A stretch of DNA of 64,000 nucleotides, taken from the sequence record NC_016163.1; one strand, written 5' to 3'. The notes below the pieces were generated by a model. The model was not told the origin of the DNA, did not search any database, and saw nothing but the letters and a program-made list of their open reading frames with translations. The translations under genes and the position numbers were made by a program. Position 1 is the first letter of the stretch, and each line of letters opens with the position of its first letter. This document shows, piece after piece, positions 1 through 64,000 of this stretch.

Positions 1-2
1 CA

Positions 3-458
3 GTATTATTCTTTGGTAGGCAGCCTAGAAATGTATCGTTTGATAAAGTACTATTTACTAAACGAGGATCTTTCACCAGCTATCTTAAATTAGGAAGAAT
101 TGAATTCCTTCTTAATGGTAAAACTGGAGAAAAGCTAATTAAAGGTATTGCAATCGATGATTATACTGAAACATTACTAGAAGAAGTATTTACGGTAATG
201 AAAATGGCTGAATTCGGTGGTAAGAAATCTGTAATAGATTATCTTATAGAACTAAGACAAGCTTATGTAAATTTAGATTTAACCGATAACTATTATAAAG
301 AATTATCCCCTTTAGGTAGAGGTTATTTACTTAAAGAAGGATATAAATTCAATAATGTCTATATTAACGAAATGGATGATGAGATGGATATCTCCGATAT
401 AGATATAGTTTATAATTATAAAAATTTTATCATTCCATTATGCGATATATTCGTGTAA
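3..458 (+). CDS. hypothetical protein, 5'-truncated by window edge
   Basis: Frame of ORF 198..458 is open back to position 3; followed by a hairpin terminator at 465-509. Confidence 0.7.
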   Translation, partial: VLFFGRQPRNVSFDKVLFTKRGSFTSYLKLGRIEFLLNGKTGEKLIKGIAIDDYTETLLEEVFTVMKMAEFGGKKSVIDYLIELRQAYVNLDLTDNYYKELSPLGRGYLLKEGYKFNNVYINEMDDEMDISDIDIVYNYKNFIIPLCDIFV

Positions 459-464
459 TAAAAT

Positions 465-509
465 TCCCTATACCTTCATAAAGAGGGTATAGGGAGTTAT
501 TTTTTTTTT
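465..509. terminator. intrinsic terminator between convergent genes
   Basis: TCCCTATACC..GGTATAGGGA stem followed by a T run. Confidence 0.85.
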
Positions 510-873
510 ATTCTTCTACTTCATCAATAGTTACTTCAGTACCAATAATCGATTTATTGATTTTGATCCCTTTAGTAATAAGATTTTTAGAGATTACTTC
601 AGAAATAGTAAGAACTAACCCATCTTTATCCATATATCGTAAGATTAAATCGATATATTCATCAGATAATTTAGATATAATAGATTTGGCTGATTTAGAA
701 ATAAGGTCAGAAATGTAAACCTCACTAATATTCATGCTATTACTATTCATCATATCTAATTCCCAATCAGCATTTTCTGACTCTAATTTGATTAGAAAGA
801 AAAGTAAAGCGAAATCTTTCTCGAAATTAGGTGTAAAAGCTGGTTTTAGTACAACTTTACGTCTCCAGAACAT
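508..873 (-). CDS. hypothetical protein
   Basis: 121 aa ORF, stop/start overlap with upstream gene. Confidence 0.75.
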   Translation of the reverse strand: MFWRRKVVLKPAFTPNFEKDFALLFFLIKLESENADWELDMMNSNSMNISEVYISDLISKSAKSIISKLSDEYIDLILRYMDKDGLVLTISEVISKNLITKGIKINKSIIGTEVTIDEVEE

Positions 874-1760
874 TATTCATCATCCTCAAGCTGTTCAGAC
901 AAAGATTTGTTTTTCTTTTTAGGAGGTTTAGGAATTTTGACAGATTTCTTAGGAATAATCACTTCTTCCTCGTCATCTTCATCGTCCTCTTCTACTTCTT
1001 CAATATCATTAACAGAGCCTTCTGTACTAGAAGGTTTTTTGGCATCAATAATATTAACTTCTTCATCATCTATTTTCTCTATTTCTGGTAGAAGAACCTG
1101 ATCATAATCAGCTTCATCATATTCATCATAGAGTTCAGGATTAATAACAGTTAAATTCTTTCTAGCATTTTCTATAGTTATTTCACTAGTATTTTTAAGC
1201 CTAGTGATTTTTTCTAAATGCTCATCCGTTAGATAAGCTTTATGATCTTGTGCAAAAGCATCATACTTACCAAATACATCACTATTCTTAATAAAATACT
1301 TTCCAGCATGCATCATTTGATGCGCAGTAACAGTTAAAGGTACTAAACCTACTTTATTAGAAAAATGTAAATCCATTACTTCATTAGCTATGCTAAATCT
1401 AGTAAATGGTCTATCCAAAGTAAGATATTTAGTTAAAATTACATCCACTATATCATATAAAGTAAATGGCATATGGTGCATTTCAATTTTTAATGCTGAT
1501 GCAACTTCTTCTGGAATTCTATCAAACAAAGTACAATAGGTTAAATTAACTTCATTTCTCAAGTACCCGATATAGTTTCTATATTCTATAGAAGTGCGTA
1601 TAATTCGTTCAATACTTTTGATGAATTTTTCTTTATTCTTTTCATTGGTGAGAAGTTCTAAATCATTATAAAATGATTTACTCCTATATAAATTAAATAA
1701 TGGCTTAAATTGCTTTTCTTTTTGTTTAGCTTTATTAACTCGTATTCCTATAGTACCCAT
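873..1760 (-). CDS. HNH-like fold protein with acidic/basic tail; paralog of 3134..3811
   Basis: EMHHMPFTLYDIV...VGLVPLTVTAHQMMH matches QLHHFPFNLYTIC...IGLVPLTVTMHQLAH in 3134..3811. Confidence 0.65.
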   Translation of the reverse strand: MGTIGIRVNKAKQKEKQFKPLFNLYRSKSFYNDLELLTNEKNKEKFIKSIERIIRTSIEYRNYIGYLRNEVNLTYCTLFDRIPEEVASALKIEMHHMPFTLYDIVDVILTKYLTLDRPFTRFSIANEVMDLHFSNKVGLVPLTVTAHQMMHAGKYFIKNSDVFGKYDAFAQDHKAYLTDEHLEKITRLKNTSEITIENARKNLTVINPELYDEYDEADYDQVLLPEIEKIDDEEVNIIDAKKPSSTEGSVNDIEEVEEDDEDDEEEVIIPKKSVKIPKPPKKKNKSLSEQLEDDE

Positions 1761-1761
1761 A

Positions 1762-2280
1762 TCAAGACCTATCTGCTATAGCTTTCTGTAATAACCTAAC
1801 ATTCTTATCTAAATTAGTTAGGACATCCAAAGAATAAACAAATTCATCACTATTTCCACTAGCTAGGTTGACTTTCACATTAATATTAAAAGACTGTCTA
1901 GTGGGATTTGGAGGAGTATAGTTGTATACTTGATTTTCTTTACCTGATGGTAAATCTTCCCATTTTGTTATGTGATGAACAGTATCCTTAACTATATTCT
2001 TGTATGAGATTTTTAATTCAAATAAACCTACAAAATCATTTGAAGAAAGCTCTACGGAAGTTGAAGTAATTTTTACATTAAGGAATTCTTCTAATTTACC
2101 ATTTACAATACATTCATAGGAAGTAACGGTATCTGTAGTAGTGGTTACGGCTCCGGTAATAGGGTCTGTAGTTTCCACTGGAAGGGGTATAAAGGAAATA
2201 CTAGTAACTGGCATTACTGCATCTTCATAGTAGTTTCCGAGTTTTGCAGTTGTCGGATTCCAAGTACCTAATTCACTCAT
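1762..2280 (-). CDS. hypothetical, probably virion-associated protein
   Basis: 172 aa T/V-rich beta-type ORF in a minus-strand operon. Confidence 0.6.
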   Translation of the reverse strand: MSELGTWNPTTAKLGNYYEDAVMPVTSISFIPLPVETTDPITGAVTTTTDTVTSYECIVNGKLEEFLNVKITSTSVELSSNDFVGLFELKISYKNIVKDTVHHITKWEDLPSGKENQVYNYTPPNPTRQSFNINVKVNLASGNSDEFVYSLDVLTNLDKNVRLLQKAIADRS

Positions 2281-2336
2281 GTTTCCACCAAAAAAGTTAA
2301 AAATACCCTATACTATTCAATAGTATAGGGTACTAG

Positions 2337-2693
2337 TTATTTCAAGAATTTTAGTCTATAGACTGCTCTTTGGAGGCGGGTTTCCAAGTTGTCTATTAAA
2401 CTATTAACACCTTTACTTACAGGGAAGGATTCTCTTTCTTTTTTAATATAAGATAGAAAATCACTTATGAAAGTAAGTGCATTTTTACCTGCTAAGTCTA
2501 CTTCTTTTATTGAACTAGGTACAATCAGTTGACCTATATCACCTTGATGACATTCAATAATATCATCTATATCATCACCTAATTCATTATATAAAGTTTC
2601 TAGGGCTTTATGTTCAGAATATGATTGAGAAGATAGGTGCAACATATGTACTGCAGTTCTAACCATAAATAGACTTTTTATAAAGTCTTCCAT
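2337..2693 (-). CDS. ferritin/Dps-like four-helix protein (DUF5856-like)
   Basis: HMLHL-x4-YSEHKALETLYNELGDDIDDIIECHQG...YRLKFL, characteristic of this phage family. Confidence 0.7.
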   Translation of the reverse strand: MEDFIKSLFMVRTAVHMLHLSSQSYSEHKALETLYNELGDDIDDIIECHQGDIGQLIVPSSIKEVDLAGKNALTFISDFLSYIKKERESFPVSKGVNSLIDNLETRLQRAVYRLKFLK

Positions 2694-2702
2694 AGCTAAA
2701 CC

Positions 2703-3092
2703 TTATTTAAGAGAAGCTTTCTTTTTAACTGCAATAGATTTTACTGCTTCAAGTTGAGACTTGAAGGTTTTTAGTAAACCTTTAGCTTTATTTTCGCCTT
2801 GAATGAAATGCGATGCACCCATACCAACAAGACCACCCATAAAATTAGAAATAAAAAGATCTACAAATTTTCTACCAATATCGCCTTTAATTCTTGATTC
2901 GGTAGCATTAAGATAATCATCAATATCTGAAATAATTTCAGTGATTCTAGACTTAGAATCAGCATTAGCAATATCTTTTTTCAAAGTACTAATAACGGTA
3001 TCAGATTTACCAGTAAAGACTAATTTAAGTGCTTCAAGAGGTCTAAAATCTTCTTGCAACAATTCTTCCACTAATACATTATCACCTAACAT
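2703..3092 (-). CDS. hypothetical protein
   Basis: 129 aa ORF with AAGGG RBS. Confidence 0.75.
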   Translation of the reverse strand: MLGDNVLVEELLQEDFRPLEALKLVFTGKSDTVISTLKKDIANADSKSRITEIISDIDDYLNATESRIKGDIGRKFVDLFISNFMGGLVGMGASHFIQGENKAKGLLKTFKSQLEAVKSIAVKKKASLK

Positions 3093-3133
3093 AAATTTCC
3101 CTTATGTAATTTTACTATAAAAATTTATACTAA

Positions 3134-3811
3134 TTAAGTGTTATCTTTAGGAGATTCTTTATACTCAAGTACTTTCAAGAAATCACCTTTTACGAGGGAT
3201 TTTCTTTCTACCAATTGACGGACTATTTCTATATCAAAATCTGAGAAATAATCAGTATATTCTTTATAAAACTGCTCCCAATTACCAAATATTTGCTTTC
3301 TGGTAATATTTAGTCTATTAAGGTGAGCTAATTGGTGCATGGTCACAGTTAATGGAACCAAACCAATTTTACCAGAAAAGTGTTCCTGAAGTACTTTATC
3401 AGCAATAATAAAAGTGGATACTTTCTTATTATCTTCCATATACTTTTGTGTTACTACCGAACAAATAGTATATAAATTAAATGGAAAGTGATGTAATTGT
3501 ATTTCTGCATCAGAAGAAGAGATATTTTGAAAGAAAGCGTCACCGGATAATTGATCAATATCTCTTAATTCCTCAAGCCATAATTTATAATCATCATTAC
3601 TTCTTATAGCTTTTTCAACAGCTCTGATGAATTTACCATATGTTCGTTCATCAATATCTTGATCGAGATACATAGTAAGGGAATATTCCTGATTCTTTCC
3701 CAATATCTCTATATTATCATCATCTGGTTCTAGATTATCTACTTCTACATCTAGAACTCTAATATCATCTTGTGATATTTCTATATCTTCTTTTTGCTTC
3801 TTTTTAGCCAT
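3134..3811 (-). CDS. HNH-like fold protein; paralog of 873..1760
   Basis: Shared HH-PF-LY and GLVPLTVT-HQ--H motifs. Confidence 0.65.
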   Translation of the reverse strand: MAKKKQKEDIEISQDDIRVLDVEVDNLEPDDDNIEILGKNQEYSLTMYLDQDIDERTYGKFIRAVEKAIRSNDDYKLWLEELRDIDQLSGDAFFQNISSSDAEIQLHHFPFNLYTICSVVTQKYMEDNKKVSTFIIADKVLQEHFSGKIGLVPLTVTMHQLAHLNRLNITRKQIFGNWEQFYKEYTDYFSDFDIEIVRQLVERKSLVKGDFLKVLEYKESPKDNT

Positions 3812-3833
3812 AATTTATAATTCCTTTTTTACA

Positions 3834-3932
3834 AATATATTATTTTAATGTAATCTAATAGACTTGTTGAAATGTATAAAAGATTTAGAAGTGTAATTAA
3901 TGTGCTTTCATTAATATATTATTTACATGTAA
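3834..3932 (+). promoter_or_regulatory. tandem early-type promoter motifs
   Basis: AATATATTATT-N4-TGTAA at 3834-3853 and again at 3913-3932, upstream of ORF 4020. Confidence 0.6.
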
Positions 3933-4019
3933 TTGCTAATTCTTTGGAAATTAGAATGTTAGGCAATTCCATTTCAATAAAGTTAACTAACGTTAATCTG
4001 ATAATAAGAGGATAAAGAC

Positions 4020-5009
4020 ATGCTTAAAGTTGTAGCTCATGGTGGCGATTTATCTACTGAAGAACGTGATGAAATTAACGAAGCTGCGGAAGGAAACTGT
4101 GTCTTCATTGAAGGCTTTAAGCCAGCTAATGAATATCGTGAATCCCCGTATCTTCCTCGTTATGTTTACGATATCCTTAATCGGGTATTGGATAACGGTA
4201 TTAATCACCACAACGCGCATACTATTCACCGCGCACATGAACTTCAACTACCTATTCAGGTAGTTCCAACTAAGTTCACTTCAGGTAAAGATGTTGGTTG
4301 TACTTTGCTTTTTCTGGAAATTCATGCACAGTTTAATTTGTTATACGGGCTGATCGATAACGGTGAAGCTGATTTTGAATTCCATATTCTCAATGTGGAA
4401 CGAGCACCATTAACTATTAAACGTTATATTAAAGGCTTTGAAAAAATGCCTAATGTAGTGGTGGAATTCCAGAACTTTAGTGAAGCTGCTAAAATTCATA
4501 AGATCTTACCTATGGATGAAGGTAACAATATTGATGTTCAGAACGTATTTGATAAAGTACGCCATGATCGCCTTTCCCGTATTAAAGAGGAAGCTGAAAA
4601 CGAAGGAATTCGTCTCACTCCATTTAATCGGGCTGGCAATGAAATGATCACCCAACGTCCAGAAGGTAATCATATCATTGCTGACCGTGTTAACGGACTT
4701 TCTGAGGAAGATCAAGCTAAGCTTGACCAAATCATTAAAAAGGGTAATTCACACAAGCGCGTAACTCGTAAAGCTTCTCAACAAGAAGTGGCTGAAGATA
4801 ACGAGCAGGATATTCAGGTAGACCTGCTAGAAAAAGGTGGAGAAGAACCACCAGTAGCACCTGCTAAAAAGAATAAACGTGTCACAAAGAAAAGTGACGT
4901 CGAAGAAGTAGTTGAAGCTCCAGCTAAGAAGAAGGTTAAGAAAACTTCTACTACTGCTGAAAAGCCAGCTACCGCTGCGAAAAAAACTAAGAAGGTTGAA
5001 AAACAATGA
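4020..5009 (+). CDS. hypothetical early protein with Lys/Ala/Glu low-complexity (histone H1-like) tail
   Basis: 329 aa, AGAGG RBS; tail PAKKNKRVTKK..PAKKKVKKT..AAKKTKK. Confidence 0.8.
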   Translation: MLKVVAHGGDLSTEERDEINEAAEGNCVFIEGFKPANEYRESPYLPRYVYDILNRVLDNGINHHNAHTIHRAHELQLPIQVVPTKFTSGKDVGCTLLFLEIHAQFNLLYGLIDNGEADFEFHILNVERAPLTIKRYIKGFEKMPNVVVEFQNFSEAAKIHKILPMDEGNNIDVQNVFDKVRHDRLSRIKEEAENEGIRLTPFNRAGNEMITQRPEGNHIIADRVNGLSEEDQAKLDQIIKKGNSHKRVTRKASQQEVAEDNEQDIQVDLLEKGGEEPPVAPAKKNKRVTKKSDVEEVVEAPAKKKVKKTSTTAEKPATAAKKTKKVEKQ

Positions 5010-5302
5010 TTGTACCAATTATCATTCATCCAAATGAAACTAATGATTCATTTGGCGTTTCTGTTCCAGGTCTCAAGGGCTGTTTTTCAGCTGGAGATAC
5101 TTTGGAAGAAGCTACACAAAATGTTGCTGAAGCGTTAGATCTTTATGTAGAACATTGTCATGAAGAAGAAATTAACGTTAATGGTAATGGTAAAGTGATG
5201 ATTAATACTAATATTGAACACGCCTTTGATCAATCTGAAGGCGGTATCGTTGTTTGTATTATGTATGAAAATGACGATGCGGTTTCGGTAGATATTAGTT
5301 AA
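5006..5302 (+). CDS. hicB: HicB-family antitoxin (N-terminal domain only, orphan)
   Basis: FGVSVPGLKGCFSAGDTLEEATQNVAEALDLY is the HicB alpha/beta signature; ATGA overlap with 4020 gene. Confidence 0.85.
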   Translation: MIVPIIIHPNETNDSFGVSVPGLKGCFSAGDTLEEATQNVAEALDLYVEHCHEEEINVNGNGKVMINTNIEHAFDQSEGGIVVCIMYENDDAVSVDIS

Positions 5303-5310
5303 TTTTACCA

Positions 5311-5347
5311 ATCTAGGGGAAAGGATTATCCCCTAGATTTTTTTTTT
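5311..5347. terminator. bidirectional intrinsic terminator
   Basis: ATCTAGGGGA..TCCCCTAGAT stem plus T run between convergent genes. Confidence 0.85.
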
Positions 5348-5348
5348 A

Positions 5349-6215
5349 TTAGTTTATCATTACATTTGAACCTTGATGAACTATCTTAGCGCCACTACTA
5401 TTTTGAGTGGTTACAGTACCAGCTCCATCATCCATTACAGTAGAATTACCGCCACTAGTCTGAATAGTAATTTTTTTCTCTTTGTCATCCAATCTAGATA
5501 CATGGCCACCTGTAGTTTTAACTTCAATAAATTGCTCTTTATCAGATAAAACTACATGATTATCTTTCTCAGTCTTCATCTGCACATATTGATTAAGCTC
5601 ATCAATATTCAGTAAAAACCCTTTAGGTGTAGTAGCTATAATAGATTTCTTACCAGCATTACCAGCGATAGTAAATTCAAAACCATCTGATGTTTTAATA
5701 CCGTACTCTCTAGTTCCACCATTTTCATTATAATAGATAGTGGTTCCATCAGCAAATGATTCAATCACATGAACGTTTGGTTTATTGCTTGGGTTAAACG
5801 AATCAGATGCCATATTAATAGTATCTTGAGAAACTGTTTCGCCATTTAATGTAGGTCTATATGGTAAATAATACCCTTTTTTTGGATCACCGTCTTCAAA
5901 TTCAACCCATACGTTAGCCCCTAAATATGGAACCCTACTATTACCGCTAGAGTTTACTGTAGGTCTTACCCATATGTAGTTAGATCTTTGTAAACTGGTA
6001 TTAATCATAGATGTAATTTCTGGGTTCGCTATACCAGACGTACCAGTAGTTTCAACTTTGTCCTTTTTAGCGGGTTTGTTAGGGTCTTCAAATGGCATAA
6101 GCGATGGAATAACTACACCAATTCGACTTTCACCTTTAGGGTCTTCTCTTACAACCACAACCCCTCTTTTTCTACCCTCGTAGCTTATTTCCTGATATTG
6201 TTTTGATAGGTTCAT
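5349..6215 (-). CDS. baseplate spike/hub protein (gp5/VgrG-like OB fold plus beta-strand repeats)
   Basis: RGVVVVREDPKGESRIGV..WVRP..VPYLGANVWVEFEDGDP OB-fold motif; C-terminal short beta repeats. Confidence 0.8.
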   Translation of the reverse strand: MNLSKQYQEISYEGRKRGVVVVREDPKGESRIGVVIPSLMPFEDPNKPAKKDKVETTGTSGIANPEITSMINTSLQRSNYIWVRPTVNSSGNSRVPYLGANVWVEFEDGDPKKGYYLPYRPTLNGETVSQDTINMASDSFNPSNKPNVHVIESFADGTTIYYNENGGTREYGIKTSDGFEFTIAGNAGKKSIIATTPKGFLLNIDELNQYVQMKTEKDNHVVLSDKEQFIEVKTTGGHVSRLDDKEKKITIQTSGGNSTVMDDGAGTVTTQNSSGAKIVHQGSNVMIN

Positions 6216-6293
6216 ATAAAAACTCCTTATAGTTTAACAATTATTTGTTGTAAGTATAATATTTTATATACTAGTTATTGATATATTATATTA

Positions 6294-7757
6294 TTGATAG
6301 CTATTTTGTCTGAAAGGAATATTATGGTATTCAAAAAACTAAAAAGTGCTATAGATAAAAAGAAGGAAGATACAGTCAAACCTGAGAACAGGAATGAAGA
6401 ACTTATTTCAGTAAATGATTCTGACAGTTATGGTGCATGGACAGATAAAGGTTTTGACATATCCACTGTACCTAATGTAGCCAACAAACCTGTAAGTGCT
6501 GAAGATATTGAAGGAATTCCCAGAGAATGTTCTGGTATACCTTATCCCTTGAGTAATGAACAGTATAGAGCTGTCAAGAATATCATTAAATGGATTAATG
6601 ATGTATCAAGTTATCTTAGTACTTCATATGATTATGAAGCTCCATTTAGAAGACTAGCTGGCTATGCTGGTACTGGTAAGACTGCTTGTATTTCATATTT
6701 ACTTACTGAGGGTTATAAATATTTTCCTTCATATATGAGAGAAAAAGAAATTGCAGTATGTACCTTTACATGGAAAGCCGCATTAGTTCTTCAATCTAGA
6801 GGGATTGATAAAGCATCTAGTATTCATGGATTACTTTATAAACCTCAAGAAAACGATAAAGGTGAATTATACTTTGTTAGACGTGATAAATTCGAAGTCA
6901 TGTCAGCATATAGTATGATTGTAGTTGATGAAGCATCAATGGTTGATCGTAAGATGCGAAAAGATATTCAATCTTATGGAATACCAGTACTTTATGTAGG
7001 TGATAAAGGTCAACTTCCGCCAATTTCTAATAACCCTGCTGATGCATTAATTGATAATAATTTTATGGCTGAAGCAGAGGATTCTCTAGAAGAAATCAAC
7101 CGTCAGGCTAAAGATTCTCCTATCATTCGTTTGTCTATGGATATCCGTAATGGTAAAAGAGTAAACTATGGTAAGTACGGTAAAGGCGTATTTAAAATAA
7201 CTGAAGATGAATTAATTGAAGATCAAAATGATCTTCTTCCTATGATGTCTCAAATTATATGCGGTACCAATGATTGTCGTAGAGCCGCTAATAGCTTTAT
7301 GCGCCGATTATATGGCTATAATCGTAAACGTATGCCAGTAAAAGGTGAAAAACTTATAGGTCTTTCCAATGTTTTAGATAAGGGTTTATATAATGGTCAA
7401 GCATGGTTATGTGATGACGAGGATGCAAGTTCTTACTCACTATCTGATAGTAAGAACGTAAGTCTTTCTTTAGCTTCTCCAGATAACTCGGATAGACGTC
7501 TTATACATTGTATTTTTCCAGAAGATAATCTATTTAAATCTGAAAGAATGTCTGAAGCTCAGATTTTTAAATATTTAAAAGATATGGAAATCTACTCAGT
7601 TGATTTCGGATACTGTATTACTTGCCATAAATCACAGGGTTCATCCTTTGATAAGGTACTGGTATTTGAAGAAAAGATTGGAGATCGTGACTTCCATAAA
7701 AAATGGCTGTATACCAGTGTAACTCGTGCTGTATCAAAGCTAGTCATTGTGAGTTAA
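6294..7757 (+). CDS. SF1B ATP-dependent DNA helicase (Dda/RecD2-like); true start probably ATG 6324
   Basis: GYAGTGKT, VDEASMV, VGDKGQLPPI, YCITCHKSQGS, WLYTSVTRA. Confidence 0.9.
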   Translation: MIAILSERNIMVFKKLKSAIDKKKEDTVKPENRNEELISVNDSDSYGAWTDKGFDISTVPNVANKPVSAEDIEGIPRECSGIPYPLSNEQYRAVKNIIKWINDVSSYLSTSYDYEAPFRRLAGYAGTGKTACISYLLTEGYKYFPSYMREKEIAVCTFTWKAALVLQSRGIDKASSIHGLLYKPQENDKGELYFVRRDKFEVMSAYSMIVVDEASMVDRKMRKDIQSYGIPVLYVGDKGQLPPISNNPADALIDNNFMAEAEDSLEEINRQAKDSPIIRLSMDIRNGKRVNYGKYGKGVFKITEDELIEDQNDLLPMMSQIICGTNDCRRAANSFMRRLYGYNRKRMPVKGEKLIGLSNVLDKGLYNGQAWLCDDEDASSYSLSDSKNVSLSLASPDNSDRRLIHCIFPEDNLFKSERMSEAQIFKYLKDMEIYSVDFGYCITCHKSQGSSFDKVLVFEEKIGDRDFHKKWLYTSVTRAVSKLVIVS

Positions 7758-7759
7758 GT

Positions 7760-8437
7760 ATGAATAGTAAGGAATTTGATAAAATATTAAGAGAAAAATA
7801 TAATCTCTTAGAATTTGAAGAATTGTCTGAGCTGACTGGTAAAGCTGTAAATACTGTTCAGAAAAGGATAAAGCTTCTTGGTTTAGAACCGGATTATACT
7901 TTAAGACATAATCTGAAAAAATTCAAGCCCGTAATTTATAATGATATCATTTATAATAGATATCTGATAAGTAGAAAAGGGATTATACTAGATCTAAATA
8001 ATAGAGGTAAAACGATTAAATATCGTATCAACTCTGGCGGTTATTATGTTTTTAATATAAAAGATAATGGAAAATTAAAAACCTTATTTTTACATAAGGT
8101 GATTGCTGAAGTCTATAAACCTAACCCTAAGCCGGGAATCTATAATACAGTCAATCATAAATCTGGAATTAAAACTGATTTCGATTTAGATAACTTAGAA
8201 TGGACTACCCGTAAAGGTAATACTGATCATGCCTATGAAACCGGACTTATGGATTCTAAGATAGGTGAGAAAAGTAATTTTTCCAAATTCTCTAATGAAG
8301 AGATTAAGTTAGCTAAAAAACTTTTAGATCAATTTCCAGATATGTCTCCTTCAAAAATTAAGTCTACTTATAAACTTCCAATGTCGGCTAGTTATTTAAC
8401 CGATATACGTAATGGTAGAAGGGTCAAATATACATAG
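7760..8437 (+). CDS. free-standing HNH homing endonuclease
   Basis: LHKVIAEVY..VNHKSGIKTDFDLDNLEWTTRKGNTDHA HNH_3-type motif with HTH-like flanks; ATG at 7760 follows helicase stop. Confidence 0.85.
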   Translation: MNSKEFDKILREKYNLLEFEELSELTGKAVNTVQKRIKLLGLEPDYTLRHNLKKFKPVIYNDIIYNRYLISRKGIILDLNNRGKTIKYRINSGGYYVFNIKDNGKLKTLFLHKVIAEVYKPNPKPGIYNTVNHKSGIKTDFDLDNLEWTTRKGNTDHAYETGLMDSKIGEKSNFSKFSNEEIKLAKKLLDQFPDMSPSKIKSTYKLPMSASYLTDIRNGRRVKYT

Positions 8438-8464
8438 ATTAACTGTAATCGTAACTTAATCAAT

Positions 8465-8610
8465 GATATATTATTTATGTGAATTTGTGGTAAAATTCTG
8501 TTTTGTATTTTCCTATAGAATACATTTTAATTTCCCTTTGTGTCTGCGCCCAACGACGCAGTTTCTGGTACAATAAGGACTCTCCCTTATTGTACCATTT
8601 TTTTTTTTAT
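8465..8610 (+). ncRNA. candidate small non-coding RNA
   Basis: Early motif at 8465-8484, no RBS-led ORF, internal CTGCG/CGCAG hairpin, 12-bp terminator stem plus T run. Confidence 0.35.
8567..8610. terminator. intrinsic terminator
   Basis: GGTACAATAAGG-ACTCTC-CCTTATTGTACC followed by T run. Confidence 0.85.
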
Positions 8611-9401
8611 TTAGTTCTAGTCGGTTTGTAAGTACCGTTAGCCACATCTTTTAGATAAGGTTTATACTTAGTCGATCTAATATACATAATATTCTTAGGG
8701 TATTCTCTATTAATCTGGAAGAAGGATTTACCATAGCCTTTTACAGCTACCTTTGATTTAGTAGAATACTTTTCAATATTATTGAACCACAAGTCAGGAT
8801 TGCAACCCTTAGTATTTTTACAGATAGCTCTATCTTTTAGAATACCACCATAACCACCATTGTAGCAGCTGAACATCATAGCCATTCTATCTTCAGCCTT
8901 ACCAGCCCATTTTACCTGATTATAGCAAGTACGGTTCAATGTAAACATAGCAATAAACTGATAATATGGATCATAACGCTGAGACCATTCCCAATTCTTT
9001 AATTTAGCGTTCTGTTGTTTTAGACCAGTAAAGTTATTGAATTTAGAAGTGATAGTTATCTGAGGTATACCAAAACCATATTCTCTAGAGGTTTTAAGTT
9101 CTGTAGTAGGATTCCAGCACTTAGCTTTACTTGCACAAGATTCTTGTTCAGCTTGTCCAGCAAAATAATGAGAATTATGATTCATTGAAGGCCAATCATT
9201 AACAATGGCATCTTTAAATGATGGTAAAGACTGCTTAAACTTAGTATCATTAATAACATCATAAGCTCTAGCATTACTCAGCATAGAAAGAAAAAGCATT
9301 GCACAAGCTATTAGTGTAGTCTGTAAAAGTATTCTCCACCAATTTATTTTTTTCTTTTTCATTACTAATACCTTAAATTTAACGCTAAAAGGATTTTTCA
9401 C
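8607..9401 (-). CDS. SLT-family lytic transglycosylase endolysin with signal peptide (likely start 9362)
   Basis: AGQAEQES catalytic Glu, YGFGIPQIT, SCYNGGYG; N-terminus KKKK-hydrophobic-ARA. Confidence 0.8.
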   Translation of the reverse strand: MKNPFSVKFKVLVMKKKKINWWRILLQTTLIACAMLFLSMLSNARAYDVINDTKFKQSLPSFKDAIVNDWPSMNHNSHYFAGQAEQESCASKAKCWNPTTELKTSREYGFGIPQITITSKFNNFTGLKQQNAKLKNWEWSQRYDPYYQFIAMFTLNRTCYNQVKWAGKAEDRMAMMFSCYNGGYGGILKDRAICKNTKGCNPDLWFNNIEKYSTKSKVAVKGYGKSFFQINREYPKNIMYIRSTKYKPYLKDVANGTYKPTRTK

Positions 9402-9416
9402 CTTTTAGCGTTAGTT

Positions 9417-9767
9417 TTATACAATTTTCAACATATCCATCAGTTTCGCTAAGATAAAGATAATAGAAGCGAATACGATAGCTGCTGCAATAGGTTCTGT
9501 TTTTGCGGTATTATACAGCTCTAATAGTGACATATCAGGGAAGAAAATACCTCTCAGGAAGTGCGCGAACCATACAGCTAGTACTGAGATAGCTACAGAG
9601 GTAAGTAACCCACTAAACTGAGCAAAGTTATCATTTCCGCCACCATAAAGGAACAGACCCACAATTAAGAATACCGGAATAAAGTTAATTAGTTCTTTAG
9701 TCCAGTTTACTTTAATTTCTGGTTTCTGGAAGTGCTTAAACTTCCTTTTACCAACTTTTTTTTCCAT
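9417..9767 (-). CDS. putative holin (about 3 TM segments)
   Basis: Three hydrophobic segments, basic N-terminus, directly upstream of the lysin. Confidence 0.6.
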   Translation of the reverse strand: MEKKVGKRKFKHFQKPEIKVNWTKELINFIPVFLIVGLFLYGGGNDNFAQFSGLLTSVAISVLAVWFAHFLRGIFFPDMSLLELYNTAKTEPIAAAIVFASIIFILAKLMDMLKIV

Positions 9768-9796
9768 CGGTTTTTCCTTAGTTAATCATGAAATAA

Positions 9797-9809
9797 CTAA
9801 AGAACTGTT
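9797..9809 (-). promoter_or_regulatory. late-type promoter AACA-N6-TAG
   Basis: Exact motif upstream of the holin-lysin pair. Confidence 0.7.
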
Positions 9810-9855
9810 AGAAAATAAAACACCCCATATCCACTTTTAAGGATATGGGGTAAAT

Positions 9856-10128
9856 TTATTCTTTTTTCTTACTGAGTTCCGATTCAACTACTTCTTTAAT
9901 CTCAGATTTCATATTATTTTCAACAATTTCATTAACTCTAGTAGTGAGCAAAGCGTAAGCATTTTCCAATTTTTTGATTAAACGATTAGCATCTTTAACT
10001 TTAATAGAATCACTTTCACCAATAACATCTAGCAATAGTTTTACTTCCATCGCAGTTAATGGAACTGGAACGTCAGCATTTACAATAGCCAATTTGACGG
10101 AATCAGGTAATTTGTCAATATCTGTCAT
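9856..10128 (-). CDS. hypothetical coiled-coil protein
   Basis: 90 aa ORF at end of the tail operon. Confidence 0.7.
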   Translation of the reverse strand: MTDIDKLPDSVKLAIVNADVPVPLTAMEVKLLLDVIGESDSIKVKDANRLIKKLENAYALLTTRVNEIVENNMKSEIKEVVESELSKKKE

Positions 10129-10706
10129 TTAAGGAAATCCTTGTATTTAACTTGTTTGTAAGTATCTAACAATTTGTTTTTGTCATTAGAATTTTGTAAA
10201 ATTTTACTTATTTCTATTTTAGAATCGTTAATCTTACGAAGTAGTTTATTACGTAATTTAAGTATTTCTTTTATATCATTAAATGATAAAATAGTTACAT
10301 TACCGTCTTCATTTTTAATTCTTAATGGCTCAAACTCTTCTGCTCCGAGATAGAAACAACTTTCAAGTAATTGGAATACTGGAGAAGAAATTCTTATTTC
10401 AGTTGCACCATATGAAATTATATGGTTTTTGTTTATATCGTTGATACTTTCTATATGAAAATTAGCAATCTTCTCCTTCAGCTCACTAACATTAATATTT
10501 TCACTAAAATGTACTACTTTAGGATTGCCGAAGTTATCAAACCCCATTTCGTATTCCGGAGACCTAGTGAGCTGTAGACAGAATCTCTTATAATCCCCTT
10601 CACTAATTTCTTTATACGGCTTAGGTACATTAACAGGTACAGGAATTATAGTTTTGTACAAACCTTTACTTTTAAGACTTACAAAGTAGTGATATTTTTG
10701 TTGCAT
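10125..10706 (-). CDS. tail-fibre chaperone-like protein (DUF4376-like)
   Basis: C-terminal I-DEDG-VT-LS--DI-E-LKLR pattern; position downstream of fibre genes. Confidence 0.5.
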   Translation of the reverse strand: MQQKYHYFVSLKSKGLYKTIIPVPVNVPKPYKEISEGDYKRFCLQLTRSPEYEMGFDNFGNPKVVHFSENINVSELKEKIANFHIESINDINKNHIISYGATEIRISSPVFQLLESCFYLGAEEFEPLRIKNEDGNVTILSFNDIKEILKLRNKLLRKINDSKIEISKILQNSNDKNKLLDTYKQVKYKDFLK

Positions 10707-10759
10707 AATTTACCTTAAAAAAGAAAAGCCCTATGGGTTTCCATAGGGCTTAATTTTAA

Positions 10760-11299
10760 TTAAATGGTAATAATGGCTACATCATCCCATCCGGTAGTAT
10801 AATCATATACGACCAAATCTTCAAAAGTAGTTACTTCGTTAATATCTTTAAAATGAGCATACTCTCTATTGAAAGCTCTTTGAATCTGAATTCTTGCGGC
10901 TTGTTGTAAAGCTTTAGCAGTAGAGATATCAAGTTCAATCCACTGAGTATTACTAACTTTCCAAGTCAAAGTATAGTGATTTAAACCACCAGATTCTGAT
11001 TCATAAGAGGAGATTAAATCAGCTAAGCGACTCATATTAGTGTCAGTAGGACTAAAAGAACCTTCTTTAACACCAATAGGGGTAATCTGATAATTATAGC
11101 GATAAGTAGCTAAATTAGCAATTACTTCATTCTTAGCCTGATTAAGAAATTGATTAAAAGTAGCTTCTGCTACCGTAGCAATCTCCTTAGTATCCCAAAT
11201 AGCGCCATCATATGAATCAAACTGAGAAAATACTGGATTACCTTTGCTATTAATAATAGTAAATCCAGATTCCATAATATTAAGCTTTAAGATTTCCAT
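10760..11299 (-). CDS. DUF4376-like tail-fibre associated protein
   Basis: RYNYQ..TWKVSNTQWIELD..ALQQAARIQIQRAFNRE..I motif; directly downstream of Kelch gene. Confidence 0.7.
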   Translation of the reverse strand: MEILKLNIMESGFTIINSKGNPVFSQFDSYDGAIWDTKEIATVAEATFNQFLNQAKNEVIANLATYRYNYQITPIGVKEGSFSPTDTNMSRLADLISSYESESGGLNHYTLTWKVSNTQWIELDISTAKALQQAARIQIQRAFNREYAHFKDINEVTTFEDLVVYDYTTGWDDVAIITI

Positions 11300-11308
11300 C
11301 TTTAACCC

Positions 11309-14300
11309 TTATAAATAATTACGCACAATACCAATTTTGGTAGGGGAATTAAACACTGAAGCTGAGCCAGCTATATATTTATTCATTTCATAGAATTTAC
11401 CATCAACTCCATAATGGAGTAATGATTTAGATGCCGACAGATATGGAGACCAAAGTGCTGCACTAGCTATAGGTACCATATTGGCTGTATCTACTACTCT
11501 AAATTCTTTAGTATCTAAATTAAGAATATTTAATTGCCCGCCTAGGAACTTAGGAGTATAACCAGTATGAATAAATCCAGAAGAACTATCCTTAGAGGTA
11601 TTTAGTTGATTATAGAATAGAATTTCATTCTTCTCACAGTTAGGAATTCTTTCGGCAAAGTGAACCTCACAAAATTCATTCTTACCATTAGTAAGACCAC
11701 GGAAATTTTGAATAAATGAGTACTCTACACTTACATCTTTATAAGTATTTGAAGAAATTGAATACTCATAAATAATTTTATTAGGATTCCCTAAGTCTTG
11801 GCGAAGAGAAGGTAAATCTACTTTATCGTCTACTAGTCCAATATACCCACCAAAGATAATAATCTTATCCTTATCTTTTCTGAAACAATTCCCCCAACCT
11901 ATCCCATAATTTGGTAGGCTAGCTATTAATGAGAAAGTATTGGTGTCTACATCATATACCATACAACGTTGGGTAGATAGGGAATTACTAGCAATATCCC
12001 AATATGGTACTTTTTGAGCTGTATATCCGCCAAACATATACAATTTTCTCGTATCTTTGTCAAAATATGCAGCACCATTACCATATTGATAAGGCATAGT
12101 TGCTATCTGACTTATGGTTTTAGTAGCCATATCAAATTTGTAAACAAACATATTAAATACATTATTTACATTACGACTATCTATATAGGATATACCATTT
12201 TCTGTAAATTGTACTAAAGTCTTATTCTTTACGCCACCAACAATAATAGGATTTCCATCTCTATCAGAACAAGTTGCACCATATACAGAACTTAATTGAG
12301 AACTAGGATAGAAAGTAAATTTCTCCGTCACTCTATTATAGATACCTATAATATTTTGAGGAGTAGTTGTATTATTTGGCGCTCTTGATTGTACAGTAAA
12401 AGTAAAGAATATTGATGTATTATCATATTCATTACATGGTATAACCATAGGTGCCGTATAAATATCAACTAAACTTTCCCAACCTACAACATCATTGTAT
12501 GCTCCAGTAACATCAGTTTTAAATCCAGAAATAATTTTATCTCTATCTGGATGGTCAATCCTTTCAGAAAATTCTCGCTGATACAAGTGCGTGATGTAGA
12601 TTCTTCCATACTTATCTACTGTACAACATTTATCGGAGTCAAGTTTAACTATACCATTTTGTGGATAGAAATTATTTCTACGAGTCAGAGATACAGTAAT
12701 TTTACTGTTAACTAAATCATAATCCCAATGCCTACCAGTGTTATCTACTAAGCGAATAACATCTTTATTCAAATAGCTTGCGCCAACAATATAAGAATTA
12801 GATATAGCTGTAGATAAATCACTTAGAGATTTAGTTGTTACTGTACCAGTATTACTAATAATGGAAAAATTATTATTAGTAGTAGTATCTGGATGTAAAC
12901 CATAAAATACATAAGTATTTCCATTAAATGTATTTTCAGTTATATCGCCAGCAATAAAATCATATGGTAATGTAGTTAAGATTGACCAAGTAGTGCTAGT
13001 CAAATCATATGCATATACATTCCGATTAAATGTTCCATCTGATTTAACCCCACCAATATACAGTACCTTATTATCCGGAGTTACTTTAGCTCTACCATAT
13101 GCCACTGATATTGGTAGAGAGGTTATAGCAGCCCAAGTATCCGAATATGTAATCAGATCATTAGTGAAGAAACTATTTGATAAAACGCCTTCTTTATCAC
13201 CACCTAAAATAAATACTCTACCAGATTTAGAAACAGCCGTAGCTGCACCTTTTAATCCTTTTGTAAGTTTATCTACATTTAAAATAGTTTCAGTACCATA
13301 AGATACACTATATTTAATTAATTTTGAACCATCAATTGGTGTACCGAAATCATTACTCTTACCAGTACTTAAGTAATAGAAATCACCTTTATACTTAAAT
13401 GGTTGGTTGAAAGAAGAATATGTATTATCAGAAATCTCTCTTTCAACTACAATACCTGAGAAGGTGTCACTGGTATCATTATCTGGATAGTAAATAAATC
13501 CAACAGAAGGACGATTTAGATTTACTAATCCTTTAGTATTTAAGTACTCAGGTACTCCAGAAAAACTGTTTCCTCTATCTCCGCCAAAAATTGCTATCCT
13601 ACCATCTTTAAGTGCAGCCATAGCGCAACTGGAACCGGCACTTAAAATGTTCTTATCTATAACCGATGCATTATTTGTAAGGTTTAATGGGGATTTATAT
13701 GTCATGGTACCTTTTGTTAAATCAAAGCATAACATATCTGCTACGTTGACATCCGATTCAAATTGCAATGGGACAGTAGTAGCAGTAGTACCTTCTTTTA
13801 ACTGAGACACCCAACCAGTGGTATACAATTTATCCTTAATTCTTACTATCTGACTGCCATCACCTGCAGCGATAGTATTAATCCATTTAGACCAAGTATT
13901 AGTAGCTACGTCATATACTAAACCATAATTCCATTTACCATAAGCAGAAAATGAATTAGAAGCATTATCCTGTAATGGTAAATAAATTTTACCATTATAA
14001 TAATGTAGATATGTATTTCTCCAAGGATAATTACTACCAGACGAACCAGACGGCATTAATGAGGTAGGAATAGAAGCTAAGACTTCTACTGCTCCTAGAG
14101 TTACGTTGTTCGTATCAGACCCATAAATAATTTTTCTTCTACCAAAATGGTTTATTGCTACATCAGCTCCGTCAGGTGATGTAGTCCCAAATGGAATGTA
14201 TACATATAGATAATCATTTACATCATCATAAGTTACGCCATGACTTCTAAATAAGTAATTACTCCATTGACCAAGAATAACCCATTTTTGACCACCACTT

Positions 14301-15217
14301 ACATTATCACTAGTGTAAAGCAGTATGTCCCCAACAGTTTTCCACCACTGATTATTAGTATTTGCTTGATCACTATAATATGCACCCCCTCCTAATTGTA
14401 AGGCGCAGTTATTTTTTATAGCACAAAGCCTATGATTATTTACTGGATAAGGTAAATTAGAAGTTTCTCTAAAAGTCCTATCCGCTGGATTGAAGATGTA
14501 TGATTTATTGGTAACTACTTTTGTCTGAGAAGTACTATATTCATCCAATACTAATACTGGATTGTAAAACCCTCCAGTTAGTAATACAGTACCATCTGTA
14601 AGAGTAACTGCTTCAGCATCAATCCATCCATTTAAGGGTAAATTGAAACTTTCATAAATTTTCTTAGACCCGTCTGTATATACAGCCCAAGGTTTAATTG
14701 TAGTAAATTGCGTAGGATCAATAATGTATGAAAGGGTTTCTAATGTGTCTTCAGACATTACAGCATCCACAATTACAGGTGCTGCAGCTATGACGTTTGA
14801 TAAAGCTAATGCTAAATATTCTATGCCATTATATACTACTGAAACTAGAGAATTCTGATAATTCTCATTATTTTCCATAGTATACTTTTTAACATACCCA
14901 TTTACTACCTTTAAAGAGATTTTTACTTTATTACTTCCAGCAATACCTAATTTACCATCAATATAGATGTCTTTGTATAGGTTGCCTAGAATAATATATG
15001 AATAAGAGCTATTTTTAATAGAATTACCTAAAAATGTCTTAAGTTTATAGTTACCGCCAAATTTTACAGCTTTACCTTTAAAAATTTGGAAGAAAGATTG
15101 AGTTTTTAAACTAGAGCTAGTAGGCTTACCAGAAGATAAGGTTCCGTCCTGATAATTTAATTTACCATCTATTAGTGCTCTGTTACTAAATCTTGCGGAC
15201 TCTCTAGTCTGTGACAT
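11309..15217 (-). CDS. Kelch-repeat beta-propeller virion protein 3 (1302 aa)
   Basis: Many GG..Y/F..W Kelch units (VLLTGG, IAIFGG, VFILGG, LYIGG, LYMFGG, IIIFGG); N-domain shared with neighbours. Confidence 0.85.
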   Translation of the reverse strand: MSQTRESARFSNRALIDGKLNYQDGTLSSGKPTSSSLKTQSFFQIFKGKAVKFGGNYKLKTFLGNSIKNSSYSYIILGNLYKDIYIDGKLGIAGSNKVKISLKVVNGYVKKYTMENNENYQNSLVSVVYNGIEYLALALSNVIAAAPVIVDAVMSEDTLETLSYIIDPTQFTTIKPWAVYTDGSKKIYESFNLPLNGWIDAEAVTLTDGTVLLTGGFYNPVLVLDEYSTSQTKVVTNKSYIFNPADRTFRETSNLPYPVNNHRLCAIKNNCALQLGGGAYYSDQANTNNQWWKTVGDILLYTSDNVSGGQKWVILGQWSNYLFRSHGVTYDDVNDYLYVYIPFGTTSPDGADVAINHFGRRKIIYGSDTNNVTLGAVEVLASIPTSLMPSGSSGSNYPWRNTYLHYYNGKIYLPLQDNASNSFSAYGKWNYGLVYDVATNTWSKWINTIAAGDGSQIVRIKDKLYTTGWVSQLKEGTTATTVPLQFESDVNVADMLCFDLTKGTMTYKSPLNLTNNASVIDKNILSAGSSCAMAALKDGRIAIFGGDRGNSFSGVPEYLNTKGLVNLNRPSVGFIYYPDNDTSDTFSGIVVEREISDNTYSSFNQPFKYKGDFYYLSTGKSNDFGTPIDGSKLIKYSVSYGTETILNVDKLTKGLKGAATAVSKSGRVFILGGDKEGVLSNSFFTNDLITYSDTWAAITSLPISVAYGRAKVTPDNKVLYIGGVKSDGTFNRNVYAYDLTSTTWSILTTLPYDFIAGDITENTFNGNTYVFYGLHPDTTTNNNFSIISNTGTVTTKSLSDLSTAISNSYIVGASYLNKDVIRLVDNTGRHWDYDLVNSKITVSLTRRNNFYPQNGIVKLDSDKCCTVDKYGRIYITHLYQREFSERIDHPDRDKIISGFKTDVTGAYNDVVGWESLVDIYTAPMVIPCNEYDNTSIFFTFTVQSRAPNNTTTPQNIIGIYNRVTEKFTFYPSSQLSSVYGATCSDRDGNPIIVGGVKNKTLVQFTENGISYIDSRNVNNVFNMFVYKFDMATKTISQIATMPYQYGNGAAYFDKDTRKLYMFGGYTAQKVPYWDIASNSLSTQRCMVYDVDTNTFSLIASLPNYGIGWGNCFRKDKDKIIIFGGYIGLVDDKVDLPSLRQDLGNPNKIIYEYSISSNTYKDVSVEYSFIQNFRGLTNGKNEFCEVHFAERIPNCEKNEILFYNQLNTSKDSSSGFIHTGYTPKFLGGQLNILNLDTKEFRVVDTANMVPIASAALWSPYLSASKSLLHYGVDGKFYEMNKYIAGSASVFNSPTKIGIVRNYL

Positions 15218-15253
15218 AGTAAGATTACCTTTTATTTATCTTATATAAAAGAA

Positions 15254-15266
15254 CTAAAAAGTTGTT
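15254..15266 (-). promoter_or_regulatory. late-type promoter AACA-N6-TAG
   Basis: Exact motif 37 nt upstream of the start codon. Confidence 0.7.
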
Positions 15267-15323
15267 CGTAAATAAAAGTCCCCTAATAAGACATGATGCT
15301 TATTAGGGGGTAACTTTAAATTA

Positions 15324-18300
15324 TTAAGATATTACAACAAACATACCTAATCCGTTTATGTAAACGGATTTATTTAGACGACTACCAAACATTCCTGGAA
15401 GAACAATTATTTTACCTGACTTAAGCTCAAACATTTCTGGATAAGCTGAGTCATCTGAAGAAAAAATACCTGTAGATGTAGAAAGGGCTGTAGTTACAGG
15501 AGCTATCATTTTATTTGCTTCAATAGGTACACTAATAAGCTGCCAAGGAATACCGGTATTATACTTCTTATTATAAGGATTGAAAATACCAGCCGTTATA
15601 GTTGATTTAGTTTCTACCCAAGGGAAAATATAGAAGTTACCATTACTATGTTTAATACCGGTTAAGTTAATATAAGTAGGTCTTACTCTACCAGATTCAA
15701 GTAAAGCTGCTGGTATAACTGATTCACTCTTAGTAAGATCAATAGTTTTAAATAACCCATTGGCATCGGCTTCGTCAGTAGTATTAGTTAATGTATCAAA
15801 AACAGTTACCTGATTATTGAGTATCTTACCAGTATTCCCCATAGCATCAGGTGATAAATTATCTGAACTAAAGCAGAAAAGCGTACCGTTATCAGCAACA
15901 GCCGCATAATTTCGGAAAGGTGAAATTGCCATATCAGGGTTATCAGTAATTGATAATTTACCTAAGTATGTTAAGGTATTGGCTGAAATACTATATTTAA
16001 ATACTTTGTTAAAACAAGTGTTTGCATGATAATCTGTAACAGTACTCCAATATTTATACCCACCAAATATCAAAATCTCATCAGGGTTATTAGTCAAAGA
16101 TATCATAGTGCCATTGATAAATTTAACATTAACACTTAATGGATTATTAATATAAGTTGGCTGCTTCTCAGTATAAGTATTAGTAACTGGATCGAAGATA
16201 GTTAAAGTACTTCTCATGTATTTGATAGGGTTAGTTTGTAAATCAGTAGAAGCGCTACTGAGATCCCATAAACCTCCAATTAAAACAATTCTTCCATCTG
16301 GTAGGGTCTTAGCTACACCATTTGACCAGTTTTGACATAAAGAAGAAGGTATAGTATCTTCTTGCCAAGTACCTAAAGTAAATAAACCATCTGAATTTTC
16401 AGTAACTTTAGCTTTCCAATGACTATTAACGAAAACAGATTCACCAGACTTAGCCCCTCCACTAATTACCCCGCCAAAATAATGTATATTATCATTAGAA
16501 TCTAAAACTTTAGTACTGGCTGTTATAAAAATATCATTTGTTTCAGTACGATTACCTAAAGTAAATACAGGGGAAATCCCAAATGAAGTAAATTTAATTT
16601 TAGGTTTATATGCAGCATTAATGAATTTAAAAGGAGGAGTAACTGAAATTGAACCATTAGATCCTTTAACCATACCAAATGGTATATAAAATTCACCTTT
16701 AGGCGTTTTAACTAGATCGGCTAATGCAAAACATCTAGTTTGCGTAACCATTTCAAATTTATTAGTATCAATATAGTATTTAAATACTAAGGTACCACTA
16801 TAATTTTTAGCTCTACCAGCATACAAAACAATCTCATTTGTGTTGATTTTGGTAGCTCGCATCCACCCTTCTGATTCAAATTCAATAGGAATGGATTGTA
16901 ATTGAGTATAGATAGGGGTTAGATAAGTGTCACCTTTATTTACTAAAGATAGCTTGAAGGTCTCAGATGAATAAACTTTATCGCCATTTTCATCAAAAGT
17001 AGTACCGCCGAATACAATGCATTCAGTATCAGATATAGATACTAAAGCTGAACCATATTTAGCATACTTCTCTAAAGGTATTGAACTGCCGCTACTCTCA
17101 ATTAAATCATGGTAACGAGTGACACTGTTACTTGTAACTGAATAAACTCCATATCCTGAAGATTTATTCAATGACATTTCATCTTTACCACCAATCATAT
17201 AGAATACATTTTGAGTAGAATTATAGAAATAATTGCCATATTCTCTCAATATTCTGTTATTATCATTAGAAGTATAGAAATTGTCTTTGAAATAAGGTTT
17301 GCCAGCAGTCCAAGTTATACCAGAATCTGGAGAATAAAAATAGAATAATGTACTCTTGTTCAGAGTTCTATCACTGGAATCTGCAGCATCTTTAGTGCCA
17401 GCCGTACTACCTAAGAGAACTAACGAATAACCAGTTATACTGTTAAAATTATTAATTTTCTGTAGAGAAAATTCAGATGGATCAGTTGCACTATAAATAG
17501 TATTCGCTTCATCATCGAAATCTATAGCCGCTCCACCTTTCATATTAAGTCTATAATTAACCACTGCTGGAACTGGTGAAACTGTCCAAGTATATTTAAC
17601 TGTATCAAATAAATAGGCAGTTTTATTCTTTTCAAGAATAGTATAAACTTTATTGCTAGATGTACTAGCTGATTGAGTATTATACCAGTTCGCTACAGGG
17701 GTATTTGGTATAGTGCAATTGTCATTTAATGGAATTAATCTAGATAAAACATTTGGGTTAGTTGCTATTACACTCTTATTAAAATCTACAATCATAGCAT
17801 GATTAGAATGCATTAAACCTGTAGATATCTTATTATCAGGATCAGAAAAGAAGAAAGATTCCCCTTCACCATAATTTACACAACCACCAGCAAGAATAAC
17901 TCGTTTATCTTTAAAAATACCTATACCGTTACATACAAAGCCTGGGTATGGTAATTTTTCTCTATAGTAATAATCTTTAGTATTAAAATCTATTTCAATA
18001 ATATCTCTAAATGCAGAAGTATAGTAAGCTCCATTACCAGTTCCGGTAACAGTGGGTATTGTAGTAAATTCCCCACTTACGCCAGTAAACATTATAAGTT
18101 TATTATCATTTATAGGAGAACGAATAATCTTTGGCACCGACAGGAAGAAATCAAAGCTCATAAACTTTGTAATTTCTTCAGTAGCTACATCAAATTTATA
18201 TAAAACTGTACCTTTATGGTTGTTTCTAAAAATACCAGCAGTAAATATTATACCATTTAGCTCCGGTAGATATACAGATGAATTAAATGAATCCTGATCG

Positions 18301-19442
18301 AAGGCAGTAGGATTTGCAACGTTTTCATTAAATACGGCTGTATATTTATTAGCTACATAAGTTTCTTCACCAGTCAATAAATTATATTTATATAACCCAA
18401 AGAAAGGAACCATTGTAGTCGGAACAGAGTTTACATAAGCAGTTTCTCTGCCACAAAAGACATAAATTGTATCATTTACTATACAGGCTGCAGTGGAAAA
18501 GAATTGATGAGATACAGGTATTCTTTCATATGTATCATTTTCTATATCATGTATATAGAAATAACTACCACCGACTACGGGAATCCCTATTGAGCGCACC
18601 CCATAGTTTATGATCATATTTTTACCAGGCTTGTACTCTACAGTACTAGACATATACAAAGCTTCTGGGAAGGGAGCCATTTCTCTCCAACTATTTGTCT
18701 CTGGATTGTATTCGAAAACATTATTGCAACCAGTTTCACTAGAGAATCCTATTTCATTAGGATATGTTAAACCAGTAGCTAATCCATTCTCACCAGCACA
18801 ACCAGGATAAAGATAAAATTTATTATTTTTTGAGTTAACTGTACCGGATACATTTCGCATAGCCATACCAATTTTAGGAATGTCTGGTATGCTACGGAAC
18901 ATAGAATTACTCAAAAAAGTACTTACTGAATATGATTCATATTCAGTAGATTTTAATGTAACTACTTGTGATGAATCAGATACAACAGCTTCCAGTATAT
19001 AGCTTCCTAAAGCATCAAATTTTAAGCCTATATAAGATTTATCACCTTTAGTAACATCTACTAAAGTAATTTTAAATGCTACAGAGAAGAAAGAACCTTC
19101 TTTAATATAGTCATTTGATTTGTTATATGCAAAATCAAATGTAGCTGAATCTGCATAATCATCATTTACAAAGTTAATCTTACCTGAGAATGTAAAGTCT
19201 TTACTTGTTTCAGCAAGTATAAGAATATCGTTTACATCTGAGATAACACCTTGTACTTCAAATTTAAAAGTAGTGGAATTTTTTAGTGCTTCTGCATTAC
19301 TTCCACTAAGTAACACCGATGCGAATTCTTTGGGGTCTATGTCTAGCTCACCTGTATAAATATTACCTTTCTTATCAGCTTTCAGGTTATTGCCAGAGAT
19401 TATTTGTCTACTAAACTTAGTAGATTTTCTGGATAAAGACAT
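15324..19442 (-). CDS. Kelch-repeat beta-propeller virion protein 2 (1372 aa)
   Basis: YNPETNSWREMAPFP, IYVFCG, VILAGG, FYMIGG, IVFGG, HYFGG, VLIGG, LIFGG. Confidence 0.85.
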   Translation of the reverse strand: MSLSRKSTKFSRQIISGNNLKADKKGNIYTGELDIDPKEFASVLLSGSNAEALKNSTTFKFEVQGVISDVNDILILAETSKDFTFSGKINFVNDDYADSATFDFAYNKSNDYIKEGSFFSVAFKITLVDVTKGDKSYIGLKFDALGSYILEAVVSDSSQVVTLKSTEYESYSVSTFLSNSMFRSIPDIPKIGMAMRNVSGTVNSKNNKFYLYPGCAGENGLATGLTYPNEIGFSSETGCNNVFEYNPETNSWREMAPFPEALYMSSTVEYKPGKNMIINYGVRSIGIPVVGGSYFYIHDIENDTYERIPVSHQFFSTAACIVNDTIYVFCGRETAYVNSVPTTMVPFFGLYKYNLLTGEETYVANKYTAVFNENVANPTAFDQDSFNSSVYLPELNGIIFTAGIFRNNHKGTVLYKFDVATEEITKFMSFDFFLSVPKIIRSPINDNKLIMFTGVSGEFTTIPTVTGTGNGAYYTSAFRDIIEIDFNTKDYYYREKLPYPGFVCNGIGIFKDKRVILAGGCVNYGEGESFFFSDPDNKISTGLMHSNHAMIVDFNKSVIATNPNVLSRLIPLNDNCTIPNTPVANWYNTQSASTSSNKVYTILEKNKTAYLFDTVKYTWTVSPVPAVVNYRLNMKGGAAIDFDDEANTIYSATDPSEFSLQKINNFNSITGYSLVLLGSTAGTKDAADSSDRTLNKSTLFYFYSPDSGITWTAGKPYFKDNFYTSNDNNRILREYGNYFYNSTQNVFYMIGGKDEMSLNKSSGYGVYSVTSNSVTRYHDLIESSGSSIPLEKYAKYGSALVSISDTECIVFGGTTFDENGDKVYSSETFKLSLVNKGDTYLTPIYTQLQSIPIEFESEGWMRATKINTNEIVLYAGRAKNYSGTLVFKYYIDTNKFEMVTQTRCFALADLVKTPKGEFYIPFGMVKGSNGSISVTPPFKFINAAYKPKIKFTSFGISPVFTLGNRTETNDIFITASTKVLDSNDNIHYFGGVISGGAKSGESVFVNSHWKAKVTENSDGLFTLGTWQEDTIPSSLCQNWSNGVAKTLPDGRIVLIGGLWDLSSASTDLQTNPIKYMRSTLTIFDPVTNTYTEKQPTYINNPLSVNVKFINGTMISLTNNPDEILIFGGYKYWSTVTDYHANTCFNKVFKYSISANTLTYLGKLSITDNPDMAISPFRNYAAVADNGTLFCFSSDNLSPDAMGNTGKILNNQVTVFDTLTNTTDEADANGLFKTIDLTKSESVIPAALLESGRVRPTYINLTGIKHSNGNFYIFPWVETKSTITAGIFNPYNKKYNTGIPWQLISVPIEANKMIAPVTTALSTSTGIFSSDDSAYPEMFELKSGKIIVLPGMFGSRLNKSVYINGLGMFVVIS

Positions 19443-19470
19443 AATTTGTTTTACCTTTTTATGAAAAGAT

Positions 19471-19483
19471 CTAAATTTTTGTT
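19471..19483 (-). promoter_or_regulatory. late-type promoter AACA-N6-TAG
   Basis: Exact motif upstream of Kelch gene 2. Confidence 0.7.
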
Positions 19484-19529
19484 AAAAAATATTGACCTTA
19501 TACCATTTCTGGTATAAGGTCAATAATTG

Positions 19530-22316
19530 TTAAGGTTTGTAAGTCATAATAATGTTTTTGGCTAAACCATCATTCAGACTTACATATTTGTAAATAACGC
19601 TAAATGCTGATCCGGTAGAATAATTCACAAATCCATAAAGTGCAGCAGTATTCTTTATTAAGTCCATTACAAACTGAGATGGATGAGGGATAACGGTATA
19701 CGAATCATCTACTAAATTGTACTTAATAGCCCGTTCATAGTTAAGGATAAACATCTCATTTGGGTTTGTAGCCGATAAACACCCAGCAGTATATCTGGCG
19801 TCCGGATATAATTTTCCAGTATCAGTCCAAGTATTAGTTAAAATATTATAGTATATCTTCCTATTAGGTTGATCGTTTAAGGTATTAAATACATATATTC
19901 TTTCATTTACATTATCGTAAACAAAAGCAGTGGTACGTATTTTATATGGGCAGTCAGCCATTCTAGTTACAGAATCTGTAGCTGGATTATAACAATAAAG
20001 TCTTTCAGAAGTTGAAGAGTAACCTATACCTTTGGCTTCATTATTACAAAGCCCATAAAAAATTCTTCCATCATTAATTCTTACTGCACTACCATCAGCA
20101 AAAGCAATACCTAGATTTTCTACCGATACATTAGATAATGACCATGTATTAGTAGAAAGATTTAGTTTATAAAAACGAGAAGACATTGTATCGCTCCAGC
20201 TAGTTGGATAATTACTTGGTCTTCCATAACCACCTAACATTATCATTTCATTAGGACTACATGGTACTAGAGGGACTTGACCGCCTGGAAATAACTGATT
20301 GTCGGATAATCTATTTATTCCAGTAGATTTTTTATACGAATACCAACGTTTACTAGAATACATGCAATTATTAGTATAATCGAACCCATAAAACCCTCCA
20401 AACAGTAGATTACCGTTTGCATCTCTTCCCATACATTCACTTATATAATCTATATAGTTTGCAGTTGCAGCAGATGTGTTATCCTTTAAATCCGCTGAAG
20501 AATCATATACGTTCATAATACTGGAGGGGATGATCGCATCTATTTCCCAAACGCCTAAAGTGTTATAGTGATACTTGTTGTCATCATAGAAGAAGAAAGA
20601 CTGACCCGTTATATTTTGAGTAGTTACTTTAGTGGTACTATTATATGATGGAACGATAGAAGGTTGTCCTATCATTAATCTGCCATCATTTAATTTAGTG
20701 GATGGACAAATAGCTAAACTAATTGGTGCAGAAGATAGAGCTGAGAAGGTTTTGGTAGTATGATCATAGATAGTCATAGCTAAGTTTGTATTAGCGTAAT
20801 TGTCCCTATTTAGATAAGAATTAAAGTTAACACCTGGTTTATATCCACCGATTATAGCCACTCTATTATCAGATAACTTCTCTAATACAGGTACAGTACA
20901 TTGTAATGGATTTCCAGTTACAGGAGTGAATAGATATGAATTCATATCCCAAATATAGTTTTTAGGGTTATTGTATAGATCTCCGCCATTGAATGCACAC
21001 GAATCAAATGCATGAACAAAGAAAAGATTGTCTACAAGATGTACTACTCTCATATCAAAATTACTAAATACCGTGTCTGATCTAGGAATAAAGTAATTAG
21101 CAGTATCTTTACCAGCCTTAGTCCATTTCTTAGTTTCGGTATTATAAATAAATGGATATCTATAGTATGGTCTATATGTGTTGACATCAATTGATGTATT
21201 AAGTGCAGAGTTATAGCCCAACACCCCACCCATAATTACAATATTTTTTCCATCCGGATGGATAGCTAGACCATACTTATCCCATCCACTTACTGTAGGC
21301 GATTTAGTTTCTATAGACCATAATTCAGTTTTAGGGGAATATCGATAAACGTATTTAGGGTAAGGCCTTAACTCATTTAGTATAGCTGGCGTAAGGTTCT
21401 GATTGGGAATAGTGGCTCCCGCAATAACACTATAACCGAAGAATACCAGTACATCACCATCTGCCAACGTGACACATTTTGAGTTATTAATCGGGAACCA
21501 AGGAAATCTAGCAGTTTTTCTCATTTCTCCAGTGTATGGGTTGATGATCCATGCATTATTCCAAGTTTTTAAAGTTCCGCCTCCCAAGCCACTAGCACCG
21601 TTAGAGTTGTTCCCTGCAGTACTATTAGCCGCTGGCGAATCCATTTCTAAGAAGAATACATTACCATCTTTTAAAGTAGTCATGTTAGTCATGCCTGGAG
21701 CGACATGTAACATGTTCATTTCCACAGTATCCCATTTAGAATTACTAATATTATTTTTATAAATTACTGATTTACTTCCAATGAAATCAGAAGTCGTAAT
21801 AGTTATATCAGTAGTTTCTATAGAAACTGAAATAAATCCAGAGAAATATACTTCTGCATCCACAGTGGTTTCAATCTGAATAGCCACCCAAGTTTTACTT
21901 TGATAAGTAACGAACATTACCGTATCATTACTGGAAGCATTTTCTAAATTAGCTCTTGCAATAGAGCTAACGCCTATATTTGCACAAGTGCTAAAAGTCC
22001 TAATTTTATTAGTATTATCTTTAATAATAAAATCGCCATCAATTACAAAAACACCTGAATCTACAGGAGTTAATAGAATATAATGGAAACCATTTCTAGC
22101 AGTCATTGAGATAGTTTTACCAATAAACTTATTATTAAATTCATAAGTATTACTTGCAATGGTAGCAGTACCTCCGGCAGAGATAAAGTCAGCTACCATT
22201 TTATCATTTGTGTATTCGGCATTATTAGAAGCTAATAAATTATTATCCACTTTAGTTAAAGCGTCATATTTTACTATTCTACCAACGTTCTTAGCTATCT
22301 GTCTTGTCTTAGACAT
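19530..22316 (-). CDS. Kelch-repeat beta-propeller virion protein 1 (928 aa)
   Basis: LADGDVLVFFG, YSPKTELWS, IVIMGG, YNTETKKWT, VAIIGG, LLFGG, MIMLGG. Confidence 0.85.
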   Translation of the reverse strand: MSKTRQIAKNVGRIVKYDALTKVDNNLLASNNAEYTNDKMVADFISAGGTATIASNTYEFNNKFIGKTISMTARNGFHYILLTPVDSGVFVIDGDFIIKDNTNKIRTFSTCANIGVSSIARANLENASSNDTVMFVTYQSKTWVAIQIETTVDAEVYFSGFISVSIETTDITITTSDFIGSKSVIYKNNISNSKWDTVEMNMLHVAPGMTNMTTLKDGNVFFLEMDSPAANSTAGNNSNGASGLGGGTLKTWNNAWIINPYTGEMRKTARFPWFPINNSKCVTLADGDVLVFFGYSVIAGATIPNQNLTPAILNELRPYPKYVYRYSPKTELWSIETKSPTVSGWDKYGLAIHPDGKNIVIMGGVLGYNSALNTSIDVNTYRPYYRYPFIYNTETKKWTKAGKDTANYFIPRSDTVFSNFDMRVVHLVDNLFFVHAFDSCAFNGGDLYNNPKNYIWDMNSYLFTPVTGNPLQCTVPVLEKLSDNRVAIIGGYKPGVNFNSYLNRDNYANTNLAMTIYDHTTKTFSALSSAPISLAICPSTKLNDGRLMIGQPSIVPSYNSTTKVTTQNITGQSFFFYDDNKYHYNTLGVWEIDAIIPSSIMNVYDSSADLKDNTSAATANYIDYISECMGRDANGNLLFGGFYGFDYTNNCMYSSKRWYSYKKSTGINRLSDNQLFPGGQVPLVPCSPNEMIMLGGYGRPSNYPTSWSDTMSSRFYKLNLSTNTWSLSNVSVENLGIAFADGSAVRINDGRIFYGLCNNEAKGIGYSSTSERLYCYNPATDSVTRMADCPYKIRTTAFVYDNVNERIYVFNTLNDQPNRKIYYNILTNTWTDTGKLYPDARYTAGCLSATNPNEMFILNYERAIKYNLVDDSYTVIPHPSQFVMDLIKNTAALYGFVNYSTGSAFSVIYKYVSLNDGLAKNIIMTYKP

Positions 22317-22356
22317 AGATAAATCCTTCGTATTAGATTTTCTTTATATAAATATA

Positions 22357-22369
22357 CTAAGAAATTGTT
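22357..22369 (-). promoter_or_regulatory. late-type promoter AACA-N6-TAG
   Basis: Exact motif upstream of Kelch gene 1. Confidence 0.7.
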
Positions 22370-22408
22370 AAAGAACCCCTATAACTTTCATAAGTTATAG
22401 GGGTCTTA

Positions 22409-23095
22409 TTAGTTATCACCAAACATTGAAACAGGTTTTTCAGGCCATACAATTGTAGAAGGATCTACAGTAGAGATTTTATAAACTGCAATACGATATT
22501 TCTTCCATTCAGCCAATTTAGCTTCAACAGCTTCAATATCATCAGCCATTTCAAAGTCAAGCATATCTTGATAAATATTGATATGCTCAAGGGCTTCAGA
22601 CATCAGAGTCTGTTTAGTTTTGTTAGCTGCATCGATAGATGCTTGTAGTTTCTTGTTTTCATTGACTACCCACTTAGCACCATCCCACTCATCAAATTCT
22701 GAAGTAGGGGCTAAAAGAGTAAATCCAGTAGGAATATCACCGAAAGAAGTAACCACTTTAGGGGTTTTATCAGTGGTATTATAGATAGTATAGCCTCTAT
22801 AATCAATTACAATCTGCCAACCTTTATAGTCTACTGCACGCAGAATAGCTTGAGGTACACCTGCAGCTACTTTCTGTTTATATTCAGCAAACGGAGGTAA
22901 ATCCCGATAAGCATAAGCCGCTACAGTAACACCTACAGGTACATACTCACGGTTACTACCAATATATTCTCTGGTAGTAGAGTGAATATTATAAGTACCC
23001 ACATAACCTTCTTTAATACAAAAACCATTACCATCGAAAACAGCTTTGGTCATAGAATCAGGAATGGTTACTTCTTGAAAAATATCAGTTGCCAT
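22409..23095 (-). CDS. tail fibre assembly chaperone (Tfa / Caudo_TAP-like)
   Basis: WQIVIDYRG..FDEWDGAKWV..LAEWKKYRI..WPEKP, lambda Tfa/TfaE-like. Confidence 0.9.
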   Translation of the reverse strand: MATDIFQEVTIPDSMTKAVFDGNGFCIKEGYVGTYNIHSTTREYIGSNREYVPVGVTVAAYAYRDLPPFAEYKQKVAAGVPQAILRAVDYKGWQIVIDYRGYTIYNTTDKTPKVVTSFGDIPTGFTLLAPTSEFDEWDGAKWVVNENKKLQASIDAANKTKQTLMSEALEHINIYQDMLDFEMADDIEAVEAKLAEWKKYRIAVYKISTVDPSTIVWPEKPVSMFGDN

Positions 23096-23107
23096 TAAGC
23101 TTCTCCT

Positions 23108-25222
23108 TTATTTGGCCCTAATAATATAGTTAAATGCAATATTTCGTGGTCTATTTTCATTAGCTGTTGGTACACCACTCTTAGATGCATCAAATGTGAA
23201 ACCTGAAACTCCCCCACCAGCTCCACCACCCCCACCAGAGGAATGTGAAAATCCTGTTCTAATAATATCTAATGCACCTTCATTTGCCCATTTAAATAAA
23301 TCCGCTGTCGAAAATGGTTCATCTGAAGAAGAAAGAACGTTTAATTTACCAGTAATATTTCGAATAGCATCCCCCTGATTGGTCAAAATATTTCGTCCAG
23401 TATCTACATTTCTACCATCGTCCCAACCACGGATAAATTCTCCACGAAGATCAGGTAGGACTCCAGATGGGTAATAGTTTAATAATTTAGGGAAAGCTAC
23501 CTGATCAAAAGCACTACCATTAGCTTTCAAAAAGTTTTTAGGTGGAGTTGCTAATGGATAAGGAATTGGTACGCCTATAGGAAGTAAGAGATTATTTGAG
23601 AAATCTGTATCAGAAAATATTGTAACCCATCCGCTACTAGTGCCATCAGCTCTTAAACAGATAGCAAATACTTGACCTGAAAAATCAACGGCTATTGCAG
23701 ATTTAGAATTTGACCCACCATGATCCATTAAAAGAATATCAGAATATTGTCCAGAAGGTATTCCATTTGTATATGATGAAGAATCACCAAATCTATACAT
23801 ACCGGAAGGAGCATTTTTTAAAAAAGCAATTAAGTCTTTACCCTCACCAGAAAAAGGTACTCCTGAGCCACCCAAACCAAACGCTCCAACTTGCATCAAA
23901 CTGCCTGAAGTGGTATCGGTAATGTTAGTTTGAGCAGTTTTCTGAGCAGCACTACCTAATTCAAGATTAGTACGAGCTATTGATTTATCTGTAAGATCTT
24001 TTAAGTTTTTATCTTTCTGAGCAGCACCAGTAATGCGGCTATCGTCACCTGCAGCAACTGTACCTGTTTCCGTACCAACATTTTTGGTAGCTGAATCACC
24101 TAAACCTAGATTAGTTCTAGCTTTGGCTTTATCTTTAATATCAGATAAATTATTTTCAGTACCTAATGCTTTTAATTCATTAAGAGTAGGTAAGTTATTT
24201 GCCAGATATACCTTGGATAACTCAACTCCGTCAGCGCCATCAATACCTAAAGATAATACGCCATCAGAAGATAAAACTAAATACCCTGTAAGAGTTTTAG
24301 ATATAGGGAAAGATAGAACCCCATAATCTTTATCTACTTCAGGTTTATCCGGAGAGTCATCAGTTAATTGGTAGAAAGCGGGTATTACTGATTTAAGCGC
24401 AGCAACTTTATTATCATTTATACCTAAACCACCATCACCTACAACAATTACATTACCTTTAGCAGTACCTTTATTTAATACAGATGCTGTTCCAAGACCT
24501 AGATTTAACCTAGCAATTTCCTTATCATCGTCATCTACAATTTCTGAGAAAAGATTTGAGATTTGGAAGAAGGTATCTTTAGCCGTTTCTTTTGAATATA
24601 CATTCAAATCATTTAAGTTAGGTTTATGTTTATCCGTATAAATACTTTCTACAGCAAAAGTTCTAGAAGATGTTCCATAAGAACATCTTAAAACATATGA
24701 AGCTTTTTCATTAGCTAAGTCTGATACAAAGGCAATAAAACCACCTTTACTGGAAGTACCTGTAGCCATTACATTAATAACTACATTAACGCCTAAGTCT
24801 AGGCCAACCGGAATATTGGTTGCGGCAGCTTTTGCTAATACAATAACTTCATTAGATTTAAATTTATAAGTATTGAAGTCTAACGCTGAAATAATAGTAG
24901 ATTCTTCTAAGAAACTATTAAAATCACCTACAGAATATAACTGTCCTTTATCTGTACCCGATTCTTTAAGAGCTGCACTCTTAATTCCTAGATTTTCTCT
25001 AGCTTTTGCTTTATCTGAAATTTCTTCCAAATTACCTTCAATAGTTAAGAAAGTACTTGCTGCTTCAGATGGAGAAATTACAGTTCCATCCCCTTGCTTA
25101 TAAAATATAGCCTTTTTATCACCAACTAAGAATAATTCTCCCGGATAAATTCCGGTAATTTCTTCAGAGTTTAAGTTAGGTATAGTTCTAAGAACAAAGG
25201 CTATCCTACTTAAGTTTGCCAT
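23108..25222 (-). CDS. tail fibre protein with phage tail collar domain
   Basis: PIGVPIPYP..FLKANG..LPDLRGEFIRGWDDGRNVD collar motif; five NL-D/E---K--AR-NL repeats. Confidence 0.9.
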   Translation of the reverse strand: MANLSRIAFVLRTIPNLNSEEITGIYPGELFLVGDKKAIFYKQGDGTVISPSEAASTFLTIEGNLEEISDKAKARENLGIKSAALKESGTDKGQLYSVGDFNSFLEESTIISALDFNTYKFKSNEVIVLAKAAATNIPVGLDLGVNVVINVMATGTSSKGGFIAFVSDLANEKASYVLRCSYGTSSRTFAVESIYTDKHKPNLNDLNVYSKETAKDTFFQISNLFSEIVDDDDKEIARLNLGLGTASVLNKGTAKGNVIVVGDGGLGINDNKVAALKSVIPAFYQLTDDSPDKPEVDKDYGVLSFPISKTLTGYLVLSSDGVLSLGIDGADGVELSKVYLANNLPTLNELKALGTENNLSDIKDKAKARTNLGLGDSATKNVGTETGTVAAGDDSRITGAAQKDKNLKDLTDKSIARTNLELGSAAQKTAQTNITDTTSGSLMQVGAFGLGGSGVPFSGEGKDLIAFLKNAPSGMYRFGDSSSYTNGIPSGQYSDILLMDHGGSNSKSAIAVDFSGQVFAICLRADGTSSGWVTIFSDTDFSNNLLLPIGVPIPYPLATPPKNFLKANGSAFDQVAFPKLLNYYPSGVLPDLRGEFIRGWDDGRNVDTGRNILTNQGDAIRNITGKLNVLSSSDEPFSTADLFKWANEGALDIIRTGFSHSSGGGGGAGGGVSGFTFDASKSGVPTANENRPRNIAFNYIIRAK

Positions 25223-25268
25223 ATTAGTTTATCCTGTGTAATAAATAGTCAATGATTTTCATTGTCAA

Positions 25269-25281
25269 CTATTAAAGTGTT
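25269..25281 (-). promoter_or_regulatory. late-type promoter AACA-N6-TAG
   Basis: Exact motif upstream of fibre gene. Confidence 0.7.
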
Positions 25282-25359
25282 GAATAGAATTAATTAGAAT
25301 TTATTGAAAAATATCTCCCCTATAGCCTTAAGAGATTATAGGGGAGATATTAATTATTA

Positions 25360-25881
25360 TTATGCAAAGGGTGGTAAAGGCCATTGGTTGGCAGAGGGAT
25401 GTATATAACCTCTATTATCATGTGCATCATCAATTATCCATTGAGGCACAGATGGTAAAGGCATATCCCACCAATTATCAAGAGTGGGCCAAGTTTTAAA
25501 AGCTATACGTGTAGAAGTAACTTCTTCTTTCTGTTTATCAGTTAAAAGTGTGTCATTAATAGTGTAGTCAGAAAGCATCATTACATCTGTAGCTCGAATA
25601 AAGGTATTACGAATCCCTCTGCCAATATCTTGTTTTTCTACAGTTGAATATTGATAGGGAGGTATATCCTTCCAAGAAAAAGTTTTCTTAGATGCGTCAT
25701 AAGTTCTTTTCTTACCTTCAGGCGCATTTGTAAGGAAATATGCCTCATACACTTCAGGAGTAATTTCTATTCCATCCGTAGGCCAAGTACCTGAATCTTT
25801 ATATGATTGGTAAAGTATATATGGATAACATACATCTAATGATGGAGAATACATATAATTTAAATTGACTTCAGTATTCAT
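25360..25881 (-). CDS. tail fibre assembly chaperone (second)
   Basis: YSPS..FY..WPTDGIEI..PEGKKR..W-DIPP and C-terminal R--F--WP motif; directly after fibre gene. Confidence 0.8.
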   Translation of the reverse strand: MNTEVNLNYMYSPSLDVCYPYILYQSYKDSGTWPTDGIEITPEVYEAYFLTNAPEGKKRTYDASKKTFSWKDIPPYQYSTVEKQDIGRGIRNTFIRATDVMMLSDYTINDTLLTDKQKEEVTSTRIAFKTWPTLDNWWDMPLPSVPQWIIDDAHDNRGYIHPSANQWPLPPFA

Positions 25882-25882
25882 A

Positions 25883-28078
25883 TTAGTAACCTATAGCTAT
25901 AAATGAAAGAGTATTTGAACCGGCTGAAGCAGGGCCACCAGTACTTTCATATTTATATGCAAATCCTGAAGAGTTTGCAGGATAAACGGTTGTAACAAAT
26001 GTATTTGCCGTGTCATTAGACCCGCCAAAAGCAAACAAACATGAAGTAGGAAAAGGAATAGGATAAGTACCGTTTCCAGTTATAGAAGATGTTTTTCTAC
26101 CATCAGTATAGGTATTTTGTATTAAATTAGCATAATTTATAGATAATTTACCCCATTGTATAATTATACCAGATGGTAGTACTTGGTAGCCATTTACACC
26201 CAATACTTTCTTTAAACCAGCCCCATATGCCAAAGCTCCTTCACCAAACATATTCCAATTGCTCTCACCATTCAAGGTAGAGTTACCTTCGAATACACAA
26301 AATACAGAACTATATGCGTTTAAAGTAATGGTTTGGATTATTCCGGAGTTGGTAGGGAAACCGTGCTCAGGGGTAGGACATTTAATGGTTATAGGCCCAG
26401 TACTATAATTATAAATAGGTACAATAGACCATCCAGTAGCGTCTAACTCAGTATATACTGGTAGGGTAACAACTATACCGGGTTGGTTGAAACGGTTCCA
26501 TCTACCTATGGAATTTTTAGTCAATACCGTGCTAGTTGCGTAATTGGCAACCCCATTAAACCCATTAAACCCGACTCCTCTAATTAATTCCCTTGTACCG
26601 GCAGCATGCATTGCTTTAGTCGTATCAGTACCTTTAATAGCTTCTGATACAGTTAATAGCTGAATTAGACCAGATTTACTTTCAGTAGCGGTAGGTAAGC
26701 CACTAGTAATATCTGCCCATGTATGACTATGCTGTTTATCAGCTTTACCAGCTAACTGATTAGTTATAGTAGTAGCAAAATCAGGATCATTATTCAGTGC
26801 ATCTGCGAGTTCTTTTAATGTATCTAAAGCATCACTAGAACCACCAATAAGTTCATCAATTTGTTCCTGTACATAAGTAACGGTAGCAAAGTTAGAACCT
26901 GTGATAATTGCATTAATTTGATCTGCGGTAAGATATTTTTCTTGATCAAGTTTACCGATGTTAATGAACATAAGTTCTTCATCAGCATCACATGGATCAG
27001 TAAATACAATAGTTGTACCATCAGTAGCAGTATAGTCTTCACCACCTACTAGAACGTGACCAGTCGATAATACAATCAGAGAATCTGCATTGTATTCAAA
27101 ATCAAAACTAGTTTGACCTTCAGTAGCAGTGGTAGACTGAATCTTAGTATCAATTACTGCGCCATTACCACCAGCTCCACCACCAGTTAAACCAAGATAA
27201 GCAATATAATCGGCTACCCATTTAGTAGTAGCAATTTTGTTACTATTATCGGTTACAGCGGGAACTTTATCTTGTGGTAAAATGTTAGTAAGCTTAGACC
27301 AATCTAAAGTAGGAATGTCAGACAGTAAGATACCATCATACCCCTTAGAAGAATAAACTCTATTACCTACAGTAAGTTTACCAGTTACATTAACATTGCC
27401 ATCAAAGGTACTATTACCTTTAAGCTGGAAGAGGTCAGTTACGTTAGTAAGCTTAACACCATCATTACCTACAACAATGGTACCATCTTCTAATACTACG
27501 AAACCTTTCTTATCGTTCGAGTTAATTACTGAGAAAGAACCATCAACTACGACATTATTGTCGAAGAAATATGAACCATCATCAGTACTTGAACCAAAAC
27601 CATAAGTATTGTATACTCTAAATTTAGTACCATCAAAGAGAATATCGCAAATAGCATTTCCAGGAATGGAAGCTTTACGAAGTTCCCTACCAATAATATC
27701 TACAATAGGAAAATCTCTAGTAGCTAGAGTAGAACCATTTTTTGTAATATTAATAGTAATTGTATTTTGCCCTGCACCAATTACAGTATTGGCATTAGTC
27801 AGGAATCGAATAGATGAAGAGAAAGGCTCCAAAGCTTCTAGGAAGTTTGAACCTTCAAAATTAAAAGTAAAGTTCTTAGCGGAAGGAGTATACACCCAAC
27901 TAGCTGGTACTGCAGCTTTACCGCCACCAACAGTTACGATAATCCCTTGAAGATCTTTATAATAAAGTTGACCGGAATCCTCAGTGACAAAGTGTTCACC
28001 AGGATACACGTCATTTATTGAAGGATCCGCCATTGAGGGGATTCTCTTCAATATAAAGACAATACGACTGTTAGCCAT
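25883..28078 (-). CDS. tail fibre protein with gp53-like C-terminal domain
   Basis: LDTLKELADALNNDPDFATT (P2 gpH-like), ATEGQTSF..DYTATDGT module, NGYQVLPSGIIIQWG C-terminus. Confidence 0.9.
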   Translation of the reverse strand: MANSRIVFILKRIPSMADPSINDVYPGEHFVTEDSGQLYYKDLQGIIVTVGGGKAAVPASWVYTPSAKNFTFNFEGSNFLEALEPFSSSIRFLTNANTVIGAGQNTITINITKNGSTLATRDFPIVDIIGRELRKASIPGNAICDILFDGTKFRVYNTYGFGSSTDDGSYFFDNNVVVDGSFSVINSNDKKGFVVLEDGTIVVGNDGVKLTNVTDLFQLKGNSTFDGNVNVTGKLTVGNRVYSSKGYDGILLSDIPTLDWSKLTNILPQDKVPAVTDNSNKIATTKWVADYIAYLGLTGGGAGGNGAVIDTKIQSTTATEGQTSFDFEYNADSLIVLSTGHVLVGGEDYTATDGTTIVFTDPCDADEELMFINIGKLDQEKYLTADQINAIITGSNFATVTYVQEQIDELIGGSSDALDTLKELADALNNDPDFATTITNQLAGKADKQHSHTWADITSGLPTATESKSGLIQLLTVSEAIKGTDTTKAMHAAGTRELIRGVGFNGFNGVANYATSTVLTKNSIGRWNRFNQPGIVVTLPVYTELDATGWSIVPIYNYSTGPITIKCPTPEHGFPTNSGIIQTITLNAYSSVFCVFEGNSTLNGESNWNMFGEGALAYGAGLKKVLGVNGYQVLPSGIIIQWGKLSINYANLIQNTYTDGRKTSSITGNGTYPIPFPTSCLFAFGGSNDTANTFVTTVYPANSSGFAYKYESTGGPASAGSNTLSFIAIGY

Positions 28079-28116
28079 AATCTTTCCTAATTTTTAAATA
28101 TTTAATATGTCACATA

Positions 28117-28129
28117 CTAAATTTTTGTT
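28117..28129 (-). promoter_or_regulatory. late-type promoter AACA-N6-TAG
   Basis: Exact motif upstream of fibre gene. Confidence 0.7.
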
Positions 28130-28179
28130 AAGAAATCCCTAATGACCAGAAAGATCATTAGGGATTTAGATATTTAGTA

Positions 28180-28812
28180 TTAGTGAGTCTTTTCGAATTT
28201 TACTAAAACGAAAATTTTGCTTCCAATACTTATAGATGAAAGTGTAGCTAACCACTTTCTTGCGCCGCCCATATCTCTCAGAGAGCAAGTTAAATAATCC
28301 TCTGCATACGGGATGTAAGACTGAACATCTAGGTCTAACGAATTGATTGGTCGTTTAAACTGGTCAAGTTCCGTTAGCTTAGTTTCACACTCTATAACTT
28401 CTTCAATATTTTTACCAACTACAGTTTTATCAGATGGTATAATATTTTTCATTAAAGCATTCAAGCGTATTACAGTTCCCCAACTATTACATAAAAGTAC
28501 GGGATGACTATAAGTAGCTAATAATTTATCTAAATTAAGAGATTTACCCTTTGAATTCTCTTCATCAATAAGATCCTTCACTATTCTAGCTAAAGCAGAT
28601 ACTTCAGTTAGAGTATTTCGAGAATCTTCAACCATTTGAATAGAAAGTTCATCGGATTTAGTGAATTTAGACTCAAACTGGTTGACCGTTTCACTAAGTT
28701 GAAGGGTTGCAGAATGAGTCTCTATAGCGTCTCTATTTTGAAACACCATTCCTTTTGCCAGCTTTAGGCCAGACTTCCTAAAGAAGTCTTTGATGTGTGT
28801 TAGTATTGACAT
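28180..28812 (-). CDS. stand-alone PAS-domain protein
   Basis: HPVLLCNSWGTVIRLNALMKNI..VVGKNIEEVI PAS pattern, PAC-like LRDMGG-RKW C-terminus, N-terminal coiled coil. Confidence 0.65.
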   Translation of the reverse strand: MSILTHIKDFFRKSGLKLAKGMVFQNRDAIETHSATLQLSETVNQFESKFTKSDELSIQMVEDSRNTLTEVSALARIVKDLIDEENSKGKSLNLDKLLATYSHPVLLCNSWGTVIRLNALMKNIIPSDKTVVGKNIEEVIECETKLTELDQFKRPINSLDLDVQSYIPYAEDYLTCSLRDMGGARKWLATLSSISIGSKIFVLVKFEKTH

Positions 28813-28827
28813 AGTATCATATCATAA

Positions 28828-29157
28828 TTACTTTCGGTTAGTTAGATATACTATCAGATTCGATAGCAGTTCTTTGATTTCCTTATCAGAAGCATTTCGG
28901 AGGTTTTGCTGTTCAATTAATGACTTCATCGCCTCATCGTTTCTTTTAAGAAAACTATCCTGAATTTTTTCGATACTTTCTCGCCAAGTGTTTCTTTCAG
29001 TAGTATGCCTAGTTATTGCACTTCTATATAAACGATGGACTCTTCTGACTTCTAAAACTAAAATAATAACCATGAGGATGAAAATAGTAGTTATAGTTTC
29101 TAAACCACCGCTATATAGCTTCGCTATAAAAAGCGCATATAGTCTGCCGAAGTCCAT
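28828..29157 (-). CDS. single-TM coiled-coil membrane protein
   Basis: TIFILMVIILVLEV TM segment followed by a charged helical region. Confidence 0.75.
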   Translation of the reverse strand: MDFGRLYALFIAKLYSGGLETITTIFILMVIILVLEVRRVHRLYRSAITRHTTERNTWRESIEKIQDSFLKRNDEAMKSLIEQQNLRNASDKEIKELLSNLIVYLTNRK

Positions 29158-29199
29158 ATAGCAATCCTTCTAAAAATTTTAAACAAAACATAAAAGATT

Positions 29200-29212
29200 C
29201 TAAATTCTTGTT
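29200..29212 (-). promoter_or_regulatory. late-type promoter AACA-N6-TAG
   Basis: Exact motif upstream of TM-PAS pair. Confidence 0.7.
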
Positions 29213-29317
29213 TCAAAAACCTTAATGTGGATCATATAAATTTTAAAACTTTGTGTAAACAAACAATCTTTTTAGGATATATAATTACTTGGAATACCAT
29301 ACTTAAGGTATAAAATT

Positions 29318-29860
29318 ATGAGCCAAAAAATCTCTAAAGCTGATTTTGGTTTGATATGCTGGTACGAACTCTCAAGCTTAAAATCTAAATTTGAAAAAGC
29401 AACTTCATTACATAAAATAAGAAATCCTAAGTTTGATCATTTTTCAGATATAGAAAAAATAGGAAAAGAACTTTATCCTAAAACTTATAAAAAGATTTTA
29501 TCTTTCATTAAAAATAATGAATGGATAAAATTTGATGAAACTATAAAGGAATTGTGTGAAGGTAAAACTCCAGTTATCTTTGTATCAGTCCCCCAATATG
29601 ATATTGATAAAGATCCTAACAAATGCGGTAGGTATGCATTTGATATAATCTTCTTACCATCTGAAATCAAACCTACTACTTTTAGACAACGTTTTGGTAG
29701 ATTTTATACTGATACTAAACCTAAAGGAGAAAGATACAGACCACAATCATTATCCGGTACTTTTGTAGTAAATTCAGGATACTCTGATTATATTGATGAA
29801 GGCAATATCGAAGTTGACGATATTTATGAAATTATGGATGCTATAAAAGAAATGCTCTAA
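29318..29860 (+). CDS. hypothetical protein
   Basis: 180 aa ORF with RBS. Confidence 0.75.
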   Translation: MSQKISKADFGLICWYELSSLKSKFEKATSLHKIRNPKFDHFSDIEKIGKELYPKTYKKILSFIKNNEWIKFDETIKELCEGKTPVIFVSVPQYDIDKDPNKCGRYAFDIIFLPSEIKPTTFRQRFGRFYTDTKPKGERYRPQSLSGTFVVNSGYSDYIDEGNIEVDDIYEIMDAIKEML

Positions 29861-29884
29861 ATGCGTATTTATAGCTCATTTATT

Positions 29885-29904
29885 GATATATTATTTTAGT
29901 GAAT
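29885..29904 (+). promoter_or_regulatory. early-type promoter motif
   Basis: GATATATTATT-TTAG-TGAAT. Confidence 0.65.
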
Positions 29905-29957
29905 GAGAAATAAATTCTCCTGTTAATAATTTTAATTTAAATAAAGGTTAAGAAATT

Positions 29958-31250
29958 ATGTCTAATACTGAGAATAACGTTAACGCAGCGGCAGCAATCT
30001 CCTCCAGCAGTGACATGATTGAATGTACTCACAAAACAATCATTCCGGTTCTGATTGATGCTGTTTATTCTCGTACACCAATTATTATTTGGGGTAATAC
30101 AGGAGTTGGCAAAACTGAGCTTCTTCATCAACTGGCTCGTATGTTTGGCATCGAACCCCGTGATCGTCAGCGCTATATCGACCAACGTATGAACTCCTGT
30201 GATGCACCGGATGTTCGTGGTTGCATTTTCCCTGATAAAGAAACAGGTCGTACCGTAGTATATCCACCAGCATGGATTCCTACTGCAAAAGATGGTCTGC
30301 CTCGCTTTATCGTTCTTGAAGAAATCAACACCATTCAGGACGATACCGTTCAGGCGGCACTGTATGAAATGTTACAAGAACGTCGTAACGGTGATATTGA
30401 TCTGGCAGATGAAGTGGCAATCTTTGCTACTGCAAACCTGGAAGAAGACAACGGCCCGACTGTAGAGTTAGCTGGCCCAGTTAAAAACCGCGTTAAGCAT
30501 ATTCGTCTACTTAACACTGTTGAATGCTGGTTGGAAATGGCTGAAGCTAATAACTATCATCCTTTCTTGACTGCATATATTCGCCGCTACGGTATGGAAA
30601 AATTGTATGCTCCGGATTTTGAAAAGAATGCTTTCCGTACTAACCGTACTTGGTCTAAAGTAAATCAGACCATTTCTAACCCACTTTATCAGGAAACACT
30701 TGGTAAAGAATGGGGTTACAAGCATATCGTTCCAGATTTCGTTTTACCGAAATTTGCAGCGGGTACTCCACTTCCAGTTCCAGACTATGCAGCTATTATT
30801 GCCAGTATCGGTACTACTATCGGTGCTTCTGGTGCTAACGAATTCAGTACTTTCGTTACCCATGCGCAGTCTGTTTTACCGCTGATGAAAATCTTTGATG
30901 AAGGTAATCTGATTCCAGAAAACCAGATTATTAATATCACTGACCACCAGTATTACGCATTGATTGATATGATGCGTCGTACTATGATTGATCGCCATGA
31001 AGCGGGTAAAGCCATCAATGATGTATTTATCCGTAACGTGCTTAATACAATCATGATTGGGGCTAAAAACTCTTCTTTGCTGTCCACTGAATTCCGTCAG
31101 GCTAATATGTTGCGTATTAATCAGGCGATGAAATCTCAGTTCACTGTTAAAGTTATGCAGTATCGTTCCCAACTCGGTCAAATTGGTGCGGATGCATGTG
31201 AGTACTTCAAACAAGCAGGTGCAGCACTAAGCGAAATGGCTGCAGCTTAA
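29958..31250 (+). CDS. MoxR-like AAA+ ATPase
   Basis: WGNTGVGKT (Walker A), IVLEEI (Walker B), FATAN (sensor I), NRV arginine finger. Confidence 0.9.
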   Translation: MSNTENNVNAAAAISSSSDMIECTHKTIIPVLIDAVYSRTPIIIWGNTGVGKTELLHQLARMFGIEPRDRQRYIDQRMNSCDAPDVRGCIFPDKETGRTVVYPPAWIPTAKDGLPRFIVLEEINTIQDDTVQAALYEMLQERRNGDIDLADEVAIFATANLEEDNGPTVELAGPVKNRVKHIRLLNTVECWLEMAEANNYHPFLTAYIRRYGMEKLYAPDFEKNAFRTNRTWSKVNQTISNPLYQETLGKEWGYKHIVPDFVLPKFAAGTPLPVPDYAAIIASIGTTIGASGANEFSTFVTHAQSVLPLMKIFDEGNLIPENQIINITDHQYYALIDMMRRTMIDRHEAGKAINDVFIRNVLNTIMIGAKNSSLLSTEFRQANMLRINQAMKSQFTVKVMQYRSQLGQIGADACEYFKQAGAALSEMAAA

Positions 31251-31324
31251 TTAATAAACGGGTAATGGGGTCTAATCCCATTACCCGATATTTATTTTTA
31301 CATTAAATAAAAATAAGGCTAAAA

Positions 31325-33160
31325 ATGAGTAACTCATCTAAAAGTGGTATTTTTCATAATCCTGTAACCATTTCAGAAATGGAATCAGACTTCGTTATAC
31401 AAACCGCTCTAAGAAACAATCTTGATCCTAGACAACTTTTAGTTTCTCATTTGCAGGAAAAAATCTCTGAAGCCGTTAAAGAGAATAAAATTGGTACAGA
31501 TGCTAAATGGGAACCTCATTATGCCCGTGTTTCAATTAGTCCTTTTACAATTGAAAATGAAGGTTTAGAAGAACTTCTTTCTGAAGTTCATGATTTCTAT
31601 CTGGAAAATGATTTTATTTTCCCAAGTGTATTAAGTAATGCTTTTGAAACACGTAAAAAAATCATGGACATTGCCAAAGCTAAAGTAAATAAGGCTGTAA
31701 TGGCTTTGTCTATTTACTATAACATTTTTACTCCAATCATGATGCTTCTTAAGAACCGCATTGACCCTAACTTCAATGCCGGAAAAACTTATGATTTCAT
31801 TATTGAGTTAGATGAAAACTTCAATACGATTGGTGAGCTTCGTTTCTACTCCCCAAACCTCGGTGTGCGAGCTTATACCGATTTTCGTAGTACTGCATAT
31901 AATGCGGAATGGGCAGCAAACGTCCGTCAAAGTACACTGAACGGTGTAGCTCTTCATGAAGTATATCACAACGTGTTGATGCATAATACTCGTGGTGAAC
32001 ATGATAAGGCTTATAAACCTATTCGTGATCTTCATGAAGAAATCGATCAGTTAGCTTTAACTAAATATACTACTGATGAAGGTAGTGTTCCTATGAGTCA
32101 ATGGGAAGCTGATGATCAGTATAAAGTTAAAGTACTTCAGGCCATGCGTAATATTCAAAACATGGCAATGGATAAACCGATTAATATCGCTATTCAAACA
32201 GCTTCTCAAAATGCCAGTTTCAATATTGGTAAGAAAATCTGTCTGGATCAGGTTATCGAATTCAATAAAGAATTTGATAAATATACTGATAACGGTCATA
32301 AGTTTGCTGATTTACCTTCTCCACTGGCAAACTATTTTGGTTCTGTAGTATATCCAGAGCGTGGTGATACTGACGGTAAAACCTCTGAAGAATGGTTTAC
32401 TATTGATAATACTGAAGAGAACATCAAGAAATATCTTGAATGGCCTTCTTTAGATGAACATGGTAATCAAACTGAAGAGAAAGCCGAATCTACTCGCCGT
32501 ACTGAAGTATTTGAACGTGCTATGCAATCTGTACGCGATAATGTTAAGAATGCTCCGGGAGGCCCAACTGATACATTCTTCCGTATTCTGAATGCTCTGG
32601 AAGCAATTCCAACATTTATTGATTGGCGTATGCTTCTTAAACGTTATATCAAATCTGGTATTAAGACTGAAAAAACTTGGCAACGTATTAACACTCGTAC
32701 TTTCGCTGCAGCTGGTCAAATTCGTCCTGCTCGAAAATCCGATGCGATTAAAGTAGTAATTGCTGGAGACACATCAGGATCCATGCTGGATCAGTTAGGT
32801 GATGTAGTAACACAAGTTGAGAAAATTGTCAAATCTTTTGGTAGCTACTATTTTACCTTCTTTGCAGTTGATGAAGGTATAACTTCCGAAGAAGTTTTCT
32901 CCAATAGTAAGAAATTTACTGTTGACCGTCTGGTACGCAACTTCAAAGGTGGTGGCGGTACAGATTTCAGAAGCTTCTTTAAAGAGCTGGATGAGCGCGG
33001 TAATCGTGAAACAGTTGTAATGGTTACTGATGGCTGTGCAACCATTCCAGAAGACAGACCGAAAGGCTATGATGTAATTTGGGTGGTTCGTGAATCCGAT
33101 TTCCGTTGGGCGGAAGAATACCTGAAATGGGGCAAGATTGTCGTCATGTCAGGTATCTAA
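31325..33160 (+). CDS. DUF2201-like metallopeptidase plus VWA domain protein
   Basis: ALHEVYHNVLMH (HExxH); DTSGSM MIDAS motif, GGGGTDF, MVTDG. Confidence 0.9.
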   Translation: MSNSSKSGIFHNPVTISEMESDFVIQTALRNNLDPRQLLVSHLQEKISEAVKENKIGTDAKWEPHYARVSISPFTIENEGLEELLSEVHDFYLENDFIFPSVLSNAFETRKKIMDIAKAKVNKAVMALSIYYNIFTPIMMLLKNRIDPNFNAGKTYDFIIELDENFNTIGELRFYSPNLGVRAYTDFRSTAYNAEWAANVRQSTLNGVALHEVYHNVLMHNTRGEHDKAYKPIRDLHEEIDQLALTKYTTDEGSVPMSQWEADDQYKVKVLQAMRNIQNMAMDKPINIAIQTASQNASFNIGKKICLDQVIEFNKEFDKYTDNGHKFADLPSPLANYFGSVVYPERGDTDGKTSEEWFTIDNTEENIKKYLEWPSLDEHGNQTEEKAESTRRTEVFERAMQSVRDNVKNAPGGPTDTFFRILNALEAIPTFIDWRMLLKRYIKSGIKTEKTWQRINTRTFAAAGQIRPARKSDAIKVVIAGDTSGSMLDQLGDVVTQVEKIVKSFGSYYFTFFAVDEGITSEEVFSNSKKFTVDRLVRNFKGGGGTDFRSFFKELDERGNRETVVMVTDGCATIPEDRPKGYDVIWVVRESDFRWAEEYLKWGKIVVMSGI

Positions 33161-33162
33161 TA

Positions 33163-33192
33163 GAAAAGAGTCCTTCGGGACTCTTTTTTTTT
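33163..33192 (+). terminator. intrinsic terminator with cUUCGg loop
   Basis: AAAAGAGTCC-TTCG-GGACTCTTTT plus T run. Confidence 0.9.
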
Positions 33193-33206
33193 ATTTAATA
33201 AATAAT

Positions 33207-33226
33207 GATATATTATTTTTATGAAT
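33207..33226 (+). promoter_or_regulatory. early-type promoter motif
   Basis: GATATATTATT-TTTA-TGAAT upstream of the membrane-protein/HigA operon. Confidence 0.65.
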
Positions 33227-33248
33227 AAACTAACACAAAGGTATTTAA

Positions 33249-33476
33249 ATGGATATTAAGCAGAAGTTTAAAAATGTACTAGATTTCTTAGAAGCCCCTA
33301 TTACTTTCAAAGTTAGTAGAGGGTTTTATTACTATATCTTAATTCTTATCCTAATGACTATCCTCTCATACACCTCTGGATTCTTTGATTCAGTTATTTC
33401 AATAGTTATATTCTTTGTAGTATTTTATTTCGACCAAGAACTCATCAAAAGAAGGGAAGCTAAGAAAGATGAATAA
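33249..33476 (+). CDS. small membrane protein (2 TM)
   Basis: Two hydrophobic segments. Confidence 0.75.
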   Translation: MDIKQKFKNVLDFLEAPITFKVSRGFYYYILILILMTILSYTSGFFDSVISIVIFFVVFYFDQELIKRREAKKDE

Positions 33477-34071
33477 TTTTACTTTATCTATTGATAGTGA
33501 TAAATTTGAAAAGAATATTAATGCTTATTTAAAATTTAGTATGAATAAGCTTTATGCTAATCTAGCTATATTATTTCTAAGTTCGATAGCATTTATCCTG
33601 TTTTCTGATAGATTTGAAGTACTACAGCATATTGTAGTAAGAATCTTATGGGGAGTAATCATGTTTAGAATGCTAATACGGATTCTTTACATGAATAGCT
33701 TTATCACGACAGTTTATAAGAAAAAGACAAAACTTATAAATAAGATCAAGAACTCCCATACGTCTTTTAATGTAAATACTTTAGCTAAGAGTAAAGAGCA
33801 CCTATATAAAAGCGTAATTAATAGACTAAGAGAAAATATTCAAACGCTAGTATTAGCTAAGAATAATTCAGATCTTACCACGTCATTTACTTGTAAAGTA
33901 GATGCATTAAGTGATTCATCAATTTCTATACTTTCTTTTGAGCTACATAGAAGTTATATACGTATAACAGATGGTAGAAACATTCTGGTAGTTGATCTTC
34001 CAGTTGTTAAATCAAAATATGAGGCTTTACAACCTCTTTCAATTTTACTACACTCAATTAAAGTAGATTAA
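33469..34071 (+). CDS. membrane protein (2 N-terminal TM)
   Basis: Two hydrophobic segments then a soluble domain; overlap with previous gene. Confidence 0.75.
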   Translation: MNNFTLSIDSDKFEKNINAYLKFSMNKLYANLAILFLSSIAFILFSDRFEVLQHIVVRILWGVIMFRMLIRILYMNSFITTVYKKKTKLINKIKNSHTSFNVNTLAKSKEHLYKSVINRLRENIQTLVLAKNNSDLTTSFTCKVDALSDSSISILSFELHRSYIRITDGRNILVVDLPVVKSKYEALQPLSILLHSIKVD

Positions 34072-34080
34072 GGACTTATC

Positions 34081-34473
34081 ATGCAGCTAACTTTACAAGA
34101 CCGACCACTTTCTCTCAGTGAAACTTTAGAAGCTCGTTTTAAGGAAAATGGTATCAATGCCAGGATGCTATCTTTCGCTATTAAAGAAAGTCAAAGTTAT
34201 ATAAGTGATCTTATGAATGGTAAAATATCACTTAGCTCTTCAATGGCTTTAAAATTATCAGTATTTTTTGAAACCACTCCTGACTATTGGTATCGGGTGG
34301 AATATAAATATAATCTTTACAAACAACGTAATGATAAAGTATTTGTAGATCAAACTATGAGAAATATTACTCCTATCTCTCAAGGATATAAAGAATTCGA
34401 TCCTACAAAATATGAAGATGATCGAGTTTATAAACCATTACACTTATCAAGTTCTCTCTATAGTGGATTATAA
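34081..34473 (+). CDS. higA: HigA-like XRE-HTH antitoxin (orphan, divergent copy)
   Basis: SQSYISDLMNGKISLSSSMALKLSVFFETTPDYW. Confidence 0.75.
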   Translation: MQLTLQDRPLSLSETLEARFKENGINARMLSFAIKESQSYISDLMNGKISLSSSMALKLSVFFETTPDYWYRVEYKYNLYKQRNDKVFVDQTMRNITPISQGYKEFDPTKYEDDRVYKPLHLSSSLYSGL

Positions 34474-34482
34474 GGAATACCA

Positions 34483-34797
34483 ATGACTGATACTATTCGA
34501 ATCCCAACTCATCCAGGAATTATTCTTAAAGAAGAATTTATGGATTCTCAACCTAAAATTACAGTTATTGAAATCTGTAAACGAACTAATATCTCAGCAT
34601 CATATCTTCGTCGATTTATCAAAGGTGCTGAAGAAATCACAACTAATGTAGCTATTTGTTTAGCTAAGATATTTAATACTACTCCTGATTTTTGGTTGAA
34701 TCTGAATACTCAGCATTATACTGCTAAGCTTTTAGCTGATAAAGGTTATTCGGAAAGATTGAATTCTATCGAACCATTTAACTTTATTCAGAGTTAA
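34483..34797 (+). CDS. higA: HigA/VapI-family antitoxin (orphan)
   Basis: PTHPGIILKEEFM..ITTNVAICLAKIFNTTPDFWLNLN, the classic HigA signature. Confidence 0.9.
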   Translation: MTDTIRIPTHPGIILKEEFMDSQPKITVIEICKRTNISASYLRRFIKGAEEITTNVAICLAKIFNTTPDFWLNLNTQHYTAKLLADKGYSERLNSIEPFNFIQS

Positions 34798-34902
34798 TTA
34801 ATTCCCCTAATAGTTAAAAGCTATTAGGGGATAATCTTTTTTTTTTATTTATATTTTAAATATATATTATAATAATGAATCCATATCTAATAAGGATAAG
34901 AA

Positions 34903-35166
34903 ATGTTAATTATTCATAATTTAAATATCCCATCTACTTCAGAAGAAGTTAATCAATATCTTAAACTTCATGGAGTGCATTGTGAAAATACTTTTAACCA
35001 TCCAAATAAATTAGCTATTTTATTGGCTGCTAAGTTACATGAGAGGATTGATGTTGATTTAGATAGAATCAATCCATACAACCAACATCATGAAAACCTT
35101 GCATGGAAAAAGTTTAATAAAACGTATGAATATATGATTTCTGTAATGAAATCCTTCAATTTTTAA
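34903..35166 (+). CDS. hypothetical protein
   Basis: 87 aa ORF, AAGGA RBS, early motif at 34861-34880. Confidence 0.75.
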   Translation: MLIIHNLNIPSTSEEVNQYLKLHGVHCENTFNHPNKLAILLAAKLHERIDVDLDRINPYNQHHENLAWKKFNKTYEYMISVMKSFNF

Positions 35167-35182
35167 AAAATTCGTTATAACA

Positions 35183-35195
35183 AACAAAGTTTTAG
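35183..35195 (+). promoter_or_regulatory. late-type promoter AACA-N6-TAG
   Basis: Exact motif upstream of gyrB. Confidence 0.65.
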
Positions 35196-35217
35196 AATTC
35201 CACAAGGAAATTTATAA

Positions 35218-36540
35218 ATGGTTAAGACTAAAAAAGTAGATATCGCTCCAGAAGATTCATATACTGGTAAGGATATTAAAGAATTACCATATCCAGTCAA
35301 TATTCAGACTCGTCCACAAATGTATGTGGGGGAAACTGATTCAACAGGTAAACTGACTTGTATCCGAGAAATTCTTAATAACTCAGTCGATGAATTCTTG
35401 GCTGGACATTGTAACCAAATCAATATTTATCGTTTGGATATCGACCACTATGTTATTGAAGATAACGGTCGTGGTGTTCCATTTGATAAACATGAGACTG
35501 GTAAAAATACTCTAGAAACAATCTTTGGCGTACTACATGCTGGTCGAAACTTTAAGAAAAAGACTGTATATAGTACTGGTCTTAACGGTGTTGGTGCGTC
35601 AGTAGTAAACGCATTATCTGAAGTATTCAAAGTTACTTCTCACCGTGGAAATGACGTAGGTATTATTGAATTCTCAGATGGTTACAAACAGAAAATCACT
35701 CTGTCTACCGTTACTAAACTCAAACTCAAATTCCAAAAGGGATTTGATAAGAAAGGTACTGGTGTAGAATTCAAATTTAATCCAGAGTTCTTTGAACCGG
35801 ATTCTGATTTAGATATCCAGGAAGTACTTGATTTAATCCGTAAAACTGCTTACATGGTAAGCGGATTAAAGCTTAAATTCGTGGATATGGTAGATTCTAA
35901 AAATAACGTAACTTTTGATTATGAGAATGGTGTTTCAGATCTCTTAGAAGAGATTAACCCAGCCTCTATTATCAAACCAGCGTATTTTAAACCTGTCACT
36001 ATTAATGAAACCAAAGTTGAAGTAAGTTTCAGCTTTAGTGAAAAATTTGATAGTGAAAATATTGAATCGTTCTGTAATACCATCCGTACTGGTGATGGCG
36101 GTGTACACGTTACAGGATTTAAACGTAGTTTCAGTCAAAAAGTTACCAATTTCATTAAAGAAAATGGTTTAACTAAAGAAAAGATTGAAAACAGTGACGT
36201 ATTTGTAGGCTTGAATGCAGTAGTATCTGTATTCGTATTCAATCCTAAATATTCTACTCAGACTAAGCAAAAACTTAGTAATACTGAAGTAGAAGGTCAT
36301 GTATTGCGAGCCATGAATAAATGGCTTGATGAATGGCTTGAAGCTAACCCTAAAGAAGTTAAGACTCTTGCTACTAAAATTGCACTTACTGCTAAATCTC
36401 GTATTGCTCAAAAGCGTGCTTTAGACAGTGTTAAGAAAGAGCAATCAGGTACATTCCTCACTACACTTGCTGCTCCAGAGAAGTTTACGGATTGTAACAG
36501 TGATGATCGAATGGAATGTGAATTATTCTTAGTTGAGGGT
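35218..36540 (+). CDS. gyrB: DNA gyrase subunit B, exon 1
   Basis: RPQMYVG, EILNNSVDE, DNGRGVP, GLNGVGASVVNALS GHKL motifs; ends ELFLVEG. Confidence 0.95.
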
Positions 36541-37635
36541 TAAAATGGCTCTCATTAAACCTCTTTAATTGTCTGGAAAACCTTAATTACCGCGAATTAA
36601 GACAACCAGCAGCGAAGCTTATGGTATTAACACCTATAAAGGATTATAGGATGCATAAGAACGTTCAACGACTATCGAAAGTACTTATGATAATTCATAG
36701 GGTAAATGAGTAGAGTAGCGCCAAGTGGTAGGTATCATAATGATAATAGTTATGAATAAATCCTTTAAAGCGAAACGGGAGGCAAAGGATTGAAGATATA
36801 GTCTGATCTGCATGGTGACATGTAGAGTTAGTTGAAAGTGATTTCTTAACAAAATCTTAGTATCTAAGAGGATTTAATTTATGCCAGTTAAGAAAACACA
36901 TGCACAATTCGTAAAAGAAGTTGAATTAAGATTTGGAAAAGAATATACAGTTTTAGGGGAGTATAAAAACACTCATACTCCAATAAAACTGCGGCATAAT
37001 AAATGTGGTAATATATGGGAAACTACTGCTCCATATGATTTACTAAAACCAAAACCTAATGGTTGTAAATTATGTGCAATTAATAGATCATTTCCATTGA
37101 CTACTAAAGAATTTTCAGTTAAACTAAATGCAATTCATAATAATTCTTATAAAGTTCTGCAAGAATATAAGAATAATAAAACCAAAATTTTAGTTCGCCA
37201 TAATTGCGGATATGAATTTATGGTTAAACCGAATAGCATTCTAACAGAAAAGTTTAATTGCCAATCATGCCAAAAAACAAATTCAGTAATAAGTGATTCA
37301 ATTGCTGAATTTCTTAATGAAGAAAATCTTAATTTCATCCAAGAAAAAAAGTTTAAATGGTTAAAATATGAATCTCTATTATCTATAGATTTCTATCTGC
37401 CAGATTTTAAAATTGGTATAGAAGCTGATGGAGAACAACACTACATTCCTAAACGTGGTGGAATTAAAGAGTTTGAAAAAACTCTTAAGAGAGATTTGAT
37501 CAAATTTAAACTTTGTAAAGAACATGGTATAGAAATACTGAGAATACCTAGTTTTTTAACTAAAAAAGAAATTTCTTTGTATCTTGGAAAACTTCTTTTA
37601 GAAAGAAATGTCTTTCAACTAGATTAACACAAATG
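36541..37635 (+). mobile_element. group I intron in gyrB (1095 nt)
   Basis: Exon ends in U, intron ends in G; P AATTGTCTGGAAA, Q AACCAGCAGC, R GTTCAACGACTA (36663), S AAGATATAGTC (36793); splicing restores VEG-DSAGG. Confidence 0.93.
36881..37627 (+). CDS. intron-encoded homing endonuclease (Cys-rich repeats plus DUF559/Vsr-like nuclease)
   Basis: HNKCG/CKLC/HNCG/CQSC; IDFYLP..IEADGEQH..D--K---C---GIEILRIP. Confidence 0.85.
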   Translation: MPVKKTHAQFVKEVELRFGKEYTVLGEYKNTHTPIKLRHNKCGNIWETTAPYDLLKPKPNGCKLCAINRSFPLTTKEFSVKLNAIHNNSYKVLQEYKNNKTKILVRHNCGYEFMVKPNSILTEKFNCQSCQKTNSVISDSIAEFLNEENLNFIQEKKFKWLKYESLLSIDFYLPDFKIGIEADGEQHYIPKRGGIKEFEKTLKRDLIKFKLCKEHGIEILRIPSFLTKKEISLYLGKLLLERNVFQLD

Positions 37636-38706
37636 GATTCAGCGGGTGGCTCAATAAAACAAGTACTTGATAGAGAAACTCAAGCAGTATATAAGCTTAA
37701 GGGTAAACCTAAAAATACTCTTAAAGATGGTGTAGAAGACCTTTACAAGAATAAAGAAACTGATGATATCATTTCTATTCTACGTTGTGGTATGGGCCGT
37801 AACTACTCTTCAGAGAAACTTCGTTTTGGTAAGATCATTCAGTTGTGTGACTCCGACTCAGATGGTAAACACATTGAAATGCTATTATCCACATTGTTTT
37901 CTAACCATTTCCGCCCATTAGTTGCTGAAGGGCGTGTGTATATTTGTCTTTCTCCTCTCTATCGTGTTATTCGTTCAGGTGTACCACCAGTATACTTCAA
38001 GAATGACAAAGAACTTGAGAGTTTCTTATCAAATCAGCTGGCAGAGGATTTTGCCTTTAAAAATGCTGCTGGTAAGAAAATGAATGAGAAAAACACCTCT
38101 AATTTGATTTCATTAATTCGTAAATATCGTAATGAGATTAATAAAGTAGCTAAAAAGTATCATAGTGATTCTAAACGAATTGAAGCTGTATTCGTAAATA
38201 ATTATGATGCTGAAGAAGGATGGTTTGATTTTGAGTTGGAAGTCGAAGAACATAAGAATGAAAGTATCACTATTAAAGGATTCTACGAATTCGATAACGG
38301 TGAATCTTATGTATACCTGAACGTACCAGCTATTGAAACATTCTTAGAAGAAATTGAGAATCTTCAAGAGTTATTAGCAGAGATTCATGAAAAGTTCTTT
38401 GTATTTGACAAGAAAAATAATCCTATTGAACGAGAAACAATGATTGAATCTGTTGATTTCTTAATTGATAAGGTAACTAAATCTTGTACAATTACCCGTT
38501 ATAAAGGATTGGGAGAGTCTAATCCAGATGACCTTAAAGAAATCTGTCTTGACCCTAAGAATCGCACCTTAATTCAAATCAAGATTGGTAGCGAGGAAGA
38601 AGTTAAAGAAGTTCTTGAGAACTATATGTTAGACAAGAACGTGGAATATCGTCAGAAATTCCTGCTTGAACACTTCGACCAGAATCTGCTAGAATCAGAT
38701 ATCTAA
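37636..38706 (+). CDS. gyrB: DNA gyrase subunit B, exon 2 (spliced product 797 aa)
   Basis: DSAGGS, LKGK, CDSDSDGKHI toprim, RYKGLGE; insertion within the toprim region. Confidence 0.95.
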   Translation, partial: DSAGGSIKQVLDRETQAVYKLKGKPKNTLKDGVEDLYKNKETDDIISILRCGMGRNYSSEKLRFGKIIQLCDSDSDGKHIEMLLSTLFSNHFRPLVAEGRVYICLSPLYRVIRSGVPPVYFKNDKELESFLSNQLAEDFAFKNAAGKKMNEKNTSNLISLIRKYRNEINKVAKKYHSDSKRIEAVFVNNYDAEEGWFDFELEVEEHKNESITIKGFYEFDNGESYVYLNVPAIETFLEEIENLQELLAEIHEKFFVFDKKNNPIERETMIESVDFLIDKVTKSCTITRYKGLGESNPDDLKEICLDPKNRTLIQIKIGSEEEVKEVLENYMLDKNVEYRQKFLLEHFDQNLLESDI

Positions 38707-38711
38707 TATAT

Positions 38712-38744
38712 AAAAGAAGGTGGATTGCCACCTTCTTTTTTTTT
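38712..38744 (+). terminator. intrinsic terminator after gyrB
   Basis: AAAAGAAGGTGG..CCACCTTCTTTT plus T run. Confidence 0.9.
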
Positions 38745-38753
38745 AAGGTTATT

Positions 38754-38867
38754 ATGGAATATTTAAAGTTCTTCCCAATAGCACTACTTACTGGAGGCTT
38801 AACTATTGCACTGCTTTTATTAGTGGATATTGTAAAGCACAGTTCAGCTAAAAAGAGAAAGAAATAG
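38754..38867 (+). CDS. 37 aa single-TM peptide (not in ORF track)
   Basis: AAGG RBS; MEYLKFFPIALLTGGLTIALLLLVDIVKHSSAKKRKK. Confidence 0.6.
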   Translation: MEYLKFFPIALLTGGLTIALLLLVDIVKHSSAKKRKK

Positions 38868-38928
38868 TCTTTTAATGATATATTATTATCATGATATTCT
38901 TCATTAATAATAAAGGAAATAAATTAGT

Positions 38929-39093
38929 ATGAAAGTACATGTAACTGGTCTTTGTAAGAAAACTTCTAAAGAAATTACGAAACCTTTTGATGTAACCAAG
39001 GAAGGCGAAGCTCGTAAACTCGCTAAAAAAATCATGAAGACTATTCTGTTTACTCGCATTGAACGTGATCATACTGCGACTGATACAGAGTAA
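38929..39093 (+). CDS. 54 aa basic early protein (not in ORF track)
   Basis: Early motif 38877-38896, AAGGA RBS, own terminator at ~39100-39131; MKVHVTGLCKKTSKEITKPF... Confidence 0.75.
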   Translation: MKVHVTGLCKKTSKEITKPFDVTKEGEARKLAKKIMKTILFTRIERDHTATDTE

Positions 39094-39156
39094 CTTAAAT
39101 ACCCATATCCTCTATAAAGGGGATATGGGGTTAATATCTTTTTTGAGGAATTTATT

Positions 39157-39369
39157 ATGTCTTTAATTAATAAGAAAATCTTAACTGAAATGTGTAAAGA
39201 CCGTAATATGCAATGGTCTGTAGGTTCTTATCTTCTGTCAATGGTAATTTTTAGCATGACTGTAGATAAATTTAGTGATGCAGTATTTTATTCACAAGTA
39301 ATATTTGTCTTAGTGGCATTATATCGTGCTTATTTACTGTACAAAGGAAAGAAAAATGCTAAAAGTTAA
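39157..39369 (+). CDS. small membrane protein
   Basis: GAGG RBS, two hydrophobic segments. Confidence 0.7.
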   Translation: MSLINKKILTEMCKDRNMQWSVGSYLLSMVIFSMTVDKFSDAVFYSQVIFVLVALYRAYLLYKGKKNAKS

Positions 39370-39622
39370 AATGGATGCAGAAGATGATGGTAAAGTCGAT
39401 CATTATATAGGTATAGTACATTTTAATGATTGGTTCCACCCAATTGAAAAATCTGTAACTGAAGAAAATTTTGGATTTGGCCTTAAGTTTCTATCAACGA
39501 CTGATCCAATAACTTTTATGAATGATACTACATTCAATATGAAAGTATTACTAAGCCATGCATATTTTAATTATGTAGGCAAAGGTAATGAAATTCGAGG
39601 AAATCGAATACCTTATGTTTAA
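39326..39622 (+). CDS. hypothetical protein (likely start 39356)
   Basis: Overlapping operon gene. Confidence 0.65.
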   Translation: MLIYCTKERKMLKVKMDAEDDGKVDHYIGIVHFNDWFHPIEKSVTEENFGFGLKFLSTTDPITFMNDTTFNMKVLLSHAYFNYVGKGNEIRGNRIPYV

Positions 39623-39962
39623 AATGAAACTCACTAAAAACGCTAAGATATCTGGTATGGCTGGCAATTACATAGATGATGTATTTACCACTCAATCATC
39701 TATATTAATGGGCACTAATTTTATTCTTACCTATGATTGGTTAAAGATAGGGGTAAGTGCTCCTGATTCTGAATATATTGAATTTACACTAACTGAGGGG
39801 ATAGAATCCTATCAACTGATTATATGTGATAATATTCTGATTGATTTTATCAGTAATAAATCAGATGATTTTTATATTCAATATTATTATTCTTTAAGAA
39901 ATATTAATAAAAGGATAAAAAATGCTTGTGGTTCGATTTCCTATAGTTCACCATACTCTTAA
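39588..39962 (+). CDS. hypothetical protein
   Basis: Overlapping operon gene. Confidence 0.65.
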   Translation: MKFEEIEYLMFKMKLTKNAKISGMAGNYIDDVFTTQSSILMGTNFILTYDWLKIGVSAPDSEYIEFTLTEGIESYQLIICDNILIDFISNKSDDFYIQYYYSLRNINKRIKNACGSISYSSPYS

Positions 39963-40272
39963 TTATGATAGAGTAGTGTTAACATCAATAAATGTAGAAA
40001 GAATACATGATTTCATAAATTCTGCAGCAGAAGTAGCTTATGAAAAAATTATAGCATCATATACATATAATATACGTTTAAAATTTCTTAATGGTAAACT
40101 TATAGAAAATGTAATATTATCGGGTAGTATGGAAAGAATCGTTTCAGAATTAATGATTTCAAAAGTACCAGAGGTAGGCGGCGAAATTTACAGAATTGAA
40201 TTATCTATGGATTTCTTATCATGGGATAAAACAAAGTATCATTTTACATATGAAGGAGATTTCATTTGTTAA
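39922..40272 (+). CDS. hypothetical protein
   Basis: Overlapping operon gene. Confidence 0.65.
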   Translation: MLVVRFPIVHHTLNYDRVVLTSINVERIHDFINSAAEVAYEKIIASYTYNIRLKFLNGKLIENVILSGSMERIVSELMISKVPEVGGEIYRIELSMDFLSWDKTKYHFTYEGDFIC

Positions 40273-40625
40273 AAATAAAACTTAAAAGTGAAAATGGTGT
40301 GCTAGCATTAAAACTTCATAGATGTTTTGTAGCCAGACATAGAAGTGTATATTTTGAAACAGAATATCTTTCTAACTCTTATGCTGAAATACATAATACC
40401 GAATTAAGAATTACATTTTCAATTGATGCATTATCAGACAAAAATCTGGTAAAAATCATTCATATTCCAGGAGGAATGTCTTTTCTAAATACTATTTGTA
40501 CAGACGATAAAAGTGCAGGATTTCATATAAGAAAAAACAGTGGAATTTTGTCTAATAAGATCCTTATGAAATTTAGTAATAAGGTATCTAGAAAGCATCT
40601 TTATAGCGCTATGGGAATATACTAA
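40266..40625 (+). CDS. hypothetical protein
   Basis: GGAG RBS, overlap with upstream gene. Confidence 0.65.
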   Translation: MLKIKLKSENGVLALKLHRCFVARHRSVYFETEYLSNSYAEIHNTELRITFSIDALSDKNLVKIIHIPGGMSFLNTICTDDKSAGFHIRKNSGILSNKILMKFSNKVSRKHLYSAMGIY

Positions 40626-40945
40626 TGATGTTATTCAAGGCTTATAATGGAACTAAAGATGGCTTTGATATACAAAGGATAATTGCATTGGATATCGAAG
40701 ATGCAAAAGAATTGGATATAACTGTAGGAGAACATAAATTCTATATTTTCATTAGAAGTACTGGTAGGAATGCATCATGCTATGAAGAATTAAGTGGATT
40801 ACTTACTGCTAGAAATTCAATATACATCGACCATTCAAAAGATGATTTTTTAGATGTCCTTCTTCCAGAGTTTAAAAAACCTCTGATTTATCAAAAGAGA
40901 TTTAATCGACCTCAAAAGATCAATATAAATGTAAGGATTGTTTAA
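40625..40945 (+). CDS. hypothetical protein
   Basis: TAATG coupling. Confidence 0.7.
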   Translation: MMLFKAYNGTKDGFDIQRIIALDIEDAKELDITVGEHKFYIFIRSTGRNASCYEELSGLLTARNSIYIDHSKDDFLDVLLPEFKKPLIYQKRFNRPQKININVRIV

Positions 40946-41265
40946 TGCTACTAATTAAAGGAACTCTTGGAGGTGATGAAGTATCTAGTTATTCAGATGT
41001 AAAACCCCCTAAAACAAACGTCGAGAATAATTATGATGAAATTAGTGACCATCTAATTGAAATAAGCCAAACTATAGTAGTTAGTATTTTTTATAACTAT
41101 GTAGATAATAGGCAATCTAGCTATTTTTCCGCATTAATTCTAAAAGTAGAAACCGATATAGTCATTCCGGCCTCATTTGATTTTATATTCTATGTAAGAA
41201 ATAAAAGAAGAATTGTTAGTGAGGTTAATTTGAAAAGGAAATTTATGGATAAAAGTATTCTATGA
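40945..41265 (+). CDS. hypothetical protein
   Basis: TAATG coupling. Confidence 0.7.
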   Translation: MLLIKGTLGGDEVSSYSDVKPPKTNVENNYDEISDHLIEISQTIVVSIFYNYVDNRQSSYFSALILKVETDIVIPASFDFIFYVRNKRRIVSEVNLKRKFMDKSIL

Positions 41266-41528
41266 AGATATTTAAAAGGCCTGAATCTAGTGTAATAGGA
41301 ATTAGCTCCAATCCAATTAATGCAGTTTATCATAGGTCTATAGAGTATTTATTCACTAAAATAGGCGGAGATTTACTCTGTCCAGACCCTATAACTATCA
41401 GAACTCATCCAATATGGATACTAGAAACAACTAAAATATTAAAGCCTACTTATGATATAAGCTATAAAGTGATGATTGATCATGAAAAATATAGAGATAT
41501 AAGATTCTTTATATTTGCTAAAAAATAA
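41262..41528 (+). CDS. hypothetical protein
   Basis: ATGA coupling. Confidence 0.7.
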   Translation: MKIFKRPESSVIGISSNPINAVYHRSIEYLFTKIGGDLLCPDPITIRTHPIWILETTKILKPTYDISYKVMIDHEKYRDIRFFIFAKK

Positions 41529-41576
41529 AATAAAAATATATTATAAATAAGAATACTAATAAATGAGGAAAATGTA

Positions 41577-43427
41577 ATGGAAGTCTATTCTAGAAATGGT
41601 TTAGTAGAAATTATTACATATAAAGATCGTTCTCCAAGAGGTGAGAAACTTTATATTCTGTGTCGAAATCTTGCTAATAAAATTGATAAGGTAATTGTAA
41701 CTGCAGCCAAAGATAGCAATATTCCTTTAAATGCTATTTTACCGCTTCAATTCTCTTTTGAGTTTTTACATACAAAGATGCGATTCAATGTAAATTTTAA
41801 ATTTCAAGGAAATGCGGTATATAAAGAATTTCTTAAATATAAAAATGCTATTGGATTTATCGAAGAAAACCCCCAAGATCCAAAAGTAACGGAAACACGT
41901 TTAATTGATTATATTAGTAATGCTTTACAATACGTATCTCGTAAAGATTCTTCTGTAGAAGATAATATTCGTTATAAAGAATTCGCTACTAAAGGTCTTG
42001 TACCCGGTAACTTCCAAGTCAATTTCCGAAATCTTAAAAAGGATTTAGGGTTAATTGGAAATTTAACATGGATGGTATGTGAGTCTCTAGGTGAGATTGA
42101 TACTGATGAAGTGATTGAAAAAGAAATTGAGCAAGGCGCTCCTTCAGTTCCTGCATCTGGTTACAAATATGAACCTTATAAATATAGTAGCTCTCCAAAC
42201 ACAAAATTCGATTATTTTGTTAATTTAAAAGCACCGCTTAATGATAGAAATGATATTAATCGAGGGTGGACACGTCTTCTTAAGGAAAATCTTGAAAAGA
42301 CATCCGTTATGATTAATAAACTGATGAACCTTACAGCTGAAAAGAAAGTTTTATTTGGTTTGGCATGTACGTCAGATTTAGTAGGTAAAGCCACACTATA
42401 TTTGTATGTACCTACCTTAGATACTCTTGTAAGGGAACTGCCATCCGACCGAGTTATCAATACAGTTAAAATTGATGAAAATACTGATTATCTTCAGGCT
42501 TTAGCTACATTAGTTAAAATGGAACCTAATGAATTAGTAAAATCCGTTAGGAACTTTTCATCATTTAATATTCTTATGACAATTATTCTTAAGCCATATG
42601 AATTCTTTAATATTAATAGTAGTCTAAAGAAAGATAAAAAATATTATGAAAGTCCATATGCTATTCTAAAAGATCAATTTGAAAATTTCTTTAAGTATCA
42701 TACTAAATGTTATGAATTGGAATTGAAGGTTGATGAAGGAACTATCTTTAGAAATATAAGTTTTAAAAATTCTATACGAAATGTCAATGTATCCCTAGGG
42801 AAGTATAGACTTCATACTATGCTTGAAATAAATAATAATTTACAATTTTCAATAGGTTTTGATTTTACTTCTGACAAATGTAAATTGGGAGATATGCTGG
42901 ATAAAGCTCGTATAGTTTCTATTTTAGAATGTATCCGAGGCTTTACAGCAATTACTAACCGTATAGGTAATTTGAAAGAGGATGAAAAGTTTCTACCGAA
43001 ACTACGTGTATATTTCAATAATACTAAAGATCTTTCCAAGTCAGATAATATTATTACCTATGTAGGCTCTAATAATGTTAATAACTTTGTTATCAAAACT
43101 ATTAACATCTTAGATAATACTGTTAAAGAACCTAAGATCAATCTCGATCAGATTAATTTAGCTTTTGAAACTTTTGTAGCCATTAATTTAATGAGTGAAG
43201 AATTTTATATTTCTTTAAATAATTCTGACCCTGCTAAAGTCCTTGGAAGTTTTATATTGGAGAAGAAGGATGAAATTGAAGAAAAACTTGCAAAAGTGTA
43301 TAGTAATGCCGCTAGAATGGATGATCGGCTTGCTAAAGAGTTTGTACTCGATTCCCTTTCTAATCGCCTTCATAATGTTTGTTTATCGAAGATTGACTTC
43401 TACCGTAACAAAGCCGTTTTGAAATAG
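41577..43427 (+). CDS. large hypothetical protein (616 aa)
   Basis: GAGG RBS, early-like motif at 41535-41554; no recognisable motif. Confidence 0.8.
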   Translation: MEVYSRNGLVEIITYKDRSPRGEKLYILCRNLANKIDKVIVTAAKDSNIPLNAILPLQFSFEFLHTKMRFNVNFKFQGNAVYKEFLKYKNAIGFIEENPQDPKVTETRLIDYISNALQYVSRKDSSVEDNIRYKEFATKGLVPGNFQVNFRNLKKDLGLIGNLTWMVCESLGEIDTDEVIEKEIEQGAPSVPASGYKYEPYKYSSSPNTKFDYFVNLKAPLNDRNDINRGWTRLLKENLEKTSVMINKLMNLTAEKKVLFGLACTSDLVGKATLYLYVPTLDTLVRELPSDRVINTVKIDENTDYLQALATLVKMEPNELVKSVRNFSSFNILMTIILKPYEFFNINSSLKKDKKYYESPYAILKDQFENFFKYHTKCYELELKVDEGTIFRNISFKNSIRNVNVSLGKYRLHTMLEINNNLQFSIGFDFTSDKCKLGDMLDKARIVSILECIRGFTAITNRIGNLKEDEKFLPKLRVYFNNTKDLSKSDNIITYVGSNNVNNFVIKTINILDNTVKEPKINLDQINLAFETFVAINLMSEEFYISLNNSDPAKVLGSFILEKKDEIEEKLAKVYSNAARMDDRLAKEFVLDSLSNRLHNVCLSKIDFYRNKAVLK

Positions 43428-43526
43428 ATATTATTTTAGTGAGAGGAAAAAGATATTAATGGAAAACTATATCTTTTTCCACAATTAACTTATTGAAAGA
43501 AGTTTCATAAAAAGAGGAATAAAGCA

Positions 43527-44864
43527 ATGCCAGAGATGAATCCGGATACTATTCGCAATCAGGTTATCGAAATCGCTAAAGGTGAAGCGGTTATCACTGT
43601 TCCAAATCCGGTTCCTTGCAGCCTGGATACTTTCCTGTCTGCCATGACTTCTCCTGAAGTCGTAATCAACACTTTCCTGCCAAGTGATCTCTATGACAAA
43701 GACTCTCTGAATGAAGAAGAATTCAAAGAGATCGCTTTCAGCGTTTACACTAACGTGCTGTCATACACTTACGGCGCTACCAACGTTGTACCTTTCAGCT
43801 TCGACGACAACTGTCCACCGCTGGCCCGTCAGAACCTACTGCTGCAAAACTTCATTGAAGCTGGCGGCACCAAAGAAACTCTGGACGTTCTGGGCGTAAA
43901 AGGTTTTGAGAAAGCTTTTTCTATGCTCCTGCTGCCGCTGGGTATCGCTCAGTGTGCTAACATGACTGATGTTCGTAAGAGCATCGAAGCCCTGAACAAA
44001 ATCAACGATGGCGAAGACCGTATTAAAAATAACATCAACGTTATTATGGGCTTCAACATTCCACTGGAAACCAGTCTTGATGATATTGAAGCGCTGGCGC
44101 GTGAAGGTAACATCGACGTTAACCTGTTCCTGGCTCGTCAGAAACCGGAATTCAATACCGTTGAAGTAATTCATCGCTTCAAAGAATTCCTGGATCCTTC
44201 CCGCGTTATGATTCAGGTTGATTTCACTGAAGACGCTTTCCGTACTTTGCTGGATGAAGGTTATTTCAGCGATGTACGTGATCAGCTCTTCACGGTTGCT
44301 AATCCAATGATCATGGAGCTGGCTGATCTGCGTGAGAAGTATTGGGATAAATTCTCATGGGAACGTGCGCTGGTTAAGTACACTTTCTCTGAAGAAATCC
44401 TGAATCGTATTATCAGTGAAGGTAAAATGAACTGGGCTGTAGCTTCTGTGTTCCAGGTAATGTCTGATGAAATGATTCTCGCTAACAACGATGAAATCAC
44501 TTTCTGGCGTCCTGAGTTCAACTTTGACTACTGGTTCAAGGGTGAAAACGACAATAAAGAACTGCGTGCAGAATACGCTAAGCATACTCCTACCAACGAA
44601 ACTGTTGCATGGAATGAAGTTATCCGTCGTCATAAAGACAAGCAGGAACTTCTGATGCTGGCTGCAATCACCGTTTCTGAAATGCCGATTGCTGTTGAAC
44701 TGACTGACGAAAGCGGTTCCACCGTTGAATCCCGTGTAAGTAACCCGCAAAATGATAAACCAGTTGATCAGCGCATCAAACACAAACTTCTAATTCCAGA
44801 AGTAGTGGATGGTAAACTTCAGTATTCTGAAGAAAAAGATCTCTCTAACTTTTATGAAGGTTAA
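43527..44864 (+). CDS. early protein with host-optimised codons and tryptophan-repeat-like C-terminal region
   Basis: CTG/CGT/AAC/TTC-rich; W-----Y-FSEE-L..K-NW--AS-FQ-MSDE-I repeats; UUCG terminator downstream. Confidence 0.8.
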   Translation: MPEMNPDTIRNQVIEIAKGEAVITVPNPVPCSLDTFLSAMTSPEVVINTFLPSDLYDKDSLNEEEFKEIAFSVYTNVLSYTYGATNVVPFSFDDNCPPLARQNLLLQNFIEAGGTKETLDVLGVKGFEKAFSMLLLPLGIAQCANMTDVRKSIEALNKINDGEDRIKNNINVIMGFNIPLETSLDDIEALAREGNIDVNLFLARQKPEFNTVEVIHRFKEFLDPSRVMIQVDFTEDAFRTLLDEGYFSDVRDQLFTVANPMIMELADLREKYWDKFSWERALVKYTFSEEILNRIISEGKMNWAVASVFQVMSDEMILANNDEITFWRPEFNFDYWFKGENDNKELRAEYAKHTPTNETVAWNEVIRRHKDKQELLMLAAITVSEMPIAVELTDESGSTVESRVSNPQNDKPVDQRIKHKLLIPEVVDGKLQYSEEKDLSNFYEG

Positions 44865-44873
44865 TTGATCTAT

Positions 44874-44907
44874 AAAAGATCCTCTTCGGAGGATCTTTTT
44901 TTTTTTT
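44874..44907 (+). terminator. intrinsic terminator with cUUCGg loop
   Basis: AAAAGATCCTC-TTCG-GAGGATCTTTT plus T run. Confidence 0.9.
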
Positions 44908-45014
44908 ATATTCTTTTTATGTATATATAATTATAAGGATATTAAAGGAATTTAAAAAGTTTCCTTTAACCTAACAAATATTTGTATATCACAATAAACA
45001 GAGGAATATAAGTT

Positions 45015-45224
45015 ATGGCTGAAAACATTGTTCAGCAATCCCTTGAGGAAGTATTTGCAGAACGTTTCAAAACTTATGGTAGTGAAACTGTAAAAGAACG
45101 TTCTATTCCTTCTGTAGAAGATGGATTCTTACCCGTAATGCGTCGTATTATTTATACTATGTATAAAGAAGGTGCTTATCCACGTTTTACTAAAGCTGCT
45201 CAATTTGTAGGTACTACTATTGGT
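45015..45224 (+). CDS. gyrA: DNA gyrase subunit A, exon 1
   Basis: YGSETVKERSIPSVEDGFLPVMRRIIYTM..KAAQFVGTTIG. Confidence 0.93.
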
Positions 45225-46514
45225 TAACTTATATCTTTTTAGTACTATCTAGTGATGTATCCTCCCAAAATTGATCCCTAACAGTGTTTTAGTATCTATA
45301 AGGATCAATTATGAAAAGTAAATCAAAACAACTTAAGATAATTAGCAAGAAGTATTTAAATGCATTAGATTTCTATTATAGTAATGACCATTCGGCAACT
45401 TTTGTAGCCAAAAAATTTCAGCTATCAAAAAATACTTTGTTGAGAATGGTTCGTCTTGGAAATTTTGAAGAATTACCTGATGGTAATATAGCTGAAAAAG
45501 ATCAAGATTATTATATGTGGAAAAATATAATGCATATTTACAAAACTACTAATAAATCGGCTAATGAATTATGTCTAGAATTCAATGTAGGTAAATCATC
45601 CTTTGCTAAAAATCTTAAATATTTTAATTTAAGTTATAAAGGTAGGAGTAACCTGATTGAATTTAAAAGAGATATATTTTCTAAAATAGATTCAAGCGAT
45701 AAAGCATACTGGCTTGGGTTTATTTTAGCTGATGGTTGCATTTATAAAAATGAATTGCGGCTTAAATTAGGGAAAGTAGATTACGTTCATTTGCAAAAAT
45801 ATTGTGATTTTTTAGGGCTGAGTCATAATCATATTGTTAAAGATGCACATACAATAAAAGTAATTGTATGTGATAAAAAAATGATTATCGATCTTAATAA
45901 ATTAAATATTTTTTCTAAAAAATCATGTAAAGAAATTCCACCCATAATAGATCCTATTTTTCATAGAGATCTATTACGTGGATTCTTTGATGGCGATGGA
46001 TGTATTAAAACAAATCTTGCTTCAATATCTTTAGTAGGTAGTAAGGATATGATGGATTTCTGCAATAAAGTATTCCATGAAGAATTAGGAATACCTTTAG
46101 GTAAAGTCTATTCAGATAAAAAAGTTTATAGATTGGCTTGGTATAGTCTTTTCAATAAACAAAGTATCCTTAGTTGGTTATATGATGGGAGTCATACATA
46201 TTTAGATAGGAAATTTAGCTTAGCTAAAAAGATTGGCCGTCTATGAAAGTAATTTTATAGATTATTATTGGGGAAGAAAACGGGAAGGGTTTAGCTATCC
46301 TAATCCGACTGGAAGGCTATATTTAAAAGTATAGTCACAGGCAACGCATAGTAGGTGAACCTTATAGCGATATAAGAATATAATCCTGCCACGAGTCCCC
46401 GACATCCTATATAGGATGAAAAGATATGCTAGGCTGGATTGGAAAAGACCAATCGATGAAAATGAGGGAAACCTCCAGAGAGTAAGATAAAAAGCTTACT
46501 GTTAATAACTACCG
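45225..46514 (+). mobile_element. group I intron in gyrA (1290 nt)
   Basis: GGT|TAAC..ACCG|CGT; core after the ORF (GAAAACGGGAAG, TAATCCG, R CAACGCATAG pairing with S AAGATATGC); splicing restores IG-RYHPHGD. Confidence 0.9.
45311..46246 (+). CDS. intron-encoded LAGLIDADG homing endonuclease with N-terminal HTH-like repeats
   Basis: AYWLGFILADG and LLRGFFDGDG motifs. Confidence 0.9.
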   Translation: MKSKSKQLKIISKKYLNALDFYYSNDHSATFVAKKFQLSKNTLLRMVRLGNFEELPDGNIAEKDQDYYMWKNIMHIYKTTNKSANELCLEFNVGKSSFAKNLKYFNLSYKGRSNLIEFKRDIFSKIDSSDKAYWLGFILADGCIYKNELRLKLGKVDYVHLQKYCDFLGLSHNHIVKDAHTIKVIVCDKKMIIDLNKLNIFSKKSCKEIPPIIDPIFHRDLLRGFFDGDGCIKTNLASISLVGSKDMMDFCNKVFHEELGIPLGKVYSDKKVYRLAWYSLFNKQSILSWLYDGSHTYLDRKFSLAKKIGRL

Positions 46515-48803
46515 CGTTACCACCCTCACGGTGATAGTTCTTGCTATGAATCAATGGTTGGTATGTCTCAAGGATTCCGTAAATTGAATCCACTTATTGA
46601 CCCTCAAGGTAATAATGGTTCAGTAGATGATTTTAAGTCATTTGCGGCAATGCGATATCTTGAACTGCGTCTTTCTGCTTTTACAAGAGATGTATTCTTC
46701 TCTAACTTCTCTGAGAAGAATAATAACTTCGTTCCTAACTATGATAAAACTCATTTGGAACCGGAAGTATTTACTCCAGTAATTCCAACCATTTTAAATA
46801 ACGGTATTACCGCTATTGCATCAGGCTTCGTCTGTAACCTTCCAACACATCGTGTAACGGATATTGTAGAAGTTACTAAACGTCTGATTGCTGATGCAGA
46901 CATTAGTGATAAAGAACTAGCTAAAGGTTTTTATCCAGACTTTCCTTTAGGTGCCACTATCATTAACCGTGATGACCTGATTGATATGTACACCAAAGGT
47001 CAAGGTGTAATTCAGGTTCAGGCAACATTAGAAGATGGCGATTTTAAAGGTAAGCCAGCTATTATTGTACGTGATCTTCCTCCAGAAGTAAGCGTTAACA
47101 AAATACTTGAACAAATTCGTTTTGGTCTTACGCCAGAAGATGTTAAAAAAGCTAAGAAAAAGAAAACTCTTACTAAACCTGGATGCCTAATTGAGCTTAT
47201 TCAGGATGTTAAAGATATCAGTACCAAAAAAGAAGGTATCGGTATCGCATTACTTCTTAAAAAAGGTGTAGATTCCGGTACCGTTAAAAACGTATTGTAT
47301 AAATCTACAAGTCTACGTTATTCTGTAAAATATCAGGCTAACGTACTTATTGAAGGTAAGCTAGAATCTAACTGTTCTCTTAAGAAACTACTCAGTACTT
47401 GGGTGGCTTTCCGTCGCAATACAGTTCGTCGTATTCTTAATATTAAGATTGCAGATTATTCTGAACAGCAATCTCTTAAACAAGCTTTAATTAAAGCCCT
47501 AGGCAAGATCGATAAAGTTATCGAAATTGTTCAAAATGCATCTGATAAGAAAGAAGCTATTGATAAAATTCGTAAGCTTCTCTCAATTGGATTCAACCAA
47601 GCAACATATATCGTTGAAACCAAACTTTATCAGCTATCAAAAATGTCTGTCCAAGATCTTAAAGACGAAATTAAGACTCTTGGAGAAAAGATTAAAGAAT
47701 CCGTAGAAACTATTTCTGATGATCATCGTATTGATGAAATCATTGTAGAAGAAATGGATAGAATTATTGAGAAACACTGTAAGAAAGAAAAACGTACTAC
47801 AGATGTAATCAATATTACTAGCTCTCTTGATGATGTTAAAGCTTTTGTTCAACCAGAGAATTTAGTAATTGGTTTTGCTAAAGAAATGGATGATTTGGAT
47901 AATGCAGGTTATTCCTCTAATGCTTATGTATTTGCCAAATCAACTGATGAAATCATTTCTGGTGATACTCGCGGTCGTAAAGGTCAGAATTTTGTACCTA
48001 GTACGGTTAAGAAAGTAATTATTGAGACATTCACTGTAAATACTCATGATTATATTCTATGCTTTACTACTGACGGTAAATTGATTATTCGTCAGGGATA
48101 TGAATTCAATATGTGGAATAAACCTATTGGGGCTATTCTTAATCTGGAAGGTCGCCGTATTAGTACTATTATTCCTATCACTGAAAAAGATCTAGACAAA
48201 TATCTTGTATTTGTCACTGAAGCAGGTTATATGAAACGTATCCCTGTTGATGGATTTGATCTTAATCGTAAAGCGGCAGTTATTGCTATTAAACCTACAG
48301 AGGGCGATATTCTTAAAGCCGTATCTTTGTCTCTTTCTGAGATTGATAATGTGTTTGTATACTCTAATGAGGGTAAGGCTCAACGTCTGTTAGCTTCTCA
48401 GATTGATGAAATGACCAGAGCATCTGCCGGACGTTGCCGTTTGACACTAGGTGAAGATGAATACGTAGTAGGTCTAACTGTAGGTAATACAGATACTACT
48501 AAAATTCTGATGTGTGCAAGTAATGGTAAAGGTAAGATCATTGACCTTGAAGAATTCCCACTTCGTCGTGGTGATAAAGGTCGTCGTTCTATGCTTAAAG
48601 CAATTACTCTGGCAGAAGGGGAAATGCTTATTGGAGCTTTGATTGTCAAAGAAGAAGATTCTGTAGCATTCAATACTTCTAATAACAAAATTGTGTCTCT
48701 GAATGTAGCTAATGTTACCACTCTTGGACGTAATGCCAAAGGTATGACTCTAGCTAAGCCAAGTGAAGGTGAGATTATTACATCCATCACTTATTCTAAT
48801 TAA
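46515..48803 (+). CDS. gyrA: DNA gyrase subunit A, exon 2 (spliced product 832 aa)
   Basis: RYHPHGD, AAMRY catalytic Tyr, NGITAIASG, GyrA-box-like TRGRKG, C-terminal pinwheel repeats. Confidence 0.95.
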
Positions 48804-48887
48804 TTAAGTCAAAAGGGTATAAGGATTAATTTCCTTATACCCTATATTTTTTTATTTCAAAAGTTTCGTAAGTAAATAATTTTTAAA

Positions 48888-48907
48888 TATATATTATAAT
48901 TATGATA
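48888..48907 (+). promoter_or_regulatory. early-type promoter motif
   Basis: TATATATTATA-ATTA-TGATA. Confidence 0.6.
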
Positions 48908-48996
48908 ATCAAGATGATTATCATCTATTATGAGGAAGCATATTAGATAATATTTAAATTAAATAACTGTACGCAAACTTTTTGGAGGTATAACCT

Positions 48997-49281
48997 ATGT
49001 TCGTAACTAAGTTATTAAATAAGTTCTTTAAAAAGGATGCAAAGCAGAATAAAGCCACTAAGACCCCGAATGATGATTTATTCAGAGGTCAAATTCAAAA
49101 AGGTATTGATATCCAGGTACCTAACAAGCTAATAGACCAGACTCCAAAATTTATCAGGCATGAAGATCCTCAGCCTATAACATTTAACAAGACTCAAAAT
49201 AAGAGTCGGAAGCAGTCTAAAAGCAACTATTTGCGTGCTAAAGTACGACCTAACTCTCGTACTCAGAACGCCGGTCTTTAA
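48997..49281 (+). CDS. hypothetical basic protein
   Basis: GGAGG RBS, 94 aa. Confidence 0.75.
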   Translation: MFVTKLLNKFFKKDAKQNKATKTPNDDLFRGQIQKGIDIQVPNKLIDQTPKFIRHEDPQPITFNKTQNKSRKQSKSNYLRAKVRPNSRTQNAGL

Positions 49282-49407
49282 TTTTTAACCAACGGCAATG
49301 GGGGTGTTAATACACCCCCTTACACATTTCACACACTCGGAGAATTCTAAGCAAGCTATAAATGCGTCCTTAGTCGACAATAATAAACTATAGGAAAGAA
49401 CCCAAAA

Positions 49408-50124
49408 ATGTTTACCACAATAAAAGATTATTTAATTGGAAGTACTATTAAGGCTGTGATATTCACACTAGCAATGGTCTCCGTAACAGTAGGTATTTCG
49501 ATTCCGGTAACTCCAGCTTCTACCATAGGAACTCCTACTCCAGATTTATCTGAATCAGATATTCAGAACTTGATTAAAGAAGCTGATGCACGTAATAAAG
49601 AACTCACAACTCCCGCTAAACCTACAGGAGCGTTCTTTAATCCTAAACCCGTAGCTGAAAACAGCAAAATGTATGATGGGTTTCGAATGGATGATATAGT
49701 AGATTTGATCTACTATCAACACAACAAAATTGTCGAGAGAGAAAAAATCTCTAATCTTGTACAAATAGTTATAGAGGAAGCACCTAAATATGGCAATCCG
49801 CCAATACACGTAGTATTAGCTATTATCAATAAAGAAAGTACATGGAATTCCAAAGCACGTTCTGGTAGCTCATATGGGCCTATGCAAGTACATTATCGTG
49901 TATGGGGTGACTACTGTAACTTAGATTCAGCAAAGAGTTTATATAACCCCAGAATAGGGGTACGATGTGGCTTAAAAGTCTTTACCTATTATTTGGAAGC
50001 AAATAATGGAAATGTAAATAAAACCTTGCAACGATATCGAGGAAGCGATTCTCGAACAAATAATCGATATGCAAGAGACGTTTTGCGAACTGCAAATAAA
50101 ATAAAAACTGTTTTATCTTCTTAA
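49408..50124 (+). CDS. membrane-anchored SLT lytic transglycosylase
   Basis: LAIINKES..SYGPMQV..LYNPRIGV..RYRG; N-terminal hydrophobic segment. Confidence 0.85.
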   Translation: MFTTIKDYLIGSTIKAVIFTLAMVSVTVGISIPVTPASTIGTPTPDLSESDIQNLIKEADARNKELTTPAKPTGAFFNPKPVAENSKMYDGFRMDDIVDLIYYQHNKIVEREKISNLVQIVIEEAPKYGNPPIHVVLAIINKESTWNSKARSGSSYGPMQVHYRVWGDYCNLDSAKSLYNPRIGVRCGLKVFTYYLEANNGNVNKTLQRYRGSDSRTNNRYARDVLRTANKIKTVLSS

Positions 50125-50141
50125 TAAGATAAGGAATAATT

Positions 50142-51068
50142 ATGAAACTCATCAAAAAAGTAATGTGTGTTGTTGGTTTTTCTGCAGTAACTTTCTTGGC
50201 TAACGCCGATGATATCTCTACTGGCGTTAAATTTACTAAAGAAAACCCTGTCGGTACCGTAGAAGTTCAAGGCAAACGTTTTCCAGTGTATCAAAAATCA
50301 CTGGTTGTCAACGTAGGCAATCAAGATGGTACCAATTACGTCTACAATACTCAGTACCAAACTGAATGTCTTAATGAGATGAAAGTCTCTAAAGATCTGC
50401 TTGATAAAGCAATTAATGCACTTCCTCAAGACACTGAATATTCAGTGTTCCACTTTTACCGTCAATCCACGAACAGTAACAAAGTAGAGGAAGGCTGTAT
50501 GCTTTCAGTCAACCAATCCAATACAGTTAGTATTGTGGATGGTGAGTTTCATAAAGTTTTATTTACTGGTAAACCAGTCTACTTTGCTTCTGAAGGTGGT
50601 GCGACATTCGTAGCCAATGCAAATGTAACACAAAATACCCGTGAAGTAATGGAGAATGCAATCGGTAGTATGACTCCCCCTAAAGAGAAAAATGAACAGA
50701 CTGTATTTCACAGCACTCTTCCTTTAGAGAAAGCTACTACCATGAACATTGCTAAGCTTCAGATTATTTCAGCTAGTCCAGAACTTCTTGTAGCTAAAGG
50801 TATTTTACCTAATGTCAAAGATTTTGGGCCGTTGCGTACAATGATGGGTCTTGAAGATTGCGAAACAGTTTTAGCTTCTAAAACCACTGCTTATTTAGCT
50901 AAAAAAGCTAATGACGATGGCCCGATTTCTGAGACTTCTCTGTATATTGCCGAACAAGACGGAAAAACTATGGACTATGGTTGCTATGCAATGATTGATG
51001 GTAACAAAGGTGCATATTTCCTACCAAACGGTGCAACTGAAGGCTTCATGGTTCAGTTCGTAAAATAA
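50142..51068 (+). CDS. secreted/periplasmic protein
   Basis: MKLIKK-hydrophobic-ANA signal peptide; paired Cys. Confidence 0.75.
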   Translation: MKLIKKVMCVVGFSAVTFLANADDISTGVKFTKENPVGTVEVQGKRFPVYQKSLVVNVGNQDGTNYVYNTQYQTECLNEMKVSKDLLDKAINALPQDTEYSVFHFYRQSTNSNKVEEGCMLSVNQSNTVSIVDGEFHKVLFTGKPVYFASEGGATFVANANVTQNTREVMENAIGSMTPPKEKNEQTVFHSTLPLEKATTMNIAKLQIISASPELLVAKGILPNVKDFGPLRTMMGLEDCETVLASKTTAYLAKKANDDGPISETSLYIAEQDGKTMDYGCYAMIDGNKGAYFLPNGATEGFMVQFVK

Positions 51069-51072
51069 AAAC

Positions 51073-51123
51073 TTCCCTATACCTTCTTCGGAGGGTATAG
51101 GGAGTTTATTTTTTTTTTTTTTT
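51073..51123. terminator. bidirectional terminator, near-copy of 465-509
   Basis: TTCCCTATACCTTC-TTCG-GAGGGTATAGGGAG plus T run. Confidence 0.9.
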
Positions 51124-51842
51124 TAAGCTACATATATTTTTTTGGTAGGTGAATATTTAAGCTGTTCTTTACGTAAGCGCTCAATTAAATCATCACGTTT
51201 ATCAGGAATACTTGAAAGTTCATCCATATTAAGATTAATTTGCGCCACAGCAGTATTAAGCTGGGAGAAGTATTTTCTAAAGCCAAATACATCCATCATT
51301 ACATCATAGTAGGCAAGTTTTTTAACCATTTCTGAAGCACCAACTGGAAGGGTACTAAAGTCTTTCCTATGAGTAGTTTTTAACACTAAAGCTAGCTCGG
51401 TAAGAGAATAAGTAGAATATACTCTTAACTGATTAGGTGGTAAGAACTGCCAAGTTTCAGGGTTAAGAACTGCTGAATTAAGAGTTGATGCAAACTTAGA
51501 AGTAGTTATTGCACCAATGATAGTTTGATAATCAGCGCCAATCGGTGTAAGCATATATGCTGAAGAGTTCATACCTCTAACTGGAGGCATAACTAAAGTC
51601 ACGTCCAGAATATCAAATTCATCACTCTTAGCTTCAATCCAATATGTGTTCATATTCTGAGCCACTTTATCAGTACCCAAATTACATGAAGACATGCAGT
51701 AAAATGGCATATATGTACTAATGGTTGGCAAAGTTTCTTGTTGTAAACAAGCGATAATAGCTTCTTCGCTTAACTCTAGTTTTCGGTGTGTGAAACCTAC
51801 TCTAGCCTTGATATGGTTTACTAAAAGGTTTAAATTTAACAT
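51123..51842 (-). CDS. putative virion structural (neck-like) protein
   Basis: 239 aa with AACA-N6-TA motif upstream (51903-51914); neck assignment is weak. Confidence 0.55.
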   Translation of the reverse strand: MLNLNLLVNHIKARVGFTHRKLELSEEAIIACLQQETLPTISTYMPFYCMSSCNLGTDKVAQNMNTYWIEAKSDEFDILDVTLVMPPVRGMNSSAYMLTPIGADYQTIIGAITTSKFASTLNSAVLNPETWQFLPPNQLRVYSTYSLTELALVLKTTHRKDFSTLPVGASEMVKKLAYYDVMMDVFGFRKYFSQLNTAVAQINLNMDELSSIPDKRDDLIERLRKEQLKYSPTKKIYVA

Positions 51843-51992
51843 ACTTTTTTCCTAAAGTTAATATACCTTTTAAGTATATATTATTAGTTTGATAATATCT
51901 AATAATAGGTTGTTTAGTTTTTATCGTTTCTGTAAAAATTTTAAAATAGACAACCAATTATTAGTTTAACATATAGAATTTTAAGGTACTTC

Positions 51993-53237
51993 TTGATGAA
52001 AAGTAAGAAAGAGAAAAGACCTAATATCTTGGTTAGTATTTCAGATATTCATATTGAAGATGGGAATGCGTCAAGACTGGCCAATGAGCTTTTTAATCAT
52101 GAAAAAGGCTTTTTGTGCAAGGTAAAGGAAGTAATTGATCTTTGCAAAGAAGAAAAGATCAAGTTTATGGGAGTTACTATTACTGGTGACATGTTCCATA
52201 AAATTCTATCGAATAATGGGCCGGGAGCTAAATTAGCTTCTGACTTAGTAAATGCTTTAATCAATATCATTGTGTTGAGTGAAGATGCACACCTGATAAT
52301 CCTAAAAGGTACTCATGGACATGATTACTCTCAGCTCAATGTATTTAAGTCTTTGATGAAGAATTATCCAGGAAAAATATTTATTATTGATGAAGTATGT
52401 ACCCTGAATATTAATAACTATGATATTCTCTGTATTCCTGAGCAGTACATGACAAATCAGGATGAATTTTATGCAGAATATTTTAGTAAGAAATATGATA
52501 TAATTTTACATCACGGATTTTTTGATTTTAACTGTTTCTCTAAGAATGAGAAAGAAAAATCAATGCCTAATATGCCTATTTTTAAGAGTGAGCAATTTTT
52601 AAAGATGGCACGCCTTACTATATCTGGTCATGATCATGAACGTAAAAGCTATAAAGACCAGATTCATTATAATGGTTCTTTTTCAACCCATTGCTTTGCA
52701 GATCATCAAAAGAAAGGTTTCTTGACACATTATATAGATGCAGATGAAACTGTGACTGAATTTGTAGAGAATGAGTTAGCACCTATATTTAAAACCTTCC
52801 AGATTCATGAGATTATGAAGCGTGAATTTGAAGATGTCGATTTTGAATATGTAGTTAAACGAATTAAAACTGTCTATAAAAAATATGATTATCTCCGTAT
52901 AAAAATTCCTACTGAATTTATTTCTATGCATCCAGGAATGCTTGAAATGCTCAGAGAATACTTTGTACAAGAAGGTAAAAAACTGGTTCTGGAAGGATCA
53001 GGCGTCGTATTGAAAGATGGTGAATCTGTAATTGAATTCTCTGATGACGATGAAGGGATAGTAGAAGCTGATAATAGCGAATCTTCCTTTGTTGAAAAAT
53101 ATCAGTTCCTCTTAGATGAAGAAATTCCACTTACTGAAAAGATTATGGAATTTATCAAGAAAAAACACGGTAAAAAAATAGAGGACATTGATTTAGACGA
53201 TGAATTTATCAATTACTCAATTAATGTGGAAAAATAA
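51993..53237 (+). CDS. Mre11/SbcD-like metallophosphoesterase nuclease
   Basis: SDIH, TGDMFH, KGTHGHD, HHG, SGHDH, YNGS motifs. Confidence 0.88.
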   Translation: MMKSKKEKRPNILVSISDIHIEDGNASRLANELFNHEKGFLCKVKEVIDLCKEEKIKFMGVTITGDMFHKILSNNGPGAKLASDLVNALINIIVLSEDAHLIILKGTHGHDYSQLNVFKSLMKNYPGKIFIIDEVCTLNINNYDILCIPEQYMTNQDEFYAEYFSKKYDIILHHGFFDFNCFSKNEKEKSMPNMPIFKSEQFLKMARLTISGHDHERKSYKDQIHYNGSFSTHCFADHQKKGFLTHYIDADETVTEFVENELAPIFKTFQIHEIMKREFEDVDFEYVVKRIKTVYKKYDYLRIKIPTEFISMHPGMLEMLREYFVQEGKKLVLEGSGVVLKDGESVIEFSDDDEGIVEADNSESSFVEKYQFLLDEEIPLTEKIMEFIKKKHGKKIEDIDLDDEFINYSINVEK

Positions 53238-53243
53238 ATACTC

Positions 53244-53979
53244 ATGCAAGTAAGACGAAAATCCACCAAGAAACGAATTAAGCCAGATATTCCTCTGTCA
53301 GAAAGTATTTTCCGTAGGCTTTCTCTCTACATGCTTTCTGAGTATAAGAATAGATCGTTCTTGTCAAAACTTCTAGTATTTTACGAAAAAGTTAATACTA
53401 ACCTCTATTCGGAAGAAGCTGAGCTTTCAGATTATTTCCTGTTTACTTCTAGATTTGCTGAAATCTATGTGGAAGACGGGATTACTGATATTGAAGCAAT
53501 ATATGAACGTTTAACTGAGTCTCCTAAGAACGCTGATATCATTGAAGAGCTAATGGAGGCTCTTACAGATGAATTGGAAGAAGGTACATTTGATGGCGTA
53601 CAAGCTTCTAATGTAGAAAATGATATTATTGATCGTCTCAATTTTATCAATATAGCTAAGCATGTCAATCGTATTAAAAAGCATGTAAGTAGATTCGAAG
53701 CTGGTGATTATGAATCATATGCTGAAATAGTTGCCGAAATGGGAGTTGCATGTAAGAACTATTCTAGAGAAGTAGTTAGTCGTGCTACAACTTCGCTTAC
53801 CATACCAGACTTAGATACACAAAACCTGACACAATTCTCTAACTCTTTGGGCCGTGTTCGTGATTTTATGAATGACCCCAAGCGTGTTGTTAAAACTGGC
53901 ATTAAACGTCTAAATAAGATGATAAATGGTGGTTTCCAACCAGGTCGTGTATATTACTTCTGCGCAATATCAGGTGGCT
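53244..53979 (+). CDS. dnaB: DnaB-like replicative helicase, exon 1
   Basis: KTGIKRLNKMINGGFQPGRVYYFCAISGG. Confidence 0.88.
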
Positions 53980-55069
53980 TAACTTTCGGGTCACTTTAAA
54001 GTCTATTAATTGCTGGGACGCCCTTAGAGCCATATAAACTACAACGTAATCAGTGATGATAAGCGTGAATGTTTGAAAATTATATGGATTGGGTAATCAG
54101 CAGCAAGGTGTCAAGTATATCTCTCCACAAAAGGAGAAATATATGGGAAAAAAGAAATTATCTCAAGCAGAGTTTTGTGAAAGAATAAACAAAACTCATA
54201 AACATCCCTATAAAGTTTTAGAAGACTATAAGACTATTGATACGCCTTTGCGAATTCAATGTCTTAGATGTACTAATATTTTTAAAGTTAAACCAAAAGA
54301 CTTTATAGGATCAAAAAATAAGAAAGGTACAGATTGCCCTAAGTGTTCACATCCTTCAAAGAGAAAAGATGTTAATGATCTTACTCAGATATTAGAGGAT
54401 AATGGATACGAAATGCTTTCTAAATATGAAAATACACATTCAAAGGTTTTATTTAAACATTTAAAATGTGGTAATGAATTCTTAATGAGACCAAATAACT
54501 TCTTTATAAAAGGTAATCGTTGCCCTAAATGTACGATTTCCAAAGGTGAAGAAATTATAGAAGCTTGGTTGAAAGATAATTCATTTTCATATACCAGTCA
54601 ATATCATCCAGGAAAAAATAAAATTGGAAGTAATTTTCTAAGTTTTGATTTTTCTATTGAAATTGACGATGAATTAATATTATTGGAATATGATGGTAGA
54701 TTTCATTTCGAACCTAAATCTTCTAAAGCTGATCATATCAAAAAATTTAATGACCAGCAAAATGCGGATTATAGAAAGAATGAATACGCCGTTAATAATA
54801 AAATTCCGCTAATAAGAATTCCTTATTTTGATTTAAAACGCATAGAGATAATACTTGATACCGTGTTCAACGACTATCTCCATTCAAGTAATACATGCAA
54901 TAAATGTATTATGGAGAGTACATCACAAACTATTGGTGGTGGAAACATAGACATCTCAAAGTATATAGTAAACTTTTGGGATAAGATATAGTCTGATCTT
55001 GTATGAAAGTACAAGCTGCCCTAGCTACTAGGGCGGGTAGAGCGTAGTGAACTCTACTGAACATAAATG
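53980..55069 (+). mobile_element. group I intron in dnaB-like helicase (1090 nt)
   Basis: P1 pairing GGTGGCT/GGTCACT with U-G wobble; P AATTGCTGGGA, Q AATCAGCAGC, R GTTCAACGACTA, S AAGATATAGTC; 3' end AAATG as in the gyrB intron. Confidence 0.9.
54143..54991 (+). CDS. intron-encoded homing endonuclease (Cys-rich repeats plus DUF559/Vsr-like nuclease); paralog of 36881..37627
   Basis: CLRC/CPKC/HLKCG/RCPKC; FDFSI..LEYDGRFH..LIRIPY; AAGGAG RBS before ATG 54143. Confidence 0.85.
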   Translation: MGKKKLSQAEFCERINKTHKHPYKVLEDYKTIDTPLRIQCLRCTNIFKVKPKDFIGSKNKKGTDCPKCSHPSKRKDVNDLTQILEDNGYEMLSKYENTHSKVLFKHLKCGNEFLMRPNNFFIKGNRCPKCTISKGEEIIEAWLKDNSFSYTSQYHPGKNKIGSNFLSFDFSIEIDDELILLEYDGRFHFEPKSSKADHIKKFNDQQNADYRKNEYAVNNKIPLIRIPYFDLKRIEIILDTVFNDYLHSSNTCNKCIMESTSQTIGGGNIDISKYIVNFWDKI

Positions 55070-56130
55070 GGAAAAGTGGTCTATTACTTAATACAGCTTT
55101 ATGGGCTATGAAGTATAATCCTAATATTAGATGTTTTGATTCTACTAAGCAGCCATGTGTAGTTTATATCTCACAAGAAAACGACAACCAAGAAACTATG
55201 GAACGAATGATTTCATATGTGGATGGTGTTGGTGAAGATGGTAAAGCTGAAGATACGGATAGTCTGTTAGAACGTTTTCGTAATGAAACTATTATTGATG
55301 GAAGATGGATTCTCAAAATCATTTATAAACCTATCAACAGTATTACTACTGGTGATTTGGAAGGTATTATCAATGAAGTAGAATTAGAGCTTAACTGTGA
55401 AGTTAAAATGCTTGTTCACGACTATATTAAACGTATTAAGCCTTCTAATGCTTTAGGTGATATTCGTTTAGATATTGGCGAAGCAACTAACGAATTAAGT
55501 GCTCTTGCAAAACAACGCAAGATTCCAATCGTAGATGCCAACCAGCTTAACCGTGAAGCATATAGAACTCTATCAGGAAATGATGGTAAGCAGAAAAAGA
55601 ATCAAGAACAAGAAGGACGTGGTGGAAAGAAAACCGATTTAGGTAGAAATCTCGACCAGTCTATGATTTCTGAATCAAATATGCTTATTGAAAACGCTGA
55701 TGTTGTAGTTGCAGTTAACCGTGAATATGACTACCAAGGTGTAAATGCTTTTCTTACTTTTAAAGACTTGAAAAACCGTAGTGCTAAAGGTAATAATAGT
55801 CCTATGAATACATACTTTGCTCATCCATTTGATGGATTAAACAGTATGCGTTTAGTAGAAGACTTAGATCTACCAGAATCAGCTTCTTTCAATAATGTAA
55901 TCGATGCATTTGGCGGAGATTCAGATTATGAAGAGGATGATGAGTACGATTCAGGCGGTTCTACTCAAGGGATAGATGAAGAAGAGCGTAGTAGTACCAA
56001 ACGTAATAATGGGAATGTTTCTAAAAAACGTGGGGACAATTTCAAGAATAAATTTGTAAAAACAAAGCAAGATTTTAATAAGAAAGGTAGTCGTAAATCA
56101 TTCGTTGAAGAGATTGACGAAGACGACTAA
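55070..56130 (+). CDS. dnaB: DnaB-like replicative helicase, exon 2 (spliced product 598 aa)
   Basis: KSGLLLN, YISQEN, VHDYIKR, LAK---IPIV-ANQLNR, ISES--IENAD. Confidence 0.9.
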
Positions 56131-56190
56131 GATAAATACTCCATATCCTCTACAAAGGGGATATGGGGTTTATTTTTATTGTGAGGTTTT

Positions 56191-56436
56191 ATGTTTATCT
56201 TCATAACCCATAAACAAAGTACTACAGCCATAAACGATAAAATTTTTAAGGATATAGATAATCGTCCTATGCATTTAGTTAGCTGGTTCAGGCAAGAAAT
56301 TGTAAATAAATATGAATATATAGCTAAACCAACATATAAAGAATTTCCAATAGATTTATTTAGTGGGAGTAAAAGCCATATGATTATGAAAAGATTTGTC
56401 AGCTTAACTGAAGTTGTATCTAATTTTACATTGTAG
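56191..56436 (+). CDS. small hypothetical (array gene 1)
   Basis: GAGG RBS. Confidence 0.7.
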   Translation: MFIFITHKQSTTAINDKIFKDIDNRPMHLVSWFRQEIVNKYEYIAKPTYKEFPIDLFSGSKSHMIMKRFVSLTEVVSNFTL

Positions 56437-56464
56437 ATATATTATATAATTAGAGGGGTATTTC

Positions 56465-56719
56465 ATGCATATACATAGAATAGATGAATTAAATAAGTAT
56501 GAAAGAAATAATCTAATAAGAAATATCTTCATGCATATTCATGGGTTGATGTTGTATGAAGCACAAAAGATAAGGGAAGCTAGTTTTGCCCATATCGTTA
56601 TAATTACTTTAGAAGAAAATCATAGAACTATTTCAATTAAGGTAAAAGAAAGAAAAGGAATTTACACCGAACGTCATAGAGTATTTATAATCCGGAGAAC
56701 TTATCCAAATGTTTCATAG
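56465..56719 (+). CDS. small hypothetical (array gene 2)
   Basis: GAGGGG RBS, early-like motif at 56436. Confidence 0.7.
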   Translation: MHIHRIDELNKYERNNLIRNIFMHIHGLMLYEAQKIREASFAHIVIITLEENHRTISIKVKERKGIYTERHRVFIIRRTYPNVS

Positions 56720-56993
56720 AAATTTTGGTTTAAAGAAAACTTTTGATGTAGCTACTTTAGAAACTCAAAAAGCTTTAATGAAGGCTATTAAAAATTTAGC
56801 ATTCGAATATAAACCGACCTATACTTTAGAATCACTACTCAATGATACTTTTTTAATAGATAGGTCTAATAAGAATGAGCCATTTAACTCTGTAATGGTT
56901 TATGCTTTAGGAGGGTGGCCATTAAGTCATTATGAAGAATTTACTAAAAAGTTTGGCTTTAAAGATGGTGTCATTAAGGTATTTATTCGATGA
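56709..56993 (+). CDS. small hypothetical (array gene 3)
   Basis: Overlapping operon ORF. Confidence 0.7.
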   Translation: MFHRNFGLKKTFDVATLETQKALMKAIKNLAFEYKPTYTLESLLNDTFLIDRSNKNEPFNSVMVYALGGWPLSHYEEFTKKFGFKDGVIKVFIR

Positions 56994-57253
56994 AAATAGT
57001 AAAAGAGTTAATACATAATGTATCACAAAAAATAACTTTATTTACAAATATATCGGAAAATGATATATTGTATCATAGAAAACAGAGACTTTATCGTGAA
57101 ACTATATTCAGACAAACTAGATATGATGTCTTGGATACATTACCTGATTACTATGTAGAATTTAAAGAACTTGGTACACGAATTGAAACTATTCCAATTT
57201 GTATAGGATATACTAATGAAATCAATTACCTTAGAGCTTATATCTATTCATAA
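56990..57253 (+). CDS. small hypothetical (array gene 4)
   Basis: ATGA coupling. Confidence 0.7.
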   Translation: MKIVKELIHNVSQKITLFTNISENDILYHRKQRLYRETIFRQTRYDVLDTLPDYYVEFKELGTRIETIPICIGYTNEINYLRAYIYS

Positions 57254-57257
57254 ATTA

Positions 57258-57497
57258 ATGGAACAAGGAGGCCCATGTCCTTTTTCCATGCCGGAAACCT
57301 ACTTAAATGATAAAGAAAAGTTTGATAATCAGGTATATCAAGTATATGACTATTTAAATATGACTCGTTTATCTTCAGATGCTTCATTAATTGATCGTTC
57401 CAATAATAGATTTTCCGGAGAATTACGTTTTAGAAAGTTTAATGAACATGATGCTCTATCTATTCTATTCAATTTCAAATTAGTAATACATATATGA
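57258..57497 (+). CDS. small hypothetical (array gene 5)
   Basis: In-frame ATG just after previous stop. Confidence 0.65.
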   Translation: MEQGGPCPFSMPETYLNDKEKFDNQVYQVYDYLNMTRLSSDASLIDRSNNRFSGELRFRKFNEHDALSILFNFKLVIHI

Positions 57498-57817
57498 AAA
57501 AGATTAAATACGAAACTAATAATAGATCATTCTTTTTAGGAATGCGTCTATATACTTATGAACTTATTATCAATGATTTTAGAAATATTGAAAAGCGTAC
57601 TATATTGAATAGCTTTGTAGATTCAAATAATAGTATTGATCGGAAAATTATGTTAGAAGTACTTAGTTTTGAAGGAGAACGTTATAGTCGTCCAACTATC
57701 TATCCTAACTCTTCTTATTATACAATAGATTTAATTACATCTGGTATAGATTTAATGACTGACCATAAGGAAGAATTCTTTCCTACTGTAATCATTAGTG
57801 ATGGATGGGATGAGTAA
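57494..57817 (+). CDS. small hypothetical (array gene 6)
   Basis: ATGA coupling. Confidence 0.7.
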   Translation: MKKIKYETNNRSFFLGMRLYTYELIINDFRNIEKRTILNSFVDSNNSIDRKIMLEVLSFEGERYSRPTIYPNSSYYTIDLITSGIDLMTDHKEEFFPTVIISDGWDE

Positions 57818-58089
57818 TGTTTATAAACAAAACTGGAAGGGATGGTTTATCTGACTTTATTTATGTAAGAGACCCGGATGCCCAATTTGAGGCCATAGAT
57901 AATTATATCAGAATTTTCTTTGATGATACATATTTTATATGGATTACTAGATATTTTCATGAATTAATTAAATATACGGATATAAATAAATCATTATATA
58001 TGAATGATTTGAATGCACCGAGACCAGTTGACCCGAATGACGATTTCAATTTCATATTCTCAGGTATAGTGGAGTTTGATTATAAATGA
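57817..58089 (+). CDS. small hypothetical (array gene 7)
   Basis: TAATG coupling. Confidence 0.7.
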   Translation: MFINKTGRDGLSDFIYVRDPDAQFEAIDNYIRIFFDDTYFIWITRYFHELIKYTDINKSLYMNDLNAPRPVDPNDDFNFIFSGIVEFDYK

Positions 58090-58367
58090 AGATATTTACT
58101 TCAAAACAAATAGTCTGGCCTGGAGAGGGTGAAGATAAAATAGAGCAATATCTAGCTTTAGCTAAAATTATTATGCGTCGTAATGCTATTTCTCAGGCTA
58201 ATAAGTCTTTAGTTTTGTCTAAAAGGAGTTATTCAGTTACACATTGTCTAGAAATAATTAAAGTTGACTTTAATGAATTGATTGTTAATCAGGACATCTT
58301 TACACTTGACATAAATGACAAAGATATACGTAGTCGTATTTCACGTAAGATAATAATAGGAAATTAA
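58086..58367 (+). CDS. small hypothetical (array gene 8)
   Basis: ATGA coupling. Confidence 0.7.
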   Translation: MKIFTSKQIVWPGEGEDKIEQYLALAKIIMRRNAISQANKSLVLSKRSYSVTHCLEIIKVDFNELIVNQDIFTLDINDKDIRSRISRKIIIGN

Positions 58368-58369
58368 AA

Positions 58370-58636
58370 ATGATAACTGTTCCAGCAGCAATAGAAACTT
58401 TAGTAGATAAATCATTAAAAGAAATAATAGTTCGTATAGCGGCAGATAAAGCCAGAGCCTACTCTATTTCTGAAGTACATTACGATTTGATAGATATCCT
58501 AAAAGAAGTAACCAATTCAGATATTACTAAGATCGTTGATATATGGAATGTAGATGACCATTACCATGCTAGAGCAATTTCTGAAGATTATGTAGGAGTT
58601 TCACTTAATCTAACTTTAGGAGAAGTAGATTATTAA
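58370..58636 (+). CDS. small hypothetical (array gene 9)
   Basis: 2-nt gap, AGGA RBS. Confidence 0.7.
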   Translation: MITVPAAIETLVDKSLKEIIVRIAADKARAYSISEVHYDLIDILKEVTNSDITKIVDIWNVDDHYHARAISEDYVGVSLNLTLGEVDY

Positions 58637-58638
58637 CT

Positions 58639-58950
58639 ATGTTTATCAGACAAAGAAGTTACATTCTTGAAAGTTCTATATCTTTCCATAGAGTTTGTAT
58701 TGTAAAAAGTTTTAGTGCATCATTGGTAAGGGAAAATAATCTCTCAACAACCTTAGAGGATAATCTAAAAGATTTATTCATTCGTGATATGGGAGTAAAG
58801 AATGGATTTAAAAGAGATGAATCTCATTTCCTTAGTTTTGGTATTTACAAGCCACAAGCTATATACTTAAGGTATTCTGAAAATGAAAACAGTAAAATTC
58901 AATATAGAAAATCCATGTCCTCGACGACCAAGCCCATTCAACAAATCTAA
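58639..58950 (+). CDS. small hypothetical (array gene 10)
   Basis: 2-nt gap, GGAG RBS. Confidence 0.7.
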   Translation: MFIRQRSYILESSISFHRVCIVKSFSASLVRENNLSTTLEDNLKDLFIRDMGVKNGFKRDESHFLSFGIYKPQAIYLRYSENENSKIQYRKSMSSTTKPIQQI

Positions 58951-59074
58951 TTTGAATATGTTTATTGGAGTAATGCTTACGACATCATTTTTAGAAGTTC
59001 AAATAAGAAGTTACGATCCAATTATGGACTCAGAGTATAGAGAACCTATCTGGATAAACTTCAAAGGGGATTAG
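58883..59074 (+). CDS. small hypothetical (array gene 11)
   Basis: Overlaps gene 10 by 68 nt. Confidence 0.55.
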   Translation: MKTVKFNIENPCPRRPSPFNKSNLNMFIGVMLTTSFLEVQIRSYDPIMDSEYREPIWINFKGD

Positions 59075-59076
59075 TA

Positions 59077-59349
59077 ATGAAGATAAGACAAATAGATTAC
59101 TCTAAGATGGAGGATATACGTTCTAATAGAATTAAAAAGCTTCATACACCTTATGAATTCTCAAAATTCTTTAATACTTATAGAATGGCATGTGCTTTGA
59201 AATCTAGCTCTATAAGAACTAAACCTAATTATCTATCTCCTTTATTTGAGAATAATTTCTTCTTTCAATCCCCTAAACCCACCTTTGATAGTCTATTAGA
59301 AGTAGGAGATCATAATGGTACTCGTTTCTTTTTAACTTTAAAGGAATAA
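59077..59349 (+). CDS. small hypothetical (array gene 12)
   Basis: 2-nt gap, GGGG RBS. Confidence 0.7.
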   Translation: MKIRQIDYSKMEDIRSNRIKKLHTPYEFSKFFNTYRMACALKSSSIRTKPNYLSPLFENNFFFQSPKPTFDSLLEVGDHNGTRFFLTLKE

Positions 59350-59352
59350 CCA

Positions 59353-59736
59353 ATGTTCGTCAATAAACTTAAATTACATACATCTAAAGATCTAAATAAA
59401 TTAGAAGATGGTTACACCCATTCAATTATTGAGTCAACCAATATTAAAACTCTTGGAATATTCAGTAATGATTTAGCTACCAGAACCGATACTCTTTCAA
59501 AATATCATACTAAACTAGAAGCCCTTACCTTACACTACTTTCTTGACATAAACCCTATGATACGATACCACTGGAAATTCTTAGATATTATGAACTCTTT
59601 GAATCAAACGTGTCGTAGACCCAAGCTCCTAAACCTTTTAAGAAATGCACCACAGTCAAATGACTTTGATGACTATCTCTTAAACAACCGTCTCCCTCCA
59701 ATAAAATTCTTTATCCACACCGAGGACAACCACTAA
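59353..59736 (+). CDS. small hypothetical (array gene 13)
   Basis: AAGGA RBS. Confidence 0.7.
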   Translation: MFVNKLKLHTSKDLNKLEDGYTHSIIESTNIKTLGIFSNDLATRTDTLSKYHTKLEALTLHYFLDINPMIRYHWKFLDIMNSLNQTCRRPKLLNLLRNAPQSNDFDDYLLNNRLPPIKFFIHTEDNH

Positions 59737-59737
59737 A

Positions 59738-60157
59738 ATGTATATCACTTCAGTCCAACTCATGCTCAAACCCAAATCCAATAATCCCTCAGAGGTACGT
59801 GTAGTAAATTCGTTAAATGCAGACGTCCTTAAAATAGCAGGTTCAGAAGCCCTTAGCCGCCAATTATCTTTAATGGATTTCTTTAGCGTAGCCCACTTAC
59901 CTTCAACCATCATCGAAGAACTAAAAATCCTTCCAGTCTTCGATAAATTTCACATCACGATAAAAGATCAGTATGGGGATAGCGCTACATCCGATGAGGA
60001 TGAATGTGACGAAGAAGAAGGAGAATACGCATCTAAAGGTACTAATGAGATTGAAAGGTGGGGTATCTATAACAGACGTTATAATTCTCATGATGATCTC
60101 AAATCTGATGTAGATTATAAGAAATTACGTAGTATGGTATTTCATATAGAGTGGTAG
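59738..60157 (+). CDS. small hypothetical with acidic patch (array gene 14)
   Basis: GAGG RBS. Confidence 0.7.
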   Translation: MYITSVQLMLKPKSNNPSEVRVVNSLNADVLKIAGSEALSRQLSLMDFFSVAHLPSTIIEELKILPVFDKFHITIKDQYGDSATSDEDECDEEEGEYASKGTNEIERWGIYNRRYNSHDDLKSDVDYKKLRSMVFHIEW

Positions 60158-60214
60158 AGTACCTAAGAGAGTATATAAGAATATTAATACGTAAAATATA
60201 GGAAATTTTGAGCT

Positions 60215-60508
60215 ATGGATAAAATTTCGATATACCATGATAATAAGTCAGAAAAATTAAGATTTTCTTATAAAATAATTCCGTTACAAACAAAGATAGA
60301 ACAAAAGAAGTTTGAGATCTTAGCTGAGAGGTTATCAATCTTAGAGAACTTTCCGGTTAGTGGTCACTTAAGCGAATTAGAGATAGTCTCACCCATATAT
60401 AATATTAGTATAGACCCTTGGGATTTATATGAAACTTGTTCTACTTCAGAAATGACTAATTACAGCATGACTAGCCGAGTTAAACTCTTTATAATTGGAA
60501 GAAGTTGA
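60215..60508 (+). CDS. small hypothetical (array gene 15)
   Basis: AGGA RBS. Confidence 0.7.
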   Translation: MDKISIYHDNKSEKLRFSYKIIPLQTKIEQKKFEILAERLSILENFPVSGHLSELEIVSPIYNISIDPWDLYETCSTSEMTNYSMTSRVKLFIIGRS

Positions 60509-60782
60509 TATGAAGGTATATTATGCCATTTACTATCCAATTGATAATGAGGATGATGATTACTCTCCTGAAGAAGTTAGACATCTCAAAGAAAATGAAA
60601 TTGATAATACTCTAAAAGAATTAAGAGATGATTCTCTAACCAATGACCATATAAGTGAATGTATGAGGGCTTTAGTTCAGTTATGGAGAGGAGTTCCATT
60701 TATTCTGACTTTTATGGGTAGAGAGTATAGAAGTCAGACTATTTTTATCTCTTTACCTGAGAAATCTATATTTAAGAGGTAA
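60495..60782 (+). CDS. small hypothetical (array gene 16)
   Basis: Operon ORF; start may be ATG 60510. Confidence 0.65.
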   Translation: MEEVDMKVYYAIYYPIDNEDDDYSPEEVRHLKENEIDNTLKELRDDSLTNDHISECMRALVQLWRGVPFILTFMGREYRSQTIFISLPEKSIFKR

Positions 60783-60784
60783 AT

Positions 60785-61042
60785 GTGTTTATTTATAAAG
60801 AACGATTTCACCATAGTTGGAAGGATGTAGGTAAATCTAAGCCTGAAATGAAAATTATATACATGAAGGAATCTATTAGAGTAATATATGAATTAAGAAT
60901 GCATATATTCTTTGGTGATACAGTTAGTGTATTTACCGCGTCCATTAATTTACTTTTTAGAGGATTTACATTCTCAATAGATACTAAAGCTATGGATAAC
61001 AACGTATATATTCCACCGCATAAAAAGTGTATGTTCCGATGA
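60785..61042 (+). CDS. small hypothetical (array gene 17)
   Basis: GAGG RBS, GTG start. Confidence 0.65.
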   Translation: MFIYKERFHHSWKDVGKSKPEMKIIYMKESIRVIYELRMHIFFGDTVSVFTASINLLFRGFTFSIDTKAMDNNVYIPPHKKCMFR

Positions 61043-61287
61043 AAATTATATCCGTTGGTAGAACTTTAAGATGTTTTCCAAGATATGAAAGACTACTCGA
61101 AAGAGAGGAAGGAGAATTACTTGAAAGTACACTGAGATTAACTTATAAAGTTGTAGGTGATATAGGAGAAGATACTCATTCAGCTACTTTGATATGTAAT
61201 GTATTTATTCATTGTATTAGAAAGGATTATGCTGTTAAGGAAGTAATGCGACAATTTGTAATTAAGCCGGAGATTAATTTCCTCTAA
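61027..61287 (+). CDS. small hypothetical (array gene 18)
   Basis: Probable ATGA coupling at 61039. Confidence 0.65.
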   Translation: MYVPMKIISVGRTLRCFPRYERLLEREEGELLESTLRLTYKVVGDIGEDTHSATLICNVFIHCIRKDYAVKEVMRQFVIKPEINFL

Positions 61288-61517
61288 TGAAAATTATACG
61301 GACTAGAGAATCAAAAACAAAAGTCAGAGTAAAAGCTAGAGACTTTGAATTATATTACAATCATGTTGCATCTGCATGTGCAGGATTAGATTGGCAGGGA
61401 GAAGGGGAAAATCATCACGATATTATACATTTAGAGAGTAATTCTTTTCCCGATTTTGAAGGAATATATCACGTAGTAACCTTTAGAAATACTTGGTACG
61501 CTAATGAAAACCTATAA
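61287..61517 (+). CDS. small hypothetical (array gene 19)
   Basis: TAATG coupling. Confidence 0.7.
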   Translation: MKIIRTRESKTKVRVKARDFELYYNHVASACAGLDWQGEGENHHDIIHLESNSFPDFEGIYHVVTFRNTWYANENL

Positions 61518-61716
61518 GTATCCTCTCTACCTGCTACCAACACCATATACGATGATTAGCGCCACACTCTTTTTTAATACTCCTAAAACGTATGATAATA
61601 TAGTAAAATTTATCAAAACTGAAGGAAAATTCTCATCTATTATTAAAATTAATGAAAATCATAACGTGCATATAACTTTTAAATGGAAAAGAGTATTTTT
61701 CAATGAAAATTCTTAA
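61504..61716 (+). CDS. small hypothetical (array gene 20)
   Basis: Overlapping operon ORF. Confidence 0.65.
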   Translation: MKTYKYPLYLLPTPYTMISATLFFNTPKTYDNIVKFIKTEGKFSSIIKINENHNVHITFKWKRVFFNENS

Positions 61717-61939
61717 AGGTTTTAGAAAAAAAGTTCCTAATACTGAAATTATTACAAATACTATCATTAATCCTAAATTAGTTCCTGCATCAGAAGCTTT
61801 AGATTTATTTGAAATGAGCTATGCTCCGTTATGTATGTTCTGTTTCTATACAGAAGATGTAGATAATGGGGGATGGGGTGATAATGAAGCTTTTCATGTG
61901 GAGTTCAGAAAGAACTTCTTAGTTAATCCGAGGAAATGA
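61703..61939 (+). CDS. small hypothetical (array gene 21)
   Basis: Overlapping operon ORF. Confidence 0.65.
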   Translation: MKILKGFRKKVPNTEIITNTIINPKLVPASEALDLFEMSYAPLCMFCFYTEDVDNGGWGDNEAFHVEFRKNFLVNPRK

Positions 61940-62142
61940 TGAAAATAAGTCGAAGTGAAAAGAACTCTGCTGGTATTTACAGAGAGTACAAAACTCCTTT
62001 AAGCTTTATAAGAGATTTAGACTTGATGTTAGACGATATTGCAGTAGATTATGCAAGAATCTTTACTAAACGACTTAATTACCCACATACGGCTAAATGG
62101 TTTGTGTTTGATAAGAATTGGTTGGTTAATTCTACTATGTAA
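61936..62142 (+). CDS. small hypothetical (array gene 22)
   Basis: ATGA coupling, GAGG RBS. Confidence 0.7.
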   Translation: MMKISRSEKNSAGIYREYKTPLSFIRDLDLMLDDIAVDYARIFTKRLNYPHTAKWFVFDKNWLVNSTM

Positions 62143-62155
62143 AAGGATAACTGCA

Positions 62156-62404
62156 ATGCTTACTGTCCAAATCGACTTTGCTATCAGACCTATTCCTCAA
62201 ATAGTACGTAAATGGGCGATGTCTGTAGCGAATCATAAACTACAAGAAATGGAACTTCTTAAAGAAAATTCATACCATGCATTTTATAGTAATATTTGTG
62301 AAGAATTCTTTTATAATAAGTCAGATAATGATATTTGTTTCTTTAATGAGTTTGGCGGCTTACAAGAATCTGTATATAATATGTGGAAAAGAAGACTTAT
62401 ATGA
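62156..62404 (+). CDS. small hypothetical (array gene 23)
   Basis: AAGGA RBS before in-frame ATG 62156. Confidence 0.7.
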   Translation: MLTVQIDFAIRPIPQIVRKWAMSVANHKLQEMELLKENSYHAFYSNICEEFFYNKSDNDICFFNEFGGLQESVYNMWKRRLI

Positions 62405-62676
62405 AATCTATAAATATTTATGATGAAAATAAGTATAATGATGAACCTCATTCAAAAACTGCATCAGATACTCTTGTAATACCAAAATCAATAATTTATG
62501 ATTGGGTAGCGACTCCATTTTCAGAATACACTAAAGGAATACTTGTAACATATCAGACTATCCCAGGAACAACAACTGCTAGGAATGGTAGAGTGTATTC
62601 AAAGGGTGATTTTATGCAATTTAATATCTATCCTTTTATAGAAGGAGTGTGGGATTCTAACCATGTATCTACATAA
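62383..62676 (+). CDS. small hypothetical (array gene 24)
   Basis: Probable ATGA coupling at 62401. Confidence 0.65.
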   Translation: MEKKTYMKSINIYDENKYNDEPHSKTASDTLVIPKSIIYDWVATPFSEYTKGILVTYQTIPGTTTARNGRVYSKGDFMQFNIYPFIEGVWDSNHVST

Positions 62677-62920
62677 AGCTAAAAGATATTACAGTTCTTT
62701 CAAAGATTTCAATGAGTATATCAAAAATGGTAGAACCTTATGTAAATTAAAATTGAAAGGACTCATTCATGATATGATTAATGATGATGAAGAAAATTAT
62801 TCAGCACATACTATCCACACTTACATGTATGATGTAGATTTTAATTATAATCAACGATCCCCAATAAATAAAAATAAGCCTATCATAGAAATTTCATTTG
62901 TAAAGGATAATTATTTATGA
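62663..62920 (+). CDS. small hypothetical (array gene 25)
   Basis: GGAG RBS, overlap with upstream gene. Confidence 0.65.
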   Translation: MYLHKAKRYYSSFKDFNEYIKNGRTLCKLKLKGLIHDMINDDEENYSAHTIHTYMYDVDFNYNQRSPINKNKPIIEISFVKDNYL

Positions 62921-63171
62921 AAACTATAAGAACTATAAAACACTTACCTTTTGATAGATATAATGAACAAATGACTAAGACTTTTCTGTTAGATCAGCCA
63001 ATTTCTAAGATTTTTATGATAAGAAAAGATGCAGAAGATTTTGATAATGAAAATAGATCGTACTTGTTTTATCACCAGAAGAAAATTTCACCTACAGAAG
63101 TAATTCGTATGGTAGATATTGATAACGATGTTAATCTTTTTAAGGAAAAACATGTACATTTCAAGAACTAA
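62917..63171 (+). CDS. small hypothetical (array gene 26)
   Basis: ATGA coupling. Confidence 0.7.
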   Translation: MKTIRTIKHLPFDRYNEQMTKTFLLDQPISKIFMIRKDAEDFDNENRSYLFYHQKKISPTEVIRMVDIDNDVNLFKEKHVHFKN

Positions 63172-63181
63172 TGAAAGAGAA

Positions 63182-63445
63182 ATGAATTTTAAGCGTAAGT
63201 CTAATCCAAAAACAGTTAGAGAAATTTATACCAATCTTCTTCATGATGATTTTTCTCTACCTAAGTATAAAATGTATTTTGGCTTTGAAAATGAATTAAA
63301 GTTTTCAAATGTAACTATAATGTTTAAATACGTTAAGAGACCTTTCCATTCTCTTCAAACGATTTTTGATGTAAATGTAGAAATGTCTAATCGTTGGAAG
63401 TCACCTAAAGTTTCAGCAGTAATACAAGATGACAGTTTATCATAA
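63182..63445 (+). CDS. small hypothetical (array gene 27)
   Basis: In-frame ATG after previous stop. Confidence 0.65.
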   Translation: MNFKRKSNPKTVREIYTNLLHDDFSLPKYKMYFGFENELKFSNVTIMFKYVKRPFHSLQTIFDVNVEMSNRWKSPKVSAVIQDDSLS

Positions 63446-63456
63446 GGAATTTAACT

Positions 63457-63684
63457 TTGAAAGCTTTATCAATTATCGATGATGAAGAACGTGAAGGTAG
63501 TATAAGAGACTATGATTATAAAATCTTAGAGCCTATAAATGAAATACTGGAGGATTTAGAAGAAGAGATAATGATTTCTGGAATAGGTGTAACTATGGTA
63601 GATACATTCGGAATGGATGAAAGTTTCTTTGATGCACACATCTTTCCAGTGGATTTAAAGGAGAGCTTTATAAGGTTTATGTAA
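63457..63684 (+). CDS. small acidic hypothetical (array gene 28)
   Basis: AAGGA RBS, TTG start. Confidence 0.65.
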   Translation: MKALSIIDDEEREGSIRDYDYKILEPINEILEDLEEEIMISGIGVTMVDTFGMDESFFDAHIFPVDLKESFIRFM

Positions 63685-63909
63685 ATGAGACGATTAAAAG
63701 GTAAAGTAGTAGGAATTGATAATTTACTAAGATGGGATAGACAGTGGGGAGGAAGAATGTGGTTAGAGGGGAGCGCTTTTAATGATTATGATGTACTTTT
63801 TAAAGATACCGTTTTAGAATTTAAGTTAGCGGATACTTTTGAAGACGTTTATTCCCCATATTCACTATATCTTACTACTAAAGATGTCAAAAATGTTAGA
63901 GTATCATAA
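63685..63909 (+). CDS. small hypothetical (array gene 29)
   Basis: Abuts previous stop. Confidence 0.7.
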   Translation: MRRLKGKVVGIDNLLRWDRQWGGRMWLEGSAFNDYDVLFKDTVLEFKLADTFEDVYSPYSLYLTTKDVKNVRVS

Positions 63910-64000
63910 TGAAAATCAAAAAGTTCAAGATGAAGTATGAATATGTATATCATGATTGGTTGCAACAAAATGCCGAAGAAATTATATGGGGATATCAAAA
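63909..64000 (+). CDS. small hypothetical (array gene 30), 3'-truncated
   Basis: TAATG coupling; MKIKKFKMKYEY... open to window end. Confidence 0.6.
   Translation, partial: MKIKKFKMKYEYVYHDWLQQNAEEIIWGYQ

What the first reader, a model, noticed from the sequence alone, without database searches (positions are those of the whole stretch)
10125..22369. Three large Kelch beta-propeller proteins arranged like tail fibres, each with its own late promoter and a shared N-terminal anchor
Seen: three tandem genes (928, 1372, 1302 aa) built mostly of GG..Y..W Kelch units. Their starts are similar (MSKTRQIA / MSLSRKST / MSQTRESA). Their ~180-aa N-domains align by eye (YILLT..IDGDF..VTYQSKTWVAI; ILILA..FSGKI..VTKGDKSYIGL; YIILG..IDGKL..VVYNGIEYLAL). 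Each has an exact AACA-N6-TAG promoter and an upstream hairpin, lies next to two bona fide tail fibres, and the set is followed by DUF4376-like chaperones. Known: Kelch propellers bind glycans or proteins and are atypical for phage receptor-binding proteins, which are usually trimeric beta-helices or prisms. Inference: a family of multi-propeller virion adhesins sharing one docking module, possibly binding capsule, mucin or LPS.
Basis: partly seen in the sequence, partly recalled or inferred. Interest (0 to 1): 0.8.

Follow-up and report, generated by a model that had tools for sequence, protein, structure and literature searches.

The report
Three Kelch-propeller tail-module proteins, phage φR1-37
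Three neighbouring genes of the giant Yersinia phage φR1-37 encode large proteins made of two or three Kelch beta-propellers behind a lineage-specific N-terminal domain; they look like accessory, exchangeable host-binding parts of the tail, but their Kelch nature was already published and their function is untested.

Summary
The window is Yersinia phage φR1-37 (AJ972879.2, 100% identity). The three genes are g296, g295 and g294 (928, 1372 and 1302 aa, minus strand). All three pass Pfam Kelch thresholds.

They sit downstream of the experimentally shown receptor-binding pair Gp298/Gp297 and the second fibre g300/g299.

- **N-domain.** g294 and g296 are clear colinear paralogues from residue 1 (hhalign E 5e-16; N-domain alone E 3e-6). 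For g295, N-domain homology is only marginal.
- **Distribution.** The N-domain is an orphan. In 1.84 billion representative proteins it occurs only at the N-terminus of this family.
- **Evolution.** In relatives the Kelch genes are the fastest-diverging genes of the module (34-38% identity against 60-100%). In g294 the propeller region is a recombination cassette starting at the N-domain boundary (pS 0.6 against 0.2).
- **Signals.** AACA-N6-TAG is a real, positionally enriched and conserved element. The hairpins are terminators of the preceding genes, and RNA-seq calls these genes constitutive, not late.
- **Downstream genes.** Only g293 is DUF4376; g292 is not.
- **Prior knowledge.** The Kelch annotation and the g294 "tail fibre / structural protein" label are already published.

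Best reading: accessory virion adhesins, analogous to ΦKZ gp298. Moderate interest.

The parts
19530..22316 (-). g296, 928 aa: N-domain plus two Kelch propellers
   Evidence: ORF. GenBank g296. Kelch_6 47.5 bits. The AF2 strand pattern fits about 6+6 blades. Foldseek finds tandem-propeller proteins and the KEAP1 Kelch domain.
15324..19442 (-). g295, 1372 aa: divergent N-domain plus about three Kelch propellers
   Evidence: ORF. Kelch_6 41.7 bits. All three ~400-aa segments hit Kelch families. The propeller count is inferred from length.
11309..15217 (-). g294, 1302 aa: N-domain plus about three Kelch propellers; annotated 'putative tail fibre protein, phage structural protein'
   Evidence: Colinear with g296 over residues 1-871 (hhalign E 5e-16).
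14663..15217 (-). N-domain of g294 (residues 1-185): N-terminal helix plus a beta-sandwich of about 9 strands
   Evidence: AF2 pTM 0.63; the core (residues 50-165) has pLDDT 63-84. No Pfam or PHROG family. 94-99% identical in relative L002 while the propellers are 61-78%.
21762..22316 (-). N-domain of g296 (residues 1-185), homologous to that of g294
   Evidence: Smith-Waterman z 5.6. hhalign probability 88%, E 3e-6, residues 1-184 aligned to 1-176.
18888..19442 (-). N-terminal region of g295 (residues 1-185), possibly the same module
   Evidence: Shares the M-S-x-[ST]-R start. hhalign P 0.009 local and 0.0012 global, against 0.1-0.46 for controls. The BFVD model of Gp295 is rank 5 (E 1e-3) for the g294 N-domain model. 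HMMER is not significant.
11768..14617 (-). Propeller cassette of g294 (residues ~201-1150) that is mosaic between relatives
   Evidence: Against the L002 orthologue, synonymous divergence pS is 0.53-0.64 here. It is 0.19-0.23 in residues 1-200, 0.23-0.30 after residue 1150, 0.19 in g293 and 0.15 in g292.
22357..22369 (-). AACA-N6-TAG promoter-like element before g296
   Evidence: Conserved in L004 and L006.
19471..19483 (-). AACA-N6-TAG promoter-like element before g295
   Evidence: AACA and TAG are kept in L004 and L007 although the rest of the spacer has diverged.
15254..15266 (-). AACA-N6-TAG promoter-like element before g294
22375..22404 (-). Intrinsic terminator after g297
   Evidence: dG -20.5 kcal/mol, z -5.8. 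Annotated as a terminator in GenBank.
19490..19525 (-). Intrinsic terminator after g296
   Evidence: 16-bp stem plus T-run. dG -23.5 kcal/mol, z -8.3. The stem sequence changes but pairing is kept in relatives.
15280..15309 (-). Intrinsic terminator after g295
   Evidence: dG -17.8 kcal/mol, z -5.2.
10760..11299 (-). g293, DUF4376 (Tfa-type chaperone domain), co-transcribed with g294
   Evidence: PF14301 at 39.4 bits. PHROG tail families. 10-nt gap after g294 with no terminator. 92% identical in L002.
10726..10751 (-). Intrinsic terminator after g293
   Evidence: dG -18.8 kcal/mol, z -5.0.
10125..10706 (-). g292, 193 aa, unknown; conserved neighbour but not DUF4376
   Evidence: No Pfam or PHROG family. 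No similarity to g293, g297 or g299. 97% identical in L002.
22409..25222 (-). Neighbouring fibre g298 and its chaperone g297 (the published receptor-binding complex)
   Evidence: Collar and Caudo_TAP domains. PMC13030884.
25360..28078 (-). Neighbouring fibre g300 and its chaperone-like g299
   Evidence: Gp53-like_C; phrog_188 tail fibre assembly.

Best explanation
Gp294, Gp295 and Gp296 are accessory, virion-attached host-surface binding proteins of the φR1-37 tail. Each is a string of two (Gp296) or about three (Gp294, Gp295) Kelch beta-propellers. The string is carried on a lineage-specific N-terminal module of about 180 residues: a short helix followed by a beta-sandwich.

The inferred mechanism is that the N-module docks the protein to a conserved tail or baseplate partner. 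The propellers then present exchangeable ligand-binding faces that bind surface glycans or proteins of particular Yersinia strains. This would supplement the main fibre Gp298/Gp297, which binds the LPS outer core.

Each gene is its own transcription unit: terminator, then the AACA-N6-TAG element, then the Shine-Dalgarno sequence and start codon. g294 is co-transcribed with a Tfa-type DUF4376 protein, g293.

Shown here: the domain make-up, the paralogy of g294 and g296, the restricted distribution, the fast divergence, the cassette exchange, and the conserved signals. Taken from the literature: virion presence of Gp294 (and Gp295). Inferred: docking, ligand binding, oligomeric state and the role of g293.
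For: - **Kelch content.** Kelch families pass threshold in all three proteins and in every propeller-sized segment. Foldseek matches the g296 model to tandem-propeller proteins and to the six-bladed KEAP1 Kelch domain (TM 0.60-0.66).
- **Paralogy.** g296 is colinear with residues 1-871 of g294 (E 5e-16). The N-domains are homologous (E 3e-6).
- **Distribution.** The N-domain is found only at residues 1-~180 of this family among 1.84 billion representative proteins.
- **Conserved synteny.** Gene order is kept in uncultured relatives L002-L007.
- **Divergence.** In the distant relatives g296 is 38% and g295 34-37% identical. Their neighbours are g297 83-85%, g298 60-61%, g300 72-75% and g301-g305 83-100%.
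- **Cassette exchange.** In g294 against L002, pS is 0.19-0.23 in the N-domain, 0.53-0.64 in residues 201-1150, and 0.15-0.19 in g293 and g292. dN/dS is 0.02-0.25 throughout.
- **N-to-C gradient.** Identity of g296 to its distant homologues falls from 40-48% to 23-29% along the protein.
- **Chaperone.** g293 is DUF4376. This domain is found in tail-fibre chaperones (PMC7882524, PMC10579305).
- **Virion presence.** The GenBank note for g294 reads 'phage structural protein'. Table S2 of PMC4848604 lists g294 and g295 as virion structural proteins.
- **Room for further binders.** The phage infects serotypes said to carry different receptors (PMC13030884, PMC4848604).
- **Precedent.** ΦKZ gp298 is a Kelch, NanM-like, low-abundance virion protein needed for adsorption to some wild hosts (PMC12676376).
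Against: - No binding data exist for these proteins.
- The outer-core receptor is accounted for by Gp298/Gp297, and blocking with that complex lowers infectivity.
- Gp296 is not recorded as a virion protein, and Gp295 carries no structural note in GenBank.
- No fibre-type domain occurs in these proteins, and there is no evidence of trimerisation.
- A Tfa-type chaperone acting on an all-propeller protein would be unusual.
- The g295 N-domain homology is marginal.
- The N-domain has no significant match in solved structures (best E 0.085). Its matches to tail proteins in BFVD are weak (E 8e-5 to 1e-3, TM 0.37-0.47) and come from a model with mean pLDDT 59.5.
- dN/dS gives no sign of positive selection.
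- There is no detectable sequence homology to ΦKZ gp298.
Confidence: 0.5

Rival explanations
1. They are structural or decorative tail or baseplate components, such as peripheral baseplate proteins or whiskers, with no receptor specificity. Their fast divergence would then reflect weak constraint on exposed surfaces.
For: - The virion note for g294.
- Their position among tail genes.
- The Kelch protein CBB_552 is a virion component of phage CBB with no assigned role.
- dN/dS of 0.02-0.25 shows no positive selection.
- Gp298/Gp297 already explains outer-core binding.
Against: - The threefold jump in synonymous divergence exactly at the N-domain/propeller junction indicates cassette exchange, which is typical of specificity modules.
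- All three paralogue groups are kept in every relative seen.
- dN/dS well below 1 argues against mere relaxation of constraint.
Confidence: 0.25
2. They are glycan-modifying or glycan-processing enzymes carried on the virion, for example NanM-like mutarotase or galactose-oxidase-like Kelch enzymes, which act on host surface sugars rather than simply binding them.
For: - Sub-threshold NANM (PF24996) hits: g294 at 25.7 bits and g295 at 15.8 bits, and in segments.
- Foldseek lists galactose-oxidase homologues for the g296 model.
- ΦKZ gp298 shows the same weak NanM-like hit.
Against: - All NANM scores are far below the cut-off of 45 bits.
- The matches cover single blades, as expected for any Kelch repeat.
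- No catalytic residues or cofactor sites were identified.
- The galactose-oxidase matches have TM of only 0.14-0.23.
Confidence: 0.1
3. They are not surface adhesins. Instead they are Kelch-type protein-protein interaction scaffolds that act inside the infected cell, made early or ejected with the DNA, and that bind host proteins.
For: - Transcripts are present from 2-5 min, and the genes are classed as not differentially expressed.
- Eukaryotic Kelch domains are mostly protein-binding adaptors (KEAP1 hits).
- Gp296 is listed as 'diverse', not structural.
Against: - Most φR1-37 structural genes are also classed as constitutive, so timing does not discriminate.
- The genes are embedded between fibres, chaperones and a DUF4376 gene.
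- g294 carries a structural-protein note.
- Cassette exchange behind a conserved N-domain is the pattern of virion attachment proteins.
Confidence: 0.1

Closest known systems
ΦKZ gp298 (PHIKZ298), a Kelch-domain virion protein needed for adsorption to some wild P. aeruginosa strains (bioRxiv 10.1101/2025.11.23.690004)
   Same: - Both come from jumbo myoviruses.
- Both have Kelch propellers with the same weak Pfam hits (NANM, Kelch_6, Kelch_KLHDC2).
- Both are annotated as virion proteins.
- gp298 acts as an accessory rather than primary adsorption factor, which is the role proposed here.
   Different: - gp298 is a single propeller of 335 aa with no N-terminal module.
- Its gene lies away from the tail genes.
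- No sequence homology is detectable (BLASTP E 0.86; hhalign P 0.1).
- The φR1-37 proteins have 2-3 propellers, form three paralogues, and sit inside the fibre module.
Kelch-like proteins CBB_550, CBB_552 and CBB_554 of jumbo phage vB_PcaM_CBB (PMC5259590)
   Same: - Several Kelch-type propeller genes are clustered in a jumbo phage.
- One of them (CBB_552) was found in the virion by mass spectrometry.
- That paper already cites φR1-37 as another phage with Kelch-like proteins.
   Different: - tblastn with g294 finds no match in 50,697 phage records other than φR1-37 itself.
- The function of the CBB proteins is also unknown.
Modular tail fibres with a conserved N-terminal anchor, an exchangeable distal part and a downstream Tfa chaperone (Mu S/U, P2 H/G, T4 gp37/gp38; here g298/g297 and g300/g299)
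   Same: - The N-domain is conserved and the distal part exchanged, with the recombination breakpoint at the domain junction.
- A DUF4376 chaperone-type gene is co-transcribed downstream of g294.
- The genes lie in the same cluster.
   Different: - No fibre domains such as Collar, Gp53-like_C or beta-helix are present.
- The body is made of globular propellers.
- The N-domain is unrelated to the N-terminus shared by g298 and g300.
- g295 and g296 have no chaperone gene of their own.
- Trimerisation is unknown.
Six-bladed Kelch propellers such as the KEAP1 Kelch domain, and tandem-propeller sensors such as BT4663 (PDB 4a2m)
   Same: Fold-level match of the g296 model: KEAP1 TM 0.60-0.66 normalised to the target; BT4663 E 1.6e-12.
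   Different: - Sequence identity is only 11-16%.
- The model is of low confidence (mean pLDDT 47.8).
- There are no BTB/BACK or sensor domains.
- The biological context is unrelated.
Beta-propeller parts of other phage adsorption organs: ΦKZ gp131 (propeller at the baseplate periphery) and the staphylococcal phage φ11 receptor-binding protein platform. Both are recalled from memory and were not tested.
   Same: A beta-propeller is used as an exposed tail or baseplate domain.
   Different: - Neither appeared among the 50 best PDB matches of the g296 model.
- Those propellers are not of the Kelch type, as far as I recall.

Membership tests
Kelch-repeat beta-propeller proteins | Kelch motif profiles matched above the curated threshold | tested here: met
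   Kelch_6 scores 47.5, 41.7 and 60.5 bits against a cut-off of 25.3. Kelch_4 and Kelch_1 are also above cut-off. Every segment hits Kelch families.
Kelch-repeat beta-propeller proteins | Four-stranded blades closing into six- or seven-bladed propellers | tested here: inconclusive
   The AF2 model of g296 has mean pLDDT 47.8, with blade strands at 70-83. Its strand pattern fits about 6+6 blades. Foldseek gives TM 0.60-0.66 to the KEAP1 Kelch domain. The counts for g294 and g295 are inferred from length only.
Trimeric phage tail fibres / receptor-binding proteins | Fibre-type domains (Collar, Gp53-like C, beta-helix, fibrous repeats) | tested here: not met
   None in Gp294-296. They are present in g298 and g300.
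Trimeric phage tail fibres / receptor-binding proteins | Conserved N-terminal attachment part with a variable or exchangeable distal part | tested here: met
   For g294, N-domain identity is 94-99% against 61-78% in the propellers, and pS jumps from 0.2 to 0.6 at about residue 200. g296 shows a gradient from 40-48% to 23-29%. g295 is uniform.
Trimeric phage tail fibres / receptor-binding proteins | Component of the virion | not tested
   Known only from records: the GenBank note for g294, and Table S2 of PMC4848604 for g294 and g295. There is none for g296. The primary proteome paper (J Virol 2012) was not available.
Trimeric phage tail fibres / receptor-binding proteins | Binds a host surface receptor; trimeric | not testable with these tools
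   No binding data exist, and only monomer prediction was available.
ΦKZ gp298-type Kelch adsorption factor | Sequence homology to gp298 | tested here: not met
   BLASTP E 0.86 and hhalign P 0.1. The only shared feature is the same weak Pfam Kelch/NANM hits.
Tfa-type tail fibre chaperones (DUF4376), for g293 and g292 | DUF4376 domain above threshold, with the gene directly downstream of its fibre gene | tested here: met
   This holds for g293: PF14301 at 39.4 bits against 25, and a 10-nt gap after g294 with no terminator. It does not hold for g292, which has no family hit and no similarity to g293, g297 or g299.
Sigma-70 type promoters | -35 and -10 hexamers at 16-18 nt spacing | tested here: not met
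   The scan calls no such site at the g294, g295 or g296 elements. It calls one only at g300 (9 of 12 matches). The total number of sites in the region is at chance level.
Annotated φR1-37 (PHIRE) promoters | A/T-rich ATATATTAT...TGA-type consensus | tested here: not met
   The 16 annotated promoters of the window share that consensus and none contains AACA-N6-TAG. No promoter is annotated before g294-g296.
Intrinsic (rho-independent) terminators | GC-containing stem-loop followed by a T-run, located after a gene | tested here: met
   The stems are kept through sequence change in relatives. They are annotated in GenBank.

The most novel reading that the evidence does not exclude
Gp294-296 would define a new architectural class of phage receptor-binding protein. 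It would consist of non-fibrous 'beads-on-a-string' Kelch propellers on an orphan N-terminal docking domain. Whole propeller cassettes would be swapped between phages behind the fixed anchor, giving φR1-37 its multi-receptor host range. The module would be driven by a so far unannotated promoter class (AACA-N6-TAG) that it shares with some late genes.
Probability: 0.3. Interest if true: 0.65.

Novelty: new variant of a known kind. Interest (0 to 1): 0.42.

Why it matters
φR1-37 is a well-studied jumbo phage that infects several Yersinia serotypes said to carry different receptors. Only one receptor-binding complex, Gp298/Gp297, has been identified.

If the three Kelch proteins are accessory adhesins, they would explain part of that host range. 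Together with ΦKZ gp298, they would also establish Kelch propellers as a recurrent adsorption device of jumbo phages, built differently from trimeric fibres and spikes.

Two further results are useful whatever the function. The cassette boundary at the N-domain/propeller junction gives a concrete, testable model of modular exchange. The AACA-N6-TAG element is a candidate promoter class for genes where RNA-seq found no conserved signal.

The Kelch nature of the genes and the structural label of g294 are not new.

Tried and rejected
- **Shallow profile comparison.** Comparing N-domains with only the close orthologues (Neff 1) was uninformative. It was repeated with the distant homologues.
- **Blade counting.** An iterative blade HMM found only 5-9 of the expected 12-20 blades per protein, because the blades are too divergent. 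It was not used for counting.
- **Full-length structure.** The AF2 model of g296 is of low confidence (mean pLDDT 47.8). It was used only for the strand pattern and the fold class. Its N-domain part was not used.
- **Solved structures, by sequence.** g294 gives only a weak Kelch hit (2woz, E 7e-4) and the g296 profile gives none.
- **N-domain in libraries.** It has no match in Pfam or PHROGs at E up to 1. Against PDB folds it gives only generic beta-sandwich noise.
- **Other phages.** tblastn of g294 against 50,697 phage records finds φR1-37 only.
- **A stray hit.** P0011 (2649 aa; FecR and other families; E 5.7e-4) from the N-domain profile search was judged an unrelated repeat protein.
- **Sigma-70 reading of the motif.** Rejected.
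- **'Late' label.** Rejected for these genes on published RNA-seq.
- **ΦKZ gp298.** Rejected as a homologue.
- **Missing source.** The primary proteome paper (PMC3497697) is not held. The mass-spectrometry evidence is therefore second-hand.
- **Not done.** A genome-wide survey of the motif outside the window was not run.

Full report
**Identity.** The window matches Yersinia phage φR1-37 (AJ972879.2 / NC_016163) at 100% identity; record coordinate = window + 198391. The three ORFs lie on the minus strand:
- g296: 19530-22316, 928 aa
- g295: 15324-19442, 1372 aa
- g294: 11309-15217, 1302 aa

GenBank annotates g294 as 'putative tail fibre protein; phage structural protein'. It gives g295 and g296 no product. 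Upstream lie g300/g299 and g298/g297, each a fibre plus its assembly protein. Downstream lie g293 and g292.

**What is already known.**
- Table S2 of Leskinen et al. [quoted passage not shown] It groups g294 and g295 as virion structural proteins and g296 as 'diverse'. It classes all three as not differentially expressed, with about 4400, 3100 and 5600 reads in early, middle and late phases.
- The phage CBB paper (PMC5259590) cites Skurnik et al. 2012 for Kelch-like proteins in the Yersinia giant phage.
- Skurnik et al. 2026 (PMC13030884) show that Gp298/Gp297 is the receptor-binding complex for the LPS outer core. That paper does not mention Gp294-296.
- I could not read the 2012 proteome paper.

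**Kelch content.** All three proteins pass the Pfam Kelch thresholds. I cut them into eight propeller-sized pieces, and every piece hits Kelch families.

An AF2 model of g296 built from three sequences is poor overall (mean pLDDT 47.8). Its blade strands reach 70-83. The strand pattern fits about six blades in residues 210-577 and six in 624-908.

Foldseek matches this model to tandem-propeller proteins (BT4663, E 1.6e-12). It also matches the six-bladed KEAP1 Kelch domain with TM 0.60-0.66.

So g296 is an N-domain plus two propellers. For g294 and g295, three propellers is an inference from length and from the segment hits.

**The N-terminal module.**
- All three products begin M-S-x-[ST]-R. 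No other ORF of at least 50 aa in the window does so: 3 of 136.
- g296 and g294 are colinear paralogues. The full-length profile comparison gives probability 98.6% and E 5e-16, aligning residues 1-912 to 1-871. The N-domains alone give E 3e-6. Smith-Waterman gives z 5.6, with 0 of 1000 shuffles as good.
- For g295 the evidence is weak:
  - z is 3.55 against g294 and 0.7 against g296.
  - HMMER does no better than shuffles.
  - hhalign gives P 0.009 (local, residues 1-157 aligned to 1-157) and 0.0012 (global), against 0.1-0.46 for controls.
- An AF2 model of the g294 N-domain (pTM 0.63; core pLDDT 63-84) shows an N-terminal helix and a beta-sandwich of about nine strands.
- Against BFVD, that model finds itself first. 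It finds the predicted structure of Gp295 at rank 5 (E 1e-3). It also finds some tail-related proteins weakly, such as a YomR-like protein at 7.7e-5.
- Against PDB nothing is significant.
- No Pfam or PHROG family matches the N-domain.
- A profile of the three N-domains, searched against 1.84 billion representative proteins, finds seven real hits. All are 930-1370 aa, all carry the domain at residues 1-~180, and all have Kelch repeats after it.
- The module is unrelated to the N-terminus that g298 and g300 share with each other (z 12.7).

**Relatives and evolution.** Uncultured relatives keep the same gene order. The family splits into three orthologue groups, so the triplication is old and all three copies are retained.

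In the distant relatives the Kelch genes are by far the most divergent genes of the module:

| Gene | Identity to φR1-37 |
|---|---|
| g296 | 38% |
| g295 | 34-37% |
| g298 | 60-61% |
| g300 | 72-75% |
| g297 | 83-85% |
| g301-g305 | 83-100% |

In the close relative L002, g294 is 79% identical overall, but unevenly. The N-domain is 94-99% identical, the middle 61-78%, and residues 1101-1200 are 95%.

Synonymous divergence (pS) makes the reason plain:

| Region | pS against L002 |
|---|---|
| g294 residues 1-200 | 0.19-0.23 |
| g294 residues 201-1150 | 0.53-0.64 |
| g294 residues 1151-1300 | 0.23-0.30 |
| g293 | 0.19 |
| g292 | 0.15 |

The propeller region is therefore a cassette of different ancestry. 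Its left breakpoint falls at the N-domain/propeller junction. dN/dS is 0.02-0.25 everywhere, which indicates purifying selection.

**Signals.** The hairpins are strong (dG -17.8 to -23.5 kcal/mol; z -5.2 to -8.3). Each is followed by a T-run. They are the terminators of g297, g296 and g295, as GenBank annotates.

AACA-N6-TAG occurs 14 times in the window, which is the chance number. However, 11 of the 14 hits lie 20-60 nt upstream of an annotated start codon on the same strand. The binomial P is 4e-15, and the composition-corrected expectation is 0.41.

- On the minus strand the element precedes g281, g290, g291, g294, g295, g296, g298, g300 and g302.
- On the plus strand it precedes g311, g313 and g328, which are classed as late.
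- AACA and TAG are kept before the g295-like genes of L004 and L007, although the hairpin and spacer have changed.
- The element is neither a sigma-70 match nor the annotated promoter type.

It is therefore a plausible promoter-like element, but its function is inferred. The transcription units appear to be [g300 g299] [g298 g297] [g296] [g295] [g294 g293] [g292 g291].

**Downstream genes.** g293 is DUF4376. This domain is found in tail-fibre chaperones such as TfaMu and Alteromonas phage V22 gp27. g292 has no family and no similarity to the chaperones.

**Mechanism.** The best reading is accessory virion adhesins. In this reading a conserved N-module docks the protein to the tail, and exchangeable Kelch propellers bind host surface structures.

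The closest functional precedent is ΦKZ gp298. It is a Kelch, NanM-like, low-abundance virion protein needed for adsorption to some wild hosts. I fetched it. It shows the same weak Pfam hits but no detectable homology.

The rivals are:
- purely structural or decorative parts;
- virion-borne glycan enzymes (only sub-threshold NANM hits support this);
- intracellular protein binders.

None is excluded, and no binding evidence exists.

**Verdict.** Much of it is already in the literature: the Kelch nature, the structural label and the tail-fibre annotation.

New here:
- the g294/g296 paralogy from residue 1;
- the orphan, lineage-restricted N-module;
- the cassette exchange at its boundary;
- the extreme divergence of the Kelch genes relative to their neighbours;
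- the positional and evolutionary support for the AACA-N6-TAG element.

Noticed in passing
window 24668-25222 and 27524-28078 (minus strand): The first 185 residues of the two true fibres, g298 and g300, are clearly similar to each other (Smith-Waterman z 12.7). They are not similar to the Kelch N-domains. The phage therefore seems to have two separate classes of N-terminal attachment module.
   Followed up: partly
window 3130-3142, 9797-9809, 10166-10178, 25269-25281, 28117-28129, 29200-29212 (minus strand); 35183-35195, 36848-36860, 45280-45292 (plus strand): AACA-N6-TAG also lies 18-46 nt before the starts of g281, g290, g291, g298, g300, g302, g311, g313 and g328. The last three are classed as late and lie within the split topoisomerase/gyrase region that carries homing endonucleases. 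None of these sites is annotated as a promoter in the record.
   Followed up: partly
window 18988-19162 (plus strand) and 18923-18949: A published antisense RNA (misc_9, record 217379-217553) lies inside g295. A 12-bp palindromic hairpin, read as terminator-like on both strands, lies about 40 nt before it.
   Followed up: no
L003:10001-13000: The g294 orthologue of the 97%-identical relative is itself mosaic. Its pS is 0.19-0.46 in the first 500 codons and 0.015-0.06 in codons 501-1000.
   Followed up: partly
window 4020-5302 and 5349-6215: In relative L003 the orthologue of g284 carries a HicB-like antitoxin family hit. The orthologue of the structural protein g285 carries a weak Phage_base_V (baseplate spike) hit.
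   Followed up: no
window 55057 (plus strand): The annotated start of g337 (DnaB-like helicase part) reads CTG at the coordinate I derived from the record. It is the only one of 90 annotated starts that is not ATG, GTG or TTG. This may be a coordinate slip or a non-standard start in a split gene.
   Followed up: no
window 25360-25881 and 28828-29157: Published read counts per nucleotide are 4-6 times lower for g299 and g302 than for their neighbours g298, g300 and g301 (computed from Table S2). Transcript levels along this 'operon-like' block are therefore not uniform.
   Followed up: no

Follow-up and report, generated by a model that had tools for sequence, protein, structure and literature searches.

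Toxin-less HigA-family genes form an asymmetric tandem pair in the jumbo phage phiR1-37 and recur across jumbo phages

The stretch of DNA analyzed here (the window) comprises the final 64 kb of the record of Yersinia phage phiR1-37 (AJ972879 / NC_016163), a giant or jumbo, strictly lytic phage with a genome of 262,391 bp. Positions 33000-35300 of the window are 100% identical to this phage. Between g305 and g310, it contains a unit of four genes, all encoded on the + strand, with the following features in order:

33203..33227, + strand: promoter of the g306-g309 unit, of the generic phiR1-37 A/dU-rich type, annotated in the record as 'verified by RNA-seq'
33249..33476, + strand: g306, 75 aa, with 2 TM helices and a charged C-terminus, without a family match
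33469..34071, + strand: g307, a basic membrane protein of 200 aa with 2 TM helices and an alpha/beta C-domain, a lineage-specific ORFan
34081..34473, + strand: g308, 130 aa, a diverged HigA-like protein with an XRE core and a predicted-disordered tail
34483..34797, + strand: g309, 104 aa, a complete HigA-family protein with HPG and TTPDFW motifs and a basic recognition helix
34803..34831, + strand: intrinsic terminator ending the unit, with a 13-bp stem, a 3-nt loop, and a T-run, annotated as Rho-independent

There is an 8-nt overlap between g306 and g307, and in both HTH genes, g308 and g309, the TAAGGA ribosome site is fused to the preceding stop codon. The composition is phage-like, with 29.6% GC. 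An earlier sequence-only reading had described two consecutive HigA-like HTH genes that follow two membrane-protein genes and end at a terminator, and all of these elements were recovered: both ORFs with the quoted motifs lie on the + strand, g306 (2 TM helices) and g307 (2 TM helices and a soluble domain) precede them, and a hairpin with a T-run follows at 34803-34831. The order in which the two HTH genes had been quoted has to be reversed, with g308 preceding g309. Since the phiR1-37 record already labels both as "antidote" proteins, and the published RNA-seq table lists them as "Toxin-antidote", the bare observation of a HigA pair is not new; new here are the recurrence of toxin-less HigA genes in jumbo phages and the asymmetry of the tandem pair.

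The placement of the pair in an early operon behind an early promoter does not hold. The promoter at 33203-33227 is of the generic type, and published RNA-seq data assign g306 to the MIDDLE class and g307, g308, and g309 to the LATE class, with low counts (189/453/935 for g308 and 78/204/468 for g309). For g306-g309, these counts reach at most hundreds compared to approximately 130,000 for the adjoining g305, and those of g306 are very low, 10-30x below the counts of g307. Late phiR1-37 genes peak at 35-49 min, and the transcripts of g308 and g309 climb until then, in the course of an infection in which host transcripts are broadly replaced. The authors of the RNA-seq study reported that early and late phiR1-37 promoters are the same in sequence and invoked transcription factors. 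In an alignment of five relatives, the promoter-containing intergenic stretch is 90% conserved, and the promoter region revealed the generic promoter alone and no operator of the unit's own. Likewise, inverted repeats in and around the unit include no conserved operator-like palindrome, with AT-rich palindromes occurring at chance level, and sigma-70-like matches at the unit are also limited to chance level. The observation made from the letters is thus real and correctly located, and partly misdescribed, in that the unit is late and its two HTH copies are not equivalent.

Both g308 and g309 belong to the HigA (HigA/VapI/GraA) branch of XRE HTH proteins. The sole NCBIfam match of g309 is TIGR02607 HigA (55.5 bits, E 3.7e-15), above the cut-off of 47.7; the protein scores just below the cut-off for Pfam HTH_3 and matches PHROG 1381, 'plasmid antitoxin with HTH domain', at 1.3e-21. 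Its nearest PDB sequences are VapI (3TRB, 8.8e-12), YbaQ (2EBY), HigA of P. aeruginosa (7CSV), and GraA (6F8S), and the HigA fold has been assigned to g309 by sequence comparison only. For g308, TIGR02607 is still the only NCBIfam match, with 38.7 bits below the same cut-off (47.7), Pfam HTH_3 is matched above its cut-off (5.7e-8, 33.1 bits; cut-off 23), and PHROG 1381 is matched at 1.3e-11; the nearest PDB sequences are GraA and Proteus HigA. The AF2 model of g308 comprises a five-helix XRE core (aa 12-84, pLDDT >90) and a tail with pLDDT <60, and its top 40 Foldseek matches in the PDB are all HigA, GraA, VapI, or YbaQ (target TM 0.70-0.83). The tail, spanning 35 aa (approximately aa 95-130), is predicted to be disordered, yet it contains invariant residues and several aromatics.

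The solved structures GraA (P. putida, 6F8H/6F8S), VapI (C. burnetii, 3TRB), PaHigA (6JPI/7CSV), and PvHigA (P. vulgaris, 4MCT/6CHV) represent the closest characterized systems, with which the phage proteins have in common the five-helix XRE fold with its long helix 5, the N-terminal (H)PG segment, and the TTP(D/E)FW motif. Furthermore, g309 shares with them most of the GraT-contacting positions and an Arg equivalent to PvHigA Arg40. Unlike these proteins, g308 and g309 are encoded without a HigB partner gene in a lytic jumbo phage, and their identity to any solved member is at most 26%. A similar fold with the same hallmark motifs is found in E. coli YbaQ (2EBY), which is the second-best match both of g309 by sequence and of the g308 model by fold, but differs in being chromosomal, bacterial, present as a single copy, and of unknown function. 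Like the phage genes, YbaQ is an orphan.

Whether the phage pair is accompanied by a toxin was examined using the 80 closest bacterial loci (31-46% identity) as a comparison set. In 52 of them, an ORF of 92-135 aa is located directly upstream of the HigA gene; these ORFs constitute one family, and six sampled members correspond to Pfam HigB-like_toxin PF05015. A profile built from the 52 HigB neighbors identified HigB in 67/80 bacterial and 67/80 IMG/VR viral loci in the control, so that HigB lies next door in 84% of bacterial and smaller viral relatives. Because a PF05015 gene is found directly upstream in these 67/80 bacterial and 67/80 viral relatives, this HigA subfamily can be regarded as functionally tied to HigB. 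The same profile detected no HigB in any frame of the phiR1-37 genome (2,319 six-frame segments; best E 0.52) and none in the window and two relatives (best E 0.18). Moreover, the phiR1-37 genome contains no toxin annotation and no further HigA-like copy beyond g308 and g309. The claim that the pair has no HigB nearby is therefore correct and can be extended, since a cognate PF05015-type HigB is also lacking elsewhere in the 262,391-bp genome. This genome-wide exclusion applies to PF05015-type HigB, with other toxin families covered by annotation and by the immediate neighbors, and the 'orphan' status is confirmed for the PF05015 toxin family, the partner of this HigA branch. The adjacent PF05015 gene within the operon that marks a higBA module is accordingly missing, the cassette, the window, the genome, and the relatives all being without HigB.

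The membrane-protein genes g306 and g307 both lack PADLOC and family matches. In g307, the TM helices (approximately aa 30-74) are followed by a basic soluble domain, and HMMER, run exhaustively against 1.84 billion representatives, returned only 2 relatives, both from phiR1-37-like contigs. Among PDB sequences, no match to g307 was found, and a fold search of the PDB and BFVD with its model (pLDDT 74.8) returned g307 alone. We considered g307 as a hidden toxin, i.e., a HigB/RelE homolog, and rejected this candidate in view of the missing PDB, family, PADLOC, and fold matches and an hhalign probability of 0.5% against the HigB profile. By position, g307 occupies the place of a higBA toxin gene. 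The upstream gene g306 is holin-like in shape, and no holin is annotated in phiR1-37. None of g306-g310 is mentioned in a published screen for toxic phiR1-37 proteins.

Among 50,697 phage records, no sequenced close relative of phiR1-37 was found. At least 3 further metagenomic lineages carry the same gene run between g305 and g310, with genes of 75 aa, 197-200 aa, 130 aa, and 104-109 aa. The identity of g309 amounts to about 93-95% in contigs L007/L008, 82% in L006, and 49% in L094/L096. All four genes are intact and together in every relative found (3-4 lineages), including g307 of L006, for which the gene caller merely picked a later start. With dN/dS values of 0.09-0.30 vs 0.00-0.09 for neighboring genes, constraint on g306-g309 is looser and clearly purifying: 0.18-0.30 for g306, which is 51-55% identical in the relatives, 0.09-0.21 for g307, and 0.13-0.27 for g308 and g309, both at dS up to 0.7. 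Purifying selection acts on the four-gene cassette in every metagenomic relative identified; scans of metagenomes and viral contigs with g310 and g305 yielded no useful further relatives. A recent capture of the HTH genes from a host was considered as well and found no support: neither protein exceeds 46% identity with a bacterial HigA or 38% with a plasmid HigA, and the 80 best bacterial loci include no Enterobacterales.

Beyond these relatives, a g309-like gene was identified in 63 phage records, many of which are jumbo phages of Erwinia, Klebsiella, and Serratia, and a BLAST-detectable HigB was found in only 5 phage records. None of the 9 loci from contigs or genomes of at least 150 kb contains HigB, compared to 67/75 other viral contigs (Fisher p = 7e-8); counted by lineage, HigB is found in 0/6 jumbo lineages (p = 9e-6). 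These nine loci are from phiR1-37, the contigs L099, L100, L102, and L165, the Klebsiella phages Miami and FBKp24, the Erwinia phage AH04, and the Raoultella phage VB_ZK_P1. Thus, toxin-less HigA genes recur in at least 6 jumbo-phage lineages, where their gene contexts differ and are devoid of a recognizable toxin. Their arrangement varies as well. A tandem pair of HigA-like ORFs is also present on the 295-kb contig L165, where the upstream copy is the more divergent at the toxin-docking columns described below (7/10 vs 9/10), but not at other conserved columns, and the HigA-like protein of FBKp24 has 240 aa, with an additional N-terminal part.

The toxin-docking face was assessed on the basis of the GraTA paper, which lists R7, I9, E13, I14, E18, F19, M23, L63, D64, T66, F69, N72, and L73 as toxin-contacting residues of GraA and describes that GraA blocks GraT by holding the toxin off the ribosome. 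These positions were mapped via a HMMER alignment and scored in 134 HigB-paired HigAs, yielding 10 columns conserved at >=80%, with the qualification that part of the comparison set was collected with a pattern spanning columns 63-71, so that conservation there is inflated. Of these docking columns, g309 matches 8-9/10, which is not significantly above its agreement at other conserved columns (22-24/33). Its exception is an Ile at column 14, where Glu or Asp is present in 87% of paired HigAs. Most jumbo-phage orphan HigAs match 8-10/10 docking columns. Since the docking columns are also a hallmark of the fold, and other conserved columns match to a similar degree, the agreement of g309 indicates compatibility with toxin docking and is not a proof of it. 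A log-odds score for selective retention of the toxin-contact columns in g309 was abandoned as confounded, as a fairer control with other conserved columns removed most of the signal. In its recognition helix, g309 harbors Arg43-Arg44 as well as Lys47. Three lineages all retain the Arg that corresponds to Arg40 of Proteus HigA (PvHigA), a residue described as the sole base-specific contact made by PvHigA, and R or K is found at this position in 10/14 phage orphan HigAs. The first half of the g309 recognition helix varies between lineages.

In g308, the docking face is different. It matches 4-6/10 docking columns and 19-21/33 other conserved columns, columns 63-71 being part of the pattern with which the set was collected, and it departs from the HigA signature at T15, R19, R72, and V73, which are fixed in its lineages. 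Furthermore, its recognition helix is non-basic and different in every lineage. Given the four departures at docking columns and the unconserved, non-basic recognition helix, g308 probably serves neither as a second canonical antitoxin nor as an operator binder. The pair is unequal, with a complete g309 and a degenerate g308. Their mutual identity is only 30% across 50 aa, and both have closer matches among the HigA-like proteins of other jumbo phages, on the basis of which we discarded a recent tandem duplication; judged by their sequences, g308 and g309 are either old paralogs or separate acquisitions. Compared to GraA-type antitoxins, g308 thus differs in R19, R72, and T15 on the docking face, in its non-basic recognition helix, and in its 35-aa disordered tail.

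Several known systems offer partial parallels to the pair. Orphan antitoxin-like counter-defense genes are established in phages, with T4 Dmd acting against RnlA/LsoA and AdfN/AdfM acting against DarTG, which bears out the statement of the sequence-only reading that some phages carry antitoxin mimics. Like these, g308 and g309 are phage-encoded antitoxin relatives that are carried without a toxin and kept by selection. However, Dmd and AdfN/AdfM have been shown experimentally to counteract toxins of other families, and AdfN/AdfM act enzymatically, whereas such a role of g308 and g309 is putative. A second parallel is provided by the Aca repressors, since Aca1 is a small HTH dimer with an antitoxin-like structure, and the phiR1-37 HTH genes, like Aca genes, are small, antitoxin-like, and located at the 3' end of a phage unit of small novel genes. 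Aca operons, however, are strong early units with inverted-repeat operators; the g306-g309 unit has no strong early promoter with operators, its expression being late and weak, and its upstream genes encode membrane proteins. Finally, a HigBAC system aborts lambda infection, in agreement with the role in abortive infection that the sequence-only reading had stated for HigBA/RelE-type systems, and its HigA is an HTH antitoxin with a disordered C-terminal extension bearing conserved aromatics (ChAD). The likeness to the g308 tail concerns the build only: the tail has approximately 35 aa compared to 96 aa for the HigA ChAD, and no SecB-like chaperone or toxin gene is present in phiR1-37.

What the pair does can be read in several ways, of which we prefer, tentatively, an action of g309 as an antitoxin in trans, a reading that appears possible rather than probable. 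The docking face of g309, formed by the N-terminal HPG segment with helix 1 and by the TTPDFW-LNL start of helix 5, would bind HigB-type ribosome-dependent mRNases of the host. These toxins would be released when phage transcripts take over from those of the host and the labile host antitoxins are lost, and g309, in the way GraA acts on GraT, would sterically prevent them from reaching the ribosome. Meanwhile, g308 would be a degenerate paralog that no longer reads DNA or docks canonical HigB, probably acting through contacts that other proteins make with its conserved disordered tail and with the face bearing the arginine replacements; its target may be a different partner, or it may modulate g309. 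We favor this reading because the family is tied to HigB, yet toxin-less in many lytic jumbo phages, because the docking face of g309 is compatible with toxin docking, and because HigB-type systems abort infection and orphan antitoxin-like genes of phages are known. What the data show is membership in the family, the lack of a toxin gene, conservation of the genes, their late transcription, and the asymmetry of the copies; any binding of g309 to a host toxin is inferred. A transcript level that rises late would match a release of toxins from decaying host antitoxins during the replacement of host transcripts. In Y. enterocolitica, HigBA is strain-variable, being present in some strains only. 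Several points argue against a trans-acting antitoxin: the orphan YbaQ also keeps the docking columns and g309 has Ile at column 14, no bacterial HigA is more than 46% identical, in a class of systems (type II) whose partners tend to be specific for each other, the genes are weakly transcribed, and the invariant Arg of the recognition helix would be superfluous for pure sequestration.

The last of these points leads to the closest competitor, ranked just behind and by itself rather unlikely, namely that g309, alone or with g308, is a plain transcription factor that binds phage or host operators and has no toxin role, either auto-repressing its own unit in an Aca-like manner or tuning the temporal classes of the phage. 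HigAs are operator-binding repressors, PaHigA also controls other promoters, and the basic recognition helix of g309, with its invariant Arg and the R/K of other jumbo-phage orphans at that position, would suit such a function. The location of HTH genes at the 3' end of an ORFan unit, the antitoxin-like structure of Aca1, and a low transcript level typical of regulators are in line with it, and the temporal classes of phiR1-37, observed despite uniform promoters, call for factors according to the RNA-seq authors. However, there is no operator-like conserved palindrome beyond the generic promoter, and the recognition helix varies between lineages in its first half in g309 and entirely in g308. 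Moreover, orphan HigA genes of other jumbo phages are situated in unrelated contexts, and a plain transcription factor would leave unexplained why a HigB-linked subfamily recurs in jumbo phages and is always toxin-less.

We regard it as less likely still that the cassette is a module of its own, in which g307, perhaps with g306, would be a membrane effector such as a lysis-timing, exclusion, or toxin-like protein, restrained by the g308 tail, and g309 the DNA-binding regulator. The effector-first order resembles that of higBA, the genes are tightly packed (8-nt overlap, fused TAAGGA sites), and a degenerate HTH with a conserved disordered tail in g308, next to a g309 that keeps the DNA-reading Arg, corresponds to the usual build of type II antitoxins; the holin-like shape of g306, without an annotated holin, and the late expression would also fit. 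All four genes are found together in every relative, which says little in this case, since these close relatives share the gene order of the entire region. On the other hand, g307 resembles no toxin, and no other known protein, in sequence or fold, the orphan HigA genes of other jumbo phages lack g306/g307-like neighbors, and g306 counts 10-30x below those of g307 do not fit one simple transcript. Finally, the absence of the toxin and the strong divergence of g308 from its family would be expected for a decaying, functionless remnant of a captured higBA module, which nevertheless is highly improbable: both HTH genes are intact in all lineages at dN/dS 0.13-0.27 and dS up to 0.7, invariant motifs persist, including those of the g308 tail, the GC content is phage-like, and transcripts have been detected.

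For the trans-antitoxin reading, which the sequence-only reading had proposed for both copies, the analysis gives a mixed outcome. Membership in the HigA branch, the missing toxin, purifying selection, and the match of g309 at 8-9/10 docking columns speak for it; the late, weak expression and the departure of g308 from the signature do not. Repression of host operons and a heterodimer of the two copies, which the sequence-only reading had also raised, are conjectural. As a speculative extension, with a low probability in our judgment, the toxin-less HigAs of jumbo phages as a class, be they single, tandem, or fused, may protect these phages in general from abortive-infection toxins of the HigB/RelE type over the long course of infection. 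In tandem pairs such as g308/g309, the degenerate upstream copy would have been re-purposed to engage a second host component by means of its conserved, aromatic-rich disordered tail and its arginine-substituted face. Candidate targets of a re-purposed g308 would be a further toxin or, in toxin-antitoxin-chaperone systems, the SecB-like chaperone.

If g309-type proteins neutralize HigB-family toxins, they would represent the first HigA-type phage counter-defense, and the repeated retention of an "addiction-module" gene by large lytic phages, to which it is useless for addiction, would have an explanation. The matter is also relevant to the question of which toxin-antitoxin systems are true barriers to jumbo phages. 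If, instead, the proteins are only regulators, g308 and g309 would become candidates for the missing factors behind the temporal classes of phiR1-37. In either case, the database label "plasmid antitoxin" should not be taken as a demonstrated function, and the asymmetric pair, with one complete and one degenerate copy, offers a concrete lead for structural work.

A tandem pair of HigA-like genes without a toxin is not confined to phiR1-37. A second jumbo-size viral contig, L165, carries tandem HigA-like ORFs of 113 and 134 aa, and no toxin was found with this pair.

L165:2034-2779, tandem HigA-like ORFs (IMGVR_UViG_3300048854_000232, 295 kb)

In L165 as in phiR1-37, it is the upstream copy that deviates more at the toxin-contact columns, i.e., the HigA alignment positions mapped from GraA residues touching GraT. 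The DNA-reading helix was compared by aligning 14 jumbo-phage HigA-like proteins with 134 HigAs whose genes adjoin a HigB gene, using the column numbering of g308, the first gene of the phiR1-37 pair. Column 40, within the recognition helix, holds R/K in approximately 90% of the HigB-paired proteins and in none of the 14 phage orphans, while 10 of the 14 harbor R/K three positions further on, at column 43, which is the position of Arg40 in Proteus HigA. In this alignment, the phage orphans thus have a shift of the DNA-reading helix in common.

Within phiR1-37, g308 and the second copy, g309, start alike.

Window 34060-34487, start regions of g308 and g309

In both, a TAAGGA ribosome site is fused with the upstream gene's stop codon, and 7 bases separate this site from the ATG; the arrangement suggests coupled translation.

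The same four-gene unit opens with g306, which resembles a class II holin in shape; no holin is annotated in phiR1-37.

Window 33249-33476, g306 (75 aa, two TM helices, highly charged C-terminus)

In the published RNA-seq time course, reads of g306 are 10-30x below those of g307, directly downstream, a gap that points to an internal start or to differential stability.

Two further loci lie on either side of the unit.

Window 29958-33160, paired genes g304 and g305
Window 34903-35166, g310 (87 aa, own promoter)

The MoxR-like AAA_5 ATPase g304 was named in the RNA-seq paper among the phiR1-37 genes with the top read values, and g305, a DUF2201 VWA-like protein with a metallopeptidase-like N-domain, has approximately 130,000 reads. 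The RefSeq name of g305, "HNH endonuclease", derives from a PHROG name and found no Pfam support. The small gene g310 is nearly without reads (4-14), despite being the best-conserved small gene in this region (87-100% identity among relatives, dN/dS at most 0.05); it matched no family.

Further downstream, two ORFs, g311 and g314, together encode the phage topoisomerase II, with an endonuclease-like ORF (g313) and the tiny g312 between them.

Window 35218-38706, topoisomerase II region g311-g314

The relatives L006 and L007 encode the enzyme in one 798-aa gene, whereas in the more distant relative L094 the gene is split, as in phiR1-37. Such a presence/absence polymorphism among relatives is the pattern typical of homing-endonuclease insertion.
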